Shown here one piece after another: positions 1 to 64,000 of a stretch of DNA of 64,000 nucleotides. The notes beneath the pieces were generated by a model. It saw nothing but the letters and a program-made list of their open reading frames with translations, searched no databases and had not been told where the DNA came from. This stretch comes from an uncultured Bdellovibrionales bacterium. Lineage in GTDB: Bacteria > Patescibacteriota > Minisyncoccia > Moranbacterales > UBA1568. Where the stretch lies: positions 221 through 64,220 of the forward strand of contig CAZOKB010000005.1 in NCBI GenBank assembly GCA_964580285.1, read 5' to 3'. The translations under genes and the position numbers were made by a program. Position 1 is the first letter of the stretch; each line of letters opens with the position of its first letter.

Positions 1-366
1 GTGCTCTTCATGTGGCTCTACGCTTTCCTTATCTGGATCGACTACTATTTCGACGTCTGGATCATTACCAACGAGCGCATCGTCAATATCGAACAAAAAG
101 GCCTCTTTGCTCGCGAGGTCAGTGAGCTGAAATTTTCCAACATCCAAGATGTCACGTCTGCCGTTGATGGTTTCTTCCCAACGATTCTTAACTTCGGCGA
201 TGTCTATATTCAAACCGCCGCCGAACAAGAGCGTTTCGTCTTCCGTCAGATCCCTGATCCTTATGCTGTCAAAGATATGGTCATGAAGCTGTCGCAGTCG
301 AGCACCGAAGAAGATTTCCGCCGTCTCAGCGAAGCCCTTCGCGTAGGGAAGCGCATTATTCAATAG
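1..366 (+). CDS. Partial CDS, C-terminal fragment of a bacterial PH-domain (YdbT-like) membrane protein
   Basis: ORF open at the window edge; a hydrophobic N-terminal segment followed by a bPH_2-like region; no clear start codon inside the window. Confidence 0.35.
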   Translation: MLFMWLYAFLIWIDYYFDVWIITNERIVNIEQKGLFAREVSELKFSNIQDVTSAVDGFFPTILNFGDVYIQTAAEQERFVFRQIPDPYAVKDMVMKLSQSSTEEDFRRLSEALRVGKRIIQ

Positions 367-432
367 CTTTAAAAAAGAGAAAGGGCTGGCGCTTTTGAAA
401 AAGTACCAGCCCCTCATTATTTTTTCTTGTTG

Positions 433-1017
433 CTAGATTCCGTTGGCTGAAAGCACCACGAAAACCGTTGCCCAAAGGATCTGAAGGTCACGCGCCAGCC
501 ACTGCCACTGGTTGTTCATAGTGGCATATTCGATATCCAGTCGGCAGCAGTACTCGGGATCACCTTGAAGCACGCGCCGCCCAAACACCTGCACCGGACC
601 AGTCAACCCTGGCTTCACCAAAAATCGGTCAACCGCCCAAGGAAACTGTTTTTCCATTTCCTGAGCAATTGAAGGGACAAGTGGTCGCGGACCCACCAGA
701 CTCATCTCCCCTATGAGCACATTCCAGAGCTGAGGCAATTCATCGAGATGCGTCCGCCGAAGCATGCTCCCAATCGGCGTAACCCGGAAATCTTGATGAT
801 GCCAAGCGAGGTCACGAGTCGAGCAATCTTGATCAGCCACCGTCATGGTCCGGAACTTCCAGATCCGGAAGAGCTTCCCTTGATGCCCCTTCCGCAACTG
901 AGAAAAGAAAATGGGGTAGCCAGTGGTAGACCAAATTGCAAAAGCAATGAGAAGCATCGGGACACAAAAGACCCCGAGGAGGATCACAGCTCCCACAACA
1001 TCCAACAACCGTTTCAC
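433..1017 (-). CDS. Bacterial sugar transferase (undecaprenyl-phosphate sugar phosphotransferase, short WbaP/WcaJ-like form)
   Basis: 194 aa; N-terminal TM helix, then motifs typical of the PF02397 family: KFRTM, GPRP and DxxY. Confidence 0.8.
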   Translation of the reverse strand: MKRLLDVVGAVILLGVFCVPMLLIAFAIWSTTGYPIFFSQLRKGHQGKLFRIWKFRTMTVADQDCSTRDLAWHHQDFRVTPIGSMLRRTHLDELPQLWNVLIGEMSLVGPRPLVPSIAQEMEKQFPWAVDRFLVKPGLTGPVQVFGRRVLQGDPEYCCRLDIEYATMNNQWQWLARDLQILWATVFVVLSANGI

Positions 1018-1253
1018 TCTATGTCTCCTTCACGGTAGAGATATAAAAAAAGAACCAGAAGATCAATGTCTTCTCTTGCCAGTACTCAATCACGCTTTTA
1101 TATTTCTGTCAACTTTACCCGTCGAGCAAAAACTCTCCAAGTAAGCGCGGCCGCCCTTGCTCTTTTTCCAACTTTCCTTACAATGGATATGTTCTATTGT
1201 TTCTTTCTTTAGCTTCTATAAGCTATCTACCTATAAACTATTAGCTGTCCCCT

Positions 1254-1970
1254 ATGTCCGGACATTCACACTGGGCCACTACTCATCGCGCCAAAGGCGT
1301 CAACGATGCCAAGCGAGCCGCCGTATTTACCAAACAAGCGCGTCTGATTACCATTGCCGCTCGTGACGGCGCCGATCCGAGCATGAACTTCAAGCTCCGC
1401 CTTGCCATCGACAAGGCTCGAGGCGTCAACATGCCGAAAGATAATATCGACCGCGCCATTAAAGCTGGTAGCGGTGAGGGTAAAGACTTAGCCGCTATCG
1501 AAGAGGTGCTCTACGAAGGCTATGGCCCGGGCCAAATCGCTCTCCTCATCGAAGGCCTCACCGACAACAAGAACCGCACCGTTGGCGACGTCAAAACCAT
1601 TCTCTCCAAAAATGGCGGAAAGTTCGTGCCGAGCGGCTCGGTTTCCTTCATGTTCCAACACGCTGGTATCATTGTGTTCTCACTGGAAAAATATTCCGCC
1701 GAGACACTCGAAACAGAAACGATTGAATCCGGAGCTCTTGATTTTCGTGTCGAGGAAGATGTTTTCTTAGTGATGACTCAACCAGAAAACCTCCAGTCGG
1801 TCCGCAGTTATTTCGAAAGCAAAAACCTGACACCCGAATCTGCTGAACTCGGCTACCTCCCAACGCAGACCACCGCGCTTTCTCCAGCCGATCTGGAAAA
1901 ATTTGAGAAACTTAAAGAACTCCTCGAAGACCATATGGACATCGAGACGGTGTGGGACAATCTTCAATAA
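1254..1970 (+). CDS. yebC: YebC/PmpR family DNA-binding transcriptional regulator
   Basis: 238 aa; conserved N-terminus MSGHSHWATTHRAKG... typical of DUF28/YebC. Confidence 0.9.
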   Translation: MSGHSHWATTHRAKGVNDAKRAAVFTKQARLITIAARDGADPSMNFKLRLAIDKARGVNMPKDNIDRAIKAGSGEGKDLAAIEEVLYEGYGPGQIALLIEGLTDNKNRTVGDVKTILSKNGGKFVPSGSVSFMFQHAGIIVFSLEKYSAETLETETIESGALDFRVEEDVFLVMTQPENLQSVRSYFESKNLTPESAELGYLPTQTTALSPADLEKFEKLKELLEDHMDIETVWDNLQ

Positions 1971-1997
1971 ACAGCTAACAGAAATCAATCAACACAA

Positions 1998-2030
1998 AAC
2001 AGAGCAACACGTTGTTGAAGCTGTTTTTTT
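1998..2030 (+). terminator. Rho-independent terminator after yebC
   Basis: Imperfect hairpin aacagagcaaca-cg-ttgttgaagctgtt followed by a T7 run. Confidence 0.5.
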
Positions 2031-2132
2031 ATTTCCACCTGAATACACCTCCCCTCGTTTTTCCCTCTACCTCTCTTTACATAATTCTCCACGACCATTA
2101 CACATTGTGTACAGATAAATCGAGAAAGACAT

Positions 2133-2237
2133 CAGAAAAAAAGAAAATCCGGATGACACGATGATCATCCGGTATACCTGCGAGGCGCTTTGTTCAGGTC
2201 GGCCTCGGAACTTTACCCGCCTTGGGCGGGCCGCTAG
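2133..2237 (-). repeat. Cassette-associated repeat, module type B (copy B1): three hairpins, the last a rho-independent terminator
   Basis: Read on the minus strand: GCCCGCC-caag-GCGGG; GAGGCC-N13-GCGCCTC; CCGGATGA-tcatcgtg-TCATCCGG followed by a U-run. About 90% identical to copy B2 at 5560-5723. Confidence 0.7.
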
Positions 2238-2501
2238 CTATCGTCCGAAGTGATAACCGGCGGTAAAGAGGCTCGCCGCCAGGTCGACTACCAATCCCGT
2301 ATTCGTCGCGTGGTCGATACGGAGCAAGGTATTCAGCATTTCCTGCTGATCTTCCTCGAGCTCGACCCCACAGACCGCGCGAATCGTCGCATCTCCGCCA
2401 AATTCCTTCTCATTTTCTTCAAGCGACGATGTGTTCGTCATGACAAAATGTTTCTTGCCGTTGCGTTCTTCGATCAGAACGAAATAGATATTTTTACCCA
2501 T
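2238..2501 (-). CDS. Hypothetical small protein (cassette ORF, 87 aa)
   Basis: ORF directly followed by repeat B1; no recognisable domain. Confidence 0.4.
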   Translation of the reverse strand: MGKNIYFVLIEERNGKKHFVMTNTSSLEENEKEFGGDATIRAVCGVELEEDQQEMLNTLLRIDHATNTGLVVDLAASLFTAGYHFGR

Positions 2502-2539
2502 GGCACGTCTCCTGGTAAGTGAAAGGGACTACATCTCAA

Positions 2540-2616
2540 TGAGAACTCGATTATCAATCAAGACCTCAATAGAGAGGAGAAAGTGGTCGCTGCCATCTTT
2601 CTCCTAAAAAAATTCA
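2540..2616 (-). repeat. Cassette-associated repeat, module type A (truncated copy A1)
   Basis: Shares the tctcaatgaga...cctcaatagagaggag motif and the GGAGAAAG...CTTTCTCC hairpin with copies A2-A4. Confidence 0.55.
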
Positions 2617-2910
2617 TCAAAGGTTATCACCACGAAGCCTATTTTCATAAGCTTCTTCCTCCTCTTCGTAAGCGGGATCCATTCGATCTCCCCAACCTGC
2701 CCCCGTCGACCAGGTTCCCCTGGATTTGAGATCGATCTTTTTCCTTTTGATGAGAATGAGAAATAGCCGTTTCGTCTCATTATCTGTTATTTCTTGGGCG
2801 GTCTCCTCATTCCTCAGTCGGATACTGCTTACATCGTCCCAGTCATCATAGGTGATAACCACCCTCGTCCCACGAAATGATCCCGTGAAAACACGATAGA
2901 CTGTTGCCAT
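2617..2910 (-). CDS. Hypothetical small protein (cassette ORF, 97 aa)
   Basis: ATG preceded by an AGGAG ribosome-binding site; lies between repeat copies A2 (upstream) and A1 (downstream). Confidence 0.35.
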   Translation of the reverse strand: MATVYRVFTGSFRGTRVVITYDDWDDVSSIRLRNEETAQEITDNETKRLFLILIKRKKIDLKSRGTWSTGAGWGDRMDPAYEEEEEAYENRLRGDNL

Positions 2911-2984
2911 ATCTGCTCTCCTTATTCGAATGCCCTCGAACGATGGGTTGCGAAGAATTTCGCATATTCAATTAAAGAACTTCG

Positions 2985-3148
2985 TCTCGATGAGAGTTCA
3001 ATCATAAAGATTGAAGCCTCAATAGAGAGGAGCAATTGCATTGCAAGTTCTCCGAGAGGCCTTTTGTTCAGGTTGGCCTCGTAACCCGTCTCATACACGC
3101 GGAAGAGTATCGCGAAGGAGTTTCTCATCATCCTTGGGATGCAACTCG
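2985..3148 (-). repeat. Cassette-associated repeat, module type A (copy A2)
   Basis: Conserved box ctccttcgcgatactcttccgcgtgtatgag; hairpin GAGGCC-N13-GGCCTC; hairpin GGAGnAnTTGCAaTGCaannTCTCC; motif tctctattgag...gaactctcatcgaga. Confidence 0.7.
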
Positions 3149-3469
3149 TCAATCGGTGCAGAAATACGCATTGGCGCACTCTTCCGATTCGTCCTGGTCT
3201 GGAGGATCTGCAACGTCAACAATCTTTACGAATTGTCGGCCTTTGCAATCACACCATTCCCTGACGCTCGCTTCGAGTTGTTCGCCCGGTTCGCCATCAA
3301 GAGTGCTCAGAAAGCACTGCTTGAATTCTGCGACCGACGAATAGTAAGCGTCACCCGTACCCACAATGAACGTACTCGTGAAGAAACGTTGGTGACTACC
3401 GTTGTGTATATTGCTACCTTTCGGAAAAGCAACGTAGGTCACAGAAACGTCTCGATAGAGTGAAGTCAT
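3149..3469 (-). CDS. Hypothetical small protein (cassette ORF, ~106 aa)
   Basis: An internal ATG at 3469 with RBS GGAGAAAAG is preferred over the ORF-track start at 3574, which would overlap the upstream gene by 56 bp. Confidence 0.4.
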   Translation of the reverse strand: MTSLYRDVSVTYVAFPKGSNIHNGSHQRFFTSTFIVGTGDAYYSSVAEFKQCFLSTLDGEPGEQLEASVREWCDCKGRQFVKIVDVADPPDQDESEECANAYFCTD

Positions 3470-3518
3470 GCTTTTCTCCTTACCCCTGTACCCGAGGTGC
3501 GGTTGCCAAAATTGGCAA

Positions 3519-3728
3519 TTATTCCTGGTAGAACACGGTGATAGTGCAGTTGACGAACGGATCACCGAGCGCATTAATACCAGCGCACGTTGTCATCATT
3601 CGGCTGATAATAGAGAATGCTGTCACACAGCTTTTCTCCGCAAGCCAGCCGTTCACGTCGCGTTCGAGGGATGCGAACCCTTCGCCTTCATCGGCGGAGG
3701 TGAAGACCTTCACTTTTTCGGTTATCAT
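3519..3728 (-). CDS. Hypothetical small protein (69 aa)
   Basis: GGAGG ribosome-binding site 5 nt upstream of the ATG; forms a two-gene cassette with the 3149..3469 ORF; the spacer between them holds the palindrome TTGCCAAAATTGGCAA. Confidence 0.4.
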   Translation of the reverse strand: MITEKVKVFTSADEGEGFASLERDVNGWLAEKSCVTAFSIISRMMTTCAGINALGDPFVNCTITVFYQE

Positions 3729-3757
3729 GACGACCTCCTATATATTAGAAAGAACAA

Positions 3758-3862
3758 ATCTCTCAGAAACTTCGAGTTATCTCAAAGTTTCAGTAGAGAG
3801 GAGAAATTGCGTTGCAACTTCTCCAAGAGGCCCTTTGTTCGGGTCTGCTTCGGAACCCATGA
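3758..3862 (-). repeat. Cassette-associated repeat, module type A (copy A3, short)
   Basis: Has the same hairpin pair (GAGGCC-type and GGAGAAATTGCGTTGCAACTTCTCC) and the cagtagagaggag motif. Confidence 0.65.
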
Positions 3863-4057
3863 CTAATCCCGTTCGAGAACAACCGTTACGGCGTAGTATA
3901 AGTGATAAGGCTCATCGCTCATCTCTCCAAACGGCGCAATCGAAGTATTAGCACTCTTCACGCGAAACCCTTCGGCAAGCAATGAAGCAATTGCATCTTC
4001 GATCTCGTCTTCCGGAAGAGTGTTCTTCGACTGCCGAATAACAATTCTTGTTTCCAT
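3863..4057 (-). CDS. Hypothetical small protein (cassette ORF, 64 aa)
   Basis: Internal ATG with an AGGAAG ribosome-binding site; the longer ORF-track start would read through the upstream repeat, so it is rejected. Confidence 0.35.
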   Translation of the reverse strand: METRIVIRQSKNTLPEDEIEDAIASLLAEGFRVKSANTSIAPFGEMSDEPYHLYYAVTVVLERD

Positions 4058-4094
4058 GACATCTTCCTTTCTATAGAGTTGTACTCCAATTTCA

Positions 4095-4257
4095 GTGAAA
4101 AAACTCTTTCTCGATGAGAATTCAACTTGAGCTAAATTCTCAATAGAGAGGAGAAGTCGCATTGCAACTTCTCCGATCACCGTGAGGGATTTTCTTCAGG
4201 TTTTCCTCGAAACCCGACTCATCTACACGCGGAAGAGCATCGCGAAGGAGTTTTACA
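4095..4257 (-). repeat. Cassette-associated repeat, module type A (copy A4)
   Basis: Close to full-length match to A2, including a perfect 8-bp hairpin GGAGAAGT-tgcaatgcg-ACTTCTCC. Confidence 0.7.
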
Positions 4258-4674
4258 TCATCCTTTGGACGGATGGTTTTCGATGCCTCCAAATGAGAGT
4301 CGGCCCTCACGAACCATCCTTTCGAGGAGGGCGGGGGGATTGGTTAGGCACGAAGTCGTGTGCAAGGAGCCATTGTCCGGCGCACCGAATATCGTATATT
4401 TTCCATTTTCCAATTCCGATACGAAGAAATGCCAATCACCACCATCTTCTTCCCGGCAACTCGGAAAATGTACGAGTTGGTTCTCCTCTAGGAACGCAAT
4501 GAGATGATAAGCATCCATCATCGCCTGCGGAATAACCATCTTCATCATCCGTGCCATACTTCTCTCCTGTCCGGAAACCGCCGGGAATCGGTGGGTAAAA
4601 ATACCCGTGAATTGTGGAGGTGCTTGTCCGATGAGCTTTGCTTGTTTTCTCATCCTGACACATGAGTATAGCAA
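4258..4674 (-). CDS. Hypothetical protein (first ORF of the minus-strand array, up to 138 aa)
   Basis: ORF immediately downstream of a TTGACA-N17-TATACT promoter on the minus strand; start codon uncertain. Confidence 0.35.
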   Translation of the reverse strand: MLYSCVRMRKQAKLIGQAPPQFTGIFTHRFPAVSGQERSMARMMKMVIPQAMMDAYHLIAFLEENQLVHFPSCREEDGGDWHFFVSELENGKYTIFGAPDNGSLHTTSCLTNPPALLERMVREGRLSFGGIENHPSKG

Positions 4675-4710
4675 ATTATTACAATTCTGTCAATACTTAT
4701 TGCTTTATAT

Positions 4711-4739
4711 TTGACACTTTTTTAATATTTGTATATAAT
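4711..4739 (+). promoter_or_regulatory. Consensus sigma70-type promoter (TTGACA-N17-TATAAT) for the trmB-like gene; a divergent TTGACA-N17-TATACT promoter on the minus strand drives the cassette array
   Basis: Exact -35 and -10 hexamers with 17-bp spacing, read directly from the sequence. Confidence 0.6.
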
Positions 4740-4766
4740 ACGTATACACATTAACCGACTTTTACC

Positions 4767-5546
4767 ATGACTCAGCCATCGGAAGTGACACAGGCCCTCT
4801 ACACTCCCCTTAAGGAGCTTGGCTGCAGCGACCAAGAAATCGAGGTGTATACCACCTCGCTCATCCTTGGGCCGTCTCCCATCCAAGACATCGCCGCCCG
4901 GCTTGCCATTGCCCGGCCGAATGTTTACAAGATCATTCGCGCCCTCGAAGAGAAGGGCTTGGCTCATTTCTCTGAAAAGAAAAAGTACGCACGGAATTTC
5001 CTCGTGGTCTCGCCGGCTGTCATCCTGGAGCGCTTCCGCGCCAAAGAACAAGCAGTAGCCAAAGGAACGCAATCGCTCTCCCTGGCGATGCCCGACATCA
5101 TGGCACTGTACCGCCAAGGCGACATGCCTTCCACGGTAAAGCTCCTCGAAGGGGGTGATCAATTCCTCCGTCTCTTCTGGTCTGTCCTCGAAGAAGGGCG
5201 TTCGCCGATCCGTTTCATGGGATCAGCTGGTGAATTCATCAATTTCATCTCTTGGAGCGAGGAAAAGAAATGGATCAAAGAACGCGTGCGCCGTAACCTC
5301 TTCATTAATGTGCTGCTGCTTCCGGATGAAGACGCAAAAACGCTCCGCTCCCGCGATGAGAAAGAGATGCGCGAAACGCGATTTATGGAAGGCGCCGCAC
5401 CCTTTGCACCGGGCGTCATGCTCTTCGGGAACAAAGTTACCTTCTGGCAACCCAAAGCCCCTTCTGTCATCCTCATCGAAGACGAGTTCATTGTGGAAAT
5501 GTTTCGGAATATCTTTGATAGCCTATGGGAAAAAGCGAAAGAATAG
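4767..5546 (+). CDS. TrmB-family transcriptional regulator (N-terminal winged helix-turn-helix)
   Basis: 259 aa; N-terminal wHTH resembling sugar-specific TrmB regulators; C-terminal effector-binding-like domain. Confidence 0.6.
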   Translation: MTQPSEVTQALYTPLKELGCSDQEIEVYTTSLILGPSPIQDIAARLAIARPNVYKIIRALEEKGLAHFSEKKKYARNFLVVSPAVILERFRAKEQAVAKGTQSLSLAMPDIMALYRQGDMPSTVKLLEGGDQFLRLFWSVLEEGRSPIRFMGSAGEFINFISWSEEKKWIKERVRRNLFINVLLLPDEDAKTLRSRDEKEMRETRFMEGAAPFAPGVMLFGNKVTFWQPKAPSVILIEDEFIVEMFRNIFDSLWEKAKE

Positions 5547-5559
5547 CTCTGTTTTTCAA

Positions 5560-5723
5560 GAAAAAGAAAATCCGGATGACATGCTGATCATCCGGTATAT
5601 CCGTGAGGCGCTTTGTTCAGGTCGGCCTCGGAACTTTACCCGCTTTGGGCAGGCCGTCTCATCTACACGTCGAAGAGAAGCCAAAAAACGGGAGCTTTTG
5701 TGGTTTTCTAAAAATACCACTGA
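5560..5723 (-). repeat. Cassette-associated repeat, module type B (copy B2) with a bidirectional terminator
   Basis: Near-identical to B1 (aaaatccggatgacaTGCtgatcatccgg...gaggcgctttgttcaggtcggcctcggaactttacccgc...), and also contains the A-type conserved box gtctcatctacacg. Confidence 0.7.
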
Positions 5724-6047
5724 TCAATCCCACTCAATCGAAACGCTTTTTGCCATAAGTTCATTAGCCAAAAAAACTGGCAAATATTCCCTGAATAAAG
5801 AACGAGCATCCTCATCCCCTATCGATTCGAACGCATCGGCAAGAAAGTCTTCAATAGTAATATTTCCTCCCTGATCAAAAATGTCGATGTCATAACTGTT
5901 CCCTCGAAGATATCGGATAATTTCGGCGACATTAGCCATCAGAATGATTTTCGAAAGAAATTGTTCGAGAATCCTGGCCTTGCGTTCATCAGACATCTTG
6001 GCAGATACCTTCACTGCAGCGCTATCCATTTCTGCACTCATAATCAA
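5724..6047 (-). CDS. Hypothetical acidic small protein (107 aa; isolated cassette)
   Basis: ORF followed by repeat B2. Confidence 0.4.
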   Translation of the reverse strand: MIMSAEMDSAAVKVSAKMSDERKARILEQFLSKIILMANVAEIIRYLRGNSYDIDIFDQGGNITIEDFLADAFESIGDEDARSLFREYLPVFLANELMAKSVSIEWD

Positions 6048-6229
6048 CTCCTCTCCTTCTAGGTCGGTTGTGAATGAACGAGTTAAACTTCAAAATTCTT
6101 CGAGCTTAACGGTCTATTCTACATCAAAACCATCATAAAGTCAATAGTAAGTCATTAATTTTTAAAAATAAATATATTACTTATAATGTTTACAAATAAA
6201 GCAATATATACTAAAATAGTCATATAATT

Positions 6230-6973
6230 ATGACTATAGAAAAAAACAACTCTCTCCAGAGCGCCCTGAAATCCGGGCTTTCAGCCAAGGCATCCGCGGT
6301 ATATGTCGCCCTACTCGAAGCAGGCATGCCCTTAAGTCCGAAGGTTATCATAAGCCGAGCTCGGCTGCATCGGCAGTATGTTTATGACGCATTACAAGAG
6401 CTTCAGAATAAGCGCCTTGTTATTTCCTCTGACGAAGGCCGTCGAATAAAATACGGCGCGACAAGTCCAGACCGGCTTTTGCAAGAAGCTGAAAAACGAC
6501 GTATGGATACGATCGATGGGGTTCGCGATCTGATGAAACTCTACGATCGCTCTCCTGCTGGTGTGGTAGAAGTCATACGCGGCAGTGCCGCGGTCATCAA
6601 AAACGAGCTCTTGATGCTTCAAACAGCAAAAAAGGGAGATTTTCTCGATATCATCGGCGGCGCCGGCATGAATTGGGTAAAACTTTTCGGTGACAAGATT
6701 CCCAAATGGGAAGCGCTTCGCAAAGACAAGGACATCAAGCTTCGATATATTGGTTCCGGAGAAGACGTGAAGCATAATAAAGAAGAGAGCATCATAGAGA
6801 ATGAGTCTCGCGCTATCCCTGGTATAGGCAATATCGTAAACGTGAGTATCCGCCCAGATAGTGTGAGCTTCAATATTTATGAACCGGAAATTATGACCGT
6901 ACGCGTGAAGAATGCCGCGACTGTCACGAGTCAACGAGCTCTTTTTGAAGTATTATGGAATATCGCAAAGTAA
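6230..6973 (+). CDS. TrmB-like transcriptional regulator (second paralog)
   Basis: 247 aa; N-terminal wHTH similar to the 4767..5546 product. Confidence 0.5.
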   Translation: MTIEKNNSLQSALKSGLSAKASAVYVALLEAGMPLSPKVIISRARLHRQYVYDALQELQNKRLVISSDEGRRIKYGATSPDRLLQEAEKRRMDTIDGVRDLMKLYDRSPAGVVEVIRGSAAVIKNELLMLQTAKKGDFLDIIGGAGMNWVKLFGDKIPKWEALRKDKDIKLRYIGSGEDVKHNKEESIIENESRAIPGIGNIVNVSIRPDSVSFNIYEPEIMTVRVKNAATVTSQRALFEVLWNIAK

Positions 6974-7043
6974 ACGGTTGCCTCTTGATTAACTCGAACA
7001 GATCCGGTGTGATCTTCCTTAAAGGATTCGTCTACTCTAATAC

Positions 7044-7544
7044 ATGACACTTATGAGAATCCTTGGCATTGATCCTGGCACGGCGACGGTAGGATGGGGC
7101 GTCATTGAAACCGACGGTGCAAAGGTCATTCCGGTTGGGTTTGGGCATATCGCCACGAGTAAAGAACTCACTCTGGAAGACCGGCTCGTGGAAATCGCCC
7201 AGGATCTCGAAACCATCGTGAAAACCTACTGCCCGGAAGAGGCCGGGGTGGAGGAGCTCTTCTTTTTTAATAACCAAAAAACCGCCATCTCGGTAGCTCA
7301 GGCACGAGGGGCTATACTATTGACTTTAAAGAGTTTACGTGTTAATATATATGGCTACACCCCTCTCGAGGTAAAGCAGGCTCTCACCAACTATGGTCAG
7401 GCTGAAAAAGCCCAGGTGCAGCTCATGGTAAAAAGCATTCTCAAGCTCCCGGCTATCCCCAAACCCGATGATACCGCCGACGCCCTTGCACTCGCCATTT
7501 GCCATGCGAGCCGCAGAAAAATGGAAATGATCCAAAATTCTTAA
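7044..7544 (+). CDS. ruvC: Crossover junction endodeoxyribonuclease RuvC
   Basis: 166 aa; the N-terminus RILGIDPGTATVGWGV is typical of RuvC. Confidence 0.9.
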   Translation: MTLMRILGIDPGTATVGWGVIETDGAKVIPVGFGHIATSKELTLEDRLVEIAQDLETIVKTYCPEEAGVEELFFFNNQKTAISVAQARGAILLTLKSLRVNIYGYTPLEVKQALTNYGQAEKAQVQLMVKSILKLPAIPKPDDTADALALAICHASRRKMEMIQNS

Positions 7545-7584
7545 AGCTAAAAAGCTAACAGCTAATCTCTAAAAGCTGCTCTCT

Positions 7585-8238
7585 ATGCACTACCACCCGC
7601 TCGTTCAGTACTTCATTTTGGAAGGCGTCCCGGTCCTTACTGTTACGCTGCTTCTCATGCTGCCGATTATTGCAACACTCGTTGCCATCTTCCGCCAAGT
7701 CATCGGGATTAAGGCCTTCGGTATCTATACACCCTCCATCATCACCTTTGCGCTTTTTGCCATGGGTGAACTCAAGTATGGCGTGGCAGCCTTCGTATCC
7801 GTCATCGTGGTCGGTATGCTGGCCCGTCTCATCATGAAGCGTTTTCGTTTACTGTACCTTCCTCGAGTCGCCATTACGCTCACTATCATTTCGCTCACCA
7901 TGCTCTTCCTCCTTTTTATTGGTGGGCTTAATCAGCGCACCGGCTTCGCTGGCGCCTCGGTCTTCCCGCTCCTCATCATGATTACGCTCGCCGAAAAATT
8001 TGTGGCTACCCAAATTGAAAAAGGTACTCGTATTGCGGTTATCTTGGCGATTGAGACTTTGGTGATTTCGACTGTCGGCTATTTTCTTATCCGTTCCGAA
8101 ACCATCACCGGGGCCGCTCTTGCCTACCCGCTCTGGGTTATTACCCTCACCCTTCTGATCAATATCGCCCTCGGCAAATGGTCAGGACTGCGACTCTCCG
8201 AATACTGGCGCTTCCGAAAAGTTTTCAAACACTTGTAG
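7585..8238 (+). CDS. Seven-TM membrane protein (7TM associated with ATP-grasp/transglutaminase-like systems)
   Basis: 217 aa, six to seven hydrophobic helices; immediately upstream of two ATP-grasp genes. Confidence 0.5.
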   Translation: MHYHPLVQYFILEGVPVLTVTLLLMLPIIATLVAIFRQVIGIKAFGIYTPSIITFALFAMGELKYGVAAFVSVIVVGMLARLIMKRFRLLYLPRVAITLTIISLTMLFLLFIGGLNQRTGFAGASVFPLLIMITLAEKFVATQIEKGTRIAVILAIETLVISTVGYFLIRSETITGAALAYPLWVITLTLLINIALGKWSGLRLSEYWRFRKVFKHL

Positions 8239-8314
8239 GCCAGCTGAAAAAGAGGGCACGAGAAGGAGCGCGGCTATTTGTTAATTGTTTTTTGTTGACT
8301 GTTAGTCGGATCAT

Positions 8315-18131: not shown

Positions 18132-18647
18132 TTGGGTAAGGGCAATAATCATATGCAAACGGCACAGGAAACCATCAAGGCATTAGCGGAAACATTGGCC
18201 GAAAAGCTAGGCTTTCAGGCAGAGGTTACAGTGTCTCAGGATCCTCTGGAGGAGGGAGCGCTGCGAGTGTCGTTCCATGTGGCTGAAGACCAGCATTTTT
18301 TAATTGGTCAACGAGGGGCTAATCTGTCGGCTCTCCAGCATCTTTTCCGAGCTCTGTATCGAAAACAAGGAGGGGATGCTTCGGGGATCGCTATTGATAT
18401 CAATGATTACGTTAAGGGGAAGGAAAGTTTGCTTTTGCAGGATGTGGATAAAGCGGTCGAGGAAGCTATAGACCAGAACGCCTCCGTTGCACTCCGTCCC
18501 ATGCTTTCTTTTGAGCGAAAACTTGTACATCGGTACCTCTCGGCTCATCCAAAAGTGCGCACAGAAAGTGCTGGAACTGGTGAGCAGCGCAAGATTTTTA
18601 TTCGGCCGAAGATTTCTCTGGATGGCGTGCCAGAAACGATCGAATAG
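18132..18647 (+). CDS. jag: Jag/KhpB-like R3H-domain RNA-binding protein
   Basis: 171 aa; KH-like plus R3H region; position after yidC. Confidence 0.7.
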   Translation: MGKGNNHMQTAQETIKALAETLAEKLGFQAEVTVSQDPLEEGALRVSFHVAEDQHFLIGQRGANLSALQHLFRALYRKQGGDASGIAIDINDYVKGKESLLLQDVDKAVEEAIDQNASVALRPMLSFERKLVHRYLSAHPKVRTESAGTGEQRKIFIRPKISLDGVPETIE

Positions 18648-18661
18648 GGTATCCTAGAGGC

Positions 18662-20110
18662 ATGGCCATAGCACGCAAACTTGCTTACAATGTGATTTTC
18701 AATTCTGCGCTGAAAGCGACATCAACTGTGGTGCTGTCGCTTTTTTTGGTGCGTCTTATCACAGGGTATTTGGGGCAGGATGGCTTTGGAAAATACGCTA
18801 CGGTGTTAGCTTTTTTCTCGTTCTTTTCTGCGCTGAGTGATCTCGGGCTCGGCCCCGTTACTGCTCGAGAAATAGCTAAGGAAGGGGCTGATGAACGGAA
18901 GATTTTAGGAAATGTTGTAGGACTGCGACTTGTTAGTTCGGCAGTGCTTATCACCCTGGCTCCTCTTGTGGTGCTCTTTTTTGATTATCCGGTAGAGGTG
19001 AAGTGGGGCATTATCGTTGTGGCCGTAGCGTCCCTTTTTAGTTCGCTCTCTTTGGTGATGAATGGGGTGTTCCAGAAACGCATTGCCATGGATCGGGTAG
19101 CAATGGTGGAGTTTGTAGGCAAACTTATTCAGGTAGGCCTGATTGCGGGTATCGTTAAATTCAATCTCGGCTTTCTGCCGATCGTTTTTTCGGTGCTCAT
19201 TGCCCTCTCCTTCAATATCGTGACAGTGTACGTGATTAGCCGGAATTTTGTCCGTTTCTCGCTCCGTTTTGACAGGGCTTTTTGGAAAATGTTCTTAAAG
19301 GAGTCTCTCCCTATGGGAGCCACGGCTATTATTACTTTTGCTTATTTTAAGACTGACACTATCCTCCTCTCGCTTATACAGTCGAGCTCAGATGTGGGTG
19401 TCTACAATGTAGCCTATAAGATTATTGAGAATCTGGTCTTTTTCCCAGCGATGCTTGCGGGGCTCATTTTGCCGTTATTATCTCGGTATTTTACATCGAA
19501 TAAAGAGAAGTTCCTGGAAATTGCTCAGAAAACTTTCAAGGTGTTTATTATCATTGTGCTCCCCATCGTCTTAGGGACAGTCTTTTTGGCTCAAGACATT
19601 GTTCGGATCATTAGCGGCCCAGAGTTTGATGCTTCGGCCCCGGTGCTCCGTATTCTAGCGATTTCATTGGCGTGCATCTTCTTTGGGCATTATTTCAATA
19701 TGATTCTGGTAGTTGGGCATATGCAGAAAAAACTTATGCAGGTGCTTTTGTTTGTTGCCGCGTTTAATATTACCCTGAACCTTTTTCTAGTCGAACGCTA
19801 TTCGTATATGGGGGCTGCTACGGCTGCTGCCCTAACGGAATTCATGGTAGTAGTACTGACGAGCTCTCTGGCATACAAAAAACTTCGCTTTGTACCGAGA
19901 TTTTCAGGTATTGGTAAAGTGTTCTTTTCAGCCGCTGGTATGGCGGGGGCACTCTACTTGCTTGCGGCATCGCCCTTTATTGTGGCGGGGAGCATCTCCA
20001 TGGTTATCTATTTCGGACTTCTTTGGGTGACACGAGCAGTTTCTTCAGAAGAGGTCATGAGCCTCTTCTCTAAAGAGAATGAAGAATCTCTTGAACCGCC
20101 GGTGGTTTGA
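18662..20110 (+). CDS. Polysaccharide biosynthesis flippase (MOP/Wzx family)
   Basis: 482 aa, about 12-14 TM helices. Confidence 0.7.
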   Translation: MAIARKLAYNVIFNSALKATSTVVLSLFLVRLITGYLGQDGFGKYATVLAFFSFFSALSDLGLGPVTAREIAKEGADERKILGNVVGLRLVSSAVLITLAPLVVLFFDYPVEVKWGIIVVAVASLFSSLSLVMNGVFQKRIAMDRVAMVEFVGKLIQVGLIAGIVKFNLGFLPIVFSVLIALSFNIVTVYVISRNFVRFSLRFDRAFWKMFLKESLPMGATAIITFAYFKTDTILLSLIQSSSDVGVYNVAYKIIENLVFFPAMLAGLILPLLSRYFTSNKEKFLEIAQKTFKVFIIIVLPIVLGTVFLAQDIVRIISGPEFDASAPVLRILAISLACIFFGHYFNMILVVGHMQKKLMQVLLFVAAFNITLNLFLVERYSYMGAATAAALTEFMVVVLTSSLAYKKLRFVPRFSGIGKVFFSAAGMAGALYLLAASPFIVAGSISMVIYFGLLWVTRAVSSEEVMSLFSKENEESLEPPVV

Positions 20111-20143
20111 TGCTGAATAACAAGAAGGATCTTTAGGGGCTGA

Positions 20144-20989
20144 ATGATGTCTGAAAAAATTGCCGTTATTCTGGTGAATTATGAAAGCGGAGAAGACCTC
20201 TTGGGAGCGCTCCGTTCGCTTATGGTAGCTCGCCGAGCACCTGATGTCTATATTGTTATTGATAACGCTTCGAAAGATCAATCCTGGAAACAAGCTCAAC
20301 GGGTTTTTCCGCACATCAAAAGCAGAGGTAATGCTCAAAATATTGGTTTCGCTCGAGCTGTAAATCAAGGTCTCAAAGAAGCCCAGCAACAAGGCGCAAC
20401 CCATGTATGGTTGTTTAACCCAGATGCGCGTGCTTACGGAGATACCCTTGAGCAGCTCATAGCTGCTTCGCGACGCATGCCGCGTGCGCTTCTGTCCCCG
20501 GTCATTTTTAATCAACGGAAAGAGTTTTGGTTTGCTGGCGGTGAAATAGATTGGTTGCGCATGCGCGCGGTGCATACGCGGACCGTTCCTTCTGAACAGA
20601 GACAGCAGGGATTCCTTACAGGCTGCGCCCTTTTTATGCCGCTCTCAGTACGAGAAAGCATCGGAGGGCTTGATGAGCGCTTCTTTCTCTATTATGAAGA
20701 TGTAGAGTATAGCTTCCGTGCTCAGCAAGCAGGGTTTGACCTTCGGGTGGTGCCTGATGCGCGGGTAGACCATGCTGAAGTGAGCCAGGCGAACCCAGAA
20801 AAGACCTACTTTTTGGTCTATTCCGGGCTCCTCTTCTTTTTGGGGCAGGCCAAAAGTGTTACAAGGCTGTATTTTTCTATGTATGTTACAATACGGAGAC
20901 TAAAAAACTGGGTGGATTGCTTGCTTTGGGGAGGAAAGAAAGCCGTGTCCGTTCGACAGGCCTATGGGGATTTTTTCCGTAAAAAATGA
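20144..20989 (+). CDS. Family 2 glycosyltransferase
   Basis: 281 aa; GT-A fold motifs (VILVNY, DNAS, DxD-like). Confidence 0.8.
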   Translation: MMSEKIAVILVNYESGEDLLGALRSLMVARRAPDVYIVIDNASKDQSWKQAQRVFPHIKSRGNAQNIGFARAVNQGLKEAQQQGATHVWLFNPDARAYGDTLEQLIAASRRMPRALLSPVIFNQRKEFWFAGGEIDWLRMRAVHTRTVPSEQRQQGFLTGCALFMPLSVRESIGGLDERFFLYYEDVEYSFRAQQAGFDLRVVPDARVDHAEVSQANPEKTYFLVYSGLLFFLGQAKSVTRLYFSMYVTIRRLKNWVDCLLWGGKKAVSVRQAYGDFFRKK

Positions 20990-21782
20990 GTATCCAGATT
21001 TTTCGCTTATCACGGTGAATTTTCAGAGCGCGGTATCGCTCGGAAGAATGTTACGAAGCCTCCCTGCCGATTTTTTGGCAAAAGGAGAGGTGATTATTGT
21101 GAACAATGATCCGAACGAAAGCGCTTTATTGTCCAGGATGTTTGCTCAAGAATCCAAAGTGCGGATTATTGAGATGCGCCGCAATGTTGGTTTTGCTCAG
21201 GCCTGTAATCAAGGAGCGCAACAGGCTCGGAGTGAGAGGTTGATTTTTTTGAATCCCGATATCGTATATGCTGTGGGCTCTCTTGAAGCCTGGTTGGCTG
21301 TTCTCGATCAGTATCCATTGTCGATTGTAGCGCCTCTGTTGCTTAAAAATGGCAAAATAGAACCTTGGAGCAGTGGCGGTATCATTCATCCGGTCCGGAT
21401 ACTTCTTCAAAATCTCTTTCCTGTGCCAGTGTTTTGGTCTTGGCATGATCGCAAGCGCCTGGGCTGGGTAAGCGGTGCTGCCCTGGCTCTTCGAAAGGGA
21501 GATTTTCAAAAACTTCACGGGTTTGATGAGGCATATTTTCTGTATTATGAAGATGCGGATCTGTGCCGGAGGGCACAGCAGAGAGGTATAGCCATTCGTC
21601 AGGTGAGGCATGTTAGGTTAACGCATCGTGGAGGAATGAGCCATTCATGTGCATCACAGCAAAAACAAGCGTATTTTCGCTCCCAAGACCTTTATATAAG
21701 GCAATACTACGGATGGGCTTGGGCTTTCCTCTTTCGTTGCTTAAGAAGATTACATCCGGCCTATTGGTTTGATATATGCTAA
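20964..21782 (+). CDS. Family 2 glycosyltransferase
   Basis: 272 aa; motifs IIVNNDP and YYEDADL. Confidence 0.8.
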   Translation: MGIFSVKNEYPDFSLITVNFQSAVSLGRMLRSLPADFLAKGEVIIVNNDPNESALLSRMFAQESKVRIIEMRRNVGFAQACNQGAQQARSERLIFLNPDIVYAVGSLEAWLAVLDQYPLSIVAPLLLKNGKIEPWSSGGIIHPVRILLQNLFPVPVFWSWHDRKRLGWVSGAALALRKGDFQKLHGFDEAYFLYYEDADLCRRAQQRGIAIRQVRHVRLTHRGGMSHSCASQQKQAYFRSQDLYIRQYYGWAWAFLFRCLRRLHPAYWFDIC

Positions 21783-23038
21783 CCTTTCTGCGTTTTTTTC
21801 TTTTTTTGTTGCCATTCCAGTTTGCTTTGTCACCAACAGAGAATATTGACCTGCCTATTGTCCGAGTACTTGCAGTGGGTATTATTCTTGTTTGGATGGC
21901 CAAAGGGCTTTTCAATCGTCAACTTTCCCTTGGGTGGAATGTACAGACAGGCGCTCTCCTTTCCTTTTGGTTTGTGTTGGGTCTGTCGATGAGCGTAGCC
22001 GAAGAAGTTTCGTGGGCTTTGAGAAAAATGCTCTTCCTCATGTCGTTTTTCCCGCTTTACTTTGTGTGGAGAGAGGAAGTGGGCCACCATCAAGCACGAG
22101 CGTTTTTTTTAGTAGAAGCCTTTGTTTTTGGGGCAGCCCTTTCGGCTGCGATAGGGATACTTCAGGTAGTATTACAATTTTTTATACCGGTAGAAACTCT
22201 TTTTACGTGGTGGACGAGTCATATCTTGCCCTTTTTTCTGGGGCATGGTTTTGCGGGAGCGGTAGCTGAGTACCCGAGTCTTCTCGTGAATCTTTCAGGA
22301 AGAACGGTTATGCGGGCTTCAGCGTTGTTTCCTGACCCACATATGCACGCTTTTTATTTAGGGCTGGCTTTACCCTTAGCCTTCTTTTTTGTCTGGCAAA
22401 AACGGACGTGGTTGTGGTGGAGCCTCTCTCTCTGCATTCTCATAGCCGATCTGCTCACTTTTTCACGCGGGGCCTATTTGGGTTTTGGGCTAGCCTTGAT
22501 AGGGGGAGTCTTTCTTTTTGGATCAAAGCTTTCTTTAGGAACTAAAAAAGCTGTCCTGTTAGGGATAGGCGGCGTTACCCTGCTTCTTTGGGTGCCCAAT
22601 CCTATTGGAGAGCGTTTTTGGTCAGGGTTTTCAGCGGAAGACGGATCAGTAGCGGCGCGCCTTGCTCTTTATCAGGAGGCCGGACAGCATATCGGTGAGC
22701 GTCCATGGTTGGGTGTGGGGATTGGTAATTATCCTCTGGCCGTGAAGCCAACGGCTCTCCCGCGGGAACCTATTTATGTACATGATCTTTGGCTAGATAT
22801 TGCTGTGGAGACGGGCATATTGGGGCTCATTTGTTTTGGAGCCTTCTTTTTTTCAGCGCTCAGTTCTGTGTATAGAGCCTGGAAAACAACCGGCCACGCC
22901 TTTTATTTGGCTCTTTTTGGATCGCTTGTGCTCTTTTTCGGGCATTCGCTTGTGGAAACCCCCCTTTTTTCTGTCCAGGTTTTTCCGGCATGGCTGTTTC
23001 TCGTCGCTTTGAGTCGCCTCCCGTATGCAAATGAGTAA
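21776..23038 (+). CDS. O-antigen ligase/polymerase family membrane protein (Wzy_C)
   Basis: 420 aa, polytopic; conserved central loop with Arg and His residues. Confidence 0.65.
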   Translation: MLTFLRFFLFLLPFQFALSPTENIDLPIVRVLAVGIILVWMAKGLFNRQLSLGWNVQTGALLSFWFVLGLSMSVAEEVSWALRKMLFLMSFFPLYFVWREEVGHHQARAFFLVEAFVFGAALSAAIGILQVVLQFFIPVETLFTWWTSHILPFFLGHGFAGAVAEYPSLLVNLSGRTVMRASALFPDPHMHAFYLGLALPLAFFFVWQKRTWLWWSLSLCILIADLLTFSRGAYLGFGLALIGGVFLFGSKLSLGTKKAVLLGIGGVTLLLWVPNPIGERFWSGFSAEDGSVAARLALYQEAGQHIGERPWLGVGIGNYPLAVKPTALPREPIYVHDLWLDIAVETGILGLICFGAFFFSALSSVYRAWKTTGHAFYLALFGSLVLFFGHSLVETPLFSVQVFPAWLFLVALSRLPYANE

Positions 23039-24221
23039 AACAACAGGACTTTTAATACTCTGCGTCTGGCTTCTTCCGGTAGCCTCTATGAAATTGTTAC
23101 CCTTTGGGTGGCCGCTGTATCCTGTAGAAATAGTTCTTTTGGCTGCTCTCCCCTTTCTCTCCTCACGGGAAAGAGGAAAGTTTTTCTTGCAGTCTTCTTT
23201 CGCTCGCAGCGTGAGCGTGTGTGCCGGACTTTTTTTGTTGGGAAACTGCTTGTCTTATTATACTCATCCAAATGGATGGACAGGCCTTGGACAGATAAAA
23301 AGCTTCTTCTTCTTTCCGCTCTTATTCTGGGTCATGGCCCTTGAGGAACTAGAAAGTGTGCAGAAAACAGAAAGAGTGCTTTGGCATATGCGTGCCATGA
23401 TGGCGGTTTCAGGGGCAGCCGCGTTGTTGTGGGGCGTGTGGCACGGATTAACCTATGATCATCGACTCAGTGCCTGGTTTGACTCTCCGAATCTGCTCGC
23501 GATATTTCTCCTTCCAGGAGCAGTACTCTGGTTGGCGCAGGTGGCTACGGCAAAGCGTTTTATATGGACCGAAGTCCTAGCATGGATAGCGATAACCGGA
23601 GCTCTTTTTCTTACACGTTCCTATGGGGCTATCGGCGCCTTTCTGTTGGCGGGAGGTTTTTTTCTGTGGAGAGAACGAACTTTCTCAATATCGCGTGTGC
23701 CCTGGAGGGTCATGGGGCTGGTACTCGCCCTTTTCATTATATTTTTGAGTTTTGAAACAGGAACAGAGAAATGGAGCGCTCTAGCGGAAGGAAACATTCG
23801 CTCATCGTTTGAGTCGCGTATCATGATCTGGCGCTCGGCTGTGAAAATGGTAGCAGAAAATGTGTGGACAGGTATTGGCCCGGGGCGCTTTCAGACGGTG
23901 TATTTAGAATATCAGTCGTTTTACCCGCCCTATCTGGAGTGGGCAGTGCCACACCCGCACAATCTTTTCCTAGCTTTTTGGTTGGCATCTGGAGTCCTCG
24001 GTGCAGGCGCTTTTCTTTGGCTTGTTAGCTTACTCTTTGTTTTTTTCCGAACCAGCCCCTCTTGTAAAGAAAAATCGCTTTCTTTAGCGATTCTCCTCTC
24101 TTTTTTTGTGGTAGGCTTGGTAGACGTTCCTTATTTTCGATCAGAATTCAGCTATCTTTTCTGGTTTACTCTTGCCTGGATAACAGCGTTGGCTGCTCGA
24201 GATCAAGCGGCACGGACCTAA
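23025..24221 (+). CDS. O-antigen ligase-like membrane protein (second paralog)
   Basis: 398 aa, polytopic; Wzy_C-like. Confidence 0.6.
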   Translation: MQMSKTTGLLILCVWLLPVASMKLLPFGWPLYPVEIVLLAALPFLSSRERGKFFLQSSFARSVSVCAGLFLLGNCLSYYTHPNGWTGLGQIKSFFFFPLLFWVMALEELESVQKTERVLWHMRAMMAVSGAAALLWGVWHGLTYDHRLSAWFDSPNLLAIFLLPGAVLWLAQVATAKRFIWTEVLAWIAITGALFLTRSYGAIGAFLLAGGFFLWRERTFSISRVPWRVMGLVLALFIIFLSFETGTEKWSALAEGNIRSSFESRIMIWRSAVKMVAENVWTGIGPGRFQTVYLEYQSFYPPYLEWAVPHPHNLFLAFWLASGVLGAGAFLWLVSLLFVFFRTSPSCKEKSLSLAILLSFFVVGLVDVPYFRSEFSYLFWFTLAWITALAARDQAART

Positions 24222-25357
24222 AATTCTATACGAAAAAGCTTTTGGCTGGTGCGATCGGTAAAGTAGAGAGAGTGTTCATCAGGAGCCAGGAAAAGTTCAG
24301 TAGCGTCGTAAGCCTCGGTAATATCTTTCAGGTCGATCAAACGTTCAGCTTTCTTGGTTTCCACGTCGAGTTTCCAGAAGGAGTCTTGGGAATGAAGGTT
24401 TTTTTCAAAATAATCATTAGGGAGAGTACTGGATTCAGGGAACGGGCTCGGAAGAGCGTAGTACAGAATCTTCCCGCTTTTTGACCACACCGCTTTCGTG
24501 ATAAGAGTCTGGGCCATTTCGAGCGTTTGGAGTTCACCACCAGATTCATTCATGAGGGCGAGCCGAATTTTGGAAGGATCGGCGTTATCGGTAGCCTGCA
24601 TTAATACTCGGTTGCCGCTTGGAGCCCAGAGAAAATCGCCTCCAAAGACATCGTGTACCAGTGTTTTGGTGCTTCCACCAGTAAGAGGGACTACCGAAAG
24701 AGCGCCTTTCTCCCGAGCGCTGGGGCGATTCCAGTAGCTCACGGAAATACTCCCGGGTACTGGAGCAATAAAAAAGTCCTTGCTCCCTAAAGCAATAATG
24801 TTTTTCCAATTTTTCCCATCAGGATCGGCGCTGTTCAGGGTGCGGTCCCCTGTTTTTGGATCGGTATATTGATAGAAAATTTTACTCCCGGTGTTATCCC
24901 AGGCTATGCGAGAAATCTCTGGTTTGAGGGGAATAAGGGTTTGAGTAGAGAAATCTAGAGTGTGCCAGAGCGAAGACCCATCGGATTTTTTGAGGAGTAC
25001 GAGGGCTTTTTCGTGGTTTGGTGCCCAAACGATGCGGGTGGGTTCTCCGGGGAGGTTGGAAAGAAGCGTTTCTTTTTCCTTTCCGTCGAGAGTGGATCTG
25101 CGGAAAGCCTTTTCATCGAGCGAATAGAAATAGAGAAAGCGATTATACGCAGTGGCACTGGCAATTCTTTCCGTGAGGAGGGCGGAGACTTTCTCGGCGG
25201 GCTTCCAAGGCGTGTTGAAAACAGATTCTTTGATAATCTTGGTTCCTTCTGAAACCGTGGCTACGCTCGGGTTTTCTTTGAAACCAAGATTATATACTCC
25301 CCAAAACAGGAGTAGGACAACAAATATTCCGAGCGTAATACCGAAAAAAAACTTCAT
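24218..25357 (-). CDS. Membrane-anchored TolB-like/PD40 beta-propeller protein
   Basis: 379 aa; N-terminal TM helix followed by repeated WD40/PD40-like blades. Confidence 0.55.
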   Translation of the reverse strand: MKFFFGITLGIFVVLLLFWGVYNLGFKENPSVATVSEGTKIIKESVFNTPWKPAEKVSALLTERIASATAYNRFLYFYSLDEKAFRRSTLDGKEKETLLSNLPGEPTRIVWAPNHEKALVLLKKSDGSSLWHTLDFSTQTLIPLKPEISRIAWDNTGSKIFYQYTDPKTGDRTLNSADPDGKNWKNIIALGSKDFFIAPVPGSISVSYWNRPSAREKGALSVVPLTGGSTKTLVHDVFGGDFLWAPSGNRVLMQATDNADPSKIRLALMNESGGELQTLEMAQTLITKAVWSKSGKILYYALPSPFPESSTLPNDYFEKNLHSQDSFWKLDVETKKAERLIDLKDITEAYDATELFLAPDEHSLYFTDRTSQKLFRIEF

Positions 25358-25395
25358 AGCTTAATGAATATCAGAAGAAACGGTATTTTGAAATT

Positions 25396-26550
25396 CTACT
25401 GTACATGGAAAGAGGATCCATTGGTCATGGTTGGATAGGATTTGCATTTGATGCCGACAGGGGTGTATGAAGCACAATCCTTACTTTCATAGAGAACATC
25501 GAGGCCGGCGCTTTGGAAGGCATCATAATATTTTTTTATGGTAGCCGAATCAGTAGCCCCGCCGCTATTGTTGAGGTCGGCGCAAGTGCCATTCTGATGA
25601 CAAGAGCTAAGATGGTTTACCGTTGGTGGCCACGACTCAGTAATGCGCCACCCAGATACTCCGCGGATATTCTTAATTTTCCCCAAAAGAGTCGAGTTGA
25701 GTTGGCACTGACCACCGCCACAGCTCTTGTAGTCGACGCCCGTGATGACCTCACAGCCGCTGCAGGCGGCGCAAGGAATGCCGGTGGGACAGCCGGCAGC
25801 TGTGGCTCCAGTAGGTACGGATGAAGGTGGAATAGCGCTAGAAGAAGGTGGAGGGGTAGTAGCGGAAAGCTGACTTAGCTTGAGATTAACAAGGTCTGGA
25901 TTGATAATATAGAGAACAAGATAAGCCAGCATAGCCAGACCAAGTCCTATGAGAGAATCAGTGATGATTTTCCTAGCCTGGTCCGCTTTAGAAGTGTTAC
26001 CAGCACTTGTGAGGTAGAGAAAGCCACCTACCGAAACCATGAAAACAGCCGAAAGCACAATTAAAATAAGTGCGGCGTTAATGATGGATTTGATATAGCT
26101 CGGAAGATCGGACCAAGTAGAGCTTTGCCCGGGAATTTTTTCAAGGAGTTGGTAATTAAAATTGCCGGTTGTTTCGCTAGAAGTGGTCCCGGGACGAGTA
26201 ATGGTAGTTGCCGCCAGGGTACTGGCCCCTGCGCTTTTTTCGGGAGGAACAGTTTCGAGAGCAGCGGTATAGGCTCCGCTGTCGTATTGGCTATGGAAAG
26301 TATCAATCGCGGTTTGCCCGGTGAGTGTTTTTCCAGATGTGTCCTTTACCACAAGACAGCAACTCTTTGATCCAACATTGCAAGGAGCTACTGGAGATTC
26401 ATCTCCATCACAATTGCTGCCAAAAATAGAACGTTTACATGAACCGCCAATAGCTGCACAGTCATCTGGAGAAAAAATCTCTGCTTGAGCGCTTGGAATA
26501 GCGAATGTTAAAAAAACAACAAGCAATAAAAAGAGATGTTTTGTGTACAT
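25396..26550 (-). CDS. Secreted/membrane cysteine-rich protein with a TrbC/VirB2-like two-TM pilin segment and a C-terminal LAS/M15-like peptidase motif
   Basis: 384 aa; signal peptide; N-terminal Cys-rich module; two adjacent TM helices flanking a short loop; C-terminal SCHQNGTCAD (SxHxxGxxAD, HxxxxxxD) and a distal His. Confidence 0.35.
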   Translation of the reverse strand: MYTKHLFLLLVVFLTFAIPSAQAEIFSPDDCAAIGGSCKRSIFGSNCDGDESPVAPCNVGSKSCCLVVKDTSGKTLTGQTAIDTFHSQYDSGAYTAALETVPPEKSAGASTLAATTITRPGTTSSETTGNFNYQLLEKIPGQSSTWSDLPSYIKSIINAALILIVLSAVFMVSVGGFLYLTSAGNTSKADQARKIITDSLIGLGLAMLAYLVLYIINPDLVNLKLSQLSATTPPPSSSAIPPSSVPTGATAAGCPTGIPCAACSGCEVITGVDYKSCGGGQCQLNSTLLGKIKNIRGVSGWRITESWPPTVNHLSSCHQNGTCADLNNSGGATDSATIKKYYDAFQSAGLDVLYESKDCASYTPVGIKCKSYPTMTNGSSFHVQ

Positions 26551-26646
26551 AGATTTTTTTTCAGTATAGCATGAAGTTTTTCAAGGAGAAAAAGGGGAAA
26601 AGAAAAAACACGGTCTTTATGACCGTGTTGTTCGGAGATTGTTTCT

Positions 26647-27690
26647 TTAGAAATCCCAACTGCCGTTCATGCTTGAAGACTGGGTGTAATTGACCACCGT
26701 AGTTTCAAAGAAATTGCCCTTATCGGCATTCACGTCTTGGAGTCGATCCAAGTGTTTGTAGGGATTATCAATGGCATCTGCGTAGAGTGGGTCGATATTG
26801 AGCATGGCCAGGCGCTTATTGGCCAACCATTTGGTGTAACTCTCGGTGGTTTCGCCGTTGATGCCAGGTATTTTTGATCCAAGGATATGCTTTGACCATT
26901 CAATTTCTTGCTGTACAGCGATATCCATCATCTCGAGGATAAGCTTTTCGTTGTAGATATCCGGGAATTCTTTTTTGATATCCCGGATGAGGTTAGCAAA
27001 AATAGTCACGTGCGTGAGCTCATCCCGGCGGATATACGAGATCATGCGGCCAGTGGCGAGCATTTTCATACGATCCACGAGAGTATCGAAGAAAGCAAAG
27101 CCGTTGTAGAAATACAGCGATTCCAAGAGGAAGTTAGCCACAATACCGCGGAAAAAGTTTGCATCGGAAGGAGTATCAATGAAATCCTGGTAAATCTGGC
27201 CAATGTACTGGTTGCGATTCAGAAGAATGCTATCGGTGCGCCAGAAATAATAGATTTCATCACGCTCTTTGCTGTCGACGACCGTCTCGAGAATAGTGGC
27301 GTAGGACTGGGAATGAATGGCTTCCTGATAGGCTTGAATGGAGAGAATAAGATTAACTTCAGGAGAAGTGACAAAATCAGAGAAGTGCGGCAAGTTTACG
27401 GTTTGAATGGAATCTAGAAAGATGAGGAAAGAGAGAATACCTTTATAGGCATGCTGTTCTTCTGGAGTGAGATCGCTGTGAAACATGCGGGCATCATCTT
27501 TGAGGCCGGATACTTTTTCGGGTACCCAGAAGTTACCTACCATCACCTGATAGAGGGATTTAGCCCAGGGGTATTTGGTGGCATTGAGGTTGAAAAGCCC
27601 GGTGGTAGCGCCTTTGATGATAGTGCGATGCTCAACAGCATCATCCCCTTTCGGATTGAAAAGAGAGTTTGCGTGCATGGTGTCGGTCAT
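26647..27690 (-). CDS. nrdB: Ribonucleoside-diphosphate reductase beta subunit (class I R2)
   Basis: 347 aa, ferritin-like diiron protein; ExxH motifs; located next to nrdA. Confidence 0.9.
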   Translation of the reverse strand: MTDTMHANSLFNPKGDDAVEHRTIIKGATTGLFNLNATKYPWAKSLYQVMVGNFWVPEKVSGLKDDARMFHSDLTPEEQHAYKGILSFLIFLDSIQTVNLPHFSDFVTSPEVNLILSIQAYQEAIHSQSYATILETVVDSKERDEIYYFWRTDSILLNRNQYIGQIYQDFIDTPSDANFFRGIVANFLLESLYFYNGFAFFDTLVDRMKMLATGRMISYIRRDELTHVTIFANLIRDIKKEFPDIYNEKLILEMMDIAVQQEIEWSKHILGSKIPGINGETTESYTKWLANKRLAMLNIDPLYADAIDNPYKHLDRLQDVNADKGNFFETTVVNYTQSSSMNGSWDF

Positions 27691-27832
27691 AGGAGAATAT
27701 GGAATGTTGATATAGGGAATATTGAATAGAGAATGTGGAATATTGACTATGGGATGGGGAATGTGTCCAGGAATGACGGTACTTTGGAAGTGGATTTCTC
27801 TCTATTCCAAATTCTACATTCCATATTCCACC
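27691..27832. promoter_or_regulatory. nrdA-nrdB intergenic region with a large imperfect inverted repeat
   Basis: ggaatatggaatgt (27695-27708) pairs with acattccatattcc (27807-27820); nested tggaat/attcca and ggaatattga motifs. Confidence 0.4.
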
Positions 27833-30475
27833 CTAGCCGCTACAGCTCACGCAATCATCTTTGACTTCTCCTGAGAGGCTGCGGACATAGTAAACAGTCT
27901 TAATTTCCTTTTCCCAAGCCTGGAGATAATAGCCGTAGAGCTGAGCCGGGCTTACTCGAGAAGGATCGATCATCCACTCGAAGCTGATTGACTGGTCTAC
28001 CCACTTGTACACGACAGCGATGAGGTTGATGACATCAGCCATGTCCATGTGAATATATTCTTTGTAGAACCAGAAATTCTCTTTGGAAAGCTTCGGGGCC
28101 ACGCGAATCGTTGGGGCGGAGAGGTTTGTTTCAACGAAATAGCGCTTGTAGATAGGCAAGAGAGCGGCAGTAGTGCCAACCACGCCTGCCGTAGAAGTAT
28201 TGGGGGCAGGTGCGGTATGGTACGCAAAGCGGACACCATACTGCTTCATATCAGCAAAGAGCCGCTTCCATTCATCCGCAAAAGGGGTGTTTTTCTCGTA
28301 CCAGGAAAGCTCGCGTCCGAGTAAGCACCCTCGGGAATACTCGCTTCCCTCATAGAGCTCATACTTTCCGCGTTCTTGGGCGATATCGACCGAAGCGCGA
28401 TAGGTGTGAAAGGCATAGCGCTCAAAGAGACGATCGGTTTCCTGGCGTGCCTCCTCAGTATCGTAAGCAATTTTCCGTGTGGCTAAGTATTCCGCGAGTC
28501 CGAGATAACCGACGCCGACCGAACGGTAACGCAGAGCTGTCCGCTCGGATTCTTTGATCGGGTAATAATTGAGAGTGATGACATTATCGAGTACACGCAT
28601 GAGTACGGGGAACACATCAGCTATCACGGCAGGCTCATGAACGGTAGCTACATTGATGGAGGCAAGATTGCAGACCACAAGATCACCGGGTTCATAGCGG
28701 AGAATGATTTTGCCATCTTCAATAGTTTCTTCAACAAACTTTGAGGGAGAGGTGTTTTGGCAAATTTCTGTGCAGAGTTGGGTCGAGTAGATATTGCCAG
28801 CATGTTTATTAGGGTTGAGTCGATTCACGGTGTCACGGAAAAACACATACGGCATACCAGTCTCAACCGTGGTCTTAAGGAATTTCTTAAAGAGTTCTTT
28901 AGCCTTCATGGTCTTGCGCATACCGAGACGTTCATCACGCTCAAGCTCTTCGTAGAAATGGTCAAAATCTTCACCGAAACTGTCCTGGAGAGACTTCCCG
29001 TAGAGACTTTTGATTTCGTGGGGATCAAAAAGTGTCCATTCCTGATCATCTCGCAAACGACGCATGAAGAGATCTGGTATGGAAACAGCAGGAAAAATAT
29101 CAAAGGCTTTAGCACGGATATCGCCTGTTTCGGTTTGAAGATCAAGGAAATCATAAATATCCAGGTGCCAGAAATCCAGAGTCACGGAGATAGCTCCCAG
29201 GCGCGAACCGAGTTGATTGACGGCGACAGCAGTATCGTTAACCACCTTGATCCACGGGTTCACTCCCCCGGACATACCCTTCACTCCACGAATAGAGCTG
29301 CCTCGGGCTCGGATATTTCCTAGGTAGACGCCGACACCGCCACCAAATTTTGAAATTTGGGCCATGTTTTCTACTGCATGATAAATACCACGGAGATCAT
29401 CATCAACGTTGATCTTGAAGCAGCTGGAGAGCTGATGGTAATTGGTACGAGAATTGAGCAGTGTGGGTGTAGGGAGTGAAATACGCTGTCGGGAACAGTG
29501 CTCATAAATCTTGAGAGCTAGTTTGAGCCGATTTTCTTTTTTCTCAGGGATAGCTAAGAAGAGCGCGATGGACATGTACATCTCCTGAGGGAGCTCATGG
29601 ATGATCTTGTTGGGATTGAGAAGATAGCGCTTGATGAAAGAAACGATAGTGGTGTATTCGTAGCTTTCATCGGTCTCCTTGGAAAGCTGCTTGCCGGCCT
29701 CGAGAATCTCTTCTTCGGAGTAGTATTTGTAGAAATCCTTATAGTACAGACCCTTCTCAATATACGTATCGAAGTGGGCTTTATAGGCGGCAGCAGAATA
29801 GATATCTTTCTGGGCGAGACCACGGTTCTTAATAGCCTTTTTGTAGAGTCCGCCTAAGAGAATGCGAGCCGCGATGTTTTGCCACGCGATATTTTCTACG
29901 GTGACTAGATCAACGCAGGTCTTCACGAGTAAGGCTTCGATATCAGATGTTTTGATGTCGTTTACCAAATTCTTTTTGAAGGAATCCATCAAGTCTTCAA
30001 AACGGCATTCTTCCTCGTAGCCTTTAGAGGCTCGATCAAAAACGGCACGGAGTTTTTTGATATCGAAATATTCTTTCGATCCATCAGACTTGGTGACTTT
30101 GAGAGTCTTCTCTTCGAATTCGCGGACCAATCTCTCATGACGCTCTTCGCGTTCCTTTTTCCGCTCTTGCCGATAGAGAATGTAGGCCTTAGCCAGATCA
30201 AAACGATTGGACTTCACCAATTCTCGTTCGACAATATCCTGAATGTCTTCGACGGTAGGAATGCGATTGACGAAGATTTCGGAATAGACGCGCTCGATAT
30301 CCTGAATAACTTTGTCTGTTAACTCAGGAATGAATGCCTTGTCGGTGATAGCCAGGGCATCACAGGCAAGTTCAATGGCATGTTCGATACGGCTGCGGTC
30401 GAAAGGGATGACTTCTCCATCGCGGCGGCGGATTTTCTCTACGGGCATAGCTTTTGTGTTGTGGCGAGGCGCCAT
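27833..30475 (-). CDS. nrdA: Ribonucleoside-diphosphate reductase alpha subunit (class I) with an N-terminal ATP-cone
   Basis: 880 aa; ATP-cone at the N-terminus; active-site Cys motifs; C-terminal CxxC (CVSCSG). Confidence 0.9.
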   Translation of the reverse strand: MAPRHNTKAMPVEKIRRRDGEVIPFDRSRIEHAIELACDALAITDKAFIPELTDKVIQDIERVYSEIFVNRIPTVEDIQDIVERELVKSNRFDLAKAYILYRQERKKEREERHERLVREFEEKTLKVTKSDGSKEYFDIKKLRAVFDRASKGYEEECRFEDLMDSFKKNLVNDIKTSDIEALLVKTCVDLVTVENIAWQNIAARILLGGLYKKAIKNRGLAQKDIYSAAAYKAHFDTYIEKGLYYKDFYKYYSEEEILEAGKQLSKETDESYEYTTIVSFIKRYLLNPNKIIHELPQEMYMSIALFLAIPEKKENRLKLALKIYEHCSRQRISLPTPTLLNSRTNYHQLSSCFKINVDDDLRGIYHAVENMAQISKFGGGVGVYLGNIRARGSSIRGVKGMSGGVNPWIKVVNDTAVAVNQLGSRLGAISVTLDFWHLDIYDFLDLQTETGDIRAKAFDIFPAVSIPDLFMRRLRDDQEWTLFDPHEIKSLYGKSLQDSFGEDFDHFYEELERDERLGMRKTMKAKELFKKFLKTTVETGMPYVFFRDTVNRLNPNKHAGNIYSTQLCTEICQNTSPSKFVEETIEDGKIILRYEPGDLVVCNLASINVATVHEPAVIADVFPVLMRVLDNVITLNYYPIKESERTALRYRSVGVGYLGLAEYLATRKIAYDTEEARQETDRLFERYAFHTYRASVDIAQERGKYELYEGSEYSRGCLLGRELSWYEKNTPFADEWKRLFADMKQYGVRFAYHTAPAPNTSTAGVVGTTAALLPIYKRYFVETNLSAPTIRVAPKLSKENFWFYKEYIHMDMADVINLIAVVYKWVDQSISFEWMIDPSRVSPAQLYGYYLQAWEKEIKTVYYVRSLSGEVKDDCVSCSG

Positions 30476-30536
30476 TAAGAATGAGCGTGCTTAAAAAACA
30501 GGCTGAAGCGGAAACAGAATTTTGAAGGGAGAGGAA

Positions 30537-31139
30537 TTATTGTCCGAAACGTTTCTCGACTGCATTCCAGTGAATATGTCGGGCGAAGGCAGCTAAGTAC
30601 TCGGCGCGTTTAATGCCGTAATCAGAGAGGTAAGCGTGTTCAAAAACATCCAAAACGAGCAGGGGGCGTGTGCCAGCCAGGTGTCCGCCATCATGTTCTG
30701 TGACCCAGGTGTTGAAGAGCATCTTGCTTTCTGTATCTTCAACCAGGAGAGCCCACCCAATACCACGCATAGCGGCAAGACCAAGAAAGTCTTCCTGCCA
30801 AGCCTCGAGGCTGCCAAAGGTAGCTACGAGTTTTTCTTTTAGCGAGCCATCACCGAGCACTTGAGTTTCGGGACTGAGATTCTCAAAGTAGAGCTCATGT
30901 AAGCGCATACCATTCCACTCCCAGCCAAAACGGCGTTGGAGTTCAGCGCGCTCAGGAGTACCTAGGGTCTTGGTAGGTAGAAGCTCGAGTAGAGCGTTGG
31001 TATTTTTTACATAGCCTTCATAGAGGGCAAAATGATTCGAGAGCAGGGTATCGGAAAATCCTTCAGTACCGAGGAGAGCGGAAAAATCTTTTGGAGTATA
31101 GAGGGTCATAGTTTTAGATTTTACCAACGAGATCAACAC
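30537..31139 (-). CDS. sod: Fe/Mn superoxide dismutase
   Basis: 200 aa; the Fe/Mn-SOD metal-ligand motif DVFEHAY (DxWEHAYY type) present. Confidence 0.9.
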
Positions 31140-31785
31140 CAGGCGTCAGTGTTTTGGCGCCAGGTTTCCAATTAGCTGGGCATACTTCTCCGCCGTGTTC
31201 GCGCACGAATTGAGCTGCCTCTATCTTTCGAATCAGCTCGGTAGCACTCCGCCCGATATTATTCGCGTGGACTTCATAGGCCTGGAGCACGCCATCTGGA
31301 TCGATAATGAAGGTGCCCCGACGGGCCAGGCCCTCTTCCTCGATATAGACACCAAATGAACGAGTCAGTGTGCCAGTGGGATCAGCTATGAGTGGATAGG
31401 TGACCTTAGAGATGGCTTTGGAATGATCATGCCAGGCTTTGTGAGTGAAAACAGTGTCCGTGCTCACTCCGTAGATTTCAACACCCAGCTCTTGGAATTT
31501 AGCGTAATGATCGGCGAGTTCTTCGAGTTCCGTTGGACATATGAACGTGAAGTCGGCTGGGTAGAAGAACAGTACCGCCCACTTCCCCTGCATCGCTTCG
31601 AGAGAGAACTTTTTGAACATATTCTCATGGAACATTTCAAAATCAAAATGAGGCACTATTTGGCCAATAACCGGGAGTATATTTTCGTTGCATCCCCCAC
31701 CGCAACACATATCGTTTTGCATAAACTTTTGTTTAAAAAATGTAAGAGGTTCTCGTAGAGTACTGCGCTCATTTTCTCTTGTCAA
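31114..31785 (-). CDS. ahpC: Peroxiredoxin (AhpC/TSA 2-Cys family); start codon uncertain
   Basis: [13 protein letters not shown] peroxidatic-Cys motif; the N-terminal ~40 aa of the ORF are likely not translated. Confidence 0.8.
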
Positions 31786-32069
31786 ACATGGTATGTTTAA
31801 GCCATTTTGATTCCCTATATTCCATCACAGAAATTAAAATAATCAAGATGAATCAACTAGATATAGTGGTTTTATATAAAAGAATTACACAAGAGAGAAA
31901 TTTATAGGGAGTACAGTTCTTGAGCGAGTATTCCTGATGTAAGGCTGCTTCTGCCTAGAAACAAAAGAAGAGGGTGAGAGAATAAACGTAGCAAGAAGGC
32001 GCTCTGTACAAAAGTACTTTTTTCTGTTATATTTTCGCATCGGGTGGGTATTCTTTTGTAAGGCAAGAT

Positions 32070-33038
32070 ATGAGCCAAAAAGCTCTCTTTTCGAAAATGT
32101 ATATAGTGAAACGTCAGGAGGAAGGAATACGTCTGGATAGTTTTTTGTTTGGACGAGTAGACCAAGATCTCCCGGGAGTATTTTCTCGGGGTGCTCTCAC
32201 AGAAGGTATTCGGTGTGGACAAGTCGTGCATAACCAGAAACTGTCCTTGAAACCAAGCCAAAAGGTCCGTATGAATGATGAAATTCGCTGCGAACTCTCA
32301 TTACCAGAAGCATCAAAAAATCTCTCAGGGAAGCGAAATGCTCTTCAGTCGGCAGTTCTTTTTGAAGATGAACAGGTTATGTTTATCAATAAGCCAGCAG
32401 GACTCATGACTCATCCGGTGCGCCAGGGAGATATTTCGCTTGTAGACTGGATAGAAGAACATTATCCACAAGTTATGCTGGTTGGGGATAATTCGTTGCG
32501 GCCTGGGATTGTGCACCGTTTGGATAAAGATACTTCAGGTGTTCTAGTAATCGCAAAGACCGAGGCTGCTTTTGTTGAGCTGAAGCGACTTTTTCAGGAG
32601 AGAACAGTAGAAAAAACGTATTTTGCTCTTACTGAGGGTCATCTGAGTCAATCAGCAGGGAAAATAACGTTTACCTTAACTCGAATTCCTCACAGTGAAA
32701 AACGTTCGGTGCGCCGAGCGACCAATGATCCAGAGGCGCGACCAGCAATTACTCACTACCGAGTACTGAGGCAGCTCCAGAGTAGTGATTTTGTTGAAGT
32801 GTCACCCAAAACAGGGCGCACCCATCAGATCAGGGTGCATTTTTCTGCTCTGCAGCACCCGATTATCGGAGATCGTCTCTATGGGTTTCGTCGCAGAGCA
32901 TCTTCTCTGAAAGCTGCTCGTCACATGCTGCATGCGGGCAAACTCTCACTATCTCTTTTTGGGAAAACCTACAGTGTCGAATCTCCCCTGCCAGAAGATT
33001 TTGAAAAACTTCTTCAAGACTTGACGGCTGGCTGCTAA
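32070..33038 (+). CDS. rluD: RluA/RluD-family pseudouridine synthase (S4 domain plus catalytic HRLDxxTSG motif)
   Basis: 322 aa; contains HRLDKDTSGVLVIAKT. Confidence 0.85.
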   Translation: MSQKALFSKMYIVKRQEEGIRLDSFLFGRVDQDLPGVFSRGALTEGIRCGQVVHNQKLSLKPSQKVRMNDEIRCELSLPEASKNLSGKRNALQSAVLFEDEQVMFINKPAGLMTHPVRQGDISLVDWIEEHYPQVMLVGDNSLRPGIVHRLDKDTSGVLVIAKTEAAFVELKRLFQERTVEKTYFALTEGHLSQSAGKITFTLTRIPHSEKRSVRRATNDPEARPAITHYRVLRQLQSSDFVEVSPKTGRTHQIRVHFSALQHPIIGDRLYGFRRRASSLKAARHMLHAGKLSLSLFGKTYSVESPLPEDFEKLLQDLTAGC

Positions 33039-33156
33039 TTAGTTATGCTAGTGAGGCTTTGAAATCCGGTATCTGCCGTATTTTTCGTTTAGAACACAGG
33101 TTAATTGATTTTCTTGCCGCTGCCAGAGGAGAAGGCCGCGGAAGACAGAGAAGACT

Positions 33157-33651
33157 ATGCATCAGGCACTCATTGCTTTTAATAAGAATATCCGCGCTAC
33201 GAAGCAGTTTTCAGACATGCAGGCGGGTGACGTGGTAAAGATTTTCCGTAAGATTAAGGAAGGAAATAAAGAACGTTTGCAGGCTTTTCAGGGCACGATT
33301 ATTGCTCTGCGCGGCGGTCAGAGTTCATCTCCTACTATTACAGTCCGTAAGGTTTCGTTTGGGGTGGGTGTCGAGCTCGTGCTCCCCTTGTATTCTCCGC
33401 AAATTGATCATATCGAATTCGTGAAGCGCACGCGTGCTCGTCGCGCCAAGCTGTACTTCGTGCGTGAGAAGTCGGTAAAGGTGCTCTCCAAGAAGCTTAA
33501 AGAAGTTTCCATGAAGAAGGTAGTGGTGCCTGAAGAGGGGAAGAAAGAAGAAGTAACCCCGGAAGTATTAGAAGAAGCAATTGTTGCTAAAGAAGCCGCT
33601 CAGGCAGCCAAAGAAGCGGAAGGAGTGGCAGCAGAAGAAACGAAGGAATAG
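33157..33651 (+). CDS. rplS: 50S ribosomal protein L19 with a Lys/Glu-rich C-terminal extension
   Basis: The first ~115 aa match the L19 family; roughly 45 extra low-complexity C-terminal residues. Confidence 0.85.
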   Translation: MHQALIAFNKNIRATKQFSDMQAGDVVKIFRKIKEGNKERLQAFQGTIIALRGGQSSSPTITVRKVSFGVGVELVLPLYSPQIDHIEFVKRTRARRAKLYFVREKSVKVLSKKLKEVSMKKVVVPEEGKKEEVTPEVLEEAIVAKEAAQAAKEAEGVAAEETKE

Positions 33652-33666
33652 GGGCTCCTTCATATT

Positions 33667-33714
33667 GCCCAGGTGGCGGAATTCCTGCCTGCCGGCAGGC
33701 AGGGGTATACGCGC
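33667..33714 (+). pseudogene. Duplicated 5' fragment of tRNA-Leu(GAG), interrupted by a perfect 20-bp palindrome
   Basis: gcccaggtggcggaatt + CCTGCCTGCCGGCAGGCAGG + ggtatacgcgc; the two flanks together match the first 28 nt of the tRNA (the adjacent 3 upstream nt also match, giving a 31-bp direct repeat from 33664). Confidence 0.7.
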
Positions 33715-33722
33715 AGCGCGTT

Positions 33723-33959
33723 ATGAATTGGATAGCTTACGCATTAAAAAGCCAAAAAGACGGGACACTGTATATTGGAATGACATCAGATATTGAAAAG
33801 AGACTAAAACAGCATAATACTGGAAAAACTTCTTCCAATAGACATCGTATCCCGTTTGAAATTCTTTATACAAGAGAGTTTCAAACGCGAATCGAAGCAA
33901 GGGAGTGGGAAAAGTATTTAAAGTCTGGTTCCGGAAGAGAGTTTTTAAGGAGTTTATAA
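33723..33959 (+). CDS. Small GIY-YIG nuclease-domain protein
   Basis: 78 aa; contains YIGMTSDIEKRLKQHN; the N-terminal tyrosine signature reads YALKS, not the canonical GIY. Confidence 0.7.
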   Translation: MNWIAYALKSQKDGTLYIGMTSDIEKRLKQHNTGKTSSNRHRIPFEILYTREFQTRIEAREWEKYLKSGSGREFLRSL

Positions 33960-33964
33960 GAATT

Positions 33965-34048
33965 GCCCAGGTGGCGGAATTGGTATACGCGCTAGCTTGA
34001 GGTGCTAGTTCTCGCAAGGGATTGGAGGTTCGAGTCCTCTCCTGGGCA
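33965..34048 (+). tRNA. tRNA-Leu (anticodon GAG), type II with a long variable arm
   Basis: Manual cloverleaf fold: acceptor GCCCAGG/CCTGGGC, anticodon loop TTGAGGT. Confidence 0.8.
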
Positions 34049-34122
34049 CAAAAAGCGGAAAGCTGGCGGCGAGCCGGCTTTCTTCTTTTGGAGACTTCCT
34101 TTACAATAAGACGGTATCAGAA

Positions 34123-34196
34123 GGGCAATTAGCTCAGTTGGTTAGAGCATCTCGTTTACACCGAGAGGGTCAGAGGTTCGAGTCCTCTATTGCCCA
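34123..34196 (+). tRNA. tRNA-Val (anticodon TAC)
   Basis: Cloverleaf fold; anticodon loop TTTACAC; T-loop TTCGAGT. Confidence 0.8.
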
Positions 34197-34340
34197 CAAA
34201 CCTAAGGTTTGCAAGAATCAGTTTCTTTGATATTGTTGACTTTGTGGTTGCAAAAGCCGGAGTAGCTTCTGCCCATGGCGGACCCGCCTCGGGCGGGCAG
34301 TGGTTCCTCGTAGTTTAGATCAAGAGGCATTATCAAATAT

Positions 34341-34412
34341 GCCGGAGTAGCTCAGTGGTAGAGCGAAGGACTGAAAATCCTTGCGTCGGCAGTTCAATTC
34401 TGCCCTCCGGCA
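34341..34412 (+). tRNA. tRNA-Phe (anticodon GAA)
   Basis: Cloverleaf fold; anticodon loop CTGAAAA. Confidence 0.8.
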
Positions 34413-34460
34413 CAGGCGTGAAAAGAAGCAAGAGAAAAGCGTGAGAGATGGAATGGCTTT

Positions 34461-34533
34461 GGGACTGTAGCTCAGCGGTTAGAGCAGGCGGCTCATAACC
34501 GCTTGGTCGATGGTTCGAATCCATCCAGTCCCA
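34461..34533 (+). tRNA. tRNA with CAT anticodon (elongator Met, or Ile2 after lysidinylation by TilS)
   Basis: Cloverleaf fold; G1:C72 pair, so not an initiator tRNA; anticodon loop CTCATAA. Confidence 0.7.
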
Positions 34534-34590
34534 CTAGGGTTGAAAGACATGTATTATTGCTTTCGTTGAGATCTTTCTCAAGAGAGTGCC

Positions 34591-34662
34591 GCGGGTATCG
34601 TATAGCGGCTATTATGTGACCTTGCCAAGGTCAAGATACGGGTTCGACTCCCGTTACCCGCT
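34591..34662 (+). tRNA. tRNA-Gly (anticodon GCC)
   Basis: Acceptor GCGGGTA/TACCCGC; anticodon loop TTGCCAA. Confidence 0.75.
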
Positions 34663-34807
34663 CAGCTAAAAATGAGGCTCTCCAGAGCCTTGTTTTTTAT
34701 TACCCCTAAAGACAGTCGAACTAGGGGTGGACAAAATTTATAAAATATGCTATTATGTATCGTCGTCAAGCTTGGCGACGCGTGTCCTTTTGAAAGGAGT
34801 TATCAAA

Positions 34808-35203
34808 GTGAACAATCAACTGAGAGCGGCATTTCTTCAAGCGGGCCTGATTCCTGAAAAGCAGGTTCGTGAAGCAGACGCCGAGCAATTCCTTCGCGCG
34901 GAAATGGAGGCAGCAAAGCGGGCAAAACCCGCAAAGGAAAAAGAAAAGCGTATGGGAATTCTTGCGAAGACCACCGCGCCCGACCTCTTTCGTCGCGAAG
35001 CTCGAAAGACACTCCTTCTTTACCCAGATGTCTTGCAAGAGATCATTAGTCTCGCGCATGCTCAAGGGATGAAGGAGAAAAAGTCCAAAGGTGGTTCGTG
35101 GCTTGTCGCGAATCTCTACCAACTTCGCGAGGCGCTCACCCAACCCGGTCTGTCTGACGAAGCCAAAAAGGCACTCGTCGACAAGCTGTTCGCCAACAAG
35201 TAG
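34808..35203 (+). CDS. Hypothetical Lys/Ala-rich protein (GTG start preferred)
   Basis: AAAGGAG ribosome-binding site before GTG at 34808; followed by a strong nested hairpin terminator at 35268-35310. Confidence 0.4.
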   Translation: MNNQLRAAFLQAGLIPEKQVREADAEQFLRAEMEAAKRAKPAKEKEKRMGILAKTTAPDLFRREARKTLLLYPDVLQEIISLAHAQGMKEKKSKGGSWLVANLYQLREALTQPGLSDEAKKALVDKLFANK

Positions 35204-35382
35204 GTTCGCGGTTGCGGACTGTTTCTACGGAGGAACCAAGCTATGATTGTCATGTGAACAACCGCTATTGCCCAATGGGTAGAGCGGTTTTCTTATTTTT
35301 ATACGAAGTTAGTCCTAACCCTCTGTACCAGCCAGCTCAAAAGAACCAAAAGATCCGGATTTCCCGGGTCTTTTGATTTTAT

Positions 35383-35425
35383 CCACAGCTTATACAGCTG
35401 ATATTGGCTGTGGATAGCCTGTGTA
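35383..35425. promoter_or_regulatory. Palindromic pair of DnaA-box-like motifs remote from oriC
   Basis: TTATCCACAGC-N19-GCTGTGGATAG: a 10-bp inverted repeat carrying TTATCCACA and CTATCCACA, within an AT-rich noncoding stretch. Confidence 0.4.
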
Positions 35426-35549
35426 TACGTACTTATGCTTTATTACCAAACAAAGTGAGCGAAATTAAAGCTTGCTTTTATTTCCGAACGCAGTGCCGGT
35501 AAAATAGGGTTAATACCCTTTATTATAGCCAAATACCAGTATTTAAGTA

Positions 35550-35578
35550 TTGACATAGTATTAAAAGTATGCTAATAT
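35550..35578 (+). promoter_or_regulatory. Sigma70-type promoter TTGACA-N17-TAATAT upstream of the 3D-domain gene
   Basis: Hexamers and 17-bp spacing read directly from the sequence. Confidence 0.5.
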
Positions 35579-35647
35579 ATACAGTTGCATGAAATGGCAA
35601 CCCAGCTCCTGTACGCAGGACCGCGGCTAAGCTTCTGAAAGCAATCT

Positions 35648-36208
35648 ATGCGTTTATGGGTGATGGTAGCGTTTCTTTTGAGCATGAGTATGCTCCCAAT
35701 AGCTACCGCGCAGGCAGAAAGCACCGTTGAATATCAAAATACGAAAGAATTGCCCCTTGAAAAGACCTATGATTTCCGTGAGGATCCCTTTCTGTTAGAG
35801 TGGACCTTTGGGCAAACCGAAAGTGCGGTTGCTCCAGCTGAAACTGAAGCGAAAGAGCTTGAAAACAAGGTCCTGGCTCGTTGGAAAGACAAGCAGGCGA
35901 TAAAATGGGCCGCTCTTCCTCGGGAGAAATTCATTGTTAATGCTTCGGCGTATACGGCTGCGGCTAATGAATGTGGTAATAATAAGGGCATTACCTCTTC
36001 CGGTCTCAAGGTGGAGGAAGGACGCACCCTGGCTTGCCCACCAGAATTTCCTTTCGGTGCTAAAATCTACATCGAAGGTGTCGGTGAGCGTCGTTGTGAA
36101 GATCGGGGTGGTGCGATTAAGGGAAACCATGTGGATATCTACATGGAAACCAAGAGCGATGCCTTTGCCTTTGGACGCCAGCTTCTTGAGGCGTACGTGG
36201 TCGAATAA
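35648..36208 (+). CDS. Secreted 3D-domain (MltA-like/YuiC-like) cell-wall-binding protein
   Basis: 186 aa; signal peptide; C-terminal 3D domain with conserved Asp residues. Confidence 0.75.
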   Translation: MRLWVMVAFLLSMSMLPIATAQAESTVEYQNTKELPLEKTYDFREDPFLLEWTFGQTESAVAPAETEAKELENKVLARWKDKQAIKWAALPREKFIVNASAYTAAANECGNNKGITSSGLKVEEGRTLACPPEFPFGAKIYIEGVGERRCEDRGGAIKGNHVDIYMETKSDAFAFGRQLLEAYVVE

Positions 36209-36298
36209 CTTTTTGGAAAAGTCCGTCACAAAGGAGGCGGATTTTTCCTTTTATTGACTCACGACTCCCCTTTCGATACACTGAAATACATGACAATT

Positions 36299-36369
36299 GG
36301 TCCGATGGCCGAGCGGTTAGGCACAGGTCTGCAAAACCTTTTACAGCGGTTCAACTCCGCTTCGGACCT
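36299..36369 (+). tRNA. tRNA-Cys (anticodon GCA)
   Basis: Acceptor GGTCCGA/TCGGACC; anticodon loop CTGCAAA; D-arm is irregular; preceded by TTGACT-N17-TACACT (36254-36282). Confidence 0.6.
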
Positions 36370-36381
36370 CAGGTTGTATAT

Positions 36382-36466
36382 GCCGTGGTGGCGGAATTGG
36401 TAGACGCAGAGGACTTAAAATCCTCCGACTGAATAAGTCGTGCGAGTTCGATTCTCGCCCGCGGCA
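36382..36466 (+). tRNA. tRNA-Leu (anticodon TAA), type II
   Basis: Acceptor GCCGTGG/CCGCGGC; anticodon loop CTTAAAA; followed by terminator aaaagaccgg...ccggtcttttt (36469-36501). Confidence 0.8.
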
Positions 36467-36483
36467 CATAAAAAAGACCGGAA

Positions 36484-37071
36484 TTAACGCCCGGTCTTTT
36501 TAATAGTTTCAAGGAGTTTTGGAATCTTGAGAAAGTCTTGCTTGAGGGTTTCTCGCATACTGCCATTATAGAGCGCTGCGGCTGGGTGATACAGAGCAAA
36601 AAAAATGCGTGGACCCATATCAGGAAAGGTTCTCCGAAAAGCCTGTCCATGCACTTCGGAAATACGTTTGCCTGGGAGGAAGTTTTCCATGGCATGTCTG
36701 CCAAGGGTAACAATAAGGAGTGGATCGATAAGATTAATTTGATCCACTAACCATTCGCGGCAAGCAACTTTCTCTTCCGGAAGCGGGTCACGATTTTCGG
36801 GTGGGCGATACTTTACAACATTCGTAATGTAGATATCTTCACGCTTGAGGTGTATCGAAGCGAGCATCTCATTCAAAAATTTTCCAGCAGCTCCAACAAA
36901 AGGAATACCCTGGAGATCCTCATTCTTTCCGGGGGCTTCGCCAATAAAGAGAATATCGGCATCTGCAGAGCCATCACCAGGCACGGCGTGTGTGGCTGTG
37001 TGACGCAAAACGCACGCACAAGTAAGGATATGACGAGCATTGATAGTGTCCAGTTCTTTTGTCTTTTCCAT
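36484..37071 (-). CDS. Family 4 uracil-DNA glycosylase
   Basis: 195 aa; GEAPG and Cys-cluster motifs. Confidence 0.8.
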   Translation of the reverse strand: MEKTKELDTINARHILTCACVLRHTATHAVPGDGSADADILFIGEAPGKNEDLQGIPFVGAAGKFLNEMLASIHLKREDIYITNVVKYRPPENRDPLPEEKVACREWLVDQINLIDPLLIVTLGRHAMENFLPGKRISEVHGQAFRRTFPDMGPRIFFALYHPAAALYNGSMRETLKQDFLKIPKLLETIKKTGR

Positions 37072-37124
37072 ACGTACTCAGAAACAATAAAATGAGCATA
37101 TCATTTCTGATAAGTCTCACAAAG

Positions 37125-38084
37125 TTAGACTATTTGCCAGCCGCACTCTGTTTCGATGATTCTTCCGGGAACCTCAAAACCGCTTGCAAGCTTGTGTCCT
37201 CCCCCACCAAGTTGTTTGGCGATAGCCGAAACATCGATACCGTGGTGTTCAAGTGAGCGGAGACTCCCTCGGACGAGCCCTCCTGCTCGTTCAGAAAGTA
37301 CCAAAACATATTTTGCTTCAGGCACAGCGCTGAGTATAGTAGTGACTTGATAAATATCATCGATAACCGCCGCGCACTCGGTCACGTCTTGTTCGGTAAT
37401 GACCGTGGTGAGTAGGCCGCTTTCGGGGTGGAGTCGGGCTCGCTCAAAAGCCTTTCCCCAAAGGTGAAGGGCGGCCACTTTCTTCTTAGAAAAAATTAGT
37501 TCAGCAATTTTAGCTGCCGGAGCACCGAGACGCATGAGCTCTGAGGCGATACTCATAACCTGGGCCGTTACGTTGGCGTGCTGGAAGGCACCAGTATCAA
37601 ACATGAGGCCGAGGAGGAGTGCTGTTGCAATGGGCTTAGTGATAAGCGCTTTATTTGACTGTAAAAAAAGATAAATGAGTTCTGAACTGGACGAGTATTC
37701 TGAATCGATAGCGACAATATCTCCGGAGAGCTGGATATCCGGGTGATGGTCAATAAGGACAGTAACGGTATCTGGTGTGAACCGGTATACGATGGTCTGA
37801 AATCCTCTATCGACACTATCGCAAGCGATGACAGCATCGTAGGTAGATAGATCAAGTGAATCTGGATGTTGAAATTCAACTTCGAAAAGAGCGTGCAGAT
37901 TTTCAGGGAACGGATCAAGACAACCGATATCAACAGTCTTGCCTTGATGTTCAAGATAATATTTGAGAGCTACGTTCGCGCCTACGGTATCTGGATCTGG
38001 TCTTGAATGGGCAAAAAGCAGGATGCGTGAAGCATTCTGTATAACGTAGCGGAGAGTTTTCCATTCTTTTTGGAAATCGCGCAT
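37125..38084 (-). CDS. nrnA: DHH/DHHA1 phosphoesterase (NrnA-like nanoRNase/pAp phosphatase)
   Basis: 319 aa; DHH motif; C-terminal GGGH (DHHA1) motif. Confidence 0.75.
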   Translation of the reverse strand: MRDFQKEWKTLRYVIQNASRILLFAHSRPDPDTVGANVALKYYLEHQGKTVDIGCLDPFPENLHALFEVEFQHPDSLDLSTYDAVIACDSVDRGFQTIVYRFTPDTVTVLIDHHPDIQLSGDIVAIDSEYSSSSELIYLFLQSNKALITKPIATALLLGLMFDTGAFQHANVTAQVMSIASELMRLGAPAAKIAELIFSKKKVAALHLWGKAFERARLHPESGLLTTVITEQDVTECAAVIDDIYQVTTILSAVPEAKYVLVLSERAGGLVRGSLRSLEHHGIDVSAIAKQLGGGGHKLASGFEVPGRIIETECGWQIV

Positions 38085-38127
38085 AGTGTGTTTGGGATCA
38101 TATTCCCCTCGCGTGATCAGTCAGGTC

Positions 38128-38505
38128 TTAGATAGACGGGTCATCGACTGAAGATTGAGAGGATCCGGTTTCTTGTTTAATTTCTCGGAGAAGTTTTTCA
38201 ACAACATCGGCTGATTGTTCGGTATGGTCAGCTCCAATGAGGATGCGGGGGCGAATCTTCATAGAAAGTTGTGCATGAAGGGCTTGCTGAAGTCGTCCTT
38301 GTTCATGACGGAGGGTTGCGATAGCGTAGCCTTCTTCTTGTTCCGGAAACACTGAAACGGATATACGAGTGTACCGGAGATCAGGCGTGGTGTCAACCTT
38401 AGCCACAGTAACAATAACCCCCTGCTTGAGAGAGATTTCGCGTTCGAGTAATTGACCAAAAATGCCTCGAACAAGCTCGTTCATTTTTTCGATGCGGAGA
38501 GACAT
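38128..38505 (-). CDS. rbfA: Ribosome-binding factor A
   Basis: 125 aa; RbfA KH-like fold signature. Confidence 0.85.
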   Translation of the reverse strand: MSLRIEKMNELVRGIFGQLLEREISLKQGVIVTVAKVDTTPDLRYTRISVSVFPEQEEGYAIATLRHEQGRLQQALHAQLSMKIRPRILIGADHTEQSADVVEKLLREIKQETGSSQSSVDDPSI

Positions 38506-38530
38506 ACTGTTGCAAGAAGGAAAGTAAAAA

Positions 38531-38602
38531 GTGCCCCCAGTATGAATCGAACATACATCTCTCCCTTAGGACGGGATAGCTCTATCCATTGAGCTATGGA
38601 GG
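38531..38602 (-). tRNA. tRNA-Arg (anticodon CCT)
   Basis: Cloverleaf fold on the minus strand; anticodon loop GTCCTAA. Confidence 0.75.
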
Positions 38603-38640
38603 CGATTCGGGTGGGGGGAGTACAAGATTATTGTTTAGGG

Positions 38641-38713
38641 TGGACCATGCCGGATTCGAACCGGCCACCCCTTCCATGCCATGGAAGTGCTCTACCAAAT
38701 GAGCTAATGGCCC
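38641..38713 (-). tRNA. tRNA-Ala (anticodon GGC), G3:U70 identity pair present
   Basis: Acceptor GGGCCAT/ATGGTCC with a G3-U70 wobble; anticodon loop ATGGCAT. Confidence 0.75.
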
Positions 38714-38759
38714 AAATACCAGTATAACAGTTATCAATATGACAAATCTTTAACGAAGA

Positions 38760-40640
38760 GTCAATGGTTGAGATTATTCCCCTCGTAGGCCATTTTTGGT
38801 GAGAGGATGTAGTATATTGACATATTAGTATATATATTGCTAAATATATTTTAAGAAGATATTTTTAAATGAGGTGTATTTACATTGAGTATGTTCCACG
38901 TGGAACGCAACTAGACGCTCATTTTTTGCTTAAGAAATCCATGCCAGTTAGAAGAGACTTATTTTTTCTATTTTGCTCCACGTGGAATACTTTTACTTGT
39001 GTAGTTAGAATTTTAAAAAAATATACGTATTATTTTTTCCACGTGGAACATTTTAAATTTACAGCTTTTGAAATGTATAATATATTTTTCCACGTGGAAC
39101 AAATATTATTGAGGTTAATTATTGTAAATACACTCTTCCCTAGATACAAATTGCTTATATAAGCTAAAAAATGAAAAAAATATTCTGGTAAGAATCTAGG
39201 AAGCTCTGTTTCACGTGGAACAAATGCTTTTTTATAGAGTTAACTTCTAATTATTAATAATTGTTTTAAAATGTTCCACGTGGAATAATATATAAAACAT
39301 TAAAAAAATCTTTTTTAACAGTCAGTTTGTATTGATAGGTATGCCTCATTATATTGTTCCACGTGGAACTATACAATAATAAAAACAATAGTAAGATGTA
39401 AGGGTATTTTTTTGGATTTAAAAAAATTTTATATCCAAGATAAAGTAATTGTTTTAACTGTTTCACGTGAAACATTATCTTTTAGTGAGAATAATTTAAG
39501 GCAATTTTTATGTTTAAAGAGTTTTGTTTCACGTGAAACAGAGTTTCCTAGATTCTCACCAGAATAATTTATACAGATTAATGCTTTATTTAAAGCAATA
39601 ATTGTTATTTTAAATTAAAACGATATTTGTTCCACGTGGAAAATTGTCTATAATTTCTTCTATCCGCATAGTGCTCTATAATTGAAAAATAGAAATATTT
39701 AAAAAAACAAGAAAATATTTATTATTGTTCCACGTAGAACGATTATTGAAAATAAAATCAAGAATCATATGTTCCACGTGGAATTATGGAAAGAATTATT
39801 TGTAATAAGTCCATCGTTTTTGTTCCACATGAAGTAAATGCTGCTTTTTATTTTTTTATGAATAAGCTTGTTCCACGTGGAATTATAAGGAATGATTTTT
39901 TTTATAGAGTATTTTTAGAGTTTTTTTGTGATTGTTCCACGTGGAACAAGGTTTCCTAGATTCTCACCAGAATAATTTATACAGATTAATGCTTTATTTA
40001 AAGAAATAATTGTTATTTTAAATTAAAACGATATTTGTTCCACGTGGAAAATTTTGAGAGAAGGTTTTAATGTTTTAAATGAATATAATAATTTTTGAGT
40101 ATATAAAAAAACTTCGTGTTTTTTTGTTCCACATGGAACAATACAGTTTTTGTTATTGACATAATTTATATATTATTGCTTAATATAAAATATTATGTAT
40201 ACATCGTTTTTTGGAGGGTATTATGGAAATATGAAATGGATTTTATTCCCAAAAAAGTGAGTATTGTTGCATTACTATATTGGTACCATGCGAGCATGTA
40301 TGGTATGAATATTAATTTGCCATAGAGGTCAATAATTTTGGTTTGTTTACTCATCTAAAGCTTGTTTTTTTGATGAATTATTCAATATCTACCCCATTCT
40401 TTATGGGAGACAGAGAAATTCTTATGCTTGTGATAGTTTTGTGATTTTTCTGCAGACTTAATCTAGGAAGCTAATTATTTTTTCGTATTTCGTGGTGCAA
40501 AAATTTCAAGAACAAGAGGAGATCTTGTTCGCTGCAGCAGGGGGGTCTTTCTTGATGAAATAATGGAGATGAGAGCGTATCGTTTTTAAATAAAGACTAT
40601 ATTAAAGAAGTTGATGATTTTCTCTGCGCATATGGTATAA
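38760..40640. other. AT-rich (~25% GC) non-coding island
   Basis: Composition drops sharply relative to the ~48% GC flanks; the ORFs predicted here are low-complexity and judged spurious. Confidence 0.8.
38902..40140. repeat. parS: Array of 17 parS-like 16-bp palindromes (ParB-binding centromere sites)
   Basis: Exact canonical TGTTTCACGTGAAACA at 39459-39474 and 39525-39540. Perfect-palindrome variant TGTTCCACGTGGAACA at 39933-39948. Mixed-half-site TGTTTCACGTGGAACA at 39207-39222. One-mismatch sites at 38902, 39035, 39086 and 40125. Two-mismatch sites at 38974, 39272, 39355, 39628, 39770, 39869 and 40036. Weaker sites at 39726 and 39821. Spacing is irregular, 42-121 bp. Confidence 0.85.
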
Positions 40641-40659
40641 TATTCTCAAAGAAAAACCT

Positions 40660-41643
40660 GTGAAATATATTTTAGGATTTCCTCAAAAAACTCTTTTCGT
40701 TTTCTTTGCGCTTTTGGTTTTTTCCATTGGTTTTTTTGTGTCTGCTAATTCAGTAACAAGCAATCGATCTATTTTTTTGGATGCCGATCAGGACGGCTTG
40801 AGTGATGATGAAGAAAAGGTTTTTGGAACGGATCCTTTGAAAAAAGATACGGACGGAGATAGTTATAGTGATGGAGTGGAAGTACAGAGTGGTTATGATC
40901 CATTGAAACCAGCTCCAGGTGATAAGCTGACGAATGAGAATGATCTCGGTAAGGGAGGGTATGATTCATCCGCGGATATGGCCACGCCTAATCTTACAGA
41001 AACAGCTTCGAATGAAGTGGCTAATATATTGTCACAGGTTTCGAAGGATGATCCTTCGGTGAGTATGAATGATCTGAATGCTTCTATTGAAACGCTTATG
41101 AAGCAATCGGATGTAGAGGTGGTGATACCGGAAGTTGATATTAATACCATTAAGATCAAGAAAATAAAGTGTAAGGCTTCTGAAGGGGATGATAAGTGTG
41201 AGACTAAGAAGAAAGATGCGACTTTGGAATACTTAACCGTCCTGGCCTATTTAGTAGCTAATAATTCTCCAGTTCCGCTTAAAACGAATGCGAATCTCGA
41301 AAGTGTGTCCACCTCTTTTTTAAATGATGCCACGCTTGCGCTTTCAACAGGAAATTTCGCTCTCTTAAAAGATATGTCTACTCGAGGAGAAACTTTCTTG
41401 TCGGCTATCAAGGATGTAGAGGTGCCAGAAAATATGTTAGAGATCCATATCAAGGCTTTGAAATTAGGTCTTTTTGCGCAGAATTTGGGAAAAGAATTTG
41501 AAAAGAAAAATAATGATCCTATTGCCCAAATAGCCCTGCTTTCCCAAGTACAGGGAACGCTTGGAGTGGTGGCTGACCTTTCGAATGATATGATGAATGA
41601 GCTTGCGAAATTAGGAATTGATACTGTGCCAGTGAATCTCTAG
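40660..41643 (+). CDS. Secreted protein with thrombospondin-type-3-like Ca-binding repeats (DxDxDG)
   Basis: 327 aa; N-terminal TM/signal; DADQDGLSDDEE and DTDGDSYSDG repeats. Confidence 0.5.
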   Translation: MKYILGFPQKTLFVFFALLVFSIGFFVSANSVTSNRSIFLDADQDGLSDDEEKVFGTDPLKKDTDGDSYSDGVEVQSGYDPLKPAPGDKLTNENDLGKGGYDSSADMATPNLTETASNEVANILSQVSKDDPSVSMNDLNASIETLMKQSDVEVVIPEVDINTIKIKKIKCKASEGDDKCETKKKDATLEYLTVLAYLVANNSPVPLKTNANLESVSTSFLNDATLALSTGNFALLKDMSTRGETFLSAIKDVEVPENMLEIHIKALKLGLFAQNLGKEFEKKNNDPIAQIALLSQVQGTLGVVADLSNDMMNELAKLGIDTVPVNL

Positions 41644-41654
41644 CGGAGTTATAT

Positions 41655-42698
41655 ATGTCGCGTACGTGGTTACGAATACGGTCGAGTTTCATGATATTTT
41701 TGTTCATGGTTGGTTTTGTATTGTCGGCAGCACCGGCACGGGCTGATTATTGGGGGGCTAACACGGGAGCAATGCTCATGAAGTCAATGCTGGAAAAGAT
41801 TCAGCGGCAGATTGAAGGGGCTATGTTGGCAAGTTTGAAGGGGGCGGCTATACAGATGTTGGATAATCAAGTGAATCAATTATTGGGAGGTGGTGCGGGT
41901 GGAGCCCCGGTCTTTATTACGGATTATCGAGACTATATTCAAGGCGTGGCCATGGATAACACGCAAAGCGTGATGAATGATTTCTTTACGAACTCTACGC
42001 GAGGAAAGTATGCCTTGGCGAATTATGTAGAAGTGGGGGGGATCAGCGGTGTAAGTTTGGATCTGAATATTCCAGGAATTATTAGGAACCAAATGAGTTC
42101 TGTGACACGGAACGGTATGGGGGGTAGTTATCCGCAGTATGATTTTGATCAACGGAGTTCAAATCCGAGTTTGAGGGGAGGACTGCGTTCTTTCCGTGAC
42201 TTGAATTTGATGGTCTCGAATCCGATGAATAATCCTATTGGGGCTTCTATGGTAGCTGAAGAGGTACGCAACAGAACGCTTTCGGAAAATGTCGAAATTC
42301 AAAAAGTCAAAGCTTTATCTTCTGGTTTTATTCCAAAAGAAGTGAACGGACAAGTGATTACTCCAGCCGGTACTTTCGAGGCTATGGTTGCGAGTACGAA
42401 GACATTACCGAACCTGGTGTTGGCGAGCGCTGAGAACCCAGGGGAATTGGTAGGTGGGCTTGTCTCTTCGTTTGCTAATCGAGCTATCAGTAATCTGGTG
42501 CAGGTGGGCATTGGGAAGGCACAATCAAAAATTCTCGGAAATTTTGGTGGGGTAGGAAATCAGGTAGCGAGAACTCTGGGGAGTCAGTTGACGAGCAACG
42601 GCCCGGGCGGGCAGTTTACGAGGAGCATCACTCAAGAGGCGACTATTCAGGTGAGGTCCATGACTAATCCCGCCAGTTATGGACACTATGATCCGTAG
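41655..42698 (+). CDS. Secreted Gly/Asn/Ser-rich hypothetical protein
   Basis: 347 aa; N-terminal signal/TM; no recognised domain. Confidence 0.45.
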   Translation: MSRTWLRIRSSFMIFLFMVGFVLSAAPARADYWGANTGAMLMKSMLEKIQRQIEGAMLASLKGAAIQMLDNQVNQLLGGGAGGAPVFITDYRDYIQGVAMDNTQSVMNDFFTNSTRGKYALANYVEVGGISGVSLDLNIPGIIRNQMSSVTRNGMGGSYPQYDFDQRSSNPSLRGGLRSFRDLNLMVSNPMNNPIGASMVAEEVRNRTLSENVEIQKVKALSSGFIPKEVNGQVITPAGTFEAMVASTKTLPNLVLASAENPGELVGGLVSSFANRAISNLVQVGIGKAQSKILGNFGGVGNQVARTLGSQLTSNGPGGQFTRSITQEATIQVRSMTNPASYGHYDP

Positions 42699-42757
42699 GT
42701 TTTTCTTGATCCATTTATAAAAAAACAAAACACCTATTTGATGGGTGTTTTTTGTGC

Positions 42758-42834
42758 TGGTGGACAATACTGGATTCGAACCAGTGACCTTCACAATGTC
42801 AATGTGACGCTCTAACCAACTGAGCTAATTGTCC
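42758..42834 (-). tRNA. tRNA-Val (anticodon GAC), CCA encoded
   Basis: Minus-strand cloverleaf; anticodon loop TTGACAT; downstream hairpin aaacacc...gggtgtttt at 42727-42757. Confidence 0.8.
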
Positions 42835-43733
42835 GATGATGTTATCGGAGGGATATCGGTAATTTCCTTGCCGAGGATGAGGGGATCTCGAATAGGTTCT
42901 TTCTCCGGACGTTTATTGGTGAGGAGAAGAAAATAACTTATCCAGAGGGTTTCAAAGAGAATGGCCATGAAGGTCCCTAAGAGGAGGAGCGAGCTGTAAC
43001 TGAGTATTTCTATGGGAGGCCAAGCGTACTTCTTCTCGAGAAACGCACCCTGAAGGATAACGAGCTTTTGGAGAAATGTAAAGAGGGAAAGAAGGATATT
43101 TGTGATGAAAAAAAAGAAGATGCTGAAGGAGGGGTAGCGGAAAAAAATCTGGAGAGAAAGACGGAAAGCTGAATGGAAGGTAAGTGGTGAAAGAAGTATA
43201 TACCCTAGCATGAGACGCTTTAGAATGAATATCAAAACAAAACAGATCCCAAACAGGAACCAGCTTCCAAAGGAGAGTAAGGTAAAGAGTGTAGCGGGGA
43301 GCGTTGATTGGGAGAGTAGCGTGAGAGCGAGAGGGATAGTTGCCAAGAGGAGTGGTAAGGTGAAGAATATTTCAATGGCTATATAGCGAATGAGTCCTCG
43401 AAAGCGTGCTCTGTTTGAGAAAAGAGTAGAGCGTTTTAAGAGTTTGGCAGCGATGTGTATGAAGAGTTGGCTTTGGGCGATGGTCTTGAGAGTGGTTGTG
43501 CTTAGAAGTAGTACGATAAAAAAAATAAGTGCACCAGCAGAGAGAGTAGGAGTATTTTTCTCAGGCAAGTGATCTGCGATTTCAAAGAGGTAACTACTCT
43601 CAAACAAGGCAATGAGAGAAACACAGATGCCTGGAATGAGAAAAGAGGCCTCGGAAGCAGTGGCGCGCCAGGCCTCACTCAAGAGAGTGCGGATGTGAGA
43701 TGCGGTTGGCATACAAAGGGTACACAAGAACAA
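42825..43733 (-). CDS. Polytopic membrane protein, hypothetical
   Basis: 302 aa, multiple TM helices; the 3' end overlaps the tRNA by ~10 nt, so the exact stop is uncertain. Confidence 0.4.
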   Translation of the reverse strand: MFLCTLCMPTASHIRTLLSEAWRATASEASFLIPGICVSLIALFESSYLFEIADHLPEKNTPTLSAGALIFFIVLLLSTTTLKTIAQSQLFIHIAAKLLKRSTLFSNRARFRGLIRYIAIEIFFTLPLLLATIPLALTLLSQSTLPATLFTLLSFGSWFLFGICFVLIFILKRLMLGYILLSPLTFHSAFRLSLQIFFRYPSFSIFFFFITNILLSLFTFLQKLVILQGAFLEKKYAWPPIEILSYSSLLLLGTFMAILFETLWISYFLLLTNKRPEKEPIRDPLILGKEITDIPPITSSDN

Positions 43734-43742
43734 ACCAAAAAG

Positions 43743-45590
43743 TTACGCGGTAACAGCCGGAGTAGCGGGGAGAGGGAGTGGACCAACGAGTGCTTCAAAC
43801 TCATCCTTCTCAATCGTTTCTTGTTTAAGGAGTGTTTGAGCAATGGTTTCGAGGGTAGCACGTCGGTCGATGAGAATACGGGTGGCTCGCTCAAAAGCTT
43901 CATTGATAATACGAGTTACCTCACCATCAATACGTTCAGCGGTTTCCTCAGAGTAATTGCGCTCTTCGTGGAGTTCCTTGCCGAGGAAGACGAGTTCGTC
44001 TTTATGACCGAATGTACGAGCACCAAGCCGACTCATGCCATAGCGAGTCACCATACCTCGGGCCATGTGAGTTGCACGCTCAAGATCATTGGATGGACCG
44101 GTGGTGGTGTCACCGAAAATGAGTTTTTCGCTGGCATAGCCGCCAAGTAGAGTGGCGAGTTCGTCGAGGAAATATTTTTCTGAGTGAAGGTAGGTGTCTT
44201 CATTGGGAACCGCTAAGGTATATCCGCCAGCATGTCCACGAGAAATAATAGAAACCTTGTGTACCGGATCAGCGTTCGGAAGGGTGGCAGCAACGAGGGC
44301 GTGCCCGCCTTCGTGGTAGGCCACGATTTCTTTTTCTTTGGCGTTCATCACTTTGCTGCGGCGTTCAGGACCCAAGATGACCTTTTCAATCGAAATGATC
44401 AATTCATCCATGCCGACTGTTTTCTTGTTATGACGAGTAGCTAGGATAGCCGCTTCATTCACTAGGTTAGCTAAATCAGCTCCGGAAAAACCAGGAGTAC
44501 GTTCAGCGAGACGCCGGACATTGACTGTTTCCTCGACAGGCTTACCTTTGAGGTGGATTTTAAGAATTTGTTCGCGCTCATTGATATCCGGTAGGTCCAT
44601 AGTCACGCGACGATCAAAGCGGCCTGGACGTAACAAGGCTGGGTCAAGCACGTCGGGACGGTTGGTGGCTGCAATAACAATAACGCTGGTCTCAGTTTCG
44701 AAACCATCCATTTCAACCAGAATTTGGTTTAAAGTCTGCTCACGCTCATCGTGTCCGCCTCCGAGACCAGCTCCACGATGACGACCAACGGCATCGATTT
44801 CATCGATGAAGACAATAGCCGGGGCATTTTTCTTAGCCTGCTTGAAAAGGTCACGGACGCGTGAAGCGCCGACACCGACGAACATTTCTACGAATTCCGA
44901 TCCAGAGATATTGAAAAAGGGCACGCCTGCTTCACCAGCCACCGCCTTTGCCATAAGGGTCTTACCAGTTCCTGGAGGGCCGAGAAGAAGGACTCCTTTG
45001 GGAATTTTAGCTCCCATGCTGAGAAATTTCTTTGGGTGCTTGAGGAATTCAACGATCTCTTCTAGCTCCTGTTTGGCTTCAGTAGCACCGGCTACATCCT
45101 TAAACGTAATACGTTTGCGCTTATCTTTAGGATCAAGGATGCGGGCTTTCGACATTCCAAAGGAGAGGGCTTGCGAGTTACCGCGCTGAGCTTGACGCAT
45201 CATAAACCAAATGAAACCGCCGATGAGGAGGAAGGGAAGGAGGAATGGAAGGAGGAGCGCAGTCCAGTAGGAGGCGCCAGAAGGCTCCTCAACCGTGATG
45301 GCAACTTCCTTTAGTCGATCTTTATCGACACCGTAGTTTGTGAACGTTTCGGTAAGGGAACTCTCGGACTCTTTGGAAGCCTTCTCTTTTTTGTCATCCT
45401 TCAGTGTGATGGCGAGGTCGTTTCCTTTGACAGTAATGGTTTTTACTTGACCGTCATTGATTTGGGTGACCAGTTGGCTTAAAGCAACATTTGTCGGCTT
45501 GTTCTTGGGGGATTCGGCGAGAATAATAATGCCGGAAACGATGAAGAAGAGAATGAGAAGAGTCCAAAAATTTTTGAGAAAAGAGTCCAT
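43743..45590 (-). CDS. ftsH: ATP-dependent zinc metalloprotease FtsH
   Basis: 615 aa; AAA+ Walker A (GPPGTGKT), SRH, and HEGGH zinc motif. Confidence 0.95.
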
Positions 45591-45651
45591 AGGAGAGAGT
45601 GGTTAGAATAAGGATATATCAGGAACACTCTAGCATGTTTGGGAGGGACTT

Positions 45652-46395
45652 TCAATGGTACGAAGCGGTTTTTTTGGAGCGCTTCCCGTGAGGGATATTT
45701 TGAGAGCGAGGCTGTTTTGTAAGTGAGTTTTGAAACAGAGTAGCGCTACGGGCGAGTGTTCCGATAATGTTGGGGTTAAAACGCTCCTCTAGCAGGGGGA
45801 GGAGTTCATGACGAATGCGATTGCGGGTGTAACGGGTATCGTGGTTGCTTGTATCAAGACGGAACGGAAGCGAACGTGCCTCCAGATAGCGGAGCACTTC
45901 CTCTCGATTGAGTACGAGAAGAGGTCGGATGCGATGCCGGTATTTGGGAGGCATACCCGCCAAGCCCAAAGGTCCCGATCCGCGGAGGAGATTGAGAAGG
46001 AAGGTTTCTGCTTGATCATTTTTTTGATGACCGAGAGCGATGGAATCGAAGCGATGTTTTTTGGAGAGATCCTCAAAAAAGGTGTAACGAAAATTCCTGA
46101 GAACTTCTTCATCGCGTTGAGTGGAATTTTTGGGATAGCGCTTGATGAAACACGGGAGAGCATACTGTTGTGCCAGCGCTTTGACAAACTGTTCATCGGC
46201 TACAGAATCGGCGCCTCTCAACTGGTAGTTGACGTGAGCGATAGCAAGCTTGAAAGAATATTTTCTGCTTAAAAAAGCCAAGATATCAATCAAACAGCAG
46301 CTATCTGGTCCACCAGAAACAGCTACCAAAATGCGAGCATGTTCTTGCCAGAGCGTATGGGTCGCCGCAAATGTTTGGACACGCTTCAGGAGTCG
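45652..46395 (-). CDS. tilS: tRNA(Ile)-lysidine synthetase TilS; start codon unresolved, probably non-ATG
   Basis: PP-loop SGGPDS; the first in-frame ATG lies ~200 bp inside gmk, so a start just downstream of the gmk stop is more plausible. Confidence 0.7.
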   Translation of the reverse strand, partial: RLLKRVQTFAATHTLWQEHARILVAVSGGPDSCCLIDILAFLSRKYSFKLAIAHVNYQLRGADSVADEQFVKALAQQYALPCFIKRYPKNSTQRDEEVLRNFRYTFFEDLSKKHRFDSIALGHQKNDQAETFLLNLLRGSGPLGLAGMPPKYRHRIRPLLVLNREEVLRYLEARSLPFRLDTSNHDTRYTRNRIRHELLPLLEERFNPNIIGTLARSATLFQNSLTKQPRSQNIPHGKRSKKTASYH

Positions 46396-46402
46396 CCGCG
46401 CT

Positions 46403-46978
46403 TCAAAGGGCAGCGACCGAGGAATGCTGAGCGATGATGCGACGGACAGCTTCGATCGCTTGATCGAGTTTGCTTTGTTGGTTTTCAACGACGTAGTCAT
46501 AGAGGTTAGTGTGCTCAAGCCATTCTGCTGAGTAAGCCATCCGCTCCCGAATGAATGTTTCAGAAGGGTTGTCTCGCTTACGGATACGCTCCTCGAGAAT
46601 ATCAAGCGGAGCTGAAATCATGATGGCGATAATTTCTGGAAAAAGTTTTTTAGCGGTGGCTACTCCCTGGTAGTCTATTTTCCAGATACCTATGTTGCCC
46701 GAGTGCATTAGGCGGTTGAGTTCTTCTCGGGTAACTCCATAGAGATTTCCGTTGTACTGTTCTGCATATTCTGCAAAGGCCCCCTCTGCTATCTTTTTCC
46801 GAAAAACTTCTTTAGAGAGGAAATAATAGGGGTTTCCTTGGCTTTCGCCGGGACGCATGGATCGGGTAGAAGTCGTGATCGCTCGTTCGAGAGGAAAATA
46901 GGCCTCGAGTCCATTAATGATGGAATCTTCTCCAGCACCAGAAGGGCCGGAGATAATAAAGATGTTTTCGGTGTTCAT
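46403..46978 (-). CDS. gmk: Guanylate kinase
   Basis: 191 aa; P-loop GPSGAGE. Confidence 0.9.
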   Translation of the reverse strand: MNTENIFIISGPSGAGEDSIINGLEAYFPLERAITTSTRSMRPGESQGNPYYFLSKEVFRKKIAEGAFAEYAEQYNGNLYGVTREELNRLMHSGNIGIWKIDYQGVATAKKLFPEIIAIMISAPLDILEERIRKRDNPSETFIRERMAYSAEWLEHTNLYDYVVENQQSKLDQAIEAVRRIIAQHSSVAAL

Positions 46979-47028
46979 AGCGAGTGAAAGAAAACACCCT
47001 GCAGCATGGCAGGATGTTTTCTCTTTAT

Positions 47029-48186
47029 TTAGGCTGCCGATTTTGCTTCCTTGCTCTTAGTACCCTCTTTTACTGGGAGCAGGCCAAGACGGTGACTCTT
47101 TGGTTCAATAGAGAGAATACGCCAAGTATAGGTTTCACCGGCGGTAAAGACCTCTTCCATTTTTCGTCCTGGGTAGATATCGGAGAATTCGCTAACGTGG
47201 GCCAGACCATGGATATCCTTATCCAGGTAGACAAAGGCTCCAAAATGATTGATTTTATCGATTTTTCCTTTGACTTCGTCATCTACCTTATATTTTTCAC
47301 TCACTTTTTCCCAAGGATCTTCCTTGAGTGATTTCATCGAAAGAGAGATGCGGGCATCCTCAATGCCAATGATTTTGGCTGAGACATGGTCACCGGTCTT
47401 GATGATTTCACGCGGATCGTCAATGAGCTGCCAAGCGAGTTCTGAGATATGGACGAGCCCTTCGAGCTTCTCGGCCGCCTTTTTGCCCATTTCGCTTTCT
47501 GGAGCAGAGAATTTAACAAAGGCCCCGAAATCAACAACGCCACTCACTTCGCCCTCAATAACATCGCCTACCTTGAGACGGTTGATGAGTTCGCGCTCTT
47601 TTTCGCTCTGAGCAGCCTTTTCACTCACAATCAATTTTTCGCTTGCACGATCAGCATCCAAAATACGGACACTAATTTCTTGGCCAACCAGCTTCTTCAA
47701 GAGTTCAAGAATTTTGTTCTTATCTCCATCTTCAACGCGTGGATAGTGCTCGCTGGAAAGCTGGGAAACAGGTAAAAATCCGCTAATACCGTTGATTTCA
47801 ATCATCAAACCACCTTTATTAGCATCGGTGACTTTCGTTTGAACCACTTCACGGGCATTCAGTTTTTCTTCGATATCTTCCCAGGATTTCTCGTAAGAGG
47901 CTTCACGAATAGAGAGCTCTATATAGCCATCTTCAGTCTCAAAACTCGTGAGGGTGGCGCTCACCTCGGTTCCAACTTTGAGCTTGCCATCGGCTCCGAG
48001 TCCGTCACGCATTTCCTTTCCAAGAACGATACCGGTCCCCAGGCCACCGAGATCAATCAGAGCATGATTAGAAGAAACGCTCATTACGACACCATGTACG
48101 ACATCTCCGACACTCGGGATCTCAATGAGGTGTTTCGTGAGGAGCTCCTCCATAGGGCTCACAGCGTTCTTTTTTACTTCAGACAT
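47029..48186 (-). CDS. rpsA: 30S ribosomal protein S1 (short form, about four S1 domains)
   Basis: 385 aa with repeated S1 OB-fold domains. Confidence 0.85.
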   Translation of the reverse strand: MSEVKKNAVSPMEELLTKHLIEIPSVGDVVHGVVMSVSSNHALIDLGGLGTGIVLGKEMRDGLGADGKLKVGTEVSATLTSFETEDGYIELSIREASYEKSWEDIEEKLNAREVVQTKVTDANKGGLMIEINGISGFLPVSQLSSEHYPRVEDGDKNKILELLKKLVGQEISVRILDADRASEKLIVSEKAAQSEKERELINRLKVGDVIEGEVSGVVDFGAFVKFSAPESEMGKKAAEKLEGLVHISELAWQLIDDPREIIKTGDHVSAKIIGIEDARISLSMKSLKEDPWEKVSEKYKVDDEVKGKIDKINHFGAFVYLDKDIHGLAHVSEFSDIYPGRKMEEVFTAGETYTWRILSIEPKSHRLGLLPVKEGTKSKEAKSAA

Positions 48187-48612
48187 AGGTTTTTTCGATG
48201 TTTCGTTTCGGCAACGAAAAGTTTAAGAATAAAGGCCGAAAAAATAACAGGCATTACCCTGATGCTACCTACACTCGCTCGAAAACGAAAGTTTGCTTTC
48301 GTTTTACTCGCTTCGTTTGGTAATAAAAAACACCCAAAATAATGGAGTGCCTTTAGTCAAACAATCAAGCAGGGTATAAAGCTTGATAATCAGGGATTAA
48401 AAGCATCCCCGTATTCAGTTGTTTTTAGGTATCGAACGCCGCTATTCTAGCAGACAAGTGCTTTTTTGGCAAGCCTGTGGATTTTCTTAAAACCCTCGGA
48501 GAGAAGTCAAAAAAAATTCCTAAAAAAGGAGCTTTTTTTGGCTTATTTAAGTATCGACAGGAGAAGAGCGGTGTGCTACACTCCGAGAGTAATTGAAGAC
48601 GAGACCTCTACT

Positions 48613-49272
48613 ATGAATATCGAGTATTACGGGGATTTTTGTTTTAAAATCACAACAAAACCGAATGGTCGTGCAACAGAAGACGTTGTGATTGTGACGG
48701 ATGTTCCTGAGAAGGCGACCGGATTGCGCGCTCCCCAGGGAGAGGCCCAGATCGTTGTTCTATCCCATCAGGAGCGGAATATTCCAGAGCTTGCTCTTAT
48801 CAAAGGAGAGCCCTTGGTATTGGTGGCCCCGGGGGAATATTCAGCGAAAGGGGTGACCTTAGTGGGGTTGCCAACGTTTCGAGATAGCGAAGCAGGGATG
48901 GTACAGGGAAAGAATACGGTGTTTCTTATTGAGTCAGAAGAAATGAGACTCTGTTTCCTTGGGGCTCTGGGACACGAGCTTGATCCCGGGACGATTGAAA
49001 AGATAGGGGATGTCGATATACTGTTTATTCCTGCAGCTGGCACGGATACGCTGGTGTTTGAAAAGGTGGATGATCTCATTCGGAAAATTGAACCAAAAGT
49101 AGTCATTCCTATGCACTACAAGTTGCCTGGCATGAAGACGGATTGGCCGGATGCGAAGAAGTTTTGTGATGCGGTCGGGAATTGTCCAGAAGAAACCTTG
49201 GCTAAGTACAATGTGAAGAAGAAAGATCTTGAAGGTAAGGTGATGGAAGTGGTTCTTTTGAATAATGACTAG
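48613..49272 (+). CDS. MBL-fold metal-dependent hydrolase (UPF0173-like)
   Basis: Internal ATG at 48613 preferred over the ORF-track start; beta-lactamase-fold motifs. Confidence 0.5.
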   Translation: MNIEYYGDFCFKITTKPNGRATEDVVIVTDVPEKATGLRAPQGEAQIVVLSHQERNIPELALIKGEPLVLVAPGEYSAKGVTLVGLPTFRDSEAGMVQGKNTVFLIESEEMRLCFLGALGHELDPGTIEKIGDVDILFIPAAGTDTLVFEKVDDLIRKIEPKVVIPMHYKLPGMKTDWPDAKKFCDAVGNCPEETLAKYNVKKKDLEGKVMEVVLLNND

Positions 49273-49275
49273 TCT

Positions 49276-49623
49276 ATGTCATCAGTGTGGGACATGATTG
49301 AGAATGTGCGACAGAAGCCAGAGACAGTGCGCCGGCGGTATATGTATGTCTGGGTGGGGGTGACCATGCTGTTGGTTTTTGGTATCTGGTTTCTTTCGGT
49401 TACGGAGAGTTTTCACACTGTGGCTACGGAAGCACCAGAACTCAAGGATCAGGCGGCTCAGATAGTACCGAAGCCGGATACGTCTTCGCTTTCGGGATTG
49501 CTTGAGCAAGGGAAATCTCTCCAAGTAGATGATGCAAGATCTAAAGCAGAAGATTTTTTTGAAACGCAATTGCAACCAACCACAGGGACGCCGGCTCAGG
49601 AGTCTTCTCGGGAGGTCAAATAA
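49276..49623 (+). CDS. Hypothetical membrane-anchored protein
   Basis: 115 aa with one TM helix. Confidence 0.35.
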   Translation: MSSVWDMIENVRQKPETVRRRYMYVWVGVTMLLVFGIWFLSVTESFHTVATEAPELKDQAAQIVPKPDTSSLSGLLEQGKSLQVDDARSKAEDFFETQLQPTTGTPAQESSREVK

Positions 49624-49686
49624 TCAAGCGGGTTTGTTTTGGATAGTGAGAATTTTTCAAAAGAGCTTTAAGTTAATGCAAGCAGT

Positions 49687-52137
49687 ATGTCTGAATCACA
49701 GTATCATGACGGGAAAATAGAATCACGCAGTATCACAGAGGAAGTGAAACAATCATATCTCGACTACGCGATGAGTGTTATCGTAGCGCGCGCGTTACCA
49801 GATGTGCGTGATGGTTTGAAGCCAGTGCACCGACGTATCCTCTACTCCATGTGGTCAACCGGTCTCCGTTCGAACGCTAAGTTTCGCAAGTCGGCCACGG
49901 TGGTTGGTGAAGTGCTCGGAAAGTATCATCCGCACGGTGACTCGGCGGTGTACGATACCATGGTGCGTATGGCTCAGGATTTCTCGCTGAGGTATCCGCT
50001 CGTGTGGGGTCAGGGAAACTTCGGTTCCATGGATGGCGATGGAGCAGCAGCGTATCGGTATACAGAGGCCAAGCTATCTCCGATTGCGGAAGAGATGCTC
50101 GTGGATATTGAAAAAGATACCGTTGATTTTATCCCGAACTTCGATGGCATGCATGAAGAGCCGACCGTGTTGCCGGCTAAGCTGCCGCAACTTCTCTTGA
50201 ATGGAACCGTTGGGATCGCTGTGGGTATGGCAACTAATATCCCGCCGCATAATTTGAACGAGCTCGTCGATGGTATTTGTCACTTAATTGATTTTCCTGA
50301 GGCCACGATTGATGATCTGATGCAGTTTATTAAGGGGCCAGACTTTCCGACAGGAGGCATTATGTACAATGTGCGAGATATTCATAATGCCTACGCGACC
50401 GGTAAGGGGCCGATTGTGACCCGAGCCAAGGCGGATATCGTGGAAACCAAAACGGGGAGTTTCCAGATTATCATCACGGAAATGACCTATCAGACCAACA
50501 AGTCCGCACTCATCATGAAAATTGCTGATCTCGTGAAAGAAGATAAGATTTCTGGCATTAAAGATTTGCGGGATGAATCAGATAAGGATGGCGTGCGGGT
50601 GGTCGTGGAGCTCAAGAAGGATGCCTATCCGCAAAAGGTGTTGAACTCGCTCTACTCCATGACCGATCTGCAGAAGAACTTCAACGTGAACATGCTGGCC
50701 TTGGTGGACGGAGTTGATCCGCAGATTCTCAATCTCAAGGCTATCCTTGAACACTATGTGAAACATCGAGAATCAGTGGTGACTCGCCGAGCAGAGTATG
50801 AACTCCAGAAGGCCAAGGACCGCGCGCATATTTTGGAAGGACTCAAGAAGGCTTTGGATCATATTGATGCCATTATTGAAACCATCAAAAAATCGCCAAA
50901 TAAAGAAGAGGCGCATGCGAATTTGATGAAGAAGTTCAAACTCTCGGAGCGCCAGGCGACGGCGATTTTGGAAATGCGTTTGCAGACCCTCTCGGGATTG
51001 GAACGCAAGAAGATCGAAGATGAGCTCGAAGAAAAACTGAAGCTGATTGCTTATCTGGAAGATTTGCTTAAGCATCGCAAGAAGATTCTCGGGTTGGTGA
51101 AGAGCGAACTCATTGAGGTGCGTGACAAGTATGGTGATGAGCGCCGCACCAGGGTGGTAAAGAGCGGTATCGGGGAATTCAAACAGGAGGATCTTATTCC
51201 GAATGAAGAAGCGATCATCACGCTGACAGAAGACGGTTACATTAAGCGCATGAACCCGAGCGTGTACCGGGTACAGAAGCGCGGAGGGAAGGGGGTTATC
51301 GGCGCAACCACCAAAGAGGAAGATAAGATTGCCATGGTGGTCACGATCGAGACGCATGATAACCTTATGTTTTTCACGAATTCAGGTAAGGTCTTTCAGA
51401 CTAAGGCGTACGAGATCCCAGAGTCTTCACGTACGGCGCGTGGCCAGGCTATCGTTAATTTTCTCCAGCTTTCACAAGAGGAAAAAATTACCGCTACGAT
51501 TTCACGGAGCAAGGATGATGGCTACAAGTACCTCTTTATGGCAACACGCAATGGTACGGTCAAAAAATCGAAGCTTGAGGAATTTGAGAATGTACGTCGG
51601 AGCGGCTTGATTGCGATTACTCTGGATAAGGGGGATACGTTAGGATGGGTGCGCCCAACTACTGGCAGCGATGATGTCATTATGACGACCGCGGATGGAC
51701 AATCAGTTCGTTTTAAGGAATCAGATGTCCGACCGATGGGACGCAATGCGGCTGGTGTACGTGGTATGAAACTGAAAGACGCTAAAGATAGAATTGTAGG
51801 AACGGATATTGTTGATAAGGATGCTAAAGATATGGAACTCCTAGTACTTTCTGAACATGGGTATGGAAAACGCTCCGCTCTTAAGCAGTTCAAAGTACAG
51901 AAGCGCGGTGGATCCGGGATGAAGGCTATGAAAGTGACCGAAAAAACCAAGGATATTGTTGGGGCGCTTGTAACGAGTATGGCGAATATCGAAGATGATA
52001 TTATCCTGACTTCCAAAAAAGGAACCATTATTCGTGTACCATTCAAGTCAGTACCGCTTTTGGGTCGAGTGACTCAAGGGGTGCGAGTGATGAAGCCGCA
52101 ATCTGGTGATGGTGTCGCTGATTTCACGATTCTTTAA
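49687..52137 (+). CDS. gyrA: DNA gyrase subunit A
   Basis: 816 aa; active-site Tyr region (AAMRYTE type) and a C-terminal beta-pinwheel. Confidence 0.95.
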
Positions 52138-52205
52138 GTGAAACCAGAAAAGAAAAGCAGCCCGGAGCAAGCGCTTCGGGCTGTTTTGTTAAGGATGTTT
52201 GGTCC

Positions 52206-52658
52206 TTACGTAATGAGGCTATAGTCCAGGCCGTTTCCGATGGAGAGGACCCAGCGGGATTGGTAGGGAACGGTATAGTGACCGTGTTTGGGAATCTGGA
52301 TTTCCGATTCCGTATCTCCCTGAGCGCTGATGGAAAGGCTGAAGTCCGGTCGGAGTGTGATGCCATCCGGTTCGAAATCGATGTCGATACTTTCGCCATT
52401 CGGGAGCGCATTCTTGAGCGCAGCGAGCGTGGCAGACCCCTGGAGTGTTTCCAGGTTGATGCGAGGCTTTCGGTGATTTGGGTTGAACACCCGTTTCCAG
52501 TCGGTATCCCGAAATAAGGGGATGAGCTTGACCGTTTTCTTACCGCTGTTGTTTTGCTGTGGATCTGCGTGGCCCATTGAAAGAGCTCCATAAATGTCCG
52601 CGAATTGGGACGATTCAATGTACTTTGAAATGATAGAAAAGTCAAGTTTCCTTGCCAA
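52206..52658 (-). CDS. Hypothetical protein
   Basis: 150 aa, no recognised domain. Confidence 0.35.
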   Translation of the reverse strand: MARKLDFSIISKYIESSQFADIYGALSMGHADPQQNNSGKKTVKLIPLFRDTDWKRVFNPNHRKPRINLETLQGSATLAALKNALPNGESIDIDFEPDGITLRPDFSLSISAQGDTESEIQIPKHGHYTVPYQSRWVLSIGNGLDYSLIT

Positions 52659-52754
52659 GAAGAAGCAGGCGTGTTAGAGTTTTCCTGTTACTTATTTAAT
52701 TGAGCGCGGTGTGGTCCCGAGATATCTCTTGGCTCTGCCGTCGCTGACAAGGCT

Positions 52755-53018
52755 ATGGCGCTTACGCACAAGCAAAAGGAGAAGGTGACCGCTCCTCACA
52801 AACGGCACGAGAAAGATACGGGTTCTCCGGAGTACCAAATTTCCATGTTTACGGAGAAAATTAAAAAGCTGACGGCTCATCTGAAGAAGAATGCGAAGGA
52901 TTTTCATTCGCGCCGTGGATTGCTCAAGATGGTCTCTCGTCGGAAAAAGCTGATGGCGTACCTAGAGAAGGTGAATGAGAAGACGGCAAAAAAGCTTCGC
53001 AAAGATCTTGATCTCTAA
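52755..53018 (+). CDS. rpsO: 30S ribosomal protein S15
   Basis: 87 aa; S15 family signature. Confidence 0.9.
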
Positions 53019-53068
53019 TTGTAGATATATCTGCCCCGATTTCGGGGCAGTTTTGTTTAAAAAAGACT

Positions 53069-53569
53069 ATGGCAAAATTTCCTGAGCAGCGTGTCGGGGT
53101 TCTTGTAGACGTTTCTAACCTCTACCACAGCGCGCGAGTACTCTATAAGAAGAAAGTGCACTATAAAAATGTACTCGAAGCAGCCGTGGCTGGTCGAAAG
53201 CTCATTCGGGCTATTGCCTACGGTATTACAACGACCGAAGGGATGGAGGATAAGTTTATTGAGGCCCTCGAAAAATCTGGTTTTGATGTAAAAACCAAAG
53301 ATCTTCAGGTATTTCCGGATGGTTCCAAAAAAGGTGATTGGGACGTGGCCATCGCTATTGATGCGGTGAAGCTCTCGCGAAGTCTGGATGTGATCGTGTT
53401 GGTTTCGGGGGATGGGGACTATATCCCACTCGTCGAGTATATCCAGAACACCACCGGTTGTCGGGTAGAAATGATTGCGTTTGGGGAGTCGGCTTCTGCG
53501 AAGCTGGTTGAGCAAGCGGATGAATTTTTGAATCTTTCGGAGAATCGCAAGAAGTATCTCATGGGGTAA
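53069..53569 (+). CDS. NYN-domain (LabA-like, PIN-like) protein
   Basis: 166 aa; N-terminal VDxxN and conserved Asp residues. Confidence 0.7.
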   Translation: MAKFPEQRVGVLVDVSNLYHSARVLYKKKVHYKNVLEAAVAGRKLIRAIAYGITTTEGMEDKFIEALEKSGFDVKTKDLQVFPDGSKKGDWDVAIAIDAVKLSRSLDVIVLVSGDGDYIPLVEYIQNTTGCRVEMIAFGESASAKLVEQADEFLNLSENRKKYLMG

Positions 53570-53770
53570 TCTTTTTTGGGAGCTCATAAAGAGGGAAAGC
53601 GGTGTTCTTTAGAGGGCGCCGCTTTGACTTTTGAGCTGAAAAAGGCTATGCTGCGGGCGCAATTCAATCATTAATATGGAACGGGAGAAGGCTGATGAGC
53701 ACCGTCGTGAGCAGAACTTTTTCGGCTTAGGACAGTGTTTCTTAGCTTCTCCGGGAGTCCAGAAAAGAAT

Positions 53771-55885
53771 ATGCAAGAGAAGAAATGGTCTTTGCAGTTG
53801 GGTGGTCGCGAACTGACCATCGAAACGGGGACATTAGCGAAGCAGGCGAGTGGATCGGTGACGGTGCGGTATGGCGACACTGTTGTTTTAGCAACAGCCG
53901 TCATGAGCAAGGAAATGTCTAAGATCACGGGTTATTTCCCGCTCATGGTGGATTATGAAGAGCGGTATTATGCCGCGGGGAAGATCAAGGGATCACGCTT
54001 TATTAAGCGTGAAGGGCGCCCATCGGATGATGCTATTCTCTCAGGTCGGGCCGTGGATCGTACGATTCGTCCGCTGTTTGATGGCCGTATGCGCAATGAG
54101 GTGCAGGTGGTGGTCACTACGCTCTCGTATGATGGCGAGAATGATCCGGATCTAGTGGCTATGATCGCGGCTTCTGCGGCGTTAGCTCTCTCGGATATTC
54201 CTTGGAATGGACCGATTGGTGCGGTACGCGTGGGATTACAGGGAGAAGGGTTTGTACTCAATCCATCTACGGAAGAGCGTGAAAATAGTGTGCTCGACTT
54301 ACTCCTTTCCGGTACCCAAGAGAAGATCAATATGATCGAATGTGGTGCTAAGGAAATTACAGAGGAACAAATGGGTGCGGCATTCGAGTTTGGTTTTGAG
54401 GCAATTCAAAAAATCACCCGTTTTATTGAAGAAGTTCGTGCTGAAGCTGGTAAAGAGAAGCGTCCAGCAGCCTTGTTGCGCGGATCAGAGGCTTTTGAAG
54501 CAGATGTTCGGGCATTTTGTGAGCAGTCTGGCTTAGCTGAGGCCCTCTATCTGCGACCAAAACAAGTTATGGAAGCAAAAACGGCGGAGATTAACGCGAG
54601 TATTGCCGCGTATGCCTCTGAAAAGTATCCAGAACAGAAAAATCTATCTGAGCTCCTGGCTTTGATTACGGATGAGGTTTCAGATGAAGCGGTACACCAG
54701 AATATTCTTGAAAAAGGAGCTCGCCCAGATGGACGGGCTGTCACGGAAATTCGACCGATCACCTGTCAGGTAGGCCTCTTGCCGCGTACGCATGGTACCG
54801 GACTCTTTACTCGTGGCGAAACGCAGGCGTTGACGGTGACAACTCTCGGTGCGCCTGGGGATGAGATGGTAGTTGATACGATGGAGACGGACATGAAGAA
54901 ACGCTATATGCATTTCTATAATTTCCCACCATATTCGGTGGGTGAGGTGCGCCCGATGCGTGGTCCGGGTCGGCGTGAAGTGGGTCACGGAGCTTTGGCT
55001 GAAAAAGCCTTGATTCCGGTACTGCCGACCAAAGAAGAATTCCCGTACACTATCCTGTTAGTTTCAGAAGTACTCGAATCGAACGGCTCCTCTTCCATGG
55101 CCTCGACCTGTGGTTCCACGCTCTCTTTGATGGATGCCGGAGTACCGATTAAAAAACCGGTAGCGGGTATCGCCATGGGAGTGATTACCGGAAAGCAAGG
55201 TGAGTATAAGGTATTGACTGATATCCAGGGACTCGAAGACCATTACGGCGATATGGATTTTAAGGTGGCCGGTACGAAAGACGGGATTACGGCGATGCAG
55301 ATGGATGTGAAGATCGACGGCCTTACCCCGGATATGCTTAAAGTGGCTATCGCACAGGCAAAAGAAGGACGACTTTTTATCATGGACAAGATGCTGGCGG
55401 CATTGCCGGCTCCTCGGACAGAAATGTCTCCCTATGCACCGCGCATTATCACGCTGCATATCAATCCAGAGAAGATTCGTGATGTCATTGGGCCGGGTGG
55501 CAAAATGATTAATCAGATTATCGATGAGACAGGTGTCTCGATCGATATCGAGGATGATGGTTCGGTCTTTATTACGTCGACCGATGAAACGAGTGCCAAA
55601 GAAGCTGTGCAGTGGATCAATAATATTACTCGCGAAGTGAAGGCGGGAGAGCTTTTTCAGGGCCGTATTACCCGTCTTATGAACTTTGGGGCCTTTGCGG
55701 AAGTATTACCGAATCAGGAAGGGTTGATTCATATTTCTGAGCTCGCTGATCATCGCGTTGAGAAGGTTGAAGACGTGGTGAAGGTAGGAGATATTGTCCC
55801 GGTGATTGTTAAAGAAATAGATGCTCAGGGACGTATCAACCTTTCACACAAACAGGCTGTGCGTCGTGCGCAGGAGACGGAGTAA
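53771..55885 (+). CDS. pnp: Polyribonucleotide nucleotidyltransferase (PNPase)
   Basis: Two RNase PH domains plus KH and S1 domains; internal ATG at 53771 preferred as the start. Confidence 0.9.
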   Translation: MQEKKWSLQLGGRELTIETGTLAKQASGSVTVRYGDTVVLATAVMSKEMSKITGYFPLMVDYEERYYAAGKIKGSRFIKREGRPSDDAILSGRAVDRTIRPLFDGRMRNEVQVVVTTLSYDGENDPDLVAMIAASAALALSDIPWNGPIGAVRVGLQGEGFVLNPSTEERENSVLDLLLSGTQEKINMIECGAKEITEEQMGAAFEFGFEAIQKITRFIEEVRAEAGKEKRPAALLRGSEAFEADVRAFCEQSGLAEALYLRPKQVMEAKTAEINASIAAYASEKYPEQKNLSELLALITDEVSDEAVHQNILEKGARPDGRAVTEIRPITCQVGLLPRTHGTGLFTRGETQALTVTTLGAPGDEMVVDTMETDMKKRYMHFYNFPPYSVGEVRPMRGPGRREVGHGALAEKALIPVLPTKEEFPYTILLVSEVLESNGSSSMASTCGSTLSLMDAGVPIKKPVAGIAMGVITGKQGEYKVLTDIQGLEDHYGDMDFKVAGTKDGITAMQMDVKIDGLTPDMLKVAIAQAKEGRLFIMDKMLAALPAPRTEMSPYAPRIITLHINPEKIRDVIGPGGKMINQIIDETGVSIDIEDDGSVFITSTDETSAKEAVQWINNITREVKAGELFQGRITRLMNFGAFAEVLPNQEGLIHISELADHRVEKVEDVVKVGDIVPVIVKEIDAQGRINLSHKQAVRRAQETE

Positions 55886-55964
55886 AGAGTATTTATCTCA
55901 AAAAGATTCGTGATATACTAAAAGAGGACAGGAAAGTCCTCTTTTGGTATTTTTTTAGAGATCT

Positions 55965-57194
55965 ATGGGATTGTTCGGAGCATCTTCTTCAAAAAAAAAT
56001 GAAAACACAGTAACGGTACCTCAAGAAATACTGGCTCGGATTAGCGTGCTCGGAGACCATGTGGCTGATACTCAACCTAAGACGGAGGTCCTGACGGAGC
56101 AGGTTGTGGTGCCGACGGCAGCGAATCCAGTACCGCATGGACCAGCCGAAGCCTTTACTCAGAGGCCAGTTGGCTCTTCTGGACTGCATCAAGAAAATAA
56201 AGAACCCTCCTTTGCAGTTTCTCCGGAAGTAGCTGGATCCAGCCCGTTTTTGCAGGATCTTTCGCCAGAAGAACTGGTAGTACCAAAAAAAGAAAAAGCC
56301 GGTGTTGAACCACCACTCTTTTTTTCGCAGAATAGCCAGCAAAATTCCTTTGGATTCGGGCAGACACGACCGAATGTTTTTCCGGCCGGGTTTTCTCCGG
56401 CGGTGGGCGCACAGAACATTGCTTTTTCAGATGAGCCAACCTCAACCGTGTCTTCGCGCAAAGCAGTCTGGATTTTTGGCTTAGTATTCATGCTTTTAGT
56501 GTCTGGACTTTCTCTTGCCTATTATTTTCTCTACATATATTCAGATACGAAAACAACTGTGCCAATGCAGGATGCTCAACTCACAAATACTCAAAACTCT
56601 TCTGGAGAAAGCGGAAACACTCAGATTTCATCAGAGTTTTCCCTTGAATCTCCTAATTATCTTTCTTTAAATGTAGAAACAGTTTCTTTGGCCCAGATCC
56701 AGGAACAGATTCAAAAAACCAGTGAACGTATGCGAACAGCGGGTATTACGGCCCCAGTAGAGTTTACTGTAACGGATCAGACCAACACCCCGATAGCTTT
56801 TTCGCGATTTGTTGTGCTTGCCGGAATGAAGTTCCCAGAAGAGATTGTCAGTGTGGCTGATGAACATTTTTCTTTATTCATAAAGATTGATCAAGGAAAG
56901 ACTAGGGTAGGACTACGAGTCTTACTCAAACAGGCAGATGTTACCCCTCTTGTATTCCGTAAAGCGGAGGGTGATTTCCTGTTTGCCTTGCAGAATATGT
57001 ATTTTGAAGCGAAAGTATCACCTGTGAAAAAAGCGATTTTCAAACAAGGGGTGTACCACGACATCCCAGTTCGCTACTCGAATGTTCCGGGGGTGGAGAA
57101 TCTTTCGGTGGATTATACTGTGGTAGGGAATGAGTGGTACATTGGCACGAGCAAAGATACGGTACGCGGTATGCTGGACTATGAAAAAAAGTAA
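55965..57194 (+). CDS. Hypothetical membrane protein
   Basis: 409 aa; one TM helix near residue 175; Pro/Ser-rich N-terminus. Confidence 0.4.
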   Translation: MGLFGASSSKKNENTVTVPQEILARISVLGDHVADTQPKTEVLTEQVVVPTAANPVPHGPAEAFTQRPVGSSGLHQENKEPSFAVSPEVAGSSPFLQDLSPEELVVPKKEKAGVEPPLFFSQNSQQNSFGFGQTRPNVFPAGFSPAVGAQNIAFSDEPTSTVSSRKAVWIFGLVFMLLVSGLSLAYYFLYIYSDTKTTVPMQDAQLTNTQNSSGESGNTQISSEFSLESPNYLSLNVETVSLAQIQEQIQKTSERMRTAGITAPVEFTVTDQTNTPIAFSRFVVLAGMKFPEEIVSVADEHFSLFIKIDQGKTRVGLRVLLKQADVTPLVFRKAEGDFLFALQNMYFEAKVSPVKKAIFKQGVYHDIPVRYSNVPGVENLSVDYTVVGNEWYIGTSKDTVRGMLDYEKK

Positions 57195-57337
57195 GTTTCT
57201 TTTTTCATGGCTTAGGAAAAGCTTTTTCGAGAAATGAAAAAGAAAAAGTGTTCAGCGCATGAAAGAGAGAAAAAATCTTTTCAGAAGCAAGAGAGTAAAA
57301 AAAGTGGCTTGAGTGAGCACAATATTAGAACACTGGA

Positions 57338-57366
57338 TTGACCGGAGCGGAAGAAATTGATATAAT
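57338..57366 (+). promoter_or_regulatory. Consensus sigma70-type promoter TTGACC-N17-TATAAT in a long noncoding region
   Basis: Hexamers and 17-bp spacing read directly; the next CDS starts ~600 bp downstream. Confidence 0.5.
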
Positions 57367-57419
57367 GTAGTTGTACATTAAAAAATAAAACCTCTCCCAA
57401 GACTCTCTTTGGTTGCGAA

Positions 57420-57480
57420 CAGCGTGAGGCTTCCCGTCCACAATTACCCCCTAATTGTGATGGGACTCCTCACACTGTTC
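57420..57480 (+). ncRNA. Candidate small RNA element: long hairpin (~22-bp stem, CCCCC loop) downstream of the consensus promoter
   Basis: GTGAGGCTTCCCGTCCACAATTA-CCCCC-TAATTGTGATGGGACTCCTCAC. Confidence 0.3.
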
Positions 57481-57974
57481 AAGTATCTGATACAACATAT
57501 CAGATCGCTCCGACCTAACCGGAGACCCAAAATAAAAACAAAAAAAGGTAATCAGGCAGAATGAGTGCCGAACGCGTTCCGACATTCCTCCTGCCTGAGA
57601 ACCACCCTTCAAAAAGATAAAATCAGAAGGGAAAAAACAAAGATAAACAAAAAACAAGAGTTCTTTCAAAAAACCAAAGGCATAGCCAGAGAATGGTGAG
57701 GAGGTATAAGTATTCGACACGTTAGGAACGAATGCGATTACGCAAGTGCACAAACTACACGAGTGTTACCTGGATAATCATTGCTTCTCACCCGAGCGAT
57801 ATTACCGTCACGCGTGTTGGCACATGCAGTCGGGCGCTTTCTGCCATATATTATATATTTGGGCGTATGAAGCGCCCGACACCAACAACTTTCCCTTTTT
57901 TAAGCCGTCGGCGACTCCTAGAGTCGTTCTTTTTGTTTTCGGGTAGTTTTTATGTGATATCATAATAAAAAACT

Positions 57975-58364
57975 ATGCGGAGTTTCTTTGGGCGCTTTTC
58001 GCTGGCCAATAGAGTGGGTAGGGATGGGGAAAAAGTCGCAGAGCACTTTTTACGTCGAAAAGGGTATTCTATTGTGGGGCGTAATATCACTAACCCACGA
58101 GGAAGACGGTTAGGAGAAATAGATATTGTGGCTCTAGAAAAGGATATTATTGTGTTTTTTGAGGTGAAAACTAGAACTTCAGCCTTCTTGCCTCCAGGAA
58201 TGTTGATTCGGAGAGAAAAACTGCGGCGTTTAGCCAAAATTGGAGAATGGTATATGAAACAGACGGGATGGATAGGAAGAAAATATCGTTTCGATATGTT
58301 GAGTGTTAAAGAAATTTCTGGAAAAGAACCAGAAATAACCCATATTCAGAATATTTTTCTCTAG
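57975..58364 (+). CDS. yraN: YraN/UPF0102 family endonuclease
   Basis: 129 aa; GEIDIVA and FxEVK motifs. Confidence 0.8.
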   Translation: MRSFFGRFSLANRVGRDGEKVAEHFLRRKGYSIVGRNITNPRGRRLGEIDIVALEKDIIVFFEVKTRTSAFLPPGMLIRREKLRRLAKIGEWYMKQTGWIGRKYRFDMLSVKEISGKEPEITHIQNIFL

Positions 58365-58372
58365 ACCAGAAG

Positions 58373-58765
58373 GTGTTTTACCGGTATACTAGGGATATCC
58401 AATTTGATAAATACACGTCTATGGCATTCGAAACAGTATTTTTAGAGGAACAGAAGAAGTGTTTACTGGAAGAGAAGGCTCGTTTGGAATCAGAGTTGAA
58501 TCGTTTTGCTAAACCAACAGATACCCAAGGAGACTTTGCAACGCAGATGGAAGATTTAGGCGAGGGTGAAGATGAGAGTGCTCTTGAAGTGGAAGATTAT
58601 GTTGATAATCTGGGCGTGGAGACAGCTCTTGAGAAAGAATTAAAGGACGTTCTAGATGCGCTGAAGAAGTTTGACACGGGTACCTATGGTATTTGTGAAG
58701 CATCGGGTAAAGAAATCGCACGGGAGCGGTTACAGGCGTACCCAGCAGCGAGAACGGCACTCTAG
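58373..58765 (+). CDS. DksA/TraR-like C-terminal zinc-finger-family protein (Cys ligands degenerate)
   Basis: Acidic coiled-coil N-terminus with a short C-terminal finger-like region; weak match. Confidence 0.35.
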   Translation: MFYRYTRDIQFDKYTSMAFETVFLEEQKKCLLEEKARLESELNRFAKPTDTQGDFATQMEDLGEGEDESALEVEDYVDNLGVETALEKELKDVLDALKKFDTGTYGICEASGKEIARERLQAYPAARTAL

Positions 58766-58770
58766 AAGGT

Positions 58771-59232
58771 ATGTTTACGGTTGTGAGACGGGCGATGCTT
58801 GGGCGGCGACGTGCTCTGGCATCGCTGTTCTTTTTATGTGGAGGAATACTCATAGATCAAGGTAGTAAGGCTTGGGCGGTACAAACTTTTGCTGGAGGGG
58901 TGATCTGTAACCCAGAGGGCGCCTGGGGTATCCCTGTGCCCAATTTTTTTTTACTGATGCTGTCTGGTGGGATAGGATGCTGGGTGGTATGGAAAGAGTG
59001 GCGACAGCCATCTGAGGGGTATGTGTGGATGCTCTTCGGGGCTGGAGCGATTGGAAATATGATAGATCGTTTTGTGTATGGGTGCGTGATCGATTTCATA
59101 TCCGTCTTTTCCTTTCCGGTTTTTAATGTGGCGGATATCTTCTTGACTCTGGGTGTGTGTTTGTTGGGAGCAGCTTTCTGGAAAGAGCATTCTTCTCAGA
59201 AGAGTAGAAGAGAGGCTGGTTCACTTAAGTAG
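58771..59232 (+). CDS. lspA: Lipoprotein signal peptidase II
   Basis: 153 aa; four TM helices; FNVAD motif. Confidence 0.85.
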   Translation: MFTVVRRAMLGRRRALASLFFLCGGILIDQGSKAWAVQTFAGGVICNPEGAWGIPVPNFFLLMLSGGIGCWVVWKEWRQPSEGYVWMLFGAGAIGNMIDRFVYGCVIDFISVFSFPVFNVADIFLTLGVCLLGAAFWKEHSSQKSRREAGSLK

Positions 59233-59245
59233 TGTGTTTAAATAT

Positions 59246-60766
59246 ATGCCTGCAACTGTATATTCTGCCGCTACCGTTGGTTTGGACGGAGTCCTCGTTG
59301 AAGTCGAGGCCGATGTTTTGCAAGCAGGATTACATGCCTTTACATTAGTGGGCTTACCTGATGCTGCTGTTCGTGAGGCACGGGATCGGGTGAGTGCGGC
59401 TTTGAAAAATTGTGGCTTCGATCCACCGCATCACAGTGGTCGGGTGACGATTAACTTGGCTCCAGCGGATCTTCAGAAAAATTCTCCGATGTATGATTTG
59501 CCGATCGCGCTGGCTTTTTTAAAAGCCACCGGACAGCTGCGTTTTGAGGAGAAAATGAAAATGTTTGTGGGAGAGTTATCCTTGGATGGCTCGGTGCGTC
59601 GCGTATCAGGAATACTTTCCATCGCTCTTTTTGCTCAGCATCAGGGCTTTGAGGAACTCTATGTTCCAGTGGAGAATGCTCGGGAGGCGGCTTTGATTCG
59701 AAACCTGCATATAATCCCGGTACCGAATCTTTTCGCGTTGGCCCAGCATCTTCAAGGGAAAGAAACTTTGTCTTTTTTTGAACCAGAACAGGAAACAGTA
59801 GTACGAGAAGAGTCACCGCATGATTTTAAGTTTATCTGTGGCCAGGAACATGCCAAGCGAGCACTGGAAATTGCGGCGGCAGGTGGGCATAATATCCTTT
59901 TTGTCGGGCCTCCGGGGAGTGGGAAAACGCTTTTAGCCCGAGCCCTCTCTTCTATTTTGCCAGCACTCGATTTTGAAGAGCGGCTCGAAGTGACAAAAAT
60001 TTATTCCGTCGCTGGGCGGACACAGCGCTCGGATCATTTGATGTACGAACAACCGTTTCGTTCGCCACACCACACAGCCAGTGCCGCATCGCTGATTGGC
60101 GGGGGGAGTTTTCCGAAGCCAGGGGAAATTAGTCTGGCCCACCGAGGAGTGCTCTTTCTGGATGAGTTTGCGGAGTTTTCGCGGTCGGTGTTGGAAAATT
60201 TACGAGAGCCGCTTGAAGAAGGCGTGGTGACGGTGTCACGTGTCAAAGGAGCCTTATCTTTTCCGGCTCGTTTTCTTTTGGTAGCCGCGATGAATCCCTG
60301 TCCCTGCGGCTATGCTGGAGACCCGGAACATGCCTGTTCTTGCTCCCCATATCAGGCACTACAGTATAAACGGAAGATCTCTGGACCGATTCTGGACCGG
60401 ATCGATCTTCATATCGAAGTGCCGCGGGTCAAGCTCGAAAAACTCCAAAGCTCTTTTGCTGGGGCGGAATCGAGCGAAGTGATACGAGAGCGTGTAGCAG
60501 GGGCTCGCGAACGGCAGCGTGAGCGGATGCAAGTATGGGGGAGAAAGACAAATGCCGAAATGGATGCCCGGATGCTGGAACAGTTTTGTGCTCTGGAGAA
60601 AAACGTACAAGCATTTCTCTTGCAAGCCGCACAGAGCTTCAAGCTTTCAGCCAGAGGGTATGGGCGAGTACTGAAAGTTTCTCGGACGATCGCGGATCTT
60701 TCAGGGGAAGAGAAGATTGATCTGTCGCACGTTACAGAAGCTTTGCAGTACCGTTTTCGAGAGTAA
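59246..60766 (+). CDS. comM: YifB/ComM-family Mg-chelatase-like AAA+ ATPase
   Basis: Walker A GPPGSGKT and a Lon-like N-terminal domain; internal ATG at 59246 preferred as the start. Confidence 0.85.
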   Translation: MPATVYSAATVGLDGVLVEVEADVLQAGLHAFTLVGLPDAAVREARDRVSAALKNCGFDPPHHSGRVTINLAPADLQKNSPMYDLPIALAFLKATGQLRFEEKMKMFVGELSLDGSVRRVSGILSIALFAQHQGFEELYVPVENAREAALIRNLHIIPVPNLFALAQHLQGKETLSFFEPEQETVVREESPHDFKFICGQEHAKRALEIAAAGGHNILFVGPPGSGKTLLARALSSILPALDFEERLEVTKIYSVAGRTQRSDHLMYEQPFRSPHHTASAASLIGGGSFPKPGEISLAHRGVLFLDEFAEFSRSVLENLREPLEEGVVTVSRVKGALSFPARFLLVAAMNPCPCGYAGDPEHACSCSPYQALQYKRKISGPILDRIDLHIEVPRVKLEKLQSSFAGAESSEVIRERVAGARERQRERMQVWGRKTNAEMDARMLEQFCALEKNVQAFLLQAAQSFKLSARGYGRVLKVSRTIADLSGEEKIDLSHVTEALQYRFRE

Positions 60767-60796
60767 TAGAAAAGAGAGGAATAATAAAGGGGGAAT

Positions 60797-61741
60797 ATGA
60801 GAAAAAATAGTTGGTGGATATGGATAATTATTTTCCTTGCACTTGTCTCTGGTGTGATATTTTTTTCTCGTGCCAAAAAATCTGTCGATTTCTTGAGTGG
60901 ATCTAAAGATATAGTACTCGTAGATGATTCTCTCTTTACGGAATACAGAGAAGTGCACGAGCGGACGGTGGGTGAATTTTTGGAGAGCCATCATGTCAAC
61001 CCACGCAAAGAAGACGTAATATATCCTGATCGTGACATGATGCTTTTTTCTGGTATGAAAATTATGGTGTTCCATGCCAAGGAGATGACGGTGACAGCAG
61101 ATAAGCAAGAGAAGACTTTTTATACGCAGGCCCCATCGATAGAGGAGGCTATTCTTGGAGAGGGAATCATGCTTGATGAAGATGATATCGTGAAGCCAGA
61201 TCGAGACAGGATAGTGAGTAATCGGATACAGGTAGCGATTACTCGAGTGGAGGTACGCGAAGAAACAAAACAGTCGGACATTCCTTTTGAAACGAAAGTC
61301 ACGGAAGATGAAAAGCTCTCCTGGAGAAAAAAAGTGACGACTCAAAAAGGTGAAAAGGGTATCAAGACGACCACTTATCGAGTAGCGTATCATGACGGAA
61401 AAGAAGTGAATCGACGGGTTATCAAAACAGAAGTTACGAAAGAGCCGGTACTAGAGGTGGTCACCCAAGGAACATATGTGCAGGTAGGCAAGAGTCATCG
61501 TGGGGGAGCTTCGTGGTATGCTTTTACCGGGACCATGGCGGCGGCTAACCCATGGCTTCCTATGGGAAGCTATGTGAAGGTTACGAATATGGATAATGGC
61601 AAATCGGTAATCGTAAAGATCAATGATCGCGGACCGTTCGTGCCCGGCCGTATCATCGACCTCGACAAAGTCGCTTTCCAAAAAATCGCTTCTATCGGGG
61701 CGGGGGTCATCAATGTGAAGATGGAGGAAATCACGAATTGA
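60797..61741 (+). CDS. YabE-like protein (DUF348/G5 plus C-terminal RlpA-like double-psi beta-barrel)
   Basis: 314 aa; N-terminal TM; C-terminal RlpA/3D-like DPBB motifs (GGASWYAF...NDRGPF). Confidence 0.7.
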   Translation: MRKNSWWIWIIIFLALVSGVIFFSRAKKSVDFLSGSKDIVLVDDSLFTEYREVHERTVGEFLESHHVNPRKEDVIYPDRDMMLFSGMKIMVFHAKEMTVTADKQEKTFYTQAPSIEEAILGEGIMLDEDDIVKPDRDRIVSNRIQVAITRVEVREETKQSDIPFETKVTEDEKLSWRKKVTTQKGEKGIKTTTYRVAYHDGKEVNRRVIKTEVTKEPVLEVVTQGTYVQVGKSHRGGASWYAFTGTMAAANPWLPMGSYVKVTNMDNGKSVIVKINDRGPFVPGRIIDLDKVAFQKIASIGAGVINVKMEEITN

Positions 61742-61908
61742 ATGTAGAATAGAGAATCTTGAATATCGAAAAAGAAAAAGCTTATCACTGAAAGCAAGAA
61801 GATATATGCGACATTGAAAAGTATTTTTGAGACGAACTGAGAGAGTCCAGAGTGATGTTTTTTAGAAACTTTTCAGGCCGAAAAATATAAAGTATAACTT
61901 CAGAAGAG

Positions 61909-62748
61909 GTGCTTATGGAACAAGTGAAAGCGAAGAAATCATTGGGGCAGAATTTTCTCAAAGATCCAGAAGTACTTCGATCTATTGTTGAGATTGCAGA
62001 GATTCAGGCGGTGGATCGAATACTAGAAATCGGACCAGGGACCGGAGCGCTGACAGAGGTATTAGCTGCAACAGGCGCGCAGGTGTTGGCGATCGAATTG
62101 GATCATCAGTTGGTGGAGCGGTTAACACAGCATTTTATAGAATCGGATAACGTCTCTATTCTTGAGGGAAATATCCTTGATGTTCACCTGGAAGAGTTTC
62201 TGGAGCATGCTGGTTACGAGTCGGGCCGATATAAAATTGTGGCCAATATACCGTACTATATTACGGCACCGATCATCCGAACGCTGCTCTCGCTCCGATC
62301 ACAGGCGTCGTCGATCACGCTTATGGTACAGGACGCCGTCGCGGACCGGCTCGCTGCGGCGCCTGGATCCCAGTCGTTGCTTTCGGTGATGGCACAATAC
62401 TATGCCGATGTCGAGAAGAAGCTCTTTGTATCGCGCGAGGCTTTTGATCCAGTGCCGGCAGTCGATAGCGCAGTGGTACACTTGGTACCGAAGCGCGTGT
62501 ATGATAGTCAGGAAGATCGGCGGGTCTTCCGGGTAGTGAGAGCAGGATTTTCTGCGCGGAGAAAAACGCTTGCCAATAACCTTGCTAACTCATTCCACTT
62601 GGATCGGAAGAGGGTGGAGGATATGTTTGCCTCGCTTGGCATAGAGCCGATGATACGGGCGCAGGAGCTCTCGGTGACTGAGTGGCGCTCACTCGCGGCC
62701 CTCGTAGAAAAAGAAATTGATGCGATACCAAAAGAGGGGGTGGTCTAG
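61909..62748 (+). CDS. rsmA: 16S rRNA (adenine1518/1519-N6)-dimethyltransferase
   Basis: 279 aa; the KKSLGQNFL motif and an SAM-binding fold. Confidence 0.9.
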   Translation: MLMEQVKAKKSLGQNFLKDPEVLRSIVEIAEIQAVDRILEIGPGTGALTEVLAATGAQVLAIELDHQLVERLTQHFIESDNVSILEGNILDVHLEEFLEHAGYESGRYKIVANIPYYITAPIIRTLLSLRSQASSITLMVQDAVADRLAAAPGSQSLLSVMAQYYADVEKKLFVSREAFDPVPAVDSAVVHLVPKRVYDSQEDRRVFRVVRAGFSARRKTLANNLANSFHLDRKRVEDMFASLGIEPMIRAQELSVTEWRSLAALVEKEIDAIPKEGVV

Positions 62749-64000
62749 AAGATAGCCCAAAGAAGTACTAGTCCGTAGAGAGCGATAATGCTGATCATGA
62801 TACCAGGAAGACGCCGGTAGGAAATCCACCGGTGTTTTTGTCTTGCAGCCTGCAGGACAAAGAAGCTGATACTTCCGAAGAAGAGAGCGGGCAGGAAAAC
62901 GAGTGGGAGGTGAAGAATAAAGGTGCTGGCAGTAAACAGGAGAAAGAAAATGCTTCCGAAAACGATACGAGCCCGTTCTTCACCGAGGAGTACAGGAAAG
63001 GTCAGGACTCCATCGGATTGATCGCCTTCGATATCCTTGAAATCTTTGAGAGGAAGAGCGGTAGCGTAGGCAATAAACAAGAAGAGAAGTAGTAAGGACG
63101 GAAAGGTGGAGAAATCATTCCTTGGAGTGATTGTGATATATCCCGAGAGGAGAATTATTACTCCGGCAGCCGCAGCTACAAGGGTAGCTATTCCCGGAAT
63201 ACGCTTGAGGCGGAGCGGGGGGGCGGAATACATCCAGGCGAGCGCTTGATAGATGAGAAGGAGGAGCGAAACAGAGAAGCTGATCAAAGCTGAGAAGAAG
63301 AGTGAACCAAAAAAGAAAAACCAACCAAGAGTGGCGAAGGTACCATGCTTGATGGTGCCGGTGATCAGTGGACGTCCAGTGTTTGTCTTTTGATCAATAC
63401 GGATATCAAAGCAGTCGTTCACAATGACCGAGGCAAGCCAGGCGCATTCGACCGAAGCAATAAGCAGGAGAACGCTAAGGAAGTGGAAACTATCCCATGT
63501 AATCTCAGGACTGGTGAAGTGCCAAGCGAGGAGACCACCGACGCAGAGGAGGCCGCCGTGGTAGATCAGTTGAGGGAGTCGGGCATTACGCCAGAGTGCC
63601 CAGAAAATCGGTCGGAAATGTATGAAGAGAAACTGAGCGAGGAGGGCAATCAGGATACAGGCATACCAAAGACTCATTTTCGTGTTGAGTGCGCTGCGTA
63701 TATCCGGAGCGGTCCGGGAAAAAAGTTTTGCAGGGGTTAAAAAGAGACCGGCAATATCGGTACTGCTGATGGCGAAGAGACCCTTCGAGAAGGCTTGGGT
63801 GAGAAGTGTTAGATAAGAAGGAAATGTCCCGAGAAGAAAGAGAATACTGTATGTGAGCAGGGCCGAAAGAAAGGCATGTCCGAGGCGTCTAGATTTCAAA
63901 AAGGCATAGAGACCGATACCGAGAGTAACGAGAACGACTTCGATACGCACGCCATAGGTGATTCCGACATCGGGCGTGTCTCCGAAAAGCGTGAAGAAGC
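62745..64000 (-). CDS. UbiA-family prenyltransferase, polytopic membrane protein; start may lie beyond the window end
   Basis: NDxxDxxxD (VIVNDCFDIRID) and DFKDIEGD motifs; the reading frame stays open to the window edge. Confidence 0.7.
   Translation of the reverse strand, partial: FFTLFGDTPDVGITYGVRIEVVLVTLGIGLYAFLKSRRLGHAFLSALLTYSILFLLGTFPSYLTLLTQAFSKGLFAISSTDIAGLFLTPAKLFSRTAPDIRSALNTKMSLWYACILIALLAQFLFIHFRPIFWALWRNARLPQLIYHGGLLCVGGLLAWHFTSPEITWDSFHFLSVLLLIASVECAWLASVIVNDCFDIRIDQKTNTGRPLITGTIKHGTFATLGWFFFFGSLFFSALISFSVSLLLLIYQALAWMYSAPPLRLKRIPGIATLVAAAAGVIILLSGYITITPRNDFSTFPSLLLLFLFIAYATALPLKDFKDIEGDQSDGVLTFPVLLGEERARIVFGSIFFLLFTASTFILHLPLVFLPALFFGSISFFVLQAARQKHRWISYRRLPGIMISIIALYGLVLLWAIF

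Follow-up and report, generated by a model that had tools for sequence, protein, structure and literature searches.

A cassette-like array of small orphan genes bounded by a structured RNA motif in Candidatus Moranbacteria

An array of small genes in Candidatus Moranbacteria, a tiny uncultured bacterium of an episymbiont lineage, is punctuated by a previously undescribed RNA motif, here called the connector. Four A copies and two B copies of this one modular repeat family lie between or 3' of the open reading frames (ORFs). We favor, though with some reserve, an explanation drawn from the sequence in which connectors would mark the boundaries between cistrons on the mRNA of TrmB-regulated operons, which are transcribed divergently from the regulator genes; they would serve in processing, stability, or translational insulation and, as direct repeats, would also permit gene-shuffling recombination. 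The analysis of this genome covered a 64-kb stretch of DNA (the window), in which the array is chromosomal and located ~10 kb from dnaA (Table 1).

Genes and control of the array

Six small minus-strand ORFs are co-oriented within 2238-4557 and a seventh lies apart at 5724-6041. The preliminary description had placed these ORFs correctly, and the starts of those given as 4258-4674 and 5724-6047 were refined. For ORF6, the ATG at 4557 is the most likely start codon and not the TTG at 4674, which falls inside the operon promoter (4693-4665, minus strand). ORF7 begins at the ATG at 6041.

The cargo consists of genuine, nearly orphan genes whose products are acidic and unrelated to one another. 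A Shine-Dalgarno sequence precedes each of the ORFs. Pairwise comparison of the seven proteins revealed no significant similarity, in agreement with their initial description as unrelated, and none of the seven, ORF2 included, matched Pfam; PHROG, NCBIfam, and PADLOC likewise gave no match. ORF1 is under purifying selection, with 16 synonymous versus 7 non-synonymous codon changes relative to contig L033, and has about six distant homologue clusters among 1.8e9 representatives. Its structure model is confident (pLDDT 89) and found no significant fold match in the PDB. The sole match of ORF3 among 5.8e9 clusters was its own cluster, and at least 24 contigs encode precisely this protein.

One sigma-70-type promoter would drive ORF6 through ORF1, ending at the B1 terminator. 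Both the promoter, first proposed at ~4690, and the end of the six-ORF run at B1 were borne out, and no promoter-like sites were found within the connectors. The first cistron (ORF6) has the promoter and no upstream connector, and a B module with its terminator comes after the last (ORF1). In strain L019, the promoter is still present although an insertion sequence (IS) has inserted directly upstream. ORF7 is a single cistron with its own promoter.

The two regulators beside the array are of the TrmB family, as had been proposed, and are 21% identical to each other in an alignment. TrmB1 orthologues share 73-97% identity, and the palindrome that overlaps the TrmB1 promoter is also found upstream of the orthologue in L020; through this candidate operator, TrmB1 would probably control the operon promoter.

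Table 1. Features of the array and its surroundings (window coordinates)
Feature	Position	Strand	Details
B1 terminal module	2138-2233	-	small hairpin GCCCGCC..GGCGGGT 2216-2233; H1/candidate pseudoknot 2182-2207
B1 intrinsic terminator	stem 2149-2172 + T-run	-	
ORF1	2238-2501	-	87 aa, pI 4.9; last cistron; RBS
A4 connector	2519-2604	-	H2 2576-2604; H3 2534-2575; tail 2519-2533; no box, no H1
ORF2	2617-2910	-	97 aa, pI 5.0; presence varies among strains
A2 connector	2945-3133	-	box 3089-3133; candidate pseudoknot/H1 3054-3088; H2 3029-3053; H3 2985-3028; tail 2970-2984; extra hairpin H4 GCGAAATTCTTCGC 2951-2964
ORF3	3149-3469	-	106 aa, pI 4.5; true orphan
Short RBS-leader module	3473-3516	-	ORF4-ORF3 junction
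ORF4	3519-3728	-	69 aa, pI 4.5
A3 connector	3744-3859	-	candidate pseudoknot/H1 3825-3859; H2 3800-3824; H3 3759-3799; tail 3744-3758; no box
ORF5	3863-4057	-	64 aa from RBS-supported ATG, pI 4.5
A1 connector	4094-4263	-	box 4218-4263; candidate pseudoknot/H1 4175-4216; H2 4150-4174; H3 4109-4149; tail 4094-4108
ORF6	4258-4557	-	99 aa, pI 5.4; first cistron; RBS AGGAGAG precedes ATG
Operon promoter	4665-4693	-	TTGACA-17-TATACT with TG extension; 11/12 matches
TrmB1 promoter	4711-4739	+	TTGACA-17-TATAAT
Palindrome	4730-4748		TGTATA-N7-TATACA; overlaps TrmB1 promoter; candidate TrmB1 operator
TrmB-family regulator 1	4767-5546	+	divergent from array; Pfam TrmB 4.8e-11
B2 terminal module	5561-5677	-	3' of ORF7; box remnant 5658-5677; small hairpin 5639-5656; H1 5605-5630; terminator 5572-5595
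ORF7	5724-6041	-	105 aa, pI 4.4; start ATG at 6041
ORF7 promoter	6116-6144		
TrmB-family regulator 2	6230-6973	+	divergent from ORF7; Pfam TrmB 3.6e-6

Anatomy and folding strand of the connectors

A connector places at most two modules between neighboring cistrons. The 3' module consists of a 45-nt box followed by a candidate H-type pseudoknot (H1) with an A-rich loop. The box is strongly conserved and contains stops in three frames; two unrelated ORFs stop within it, each in a different frame, and the A1 box includes the ORF6 stop codon. The 5' module comprises, in order, H2 and H3, a single-stranded (A)GUUCUUU tail, an optional H4 or H5, and the Shine-Dalgarno sequence, the core motif being the adjacent hairpins H2 and H3 with the pyrimidine-rich tail. 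In the H2 stem, an SD-like GGAGAA pairs with an anti-SD-like UUCUCC, and H3 combines a conserved lower stem with an asymmetric internal loop (UCUYUAU...UMGAGA). The H4 hairpin of A2 was also found in L009 and L033.

The earlier grouping of A1-A4 stands as a family, but the box ascribed to all four is present in A1 and A2 only, and A4 is just H2 and H3. For type B, the strong terminator was confirmed but not the supposedly shared middle hairpin, as the common element is H1 (GAGGCC...GGCCTC) and not H2 (GGAGAA). B1 (2138-2233) and B2 (5561-5656) are 93% identical, and an intrinsic terminator ends each. The ORF4-ORF3 junction lacks an A copy and instead has a different short leader module, which shows 88.6% identity over 44 nt to L033 3819-3862, located ahead of an unrelated 204-aa gene.

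Searched with two covariance models, the window gave exactly four H2-H3 copies, each on the minus strand (4094-4174, 3744-3824, 2970-3053, and 2519-2604). Scores were 87.5 bits for A1 and 73-85 bits for A4; A1 also has a z of -4.9. With up to 3 mismatches, TCTCCTCTCTATTGAG had 7 matches versus 0.75 expected, and among these the four A copies have 0-2 mismatches; the H1 26-mer had 3 matches (0.00 expected) and the box 20-mer 2 (0.01 expected). No further repeat copies were found elsewhere in the window.

Compensation in the stems, noted at the outset, became far stronger once relatives were included. Among 23 distinct core copies from 12 loci in Parcubacteria, 21 of the 23 pairs show compensatory, both-sided changes. 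In these copies, 96.2% of pair cells are paired versus 73.5% when shuffled and at most 58% with partners slid, a percentage that is inflated because the alignments were fitted to the model, although these controls and an independent RNAalifold run lessen, without abolishing, that concern. Wobble pairs are asymmetric, with 58 G-U versus 5 A-C cells, and the folded strand is therefore the mRNA-sense strand. That strand also has the more stable fold in 19 of 23 copies (mean -28.3 versus -22.2 kcal/mol; Wilcoxon p = 5e-4), so that wobble asymmetry and fold energies both place selection on structure on the mRNA-sense strand. All 23 copies have the orientation of the flanking ORFs.

Distribution and strain variation

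The motif was found in Moranbacteria, Pacebacteria, and related Parcubacteria and is conserved across several candidate phyla. Copies are placed between co-oriented ORFs, 28-90 nt 5' of the next start codon, and the same kinds of non-coding module flank unrelated genes across genomes. The search for the repeat elsewhere, suggested early on, thus succeeded and included a second array in some strains of the same species; more arrays occur in L033, L042, and L044. All three loci retrieved via the DNA motif alone (L002, L007, and L009) have an adjacent TrmB gene, which is absent at the L025 copy. The motif is missing from many TrmB loci. Part of the TrmB association reflects ascertainment, because most later loci were retrieved via TrmB homologues. 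The L046 copy has a stop codon on one side, an intrinsic terminator on the other, and no downstream gene; therefore, the module is not strictly a 5' leader.

Strains differ in cassette content while the repeats stay constant, as the preliminary description had envisaged. ORF2 is absent from seven contigs (L033, L035, L036, and L038-L041) and present in L032, L034, and L037. Where it is lacking, its site holds a mosaic connector in which the box is 96% like A2, H2 is 96% like A3, and H3 and the leader are nearest A4. L019 matches the window through ORF6 and the box and then diverges, and the genes downstream of A1 are swapped. The breakpoints thus fall at different conserved segments, namely after the box (L019) and inside the mosaic element (ORF2 loss). 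An rve-type IS has inserted at the locus in one strain.

Competing explanations and a possible role

A ligand- or protein-responsive cis-regulatory RNA, in which a common factor (such as an RNA-binding protein, small RNA, or metabolite) binds H2-H3, alone or together with the pseudoknot, and co-regulates translation or stability of every cistron, is unlikely. It would fit the H3 loop/lower-stem and tail nucleotides, whose conservation extends over Moranbacteria and Pacebacteria with covarying stems, as well as the conserved A-rich loop of the candidate pseudoknot, the fixed position upstream of the RBS, and the SD/anti-SD-like pairing in H2. However, unlike in riboswitch regulons, the cargo genes share no functional relation and are mostly orphans, the L046 copy has no gene to regulate downstream, the H2 sequence is freely replaceable (e.g., GGCGAG/CUCGCC or CCCGGUU/AACCGGG), and an Rfam search with the motif gave no match.

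The array was initially compared to a chromosomal integron array (attC/VCR, CALIN), which holds as a description and not as membership. As in such arrays, promoterless, co-oriented, unrelated, and often orphan ORFs follow a single promoter and end at one terminator, structured repeats whose ends are conserved and whose stems vary bound each ORF, some ORFs end inside the repeat, and cassettes vary by strain. Integron membership was rejected, as no recombinase was detected in the 64 kb, attC cores are absent, and the structure is on the mRNA-sense strand. Phage_integrase, rve, resolvase, and Y1 transposase domains were not detected among the 49 window ORFs scanned, nor were intI or attI, and no RYYYAAC...GTTRRRY pair lies within 2101-6100, as the preliminary description had already noted. 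Attachment sites of the attC type act through the bottom strand, as single-stranded DNA, unlike the connectors. Connectors also differ in being multi-module (3' module, 5' module, and leader) with breakpoints at more than one position, and in being paired with a TrmB-family regulator.

An integron-like site-specific system in which the connectors or the box are attachment sites, the recombinase is encoded elsewhere in the genome, and [connector + ORF] cassettes are captured and excised is improbable as well. The strain differences at repeats, the L019 homology that stops right after the box, the three-frame stops at which ORFs terminate, the non-coding modules shared around unrelated genes, and a box conserved in sequence rather than structure would suit it. 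Against it, tyrosine or serine recombinase and transposase domains were undetected not only in the window but also beside the arrays of L002, L009, L033, and L042, the box as read from the sequence is not palindromic, and the two strain differences have no common crossover point.

A selfish mosaic repeat that colonized the intergenic spaces of an existing operon is very improbable. Enterobacterial REP/BIME elements and the BOX elements of Streptococcus pneumoniae number tens to hundreds per genome and are scattered throughout it; they can stabilize mRNA lying upstream and favor rearrangements, and REPs are associated with RAYT transposases. Connectors resemble them as operon-internal mosaics of interchangeable modules (box, H1, H2, H3, H4, H5, and terminator), and the rve-type IS has been active there in one strain. 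In contrast, every copy in the 64 kb lies within a single 2-kb array, all are in sense orientation, start-codon spacing is conserved, terminal inverted repeats and target duplications are absent, and the window yielded no RAYT or Y1 transposase. A neutral local duplication of gene and 3' UTR with later divergence, leaving functionless repeats, would explain the tandem clustering and the B1/B2 identity but is effectively refuted by covariation and conservation at 12 loci over several candidate phyla; moreover, the ORFs are dissimilar and the non-coding parts 75-95% identical, which is the opposite of neutral decay.

The cargo recalls acr loci with an aca regulator, where small, acidic, unrelated, fast-turnover orphans lie beside a helix-turn-helix autoregulator. 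Here, however, the array is chromosomal, any anti-defense role would be hypothetical, the regulator is TrmB-type and divergent, and structured connectors between genes are not known from acr loci.

In phage T7 early mRNA, RNase III sites are intercistronic processing hairpins. Like these, connectors are irregular, have an asymmetric internal loop, lie between consecutive cistrons, are sense-strand specific, and adjoin single-stranded AU/U-rich sequence. Unlike these, the connector is a conserved two-hairpin unit with a tail and an optional pseudoknot and box, its cleavage is putative, and one module is reused ahead of unrelated genes across genomes. Selective RNA processing and stabilization in operons (PMC10667835, PMC5927463) and RNase Y sites with stabilizing hairpins (PMC11780869) belong to the same class of systems. 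Genes for RNase Y and PNPase were found in related contigs.

As boundary modules, connectors would demarcate cistrons on the RNA. The hairpins may set boundaries for endonuclease processing and block exonucleases, and may prevent each RBS from pairing with upstream coding sequence, with the pyrimidine-rich tail as a putative ribosome standby or cleavage site. Primary-sequence conservation of the box across species is not well explained by such a role, and a protein-binding or DNA recombination site would explain it better. An ORF inserted between any two connectors would be expressed. Since connectors are near-identical direct repeats, homologous recombination or gene conversion between them may delete, insert, or swap small genes, which would require no dedicated integrase. 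The favored explanation is close to the modular terminator/attenuator family shuffling small genes that was first offered as a second alternative. The locus thus behaves like a cassette array and yet is not an integron.

The small-gene array and its connectors

All seven small minus-strand ORFs of the preliminary description are present at the coordinates claimed, each with a Shine-Dalgarno sequence ahead of it, although two of the starts had to be moved. The start of the ORF at 4258-4674 had been placed inside the promoter; an ATG at 4557, preceded by AGGAGAG, is the likely start and yields a protein of 99 aa. ORF7, the separate single cistron, starts at 6041. The single promoter proposed upstream of the six-gene string (ORF1-ORF6) is a strong TTGACA-17-TATACT on the minus strand at 4693-4665, and an intrinsic terminator is present at B1, where the array was said to end. 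No promoter-like site was found in any connector of the window, and connectors, which lack sigma-70-like sites, were rejected as promoters. Both neighbouring regulators belong to the TrmB family (Pfam), as had been recognized; each is divergent from one small-gene unit, which has a B module at its end.

The seven window proteins are acidic (pI 4.4-5.4), without matches in Pfam, PHROGs, NCBIfam or PADLOC, and are indeed mutually unrelated, as pairwise similarity is not significant for any of them. ORF1 has ~6 distant relatives among 1.8e9 representatives, and no relatives of ORF3 were found among 5.8e9 clusters; as exact sequences, the small ORFs all recur on 4-17 metagenomic contigs. ORF1 is under purifying selection, with 16 synonymous versus 7 non-synonymous codon differences and 17/25 substitutions at third positions. 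The cargo of other arrays is likewise unannotated, except for a weak radical-SAM match in locus L002 and the larger genes of locus L042. Cargo families common to different arrays were rejected, as none emerged from an all-against-all BLASTP; ORF2 and one ORF of contig L009 reached marginal similarity only (E = 0.002 pairwise).

Modules and connectors of the array locus (module sequences are given in mRNA sense, which is the minus strand of the window)
Feature	Coordinates	Strand or sense	Sequence or content
Box (45 nt)		mRNA sense	GGATGATGTAAAACTCCTTCGCGATRCTCTTCCGCGTGTAGATGAG
Hairpin H1		mRNA sense	GAGGCC..GGCCTC
Hairpin H2		mRNA sense	GGAGAA..TTCTCC
Hairpin H3		mRNA sense	TCTCTATTGAG..CTCATCGAGA; abuts H2 directly
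Tail		mRNA sense	AGTTCTTTC
A1 connector	4094-4263	minus	all modules
A2 connector	2945-3133	minus	all modules
A3 connector	3744-3859	minus	without box
A4 connector	2519-2604	minus	H2, H3 and tail only
B1 terminal module	2138-2233	minus	H1 and intrinsic terminator
B2 terminal module	5561-5677	minus	H1 and intrinsic terminator

Pattern counts in the window place the repeat family far above chance: the 16-mer of the H2/H3 junction has 7 matches versus 0.75 expected, of which the 4 with at most 2 mismatches are the A copies, and the H1 26-mer has 3 versus 0.00 expected. The box, once attributed to all four type A repeats, holds for A1 and A2 but is missing from A3 and A4. Type B repeats, which are 93% identical to each other, do end in a terminator; the hairpin that they share with type A is H1 and not, as first thought, H2. 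Across A1-A4, B1-B2 and the relatives, the box, H1, H2, H3, two further hairpins (H4 and H5) and the terminator are combined differently, and the repeats are thus mosaics. Several short-read assemblies (L001, L014-L018) end exactly at the B repeats or at the A1 box; these sequences, or strain heterogeneity there, fragment assemblies of the array locus.

The H2-H3-tail unit lies 28-90 nt ahead of the next start codon, the longer spacings being filled by H4 (A2, L009, L033a) or H5 (L004b, L019, L033c). No unit precedes the first cistron, and the last is followed by the terminator module in its place. The short leader between ORF4 and ORF3 (3473-3516) recurs with 88.6% identity before an unrelated 204-aa gene in L033, a locus of the same species. 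The box, whose primary sequence is conserved between species, provides stop codons in three frames, and ORF6 and a 67-aa ORF of L033 terminate within it in different frames. It was rejected as relic coding sequence: a peptide-like reading of A1 and A2 is confined to the box, its frame is broken in A2 by a 2-nt indel, and the box of L007 is non-coding.

The locus is chromosomal, flanked by yebC and ruvC, and the source names attached to the RuvC cluster and the TrmB homologues assign the organism to Candidatus Moranbacteria, within the Parcubacteria. About 10 kb from the array lie dnaN (13764-14894, minus) and dnaA (15149-16591, minus), followed by yidC (17397-18131), with a sign change of the GC skew at ~14 kb and an AT-rich gap at 16.6-17.4 kb. 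This dnaN-dnaA region (13764-17400) is probably the replication origin, which would put the array ~10 kb from oriC. Farther along, seven plus-strand tRNA genes (Leu, Val, Phe, Met, Gly, Cys, Leu) occupy 33965-36467, and a low-GC stretch (0.34-0.37) at 38000-43800, bounded by tRNA genes at both sides (38531-38714 and 42758-42834), may be a small genomic island; it contains a TSP3-repeat protein (40660-41643) and two ORFs without Pfam match (41655-42698 and 42825-43733).

A conserved structure on the mRNA-sense strand

Among 23 distinct copies of the H2-H3 unit, in an alignment fitted to the covariance model, 96.2% of pair cells are standard pairs, versus 73.5% in shuffles and at most 58% with slid partners, and none of 500 shuffles reached the observed value of any measure. 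RNAalifold, run independently on a MAFFT alignment of eight copies, returned the same structure with 9 compensated pairs. The earlier claim that stems keep their pairing despite sequence change is therefore well founded, with compensatory changes on both sides in 21/23 pairs. H2 is wholly replaceable (GGCGAG/CUCGCC, GGUGGAA/UUCCACC, CCCGGUU/AACCGGG), and H3 has a lower stem of 4 bp and a covarying upper stem of 12 bp, separated by a 3x2 internal loop. In H3, the lower stem and the internal loop (UCUYUAU ... UMGAGA) do not change, and neither does the tail, (A)GUUCUUU.

The mRNA-sense strand is the structured one, since the 23 copies hold 58 G-U versus 5 A-C wobble cells and the sense fold is more stable in 19 of them (mean -28.3 vs -22.2 kcal/mol, p = 5e-4), and selection acts on that strand. 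All 23 copies, spread over 12 loci, have the orientation of their flanking genes. A GGGUU upstream could pair with the H1 loop into a candidate H-type pseudoknot whose third loop is A-rich; the evidence is suggestive, as in a hand alignment of 11 copies candidate stem 1 pairs in 59/66 cells and stem 2 in 52/62, with several pair types. Pairing of the box GAUGAG with the H3 CUCAUC was dropped, as it does not covary and L019 and L033b keep the box yet change H3.

The H2/H3 stems were rejected as double-stranded DNA operators for TrmB, since they vary freely within one genome, the G-U asymmetry points to RNA, and the promoters hold a different palindrome. This palindrome, TGTATA-N7-TATACA (4730-4748), is a candidate operator overlapping the -10 element of the promoter of TrmB1, the regulator beside the six-gene array, and is kept at ~7960-7978 of contig L020, upstream of a TrmB1 orthologue (79% identical).

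A general role of H2 as terminator was also rejected: only the H2 of A1 was flagged, with a poor T-run. In locus L046 the unit has a stop codon before it and a strong intrinsic terminator, distinct from the unit, behind it, without tail or downstream gene, which indicates that the H2-H3 unit is neither the terminator itself nor strictly a 5' leader.

Rfam 15 identified only tRNAs in the window at the gathering score and nothing relevant at 1900-6300 (E up to 5) or in L002 (E up to 1); known RNA families were rejected, as both thresholds together gave tRNAs and two chance matches. We found no description of the connector motif or of TrmB-linked arrays in the literature. The connector is a previously undescribed structured RNA motif, a variant of intercistronic or mosaic repeat elements.

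Relatives, TrmB genes and strain variation

Relatives were sought with a degenerate DNA pattern for the H2/H3 junction, a true copy being complete with the 3' half of H3. True copies were found in L002, a GTDB-representative MAG, and in the metagenome contigs L004, L007 and L009; matches in L005, L006, L008, L010, L012 and L013 lacked that half of H3 and were discounted as chance. L002 is syntenic with the window (yebC ... TrmB, ruvC), but its gene content is different. A second search used a covariance model (R1), then broadened (R2). It identified a second array of the same species in L033 (TrmB - 204 aa - connector - 67 aa - connector - 90 aa - connector - 81 aa), five copies in L042, an array whose TrmB is labelled Candidatus Pacebacteria by NCBI and which includes a response regulator and an SSF transporter, two copies in L044, another Parcubacteria contig, and single copies in L019, L025 and L046. 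The repeats are thus found elsewhere in relatives (L002, L004, L007, L009, L033, L042, L044), and the window holds four H2-H3 copies only, also with R1 and R2, all in one array. Phage origin was rejected, as a pattern scan of viral_contigs gave 0 matches.

A TrmB-family gene adjoins all three pattern-found loci with enough flank (L002, L007, L009), which counts because those loci came from the DNA motif alone; at loci retrieved through TrmB homologues the association is subject to ascertainment bias. The association of connectors with TrmB is strong and not absolute, since many TrmB loci (L023-L031) gave no motif copy and the copy in L025 has no adjacent TrmB gene.

In another Moranbacteria genome (L023/L024), rluD-like and rplS genes, which adjoin in the window (32070-33651), enclose a TrmB1 orthologue (73% identical), small genes, a second TrmB gene and a polyprenyl synthase. 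The chromosomal position of the TrmB and small-gene module therefore differs between genomes. Other TrmB genes (L033 1717-3523; L025 5182-12647) adjoin Fic, AAA_14/DUF4143 and Schlafen/AlbA_2 genes, and L025 has three TrmB genes in 6 kb with small orphan genes interleaved. In Parcubacteria, TrmB units seem to be markers of variable regions with a defence-like character. In L002 (2640-3125 and 1109-2515), the connector precedes a 468-aa protein that has a CxxxCxxC motif and weakly matches Radical_SAM, and the upstream leader of ~500 nt contains two tiny RBS-preceded ORFs (22 and 19 aa); this may be a RiPP-like cluster.

Cassette content was predicted to vary between strains at constant repeats, and it does so while the repeats persist. 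Arrays identical to that of the window occur in L032, L034 and L037. ORF2 is missing in seven contigs (L033, L035, L036, L038-L041), where a single connector joins ORF3 and an ORF1 allele. This connector is not a simple A2/A4 hybrid, which was rejected, but a finer mosaic: its box is 96% like A2, H1 is closest to L007, H2 is 96% like A3, and H3 and leader are closest to A4. Contig L019 equals the window through ORF6 and the box; beyond, H1, H2, H3 and the downstream leader differ, as does the gene downstream of A1. In place of the yebC of the window, L033, L036, L038 and L039 have a Fic gene after ORF1 and a B-type terminator; beyond Fic, L033 and L036 have a further TrmB gene, which in L033 precedes the second array. 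Homology between strains thus breaks off in different conserved segments, and reshuffling extends to the connectors themselves.

L019 also carries an rve-type IS transposase (666-1709; 347 aa; HTH_32, rve, rve_3). The IS is inserted between the TrmB1 promoter and the -35 element of the operon (window ~4693), leaving the operon promoter intact.

Proposed roles of connectors as mRNA elements and cassette boundaries

The reading that best accommodates the observations makes connectors functional elements within a polycistronic mRNA, where they would serve as autonomously folding cistron boundaries, could stop exonucleases and/or guide endonucleolytic processing (related contigs contain genes for RNase Y and PNPase), and would give each ribosome-binding site a constant context. 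Among the closest analogues are the RNase III sites separating early genes of phage T7; the connectors likewise place an irregular hairpin, with its internal loop conserved, between cistrons of what is presumably one transcript. Others are selective RNA processing and stabilisation in operons (PMC10667835, PMC5927463) and RNase Y sites with stabilising hairpins (PMC11780869). As direct repeats that are 75-96% identical, connectors could recombine and undergo gene conversion with one another, which would explain the cassette-like polymorphism with no dedicated enzyme.

We consider it improbable that a dedicated recombination system operates at the box. Pfam scans of 49 window ORFs detected no Phage_integrase, rve, resolvase or Y1_Tnp domain, and seven larger ORFs have no Pfam match whatever.

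The integron reading of the preliminary description survives in part as to cassette-like behaviour, as the array shares with integrons and CALIN elements promoterless, co-oriented genes behind one promoter and, with integron arrays, strain-variable content. Membership fails because no integrase was detected in the window, attC cores are missing from the array region and the wrong strand folds. A CALIN does not need intI next to the array but needs it somewhere in the genome. In attC sites an imperfect palindrome is bounded by an inverse core RYYYAAC and a core GTTRRRY, and the bottom strand folds as single-stranded DNA for attC x attI recombination. As already suspected, no inverse-core/core pair 45-150 nt apart occurs on either strand at 2101-6100, and the core-like GTTGAAT, present in A1 only, is there by chance. 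An attC-like bottom-strand fold was not borne out: the bottom strand folds in integron arrays, whereas in connectors it is the mRNA-sense strand.

Like REP, BIME, BOX and MITE elements, connectors are mosaics of interchangeable palindromic modules; unlike them, window connectors are confined to one array, sense-oriented and without a transposase in the window. Distribution, orientation and transposase argue against membership, as the four window copies are not dispersed, all 23 copies run with their flanking genes and the window has no Y1_Tnp or OrfB domains of RAYT/IS200-type transposases; the repeat alignments show no terminal inverted repeats or target-site duplications. A riboswitch-like regulon is unlikely because the genes downstream of connectors are not functionally coherent (unrelated orphans, a response regulator, a transporter, a radical-SAM-like protein) and the L046 copy has none.

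A further reading, which we consider a long shot, takes connectors as working parts of a gene-cassette system specific to the candidate phyla radiation (CPR) and functionally analogous to integrons. Each would offer any ORF three-frame stops, an mRNA boundary and an RBS leader, and would also be a site where a recombinase or a programmed recombinase-independent mechanism captures and shuffles orphan small-protein genes, possible effectors or anti-defence proteins of an episymbiont under TrmB control.

CPR bacteria have tiny genomes, and to our knowledge very few regulatory RNAs have been described in them. If our reading holds, the connector would add a new, well-supported structured RNA motif, with 21/23 covarying pairs and no Rfam match, and would show how bacteria with small genomes may arrange and express orphan genes of fast turnover, as standardised non-coding connectors would turn every ORF into a plug-in unit of an operon under regulator control. 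It would also represent an integron-like population pattern of variable cassettes and constant repeats without detectable integron machinery, which bears on how cassette arrays are called in metagenomes. Acidic, unrelated, strain-variable cargo beside an HTH regulator would be a good place to look for episymbiont effectors or anti-defence proteins.

Follow-up and report, generated by a model that had tools for sequence, protein, structure and literature searches.

The segment at positions 33664–34049 of the window, as we call the whole 64-kb stretch of DNA analysed here, is probably one copy of a widespread homing-like selfish element that colonises tRNA genes, with tRNA sequence as its homology arms and a 20-nt palindrome (hereafter PAL) as its cis signature. 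In this element a nuclease gene of about 240 bp would have settled within a partial duplication of its target tRNA gene, so placed that one side presents a complete and functional tRNA and the other a displaced stub, which extends to the tRNA end and is split by PAL.

Layout of the tRNA-Leu(GAG) locus and its empty alleles

Bases -3 to +28 of tRNA-Leu(GAG), a gene called identically by ARAGORN and by Rfam (55.5 bits), are present in two copies, of which the upstream one is interrupted by the perfect palindrome CCTGCCTGCCGGCAGGCAGG (Table 1). A first-pass annotation of this DNA had described a 31-bp repeat, its interruption by a palindrome and a 78-aa GIY-YIG open reading frame (ORF) between the two copies, and all of these are in the sequence where it had placed them. 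The first part of the repeat, ATTGCCCAGGTGGCGGAATT, has exactly two copies in the window (none expected, 100 shuffles), and the second part, GGTATACGCGC, recurs in the same two places. PAL, between the two halves of the upstream copy, is single-copy in the window even at 3 mismatches (none expected), and no other perfect GC-rich palindrome with at least 10 bp per arm is present there. The spacer AGCGCGTT forms a near-palindrome, ACGCGCAGCGCGT, with the end of the second stub part, a motif kept in the sister elements L008 and L009. Two independent JGI metagenome assemblies contain the GIY-YIG locus without a single base difference. An Rfam search of positions 33400–34800 with a permissive E-value returned five tRNAs only and no match to the stub or PAL.

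Table 1. Features of the tRNA-Leu(GAG) locus, in window coordinates.
Feature	Position	Strand	Basis or remark
rplS (ribosomal protein L19)	33157..33651	+	Pfam Ribosomal_L19, E = 6e-32; upstream neighbour
Stub part a: 3 upstream nt and tRNA-Leu(GAG) nt 1–17	33664..33683	+	Exact 20-nt repeat of 33962–33981
PAL: perfect 20-bp palindrome, family signature, at the D-loop position of the stub	33684..33703	.	Identical 20-mer in other phyla
Stub part b: tRNA-Leu nt 18–28	33704..33714	+	Exact 11-nt repeat of 33982–33992
8-nt spacer from stub to start codon	33715..33722	+	Read from the sequence
Gene for 78-aa minimal GIY-YIG nuclease, Slx1/UPF0213 type, same direction as tRNA	33723..33959	+	PF01541, E = 2e-16
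5-nt gap from stop codon to tRNA	33960..33964	+	Last 3 nt (ATT) repeat the 3 nt preceding the stub
Intact tRNA-Leu(GAG)	33965..34049	+	ARAGORN, Rfam; 85/85 identical to the tRNA of empty allele L218
Net insertion, 298 bp: PAL, b, spacer, ORF, gap, second copy of a	33684..33981	+	Comparison with empty alleles
Terminator-like hairpin and T-tract, 3' of tRNA-Leu	34057..34083	+	Terminator scan; homologous hairpin in L218

We used rplS as the anchor for locating empty and filled alleles. Relatives keep the synteny of AhpC, RluD, L19 and the tRNA cluster, and in five of them (L218, L219, L221, L222 and L225) L19 is followed, 6–127 nt on (16 nt in L218), by an uninterrupted tRNA with neither stub nor palindrome nor ORF. 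L218 and L219 are the closest relatives, with an L19 core 96% identical to that of the window and a tRNA identical at 85/85 positions. Since the closest relatives carry a precise empty site, the 298-bp segment is, on the evidence of these alignments, a real insertion. This bears out the first-pass proposal of a minimal mobile, homing-endonuclease-like insertion that kept the tRNA intact and left a 5' pseudo-tRNA stub; the empty site it had suggested seeking in related genomes exists in these five, and the same arrangement in all relatives, which it had named as grounds for rejection, is not what the closest relatives display. Judging from the alignment with L218, where the 5' flank of the intact tRNA is homologous to that of stub part a, this part was the 5' end of the tRNA gene before its displacement and still has its original upstream flank attached.

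Apart from the window, the rplS-linked site is filled only in more distant Moranbacteria (L138 and L009), so that the insertion is not confined to the window genome. A single defined site thus occurs both with the element and in a precise empty form, as is characteristic of homing elements. Between L138 or L009 and the window the GIY-YIG protein is 74% identical, the L19 core 63–68% and RluD 42%. For L009 the values are 74%, 63% and 42%, and the element is missing from the nearest relative (L19 core 96%); these pairwise identities are suggestive of discordance between the ORF and its host. Another genome, L008, has a GIY-YIG protein 72% identical and the same layout of stub, ORF, tRNA-Leu(GAG), Val and Phe as the window, on a contig that starts about 140 nt before the ORF, which leaves linkage to rplS outside the contig and filling of the same site only probable. 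The empty site of the nearest relatives could instead reflect repeated precise loss via the direct repeat, not gain. Serine-recombinase genes lie 3' of the tRNA cluster in L218, L221 and L225, that is, in empty alleles.

The empty alleles also bear on the nature of the palindrome. It is very improbable that PAL is a mere rplS terminator or RNA-stabilising hairpin unlinked to the duplication, as the first-pass annotation had considered: the rplS–tRNA interval of the empty alleles is free of any hairpin, no T-tract follows PAL and the terminator scan makes no call there. The proximity of PAL to the rplS stop codon (33 nt), its strong predicted hairpin (regional fold z-score -2) and its position at the tRNA-distal end of the putative ORF transcript in both module types described below would agree with such a role, but the exact sequence, beyond mere structure, recurs across phyla, coding regions included, and PAL variants are not compensatory. 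The end of the transcript that carries stub, ORF and tRNA is likely the hairpin 3' of tRNA-Leu (Table 1).

A minimal GIY-YIG nuclease at many tRNA genes

The product of the 78-aa ORF matches the Pfam GIY-YIG family over residues 2–70 and, with the GIY and YIG motifs and the catalytic Arg and Glu, can be placed in that superfamily. Y6, Y17, G19, R27, H31, N32 and E63 are conserved among 35 homologues; Y6 and G19 are invariant, Y17, R27, N32 and E63 at least 90% conserved, and a C-terminal motif, KSGxGREFLK, is nearly invariant. In a profile search of the PDB the best solved structures were the UPF0213 proteins EF2693 (1YWL) and BH0048 (1ZG2; E = 4e-10), followed by SLX1 (3e-7 to 2e-5) and I-TevI (5e-3). 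With them the protein shares a stand-alone minimal domain, without any added domain, and the catalytic Tyr, Arg and Glu, which points to the Slx1/UPF0213 branch, whereas the KSGxGREFLK motif is distinct to the subfamily described here. The 78 residues leave no room for the C-terminal DNA-binding domain of the classical homing endonucleases (I-TevI, Seg). No NCBIfam model reached its cut-off (grpIintron_endo scored 19.6 bits against a cut-off of 56), and the homing-endonuclease families of PHROGs matched weakly. As far as sequence tells, then, the protein is a bare catalytic domain of Slx1/UPF0213 type without a DNA-binding domain, and this lack makes sequence-specific homing cleavage doubtful. 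The likeness to homing endonucleases drawn in the first-pass annotation therefore survives in part: the mobile insertion stands, while the nuclease is not of the classical I-TevI/Seg kind.

Relatives of the protein form 6,047 clusters (50% identity, E <= 1e-10). A tblastn search returned one weak match in 50,697 phage records and one weak match in 72,556 plasmid records; the family is essentially absent from these phage and plasmid collections, and no vector was identified.

ORF relatives lie at other tRNAs, in unrelated contexts and with the same layout. The shared architecture comprises an intact tRNA, the ORF, a short tRNA piece, the palindrome and a long tRNA piece reaching the tRNA end. 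It lies before or after tRNA genes for Leu, Arg, Lys, Gly, Asn, Met and Gln, and probably also for His, in hosts that include Patescibacteria, Bacteroidota and one Bdellovibrionales MAG. For example, modules lie at tRNA-Leu(CAG) between an NTP-transferase gene and RNase J (L003), at tRNA-Leu(CAA) adjoining parA (L007) and at a probable tRNA-His in Berkelbacteria (L017). Some loci hold head-to-tail tandem arrays; tRNA-Arg(TCG) of Mesonia, for instance, carries one unit or two in tandem (L012–L016). At about 58 of 80 metagenome loci a same-strand tRNA starts between -37 and +33 nt from the stop codon. Genome, metagenome and window loci together yielded 49 non-redundant modules that parse as a-PAL-b-ORF-tRNA, and in about 38 of these the stub repeats the tRNA back to nt 1. 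Mirror-image modules, in which tRNA and ORF are followed by a 3' stub with PAL, were also found (L139, L141, L147, L155, L160, L168, L177, L187, L188 and L207). The nearest neighbour of an ORF sits at the same tRNA type in 58/63 cases, against 0.32 expected by chance.

The sequence comparisons establish the family as mobile, because it occupies many different tRNAs and loci in several phyla, forms tandem arrays and has a protein that differs less from genome to genome than its neighbours L19 and RluD. Minimal GIY-YIG proteins of prokaryotes, the Slx1-like ones, have been regarded as vertically inherited (PMC1564403), and the subfamily described here differs from them in behaving as a mobile element. 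Its member in the window can hardly be an ordinary UPF0213-type housekeeping or repair gene that lies beside the tRNA cluster by chance, with the repeat as a decayed tandem tRNA duplication. Such a gene would agree with that view of inheritance and with the arrangement common to L138 and L009, where rplS is visible upstream, and probably L008, but is contradicted by the precise empty site of the five nearest relatives, by the recurrence of the stub, PAL and ORF layout, partly in tandem, at no fewer than eight tRNA types from several phyla, and by a protein conserved more than L19 or RluD between genomes.

The element does not fit a transposon or insertion sequence. There is no transposase, the sole inverted repeat is the internal palindrome, and the duplicated tRNA piece, which always extends to a tRNA end (5' or 3'), varies from about 17 to 60 nt across the family. 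The "31-bp target duplication" of the first-pass annotation is for this reason not a target-site duplication of the transposase type. Nor is the element an integrase-type tRNA element, as the 298-bp insert encodes the GIY-YIG ORF alone. The pattern of duplication, as read from the aligned modules, is more readily explained by recombination inside conserved tRNA sequence than by a staggered cut. We also looked for the ends of the cassette by comparing near-identical ORFs at different tRNAs, and no pair exceeded 76% nucleotide identity.

In the mechanism we favour, that of the homing-like element, the ORF would have no promoter of its own and would probably be co-transcribed with the tRNA operon and freed by tRNA processing, which would make the insertion cheap for the host. 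Spread would probably occur by recombination, for which the highly conserved tRNA sequence, as stub at one end of the ORF and as intact tRNA at the other, would supply portable homology arms. Nuclease-induced breaks or nicks would probably stimulate this recombination, in an intronless homing comparable to that shown for SegB in phage tRNA clusters. Homology arms of this kind would account for a duplicated piece that ends at the tRNA boundary, for ORF lineages that keep to one tRNA type and for stubs that match the local tRNA. More speculatively, PAL may be a site or a structure (cruciform or hairpin) recognised by a structure-specific nuclease; SLX1 acts on branched DNA and stem-loops, and a related specificity would suit such recognition. 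By splitting the direct repeat, PAL may also protect the element from deletion. The tRNA of the filled allele is the same as that of the empty allele (85/85), so a nuclease that cuts the tRNA sequence would also attack the locus that encodes it, and there is no sign of immunity of the classical homing kind. Spread by homology also leaves unexplained how a module first forms at a new tRNA type, why the acceptor part of the stub is unlike the adjacent tRNA at five loci (L003, L007, L146, L205 and L212), and how solo copies of PAL come to lie in unrelated sequence without target duplication.

A different route to the same structures would be a circle of about 300 bp (a, PAL, b and ORF) that leaves and re-enters the chromosome when its tRNA fragment undergoes Campbell-type recombination with a chromosomal tRNA, much like integrative elements whose attP overlaps a tRNA gene but with host recombination replacing an integrase. 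A crossover in the long arm a would yield exactly the structure observed, in 5' and 3' types, and head-to-tail arrays as well, and excision through the a repeat would give the precise empty site. We nevertheless consider this route improbable: neither circular junction reads nor an integrase turned up, the a arm frequently measures no more than 9–23 bp, which is short for RecA-dependent recombination, each tRNA type would require a new circle, and the conserved palindrome sequence and the nuclease would be left without a role.

PAL as a dispersed 20-bp unit

The exact 20-mer of PAL is present in at least 120 species genomes, against about 0.5 expected by chance, and is identical in the stubs of related modules from other phyla. 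The first-pass annotation had the palindrome interrupting one copy of the repeat; it is more than a chance interruption, being a conserved signature of the family and, besides, a separately dispersed unit. Most copies are solo, with no nuclease gene nearby. The nuclease gene adjoins PAL at only about 4 of 120 PAL loci, whereas PAL, or a variant form, is found at most loci of the gene. Judged against a second, uninterrupted copy of the same repeat at the same locus, solo PAL is a clean 20-bp insertion, with no conservation of its flanks and no target duplication. It occurs in frame within FtsK, GatB and a sugar dehydratase. PAL with a stub but no ORF was found at three loci (L021, L032 and L047), and some stubs hold two palindromes (L171). 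The canonical sequence is identical across phyla, and local variants decay with no compensating changes. Solo copies lie in hairpin loops about twofold more often than control positions (stem of at least 5 bp at 32% versus 15%; Mann-Whitney p = 0.006), an excess too small to make such loops the rule. GIY-YIG is the sole protein family that recurs beside PAL; a second family near solo copies was looked for and none was found. Overall, PAL is a discrete unit that is also found alone.

Two other origins of PAL were examined and set aside. PAL is not a sequencing or assembly artefact, since it is found in isolate genomes and in MAGs from many projects, with decayed variants and in frame inside Pfam domains. 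Nor does it consist of the two abutted ends of an ORF-carrying transposon, as the far side of the ORF has no half-palindrome.

REP sequences and their RAYT proteins offer a precedent for a palindromic unit that is dispersed in many solo copies while its one associated protein gene is rare, and Rickettsia palindromic elements (RPE) lie in frame inside essential protein genes, as PAL can. PAL resembles the former in its dispersal and in having GIY-YIG as its sole recurring neighbour, and differs in the class of enzyme, RAYT being an HUH/Y1 transposase and the partner of PAL a GIY-YIG nuclease. REPs are moreover lineage-specific, whereas PAL is identical across phyla, only 20 bp long and perfectly palindromic. 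On this analogy, PAL itself would be the mobile unit and the GIY-YIG protein a mobilising enzyme acting in trans from a nuclease gene that is a resident "master" copy; the tRNA stubs would arise secondarily, where breaks that the nuclease makes in tRNA genes are repaired with duplication of local sequence, and PAL would build up in any nearby non-essential hairpin-forming DNA. Much of the above speaks for this: the excess of PAL over the gene, the clean solo insertions with unconserved flanks and no target duplication, the in-frame copies, the single recurring protein family, the stubs without an ORF or with two palindromes, and the cross-phyla identity with decaying local variants expected of copies from active masters. 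We hold it possible but on balance unlikely, because strand-transfer chemistry is not known for any GIY-YIG nuclease, there is no known mechanism to paste a 20-bp palindrome, the window holds one PAL and no solo copies, and the model alone does not explain the empty/filled polymorphism of the ORF. In its strongest form, PAL would be a "nano" mobile element, the smallest known, that inserts without target duplication into hairpin-prone DNA, copies of tRNA genes and, in frame, essential genes, driven by a bare 78-aa nuclease; this we put forward only tentatively and rather doubt. If it were true, it would amount to DNA mobility without transposase, recombinase or reverse transcriptase, and would assign a role to some members of the bacterial UPF0213/Slx1-like family, which has long lacked one.

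Relation to known systems and significance

Among described elements, the homing-like reading finds its nearest counterpart in the free-standing Seg nucleases of T4-like phages, which act by intronless homing and whose GIY-YIG genes are likewise embedded among tRNA genes. SegB cuts within tRNA genes and drives recombination-dependent tandem amplification of segB and tRNA (PMC13096335), with preferential inheritance of the tRNA region (PMC2330249; PMC13096335). Tandem arrays, tRNA association and presence/absence polymorphism are the points of likeness in our family. In contrast, Seg proteins exceed 200 aa and have a DNA-binding domain, while the protein described here is a bare 78-aa domain of the Slx1 branch with only a marginal I-TevI match (E = 5e-3). 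The family is also chromosomal and absent from the phage collection searched, and it lies nested in the tRNA gene, accompanied by a stub and a conserved palindrome that have no described counterpart in Seg genes.

Phages and integrative elements that target tRNA genes (attL/attR) share with our element the use of a tRNA as target, its regeneration and a flanking direct repeat of tRNA sequence. They differ from an insert of 298 bp that has no integrase or recombinase, in which the repeat mostly comprises the 5' portion of the tRNA and one copy is always split by the palindrome. In fungal mitochondria, for example at atp6 of Allomyces, a free-standing GIY-YIG gene reportedly inserts together with a replacement copy of part of the host gene; the duplicate segment is said to keep the host gene functional and the displaced fragment to persist as a pseudogene piece, much as here. 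The target there is reportedly the end of a protein-coding gene and the replacement divergent, whereas in our case a tRNA is targeted and the two copies do not differ. We know of no conserved palindrome signature in that system.

A full-text search of the literature found no description of the module of stub, PAL and nuclease, nor any paper that contains the palindrome string itself. Bacterial minimal GIY-YIG proteins of the UPF0213/Slx1-like kind have had no assigned role and are assumed to be inherited repair factors; the present finding would turn a large subfamily, of thousands of clusters at 50% identity, into a selfish element specialised on tRNA genes. It would also represent a new route into an essential, highly conserved and highly expressed gene without harm, as the partial duplication of the target and the probable expression from the tRNA operon would leave the tRNA gene unharmed. 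The 20-bp sequence shared across phyla offers a tractable system for testing if so small a palindrome can be made to spread by a structure-specific nuclease. Finally, annotators of Patescibacteria and Bacteroidota can now attribute to this system the tRNA stubs, the read-through ORF calls and the 7-residue "LPAGRQ" insertions in conserved proteins of these groups.

A 298-bp insertion and its empty allele

The first-pass annotation described a GIY-YIG nuclease gene between two copies of the tRNA-Leu(GAG) 5' end plus 3 upstream nucleotides, the upstream copy being split by a perfect 20-bp palindrome. We recovered both parts of the repeat, the palindrome and the 78-aa ORF at the expected places (see table). 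Joined together, ATTGCCCAGGTGGCGGAATT and GGTATACGCGC correspond to bases -3 to +28 of tRNA-Leu(GAG); the 20-mer repeat and the palindrome both exceed chance expectation. The 64-kb window contains no other perfect GC-rich palindrome of this size and no other GIY-YIG gene. The displaced tRNA fragment split by the palindrome (hereafter the stub) has rplS, encoding L19, as its upstream neighbor, and the locus was found again in two independent JGI assemblies. The organism belongs to the Patescibacteria and is Moranbacteria-like.

Coordinates of features in the window and in comparison loci (L-numbers: loci fetched from other genomes or metagenomes)
Feature	Locus	Position	Remark
20-mer repeat ATTGCCCAGGTGGCGGAATT	Window	33664-33683 and 33962-33981	tRNA-Leu(GAG) 5' part, two copies
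Perfect palindrome CCTGCCTGCCGGCAGGCAGG	Window	33684-33703	Splits upstream repeat copy
11-mer repeat GGTATACGCGC	Window	33704-33714 and 33982-33992
ORF, 78 codons	Window	33723-33959	Pfam GIY-YIG match, E=2e-16
tRNA-Leu(GAG), intact	Window	33965-34049
Terminator-like hairpin	Window	34057-34083	After tRNA-Leu
tRNA-Phe stub	Window	34256-34304	No ORF
tRNA-Phe, intact	Window	34341-34413
tRNA genes, most without encoded 3' CCA	Window	33965-34663, 36299-36467	End in ...CAC or similar
tRNA-Val(GAC)	Window	42758-42834	3' CCA encoded
Large serine recombinase gene	L218; L221; L225	2745-3498; 2541-3435; 3038-3450	Resolvase/Recombinase domains
Extra tRNA fragments	L009	2830-3260	Filled locus
Module at tRNA-Leu(CAG)	L003		Between NTP-transferase gene and RNase J
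Module at tRNA-Leu(CAA)	L007		Adjoins parA
Module at tRNA-Arg(TCG)	L012-L016		Mesonia oceanica (flavobacterium); one unit in some genomes, two tandem in another
Module at intron-containing tRNA, probably His	L017		Berkelbacteria genome
Group I intron in target tRNA	L196; L156; L017	547-826; 1891-2137; ~2270-2500	Rfam Intron_gpI 75 bits in L196 and L156
Insertion in 23S rRNA gene	L110	4824-5015	Distant homologue, 30% identity
Palindrome and GIY-YIG domain in frame	L077	3861-4142	714-aa ORF
Palindrome, coding copies	L030; L121; L038; L060; L088; L091	5955; 3773; 2815; 2000; 5886; 4279	All in phase L-P-A-G-R-Q
Second 20-mer TCTACCTGTCGGTAGACAGG	L003; L009; L143; L171; L156	2425-2444; 2431-2450; 1435-1454; ~1046-1066; 1224-1243	L156 copy reverse

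We fetched the corresponding loci of relatives using L19 as an anchor. In five of them (L218, L219, L221, L222 and L225) an unbroken tRNA-Leu(GAG) comes next after rplS, at a distance from its stop codon of 16 nt (L218), 6-21 nt (L221, L222) or 127 nt (L225). Val, Phe, Met and Gly tRNA genes then follow as in the window; no stub, palindrome or nuclease gene was found at any of these five loci. The empty site that the first-pass annotation had suggested looking for thus exists, and the alternative it had weighed, an arrangement common to all relatives, does not hold. L218 and L219 share 96% identity with the window in the L19 core, 66% in RluD and 85/85 positions in tRNA-Leu. Homology links the window flank 5' of the stub (TAGgggctccttcatatt/GCCCAGG) to the L218 sequence 5' of its intact tRNA (TAAtctctccttcagagat/GCCCAGG), which identifies the stub as the gene's original 5' end. 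The element is an insertion with a precise empty allele, and its net gain is 298 bp (33684-33981).

Filled alleles linked to rplS were found in more distant genomes only, namely L138 (L19 68% identical) and L009 (L19 core 63%, RluD 42%). Another locus, L008, carries the stub, ORF, tRNA-Leu(GAG), Val and Phe as in the window on a contig that starts ~140 nt before the ORF, too short a stretch to show rplS. The nucleases of these three loci are 72-74% identical to that of the window, and nuclease similarity between these filled genomes exceeds that of L19, which suggests that the element reached this tRNA horizontally and was not simply inherited, although the relatives without it may instead have lost it repeatedly and precisely by way of the direct repeat. 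Stub and local tRNA agree at all of the first 17 nt in the window as well as in L008 and L009, even at one base that is lineage-specific (GCCCAGG vs GCCCAGA), so the stubs are re-formed or homogenized instead of decaying.

Other features of the tRNA cluster were also noted. The tRNA-Phe stub consists of nt 1-12 (GCCGGAGTAGCT), a 30-nt GC-rich insert with the hairpin CCCGCC-TCG-GGCGGG and nt 13-19 (CAGTGGT), with the intact gene beginning 37 nt beyond it. L218, a close relative, has this stub and L222 lacks it; a past element may have left it behind, or the same process may have produced it with another palindrome. Locus L009 harbors several further tRNA fragments around its cluster, among them a tRNA-Leu 3' piece ~130 nt beyond the intact gene, a tRNA-Val 5' stub that the hairpin CCCGCCCGAACGTACCGTTTGGTACGGGCGGG interrupts and, after tRNA-Val, the 3' half of a tRNA. 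Right after tRNA-Gly, a serine recombinase gene abuts the cluster end in three empty relatives, and other genes take its place in the window; this tRNA-Gly may be used by a separate integrative element. Among tRNA genes in the window, only tRNA-Val(GAC) encodes the 3' CCA.

A module family mobile across loci, tRNAs and phyla

Homologues 53-74% identical occupy unrelated genomic contexts with an unchanged layout, a module of intact tRNA, ORF and palindrome-split stub. A metagenome scan gave 600 pattern hits, 499 of them relatives, and 80 loci were retained; in ~58 of these 80, a same-strand tRNA starts -37 to +33 nt from the stop codon. The tRNAs concerned were Leu (five anticodons), Arg (four), Lys, Gly and Asn. 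Combining metagenome loci, those fetched earlier and the window, we parsed 49 non-redundant modules, which read as tRNA nt 1 to p, palindrome, the next 5-30 nt of the tRNA, 0-68 nt, ORF and intact tRNA. The palindrome sits at tRNA position 9 to 55, mostly in the D-arm and sometimes at the anticodon-stem end or in the T-loop, and in ~38/49 modules stub and tRNA agree without a mismatch all the way to nt 1. Mirror-image modules are common, with the intact tRNA first and the ORF followed by a short tRNA piece, the palindrome and the tRNA remainder to the 3' end, for example at tRNA-Gly(TCC) ahead of tufA. The general order is therefore intact tRNA, ORF, short tRNA piece, palindrome and long piece to a tRNA end, with ORF and tRNA co-directional in every case.

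Tandem arrays of two or three units were found at eight loci (L013, L166, L171, L173, L186, L193, L198 and L217). The nearest neighbor of an ORF has the same tRNA amino-acid type in 58/63 cases (0.32 expected by chance), and the closest ORF pair across different tRNAs shows just 76% nucleotide identity. Some stubs carry a foreign acceptor arm (L003, L007), and full-length tRNA copies split by the palindrome adjoin some elements (L148, L209). In a profile search of 1.84 billion cluster representatives, 6,047 clusters passed E<=1e-10 and 23,453 passed E<=1e-3; the family was essentially absent from the phage and plasmid collections searched. Overall, the family has moved among loci, tRNAs and phyla.

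Group I introns interrupt the tRNAs targeted by some Patescibacteria elements, and such tRNAs are missed by ARAGORN. A more distant homologue was found in an insertion inside a 23S rRNA gene, and the C-terminus of the long L077 ORF resembles a type I restriction specificity subunit.

The nuclease and its possible mode of movement

Among 35 homologues, Y6, G19, H31, R60, K67 and G69 are invariant, and conservation at Y17, R27, N32 and E63 reaches 90% or more. The catalytic-core positions (GIY, YIG, Arg and Glu) are among these residues, and the alignment indicates a nuclease core under constraint; the C-terminal motif KSGxGREFLK is subfamily-specific. No NCBIfam model matched the protein at cut-off. 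Judged by sequence, its nearest relatives of solved structure are EF2693 (1YWL) and BH0048 (1ZG2), both UPF0213 proteins, then the structure-specific endonuclease SLX1, with I-TevI a distant match only, so the protein is a bare Slx1-type catalytic domain and not a classical homing endonuclease. Prokaryotic Slx1-like minimal proteins were treated as vertically inherited in a 2006 superfamily survey (PMC1564403).

We class the element as a free-standing, homing-type nuclease element that would work like Seg-type intronless homing; like tRNA-integrating elements, it regenerates its target. The insertion proposed in the first-pass annotation is supported by the precise empty allele. The protein falls outside the classical GIY-YIG homing endonucleases, whose DNA-binding domain it lacks. 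Unlike transposons, the element has no transposase, no terminal repeats and no fixed duplication length, and it does not belong with integrase-based elements. We found no description of the module in the freely accessible full-text literature.

No promoter-like site lies before the ORF and the sole terminator-like hairpin follows tRNA-Leu, so the ORF is probably transcribed with rplS and the tRNA and released by tRNA processing, which would make the insertion nearly cost-free. In every case the duplicate stops at a tRNA boundary, ORF lineages keep their tRNA type and stubs track the local tRNA; from this we infer movement by recombination, in which conserved tRNA sequence would serve as homology arms, the stub forming one arm and the intact tRNA the other. 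Nuclease-made breaks would promote this recombination, with tandem arrays arising from offset repair. Experimental precedent comes from SegB of phages T4 and T6, a free-standing GIY-YIG enzyme of the phage tRNA cluster; it cuts within tRNA genes and leads to recombination-dependent tandem amplification of segB and tRNA (PMC2330249; PMC13096335). Classical homing immunity is not evident, since the intact tRNA beside the ORF is identical in sequence to that of the empty allele.

The palindrome as a separately dispersed component

Searching for further palindrome copies revealed the exact 20-mer in at least 120 species-representative genomes, with ~0.5 expected by chance in 596 Gb. Hosts among the matches listed were Patescibacteria, Bacteroidota (including the cultured Winogradskyella, Flagellimonas, Longitalea and Flavivirga), Omnitrophota, Planctomycetota, Nitrospirota, Chloroflexi and uncultured proteobacterial lineages. 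A nuclease gene lies beside the palindrome at ~4 of the at least 120 loci listed, and no recurrent neighbor family besides GIY-YIG was found among these matches. The flanks are unconserved apart from a T preference at the first base. An unbroken copy of the flanks occurs within the same locus at 25/125 sites, and among those pairs that are true repeat copies (e.g. L036, L066 and L126) the 20 bp of the palindrome are inserted cleanly, with no target duplication. The palindrome is a conserved, separately dispersed component. Solo copies were found in loops of flanking hairpins ~2-fold more often than control positions (32% vs 15%, p=0.006).

The palindrome is reminiscent of REP sequences and Rickettsia palindromic elements; its 20-bp length, its identity across phyla and its link to a GIY-YIG gene set it apart from both. 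It may be a nuclease-driven nano-palindrome. A reading modeled on REP/RAYT, in which the palindrome itself moves and the nuclease drives it in trans, seems rather unlikely to us; it is either a rival or a complement to recombination through tRNA arms, the mechanism we favor for the module. No paper containing the palindrome string was found in the freely accessible full-text literature.

Within long ORFs open on both sides we found 15/125 copies; the six checked for phase all read L-P-A-G-R-Q. FtsK, GatB and a GDP-mannose/dTDP-glucose dehydratase-type protein each have a single Pfam domain match that extends to either side of the palindrome; because 20 nt breaks the reading frame, coding insertions must be 21 nt or compensated. 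Palindrome variants in older stubs show changes that are not compensatory, so what is copied appears to be sequence rather than RNA structure. Finally, a second recurrent 20-mer, TCTACCTG(T/G)CGGTAGACAGG, accompanies the palindrome in several tRNA stubs and lies five transitions apart from it, suggesting a small family of related palindromic units.

Follow-up and report, generated by a model that had tools for sequence, protein, structure and literature searches.

Bacterial chromosomes ordinarily carry their parS sites near the origin as copies of one 16-bp palindrome (10 in B. subtilis, P. aeruginosa and C. glutamicum, ~7 in Caulobacter) that lie dispersed across tens to hundreds of kb, often within genes. 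A single site suffices for segregation in several model species, position 5 of the chromosomal consensus is N and several ParBs bind GTTCCAC and GTTTCAC alike (PMC7022226). A denser arrangement is found in Myxococcus xanthus, whose chromosomal parS cluster of 22–24 sites, 22 of them counted within 3.05 kb (7.2 per kb), is located ~30–35 kb from oriC (PMC3899335, PMC3778016); its ParB shifts a fragment of the parS cluster in EMSA (PMC3899335) and there is one focus per origin. The M. xanthus cluster lies ~4 kb upstream of parAB; the genome measures 9 Mb, and the cluster fragment has ~65% GC. Among plasmid repeat centromeres, sopC of the F plasmid is built from 12 exact 43-bp tandem units beside sopAB, with a motif of its own. 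On synthetic substrates, condensation force in vitro increases over 7, 13 and 26 parS copies, which the authors credit to faster loading of ParB clamps (PMC8299390).

We analysed a 64-kb window (the whole stretch of 64,000 nucleotides, to which all positions refer) from an uncultivated Patescibacteria (Moranbacteria-type) genome, in which a motif scan revealed 17 matches to TGTTYCACGTGRAACA, with 0–3 mismatches, between 38892 and 40140. Only 0.59 matches with at most three mismatches are expected for the entire window, and none of 100 shuffles reached 19. Outside the array the scan returned two 3-mismatch matches (10080 and 46306), which is chance level, and no site with two or fewer mismatches elsewhere in the 64-kb window. 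The original prediction had described 17 parS-type palindromes in ~1.24 kb, two of them exact canonical parS (TGTTTCACGTGAAACA) at 39459 and 39525, and both counts were borne out, with the array start moved from 38902 to 38892 and the spacing of 42–121 bp corrected to an irregular 44–121 bp, start to start. It had also allowed that the palindrome might turn out to be ubiquitous; over the 64-kb window the motif is confined to one non-coding island. The resulting density, 13.6 sites per kb (17 in 1,249 bp), is far above that of usual chromosomal parS, as had been anticipated.

The sites, listed without strand, begin with site 1 at 38892–38907 (TGTTCCACGTGGAACG, 1 mismatch), site 2 at 38974–38989 (TGCTCCACGTGGAATA, 2 mismatches, with T at 38976 in other strains) and sites 3 and 4 at 39035–39050 and 39086–39101 (both TTTTCCACGTGGAACA, 1 mismatch). 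Site 5 (39207–39222, TGTTTCACGTGGAACA) is a hybrid of both half-site types with 0 mismatches to the degenerate consensus, and is followed by site 6 at 39272–39287 (TGTTCCACGTGGAATA, 1 mismatch) and site 7 at 39355–39370 (TGTTCCACGTGGAACT, 1 mismatch). The two exact canonical copies are site 8 (39459–39474), which is polymorphic among strains at positions 5 and 15, and site 9 (39525–39540), polymorphic at positions 6 and 12. Further right are site 10 at 39628–39643 (TGTTCCACGTGGAAAA, 1 mismatch), site 11 at 39726–39741 (TGTTCCACGTAGAACG, 2 mismatches) and site 12 at 39770–39785 (TGTTCCACGTGGAATT, 2 mismatches). Site 13 (39821–39836, TGTTCCACATGAAGTA), with 3 mismatches and a single good half-site, is probably a decayed site. 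The remainder are site 14 at 39869–39884 (TGTTCCACGTGGAATT, 2 mismatches), site 15 at 39933–39948 (TGTTCCACGTGGAACA), site 16 at 40036–40051 (TGTTCCACGTGGAAAA, 1 mismatch) and site 17 at 40125–40140 (TGTTCCACATGGAACA, 1 mismatch).

The parS consensus tested, a 16-bp inverted repeat (tGTTNCACGTGAAACa), is matched by the array, and four sites, including the two canonical ones, fit the degenerate form with 0 mismatches. Across the 17 aligned sites, column conservation is 0.82–1.00 at positions 1–14, and the match to parS spans all 16 positions. The site centre is CACGTG, the parS type, as opposed to the CCCGGG of Noc-type binding sites; the window contains 16 copies of CACGTG, of which 14 fall inside the island and 2 outside, where ~7 are expected, and 22 of 30 half-site copies are likewise inside. 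The column consensus, TGTTCCACGTGGAACA, had been described as a dominant variant that is itself a perfect palindrome. The palindrome holds, and dominance as an exact copy does not: site 15 is its sole exact occurrence, and the 12-mer core TTCCACGTGGAA is found in 10 of the 17 sites. TGTTCCACGTGGAACA is identical to parS2/parS3 of P. aeruginosa, which have been used experimentally (PMC4368675), and differs by one terminal base from the consensus bound by M. xanthus ParB (PMC3899335, PMC3778016); the ParB proteins of Pseudomonas and Myxococcus bind 16-mers identical to those found here (PMC4368675, PMC3899335, PMC3778016). The suggestion that two half-site types could mean two ParB specificities is not needed, as the same ParBs bind both (PMC7022226) and TGTTCCACGTGGAACA is a P. 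aeruginosa parS (PMC4368675).

The array occupies 38892–40140 of an AT-rich non-coding island (38715–40659, without strand) that extends from tRNA-Ala to a gene for a TSP3-repeat protein, with the final 519 bp free of parS. Island GC is 0.22–0.33 (0.22–0.29 in the array part, 0.21 in the spacers) versus 0.45–0.50 in the flanks, and its longest ORF encodes 97 aa with a low-complexity, AT-rich translation, so the predicted AT-rich, ORF-free island beside tRNA-Ala and tRNA-Arg is confirmed. An RNA gene, riboswitch or sRNA was rejected because no Rfam family matched within the island, and a promoter cluster because promoter-like sites there did not exceed shuffles. On the left, tRNA-Ala(GGC) (38638–38714, minus strand) forms the boundary, with tRNA-Arg(CCT) (38531–38603, minus strand) beside it and then rbfA (38128–38505, minus strand), a DHH/NrnA-like gene (37125–38084) and a UDG gene (36484–37071), the last three constituting a conserved syntenic anchor. 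On the right, the TSP3-repeat gene (40660–41643, plus strand) encodes a secreted protein with an N-terminal hydrophobic segment. Transcription points away from the array on both sides. The context is chromosomal (dnaA, dnaN, gyrA, rplS, tRNAs and ftsH), and the origin region at 13764–16737 (minus strand) contains dnaN, dnaA (15149–16591), two DnaA-box clusters (14622–15157 and 16584–16737) and a change of GC-skew sign at 14–15 kb. The array is thus origin-proximal, 22.3 kb from dnaA, with the skew change ~24 kb from the island, in agreement with the ~22 kb first proposed.

Like the M. xanthus cluster, this locus gathers many parS of nearly the same consensus (TGTTCCACGTGGAACG) in a single ori-proximal stretch, here one block of 17 in 1,249 bp. 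Unlike it, the sites are packed about twice as densely (13.6 versus 7.2 per kb) into a spacer-poor, AT-rich island of 1.25 kb, in a small-genome host of the candidate phyla radiation (CPR), with parAB absent from the 64-kb window. The array shares with ordinary chromosomal sets the 16-bp palindrome, the proximity to ori and the degeneracy tolerated at position 5 and at the outermost bases (PMC7022226, PMC4368675), but all the sites seen here lie in one non-coding block. The original prediction had regarded chromosomal parS as normally few and scattered, to which the 22 parS in a 3-kb cluster of M. xanthus are a counterexample (PMC3899335), and had favored a plasmid-style iteron centromere. Plasmid repeat centromeres such as sopC do likewise place several 16-bp inverted repeats within ~0.5–1 kb to nucleate a ParB-family protein. 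In contrast to sopC, the array has irregular spacing, unrelated spacers, a chromosomal parS motif and chromosomal context, and no adjacent par operon; Tandem Repeats Finder finds no period, and hence no fixed head-to-tail unit, and the sites show no helical phasing (Rayleigh p = 0.47), all of which speaks against the iteron comparison. The resemblance to synthetic 7× to 39× parS substrates (PMC8299390) lies in many sites within a short stretch, although those substrates are engineered and this array is natural and conserved. Overall, the array takes a known arrangement to a higher density and does not constitute a new kind of element, and since the Myxococcus cluster had already revealed dense chromosomal parS blocks, current understanding is not overturned.

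Independently assembled metagenomes from other samples yielded the same array for this species (L001, L002, L004, L005 and L006), which excludes an assembly artifact. Two direct repeats of 122 bp (39524–39645 and 39932–40053, both plus strand), 96% identical and each containing two parS, mark a segmental duplication of 408 bp. The arrays of L001 and L002 have 11 sites because the 408 bp between these repeats are missing, while L005 supports the longer version found in the window up to 39815. An inverted copy of the module at 39523–39586 (39161–39224, minus strand, 83%), identified by repeat comparison, indicates inverted duplication as a further route of growth. Array size shifts through segmental duplication and deletion. 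Several contigs end within the array, and as it breaks short-read contigs, metagenome-assembled genomes may show fewer copies than are really there. Strains of the species differ by C/T and G/A exactly at site positions 5 and 12, a further reason not to read two half-site types as two ParBs. Depletion of substitutions at the sites was not seen within the species, with changes at 5 of 160 site positions versus 7 of 605 spacer positions in L002 (if anything, an enrichment), and three of eight distinct site changes fall on conserved positions.

A different pattern emerged between species. Arrays were present at the same syntenic place in related species, with 15 sites in L012, 12 in L173 and at least 8 in L010; site density in relatives is 16–19 per kb. 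Flanking genes of these relatives align at 67–82% nucleotide identity, whereas the spacers cannot be aligned, which answers the question of synteny raised at the outset: the array is conserved in place, with sites kept and spacers diverged. Between L173 and L010, none of 192 site positions differ compared with 21 of 481 spacer positions (Fisher p = 0.001). The sites are under purifying selection in this sister lineage, and the 16-mers are kept by selection as the spacers drift.

We conclude that the island is very probably the chromosomal ParB-loading centromere of this genome. Canonical host ParB dimers would bind each 16-bp palindrome and, on CTP uptake, form closed clamps that slide away into the flanking DNA. 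Many loading sites within 1.25 kb would give a high loading rate and thereby a compact, ParB-rich partition complex beside the origin, on which ParA (if the genome encodes one) and/or SMC would act to separate sister origins; such would be the benefit of numerous sites. Roles of the array as a 'ParB sink' or a 'super-centromere' are speculation. To our knowledge, nothing is known experimentally about chromosome segregation in CPR/Patescibacteria, and our literature search found no paper pairing parS or ParB with Patescibacteria. This is the first dense parS array noted in the CPR; the island marks the likely centromere of one CPR lineage and predicts a central role of ParB in its segregation. 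Native arrays of this type are the natural equivalent, maintained by evolution, of the synthetic 7×–39× substrates, and with them real sequences can be used to test how site number and spacing affect clamp loading.

No parA or parB was detected in the 64-kb window, which comes from a contig of 65.5 kb: the motif scan was empty, tblastn searches with Spo0J and Soj queries gave only E > 1, and none of the 50 window ORFs scanned matched ParB or ParA-type Pfam families. The window free of these genes reaches 38.9 kb to the left and 23.9 kb to the right of the array, so a Myxococcus-style parAB a few kb downstream of the cluster does not occur within positions 1–64000. Chromosomal parB is present in 81 of 84 Moranbacterales species (96%) (PMC12704722 Dataset S1). 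A scan of metagenomes identified 120 loci with three or more close parS, and parA lies directly beside 53 of these and parB directly beside 37. For example, arrays of 10–12 sites abut parA in L150, L230 and L184, and other clusters abut dnaA–dnaN or gyrA.

Several other readings of the island were weighed. It is unlikely that another protein reads the palindromes, be it a ParB paralogue (orphan or Noc-like) or some unrelated CACGTG factor, and that the island has a role other than segregation, for instance in nucleoid occlusion, in membrane tethering or in keeping the divergent tRNA/rbfA and TSP3 genes silent. ParB was not found in the window, the array sits between two divergent transcription units, and orphan ParB-like proteins are common and widespread (PMC12704722). 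However, the 16-mer is conserved throughout, the outer TGTT/AACA included, which fits canonical parS and not a Noc site, and arrays of the same motif adjoin parAB at 53 of the 120 metagenome loci. Known Noc sites are moreover scattered and avoid an origin-proximal centromere role. We consider it quite improbable that the island once served as the centromere of a plasmid or phage that integrated long ago and is now a relic or a decoy for host ParB: genes for an integrase, replication or par functions are missing from the flanks, related species share the synteny of the island and of both flanks at the identities given above, and the sites are under purifying selection in the sister lineage. In favor of this reading, the island has a higher AT content than the genome and is next to tRNA genes, where integration is common. 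Chromosomal-type parS do form short clusters on mobile elements such as phi29-like phage contigs, but those clusters have no more than five sites.

An AT-rich non-coding region with repeated boxes could also be part of a replication origin, or a second one, with the palindromes as variant DnaA boxes (TGTTCCACA resembles TTWTNCACA) in an unwinding region, and two sites (39821 and 40125) do read CCACA. This has very little probability, as the GC-skew sign changes at 14–15 kb and not at 39 kb, consensus DnaA boxes are all around dnaA/dnaN with no TTWTNCACA in the island, and the palindromic 16-mer is parS; the island was accordingly rejected as oriC on the basis of GC skew and DnaA-box positions. 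We likewise give scarcely any credence to a selfish or neutral repeat (MITE-like, or a CRISPR- or TIGR-like array) or an assembly artifact devoid of a centromere role. In its favor, the array shows internal duplications and a copy number that varies between assemblies, and several contigs end inside it. Against it, both the spacers and their lengths are irregular and no tandem period is present, the repeat is absent from the rest of the 64 kb, and at least five assemblies and four relatives independently contain the array. TIGR arrays consist of dual 10-nt repeats that yield 36-nt RNAs next to a tas gene (PMC12045711), an anatomy that the irregular spacing and the lack of nearby cas/tas genes rule out here, where the neighbors are tRNAs, rbfA and a secreted protein.

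Beyond the centromere proposed for this genome, dedicated non-coding parS islands with 10–20 sites per kb might be a centromere architecture that is widespread among uncultivated bacteria, several CPR lineages (such as this genus and L147) among them, and that has so far gone undescribed; they would expand and contract by segmental duplication. They could be tuned to assemble a partition complex out of very few ParB molecules in ultra-small cells, possibly without an adjacent ParA or any ParA, although we hold this generalization to be doubtful. In L147, 15 perfect canonical sites are found just upstream of dnaA. Helical phasing of sites is present in some of the other arrays (for example, L147 and L184), and parS spacing was never less than ~40 bp in any array examined. 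Among the metagenome contigs, phi29-like phages carried short clusters of chromosomal-type parS.

Scanning the window with TGTTYCACGTGRAACA and allowing up to three mismatches revealed 17 parS matches at 38892-40140, compared with 0.59 expected for the whole 64 kb, while the two matches outside the array (10080 and 46306) both carried three mismatches and represent chance level. The original prediction set the left end of the array 10 bp too late but otherwise described it accurately, including two exact copies of the canonical TGTTTCACGTGAAACA at 39459 and 39525. The perfect palindrome TGTTCCACGTGGAACA, which had been called the dominant variant, has a single exact copy (39933), yet it is the column consensus of the 17 sites. 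Columns 1-14 are conserved at 82-100% and columns 15-16 are looser, with sites spaced 44-121 bp apart (start to start) at a density of 13.6 per kb. As had been claimed, the surrounding island (38715-40659) is AT-rich and free of credible reading frames, with a GC content of 0.22-0.29 (spacers, 0.21) versus 0.45-0.50 in the flanks and no ORF above 97 aa; an Rfam search of the island returned no family, and its promoter-like matches did not exceed those of shuffled sequence. Of the 16 CACGTG copies and 30 GTTYCAC half-sites in the window, 14 and 22, respectively, fell within the island. Based on its sequence and conservation, we consider it highly probable that the island of this Patescibacteria genome is a chromosomal parS centromere that is genuine, conserved and of unusual density. 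The two CACGTG copies outside the island (27007 and 60237), versus approximately seven expected from dinucleotide shuffles, amount to a mild avoidance, for which a restriction system or selection against ParB nucleating at stray sites is a possible cause.

The origin of replication was placed at about 15-17 kb because dnaA (15149-16591, reverse strand), two clusters of DnaA boxes (14622-15157 and 16584-16737) and the sign change in GC skew (about 14-15 kb) all fall at or beside it, together with dnaN (13764-14894, reverse strand). This puts the island in the right replichore, 22 kb from the origin, in agreement with the distance from dnaA first proposed. It is flanked by two divergent transcription units: tRNA-Ala, tRNA-Arg, rbfA, a DHH/NrnA-like gene and UDG on the left (36484-38714, all reverse strand), and a gene for a TSP3-repeat protein with an N-terminal hydrophobic segment on the right (40660-41643, forward strand). 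An rsmG-parA-parB block on the origin side is common in Firmicutes, but is absent from 17051-24221 of the window, so parAB, if present, would have been relocated. That interval instead holds rnpA, yidC and jag (17051-18647), after which come polysaccharide and O-antigen-ligase-like genes. The island is surrounded by ten tRNA genes in a span of 9 kb (including 33965-34663, 36299-36467 and 42758-42834), five of which form a cluster (Leu, Val, Phe, Met and Gly). A separate 2.8-kb stretch of normal GC (1971-4766, about 0.47) contains no ORF above 141 aa in either direction, and a search against Rfam gave no match at E values up to 0.1.

The rbfA protein adjoining the island was also encoded on nine contigs assembled from other samples. 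Contigs of the same species were 98-99% identical to the window; two of these (L001 and L002) span the island and three (L004, L005 and L006) run into it. In the window array, 408 bp are duplicated and a 64-bp module recurs in inverted orientation; the 408 bp between the 122-bp direct repeats (39524-39645 and 39932-40053) are missing from L001 and L002, which for this reason have 11 sites. The longer form is backed by L005, which continues through the unique part to 39815. Several contigs end within the array (L173, L010, L004 and L006), suggesting that short reads struggle with it and that the true copy number in related assemblies may be higher than assembled.

Related species retain the array at the syntenic place, as the comparison suggested with the original prediction now confirms. 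In L012, a 95.6-kb contig labelled Moraniibacteriota, gene order matches the window from RNR to S1 and the flanks align at 67-82%; the interval from tRNA-Ala to the TSP3 gene holds 15 sites in 0.9 kb, with spacers that cannot be aligned to the window. L173, a relative from the metagenome scan, is also syntenic with the window and has 12 sites up to the contig end, and L010 has eight sites, likewise at a contig end. The latter two are 96% identical over the island, with changes at 0 of 192 site positions versus 21 of 481 spacer positions (Fisher p = 0.001), and between L012 and L173 essentially nothing aligns beyond the 16-mers ± 2 bp and a few pieces of 65-74 bp. In each of these two contigs, a segment of about 525 bp with 7-8 sites is duplicated in tandem inside the array (L012, 7262-8149; L173, 12247-12973). 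Together, the duplications and unaligned spacers indicate that arrays turn over through duplication of segments, with the motif retained. In the species to which the window belongs, sites were not depleted of substitutions (5 of 160 positions versus 7 of 605 spacer positions in L002), and of eight distinct site changes, half fell at degenerate positions 5 and 12 and three at conserved positions.

A search of the genome collection with the DHH protein recovered six relatives at 80-83% amino-acid identity, whose NCBI labels disagree (Candidatus Moraniibacteriota, Patescibacteria group and 'uncultured Bdellovibrionales'). Three metagenome-assembled genomes (L010, L014 and L015) carry the last of these labels; their close relatives are Patescibacteria or Moraniibacteriota, the latter placed within the Parcubacteria group by NCBI taxonomy. 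The window encodes a G5-DPBB RpfB-like protein, a 3D-domain protein, the rnpA-yidC-jag order and a weak T4SS_pilin match, a gene content that better fits a monoderm candidate phyla radiation (CPR) bacterium and suggests that the Bdellovibrionales label of the three genomes is wrong.

Motif, tblastn and Pfam searches of the 64-kb window, part of a source contig of 65,555 bp, revealed no encoded ParA or ParB. ParB is nonetheless very likely present in this genome, judged at the lineage level, since, in a 2025 survey, 81 of the 84 Moranbacterales species that have near-complete genomes carry parB on the chromosome, as do 96-100% in other Patescibacteria orders and 98.7% in Bdellovibrionales (PMC12704722 Dataset S1). 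The consensus TGTTCCACGTGGAACA is identical to parS2/parS3 of P. aeruginosa (PMC4368675) and to parS of P. putida, and M. xanthus parS is TGTTCCACGTGGAACG (PMC7022226 Table 1). The mixture of half-sites, which varies between strains here, had been read as possible evidence for two ParB specificities. We found no evidence for this: GTTCCAC and GTTTCAC are both bound by ParBs of several species (PMC7022226), so the mixture is consistent with a single ParB showing the usual tolerance at position 5.

The array had also been likened to a plasmid-style iteron centromere, on the grounds that chromosomal parS sites are normally few and scattered. The closest precedent, M. xanthus, departs from this: a cluster of 3.05 kb there holds 22 parS, some 4 kb upstream of parA and roughly 35 kb away from oriC, and the 3.12-kb parS fragment is shifted by ParB in EMSA (PMC3899335; the count is given as 24 in PMC3778016). 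The array belongs with this already known Myxococcus-type cluster and not with plasmid-style iteron centromeres, although it is denser (13.6 versus 7.2 sites per kb, and 16-19 in relatives). In metagenomes, a search for three parS cores lying 42-72 bp apart matched at least 120 loci. Among the matches listed, at least 13 had 10 or more sites per 1.5 kb (GC 0.28 to 0.73), and the cluster was directly flanked by parA in at least 53 and by parB in at least 37; for example, L150, L230 and L184 have 10-12 sites abutting parA. Also among these matches, clusters abut dnaA-dnaN in L147, L163 and L254 and gyrA in L145, L174, L185, L249 and L255. L147 (Ga0180436_10000184, 35% GC) has 15 perfect copies of TGTTTCACGTGAAACA in about 1 kb of non-coding sequence (1044-2027) just upstream of dnaA (3104-4489) and dnaN, with helically phased spacings (Rayleigh R = 0.78), and encodes a homologue of the window TSP3 protein. 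No array examined had a spacing below about 39 bp. These neighbourhoods indicate that dense parS blocks are a recurrent natural architecture near ParABS or the origin, and the window array is at the dense end of it. It is the first such case that we could find for the CPR; our literature search turned up no paper that connects parS or ParB with Patescibacteria. In a set of low-GC contigs (0.25-0.37) made up of the five gyrA-adjacent loci above plus L254, L142 and L158, the parS cluster directly borders gyrA, and the encoded GyrA is 44-49% identical to that of the window. In L146, 29 sites occupy 6.2 kb; L219 and L168 share a single 40.7-kb contig.

Binding of the palindromes by a different protein is improbable given their full 16-bp identity to parS and the linkage of such arrays to parAB elsewhere. 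Even less probable is a relic of a mobile element inserted at the tRNA genes, as synteny is conserved and no mobile-element genes are nearby. We give almost no weight to the island being a replication origin, with the GC-skew change and DnaA boxes located elsewhere, and equally little to a CRISPR/TIGR-like or selfish repeat, given the irregular anatomy and the lack of cas or tas genes nearby, or to an assembly artefact, since the array is present in independent assemblies.

By analogy with established ParB biology, each parS of the predicted centromere would load ParB clamps in the CTP-bound state, which would then slide onto the adjacent DNA, and many sites in 1.25 kb would raise the loading rate and local ParB density. 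In magnetic tweezers, condensation force rises with 7, 13 and 26 parS copies, which the authors credit to loading rate (PMC8299390). One parS is enough in several model species (PMC7022226); possible reasons for keeping many in this lineage include a limited supply of ParB in very small cells, a buffer against the decay of single sites, and the loading of SMC.

In a scan of IMG/VR, the clusters among the matches listed all had 2-5 sites, most of them on contigs of about 11-12.5 kb and many with sites close to either end. Annotation of one of these contigs, L024, identified a phi29-like podovirus encoding PolB, a Gp16 ATPase, a connector and Phi29_MCP, with parS at 254-307 and 11477-11530, near both ends. 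By tblastn, ParB matched only 2 of the 120 IMG/VR loci listed. Phage phi29 uses host Spo0J, and these observations fit such use.
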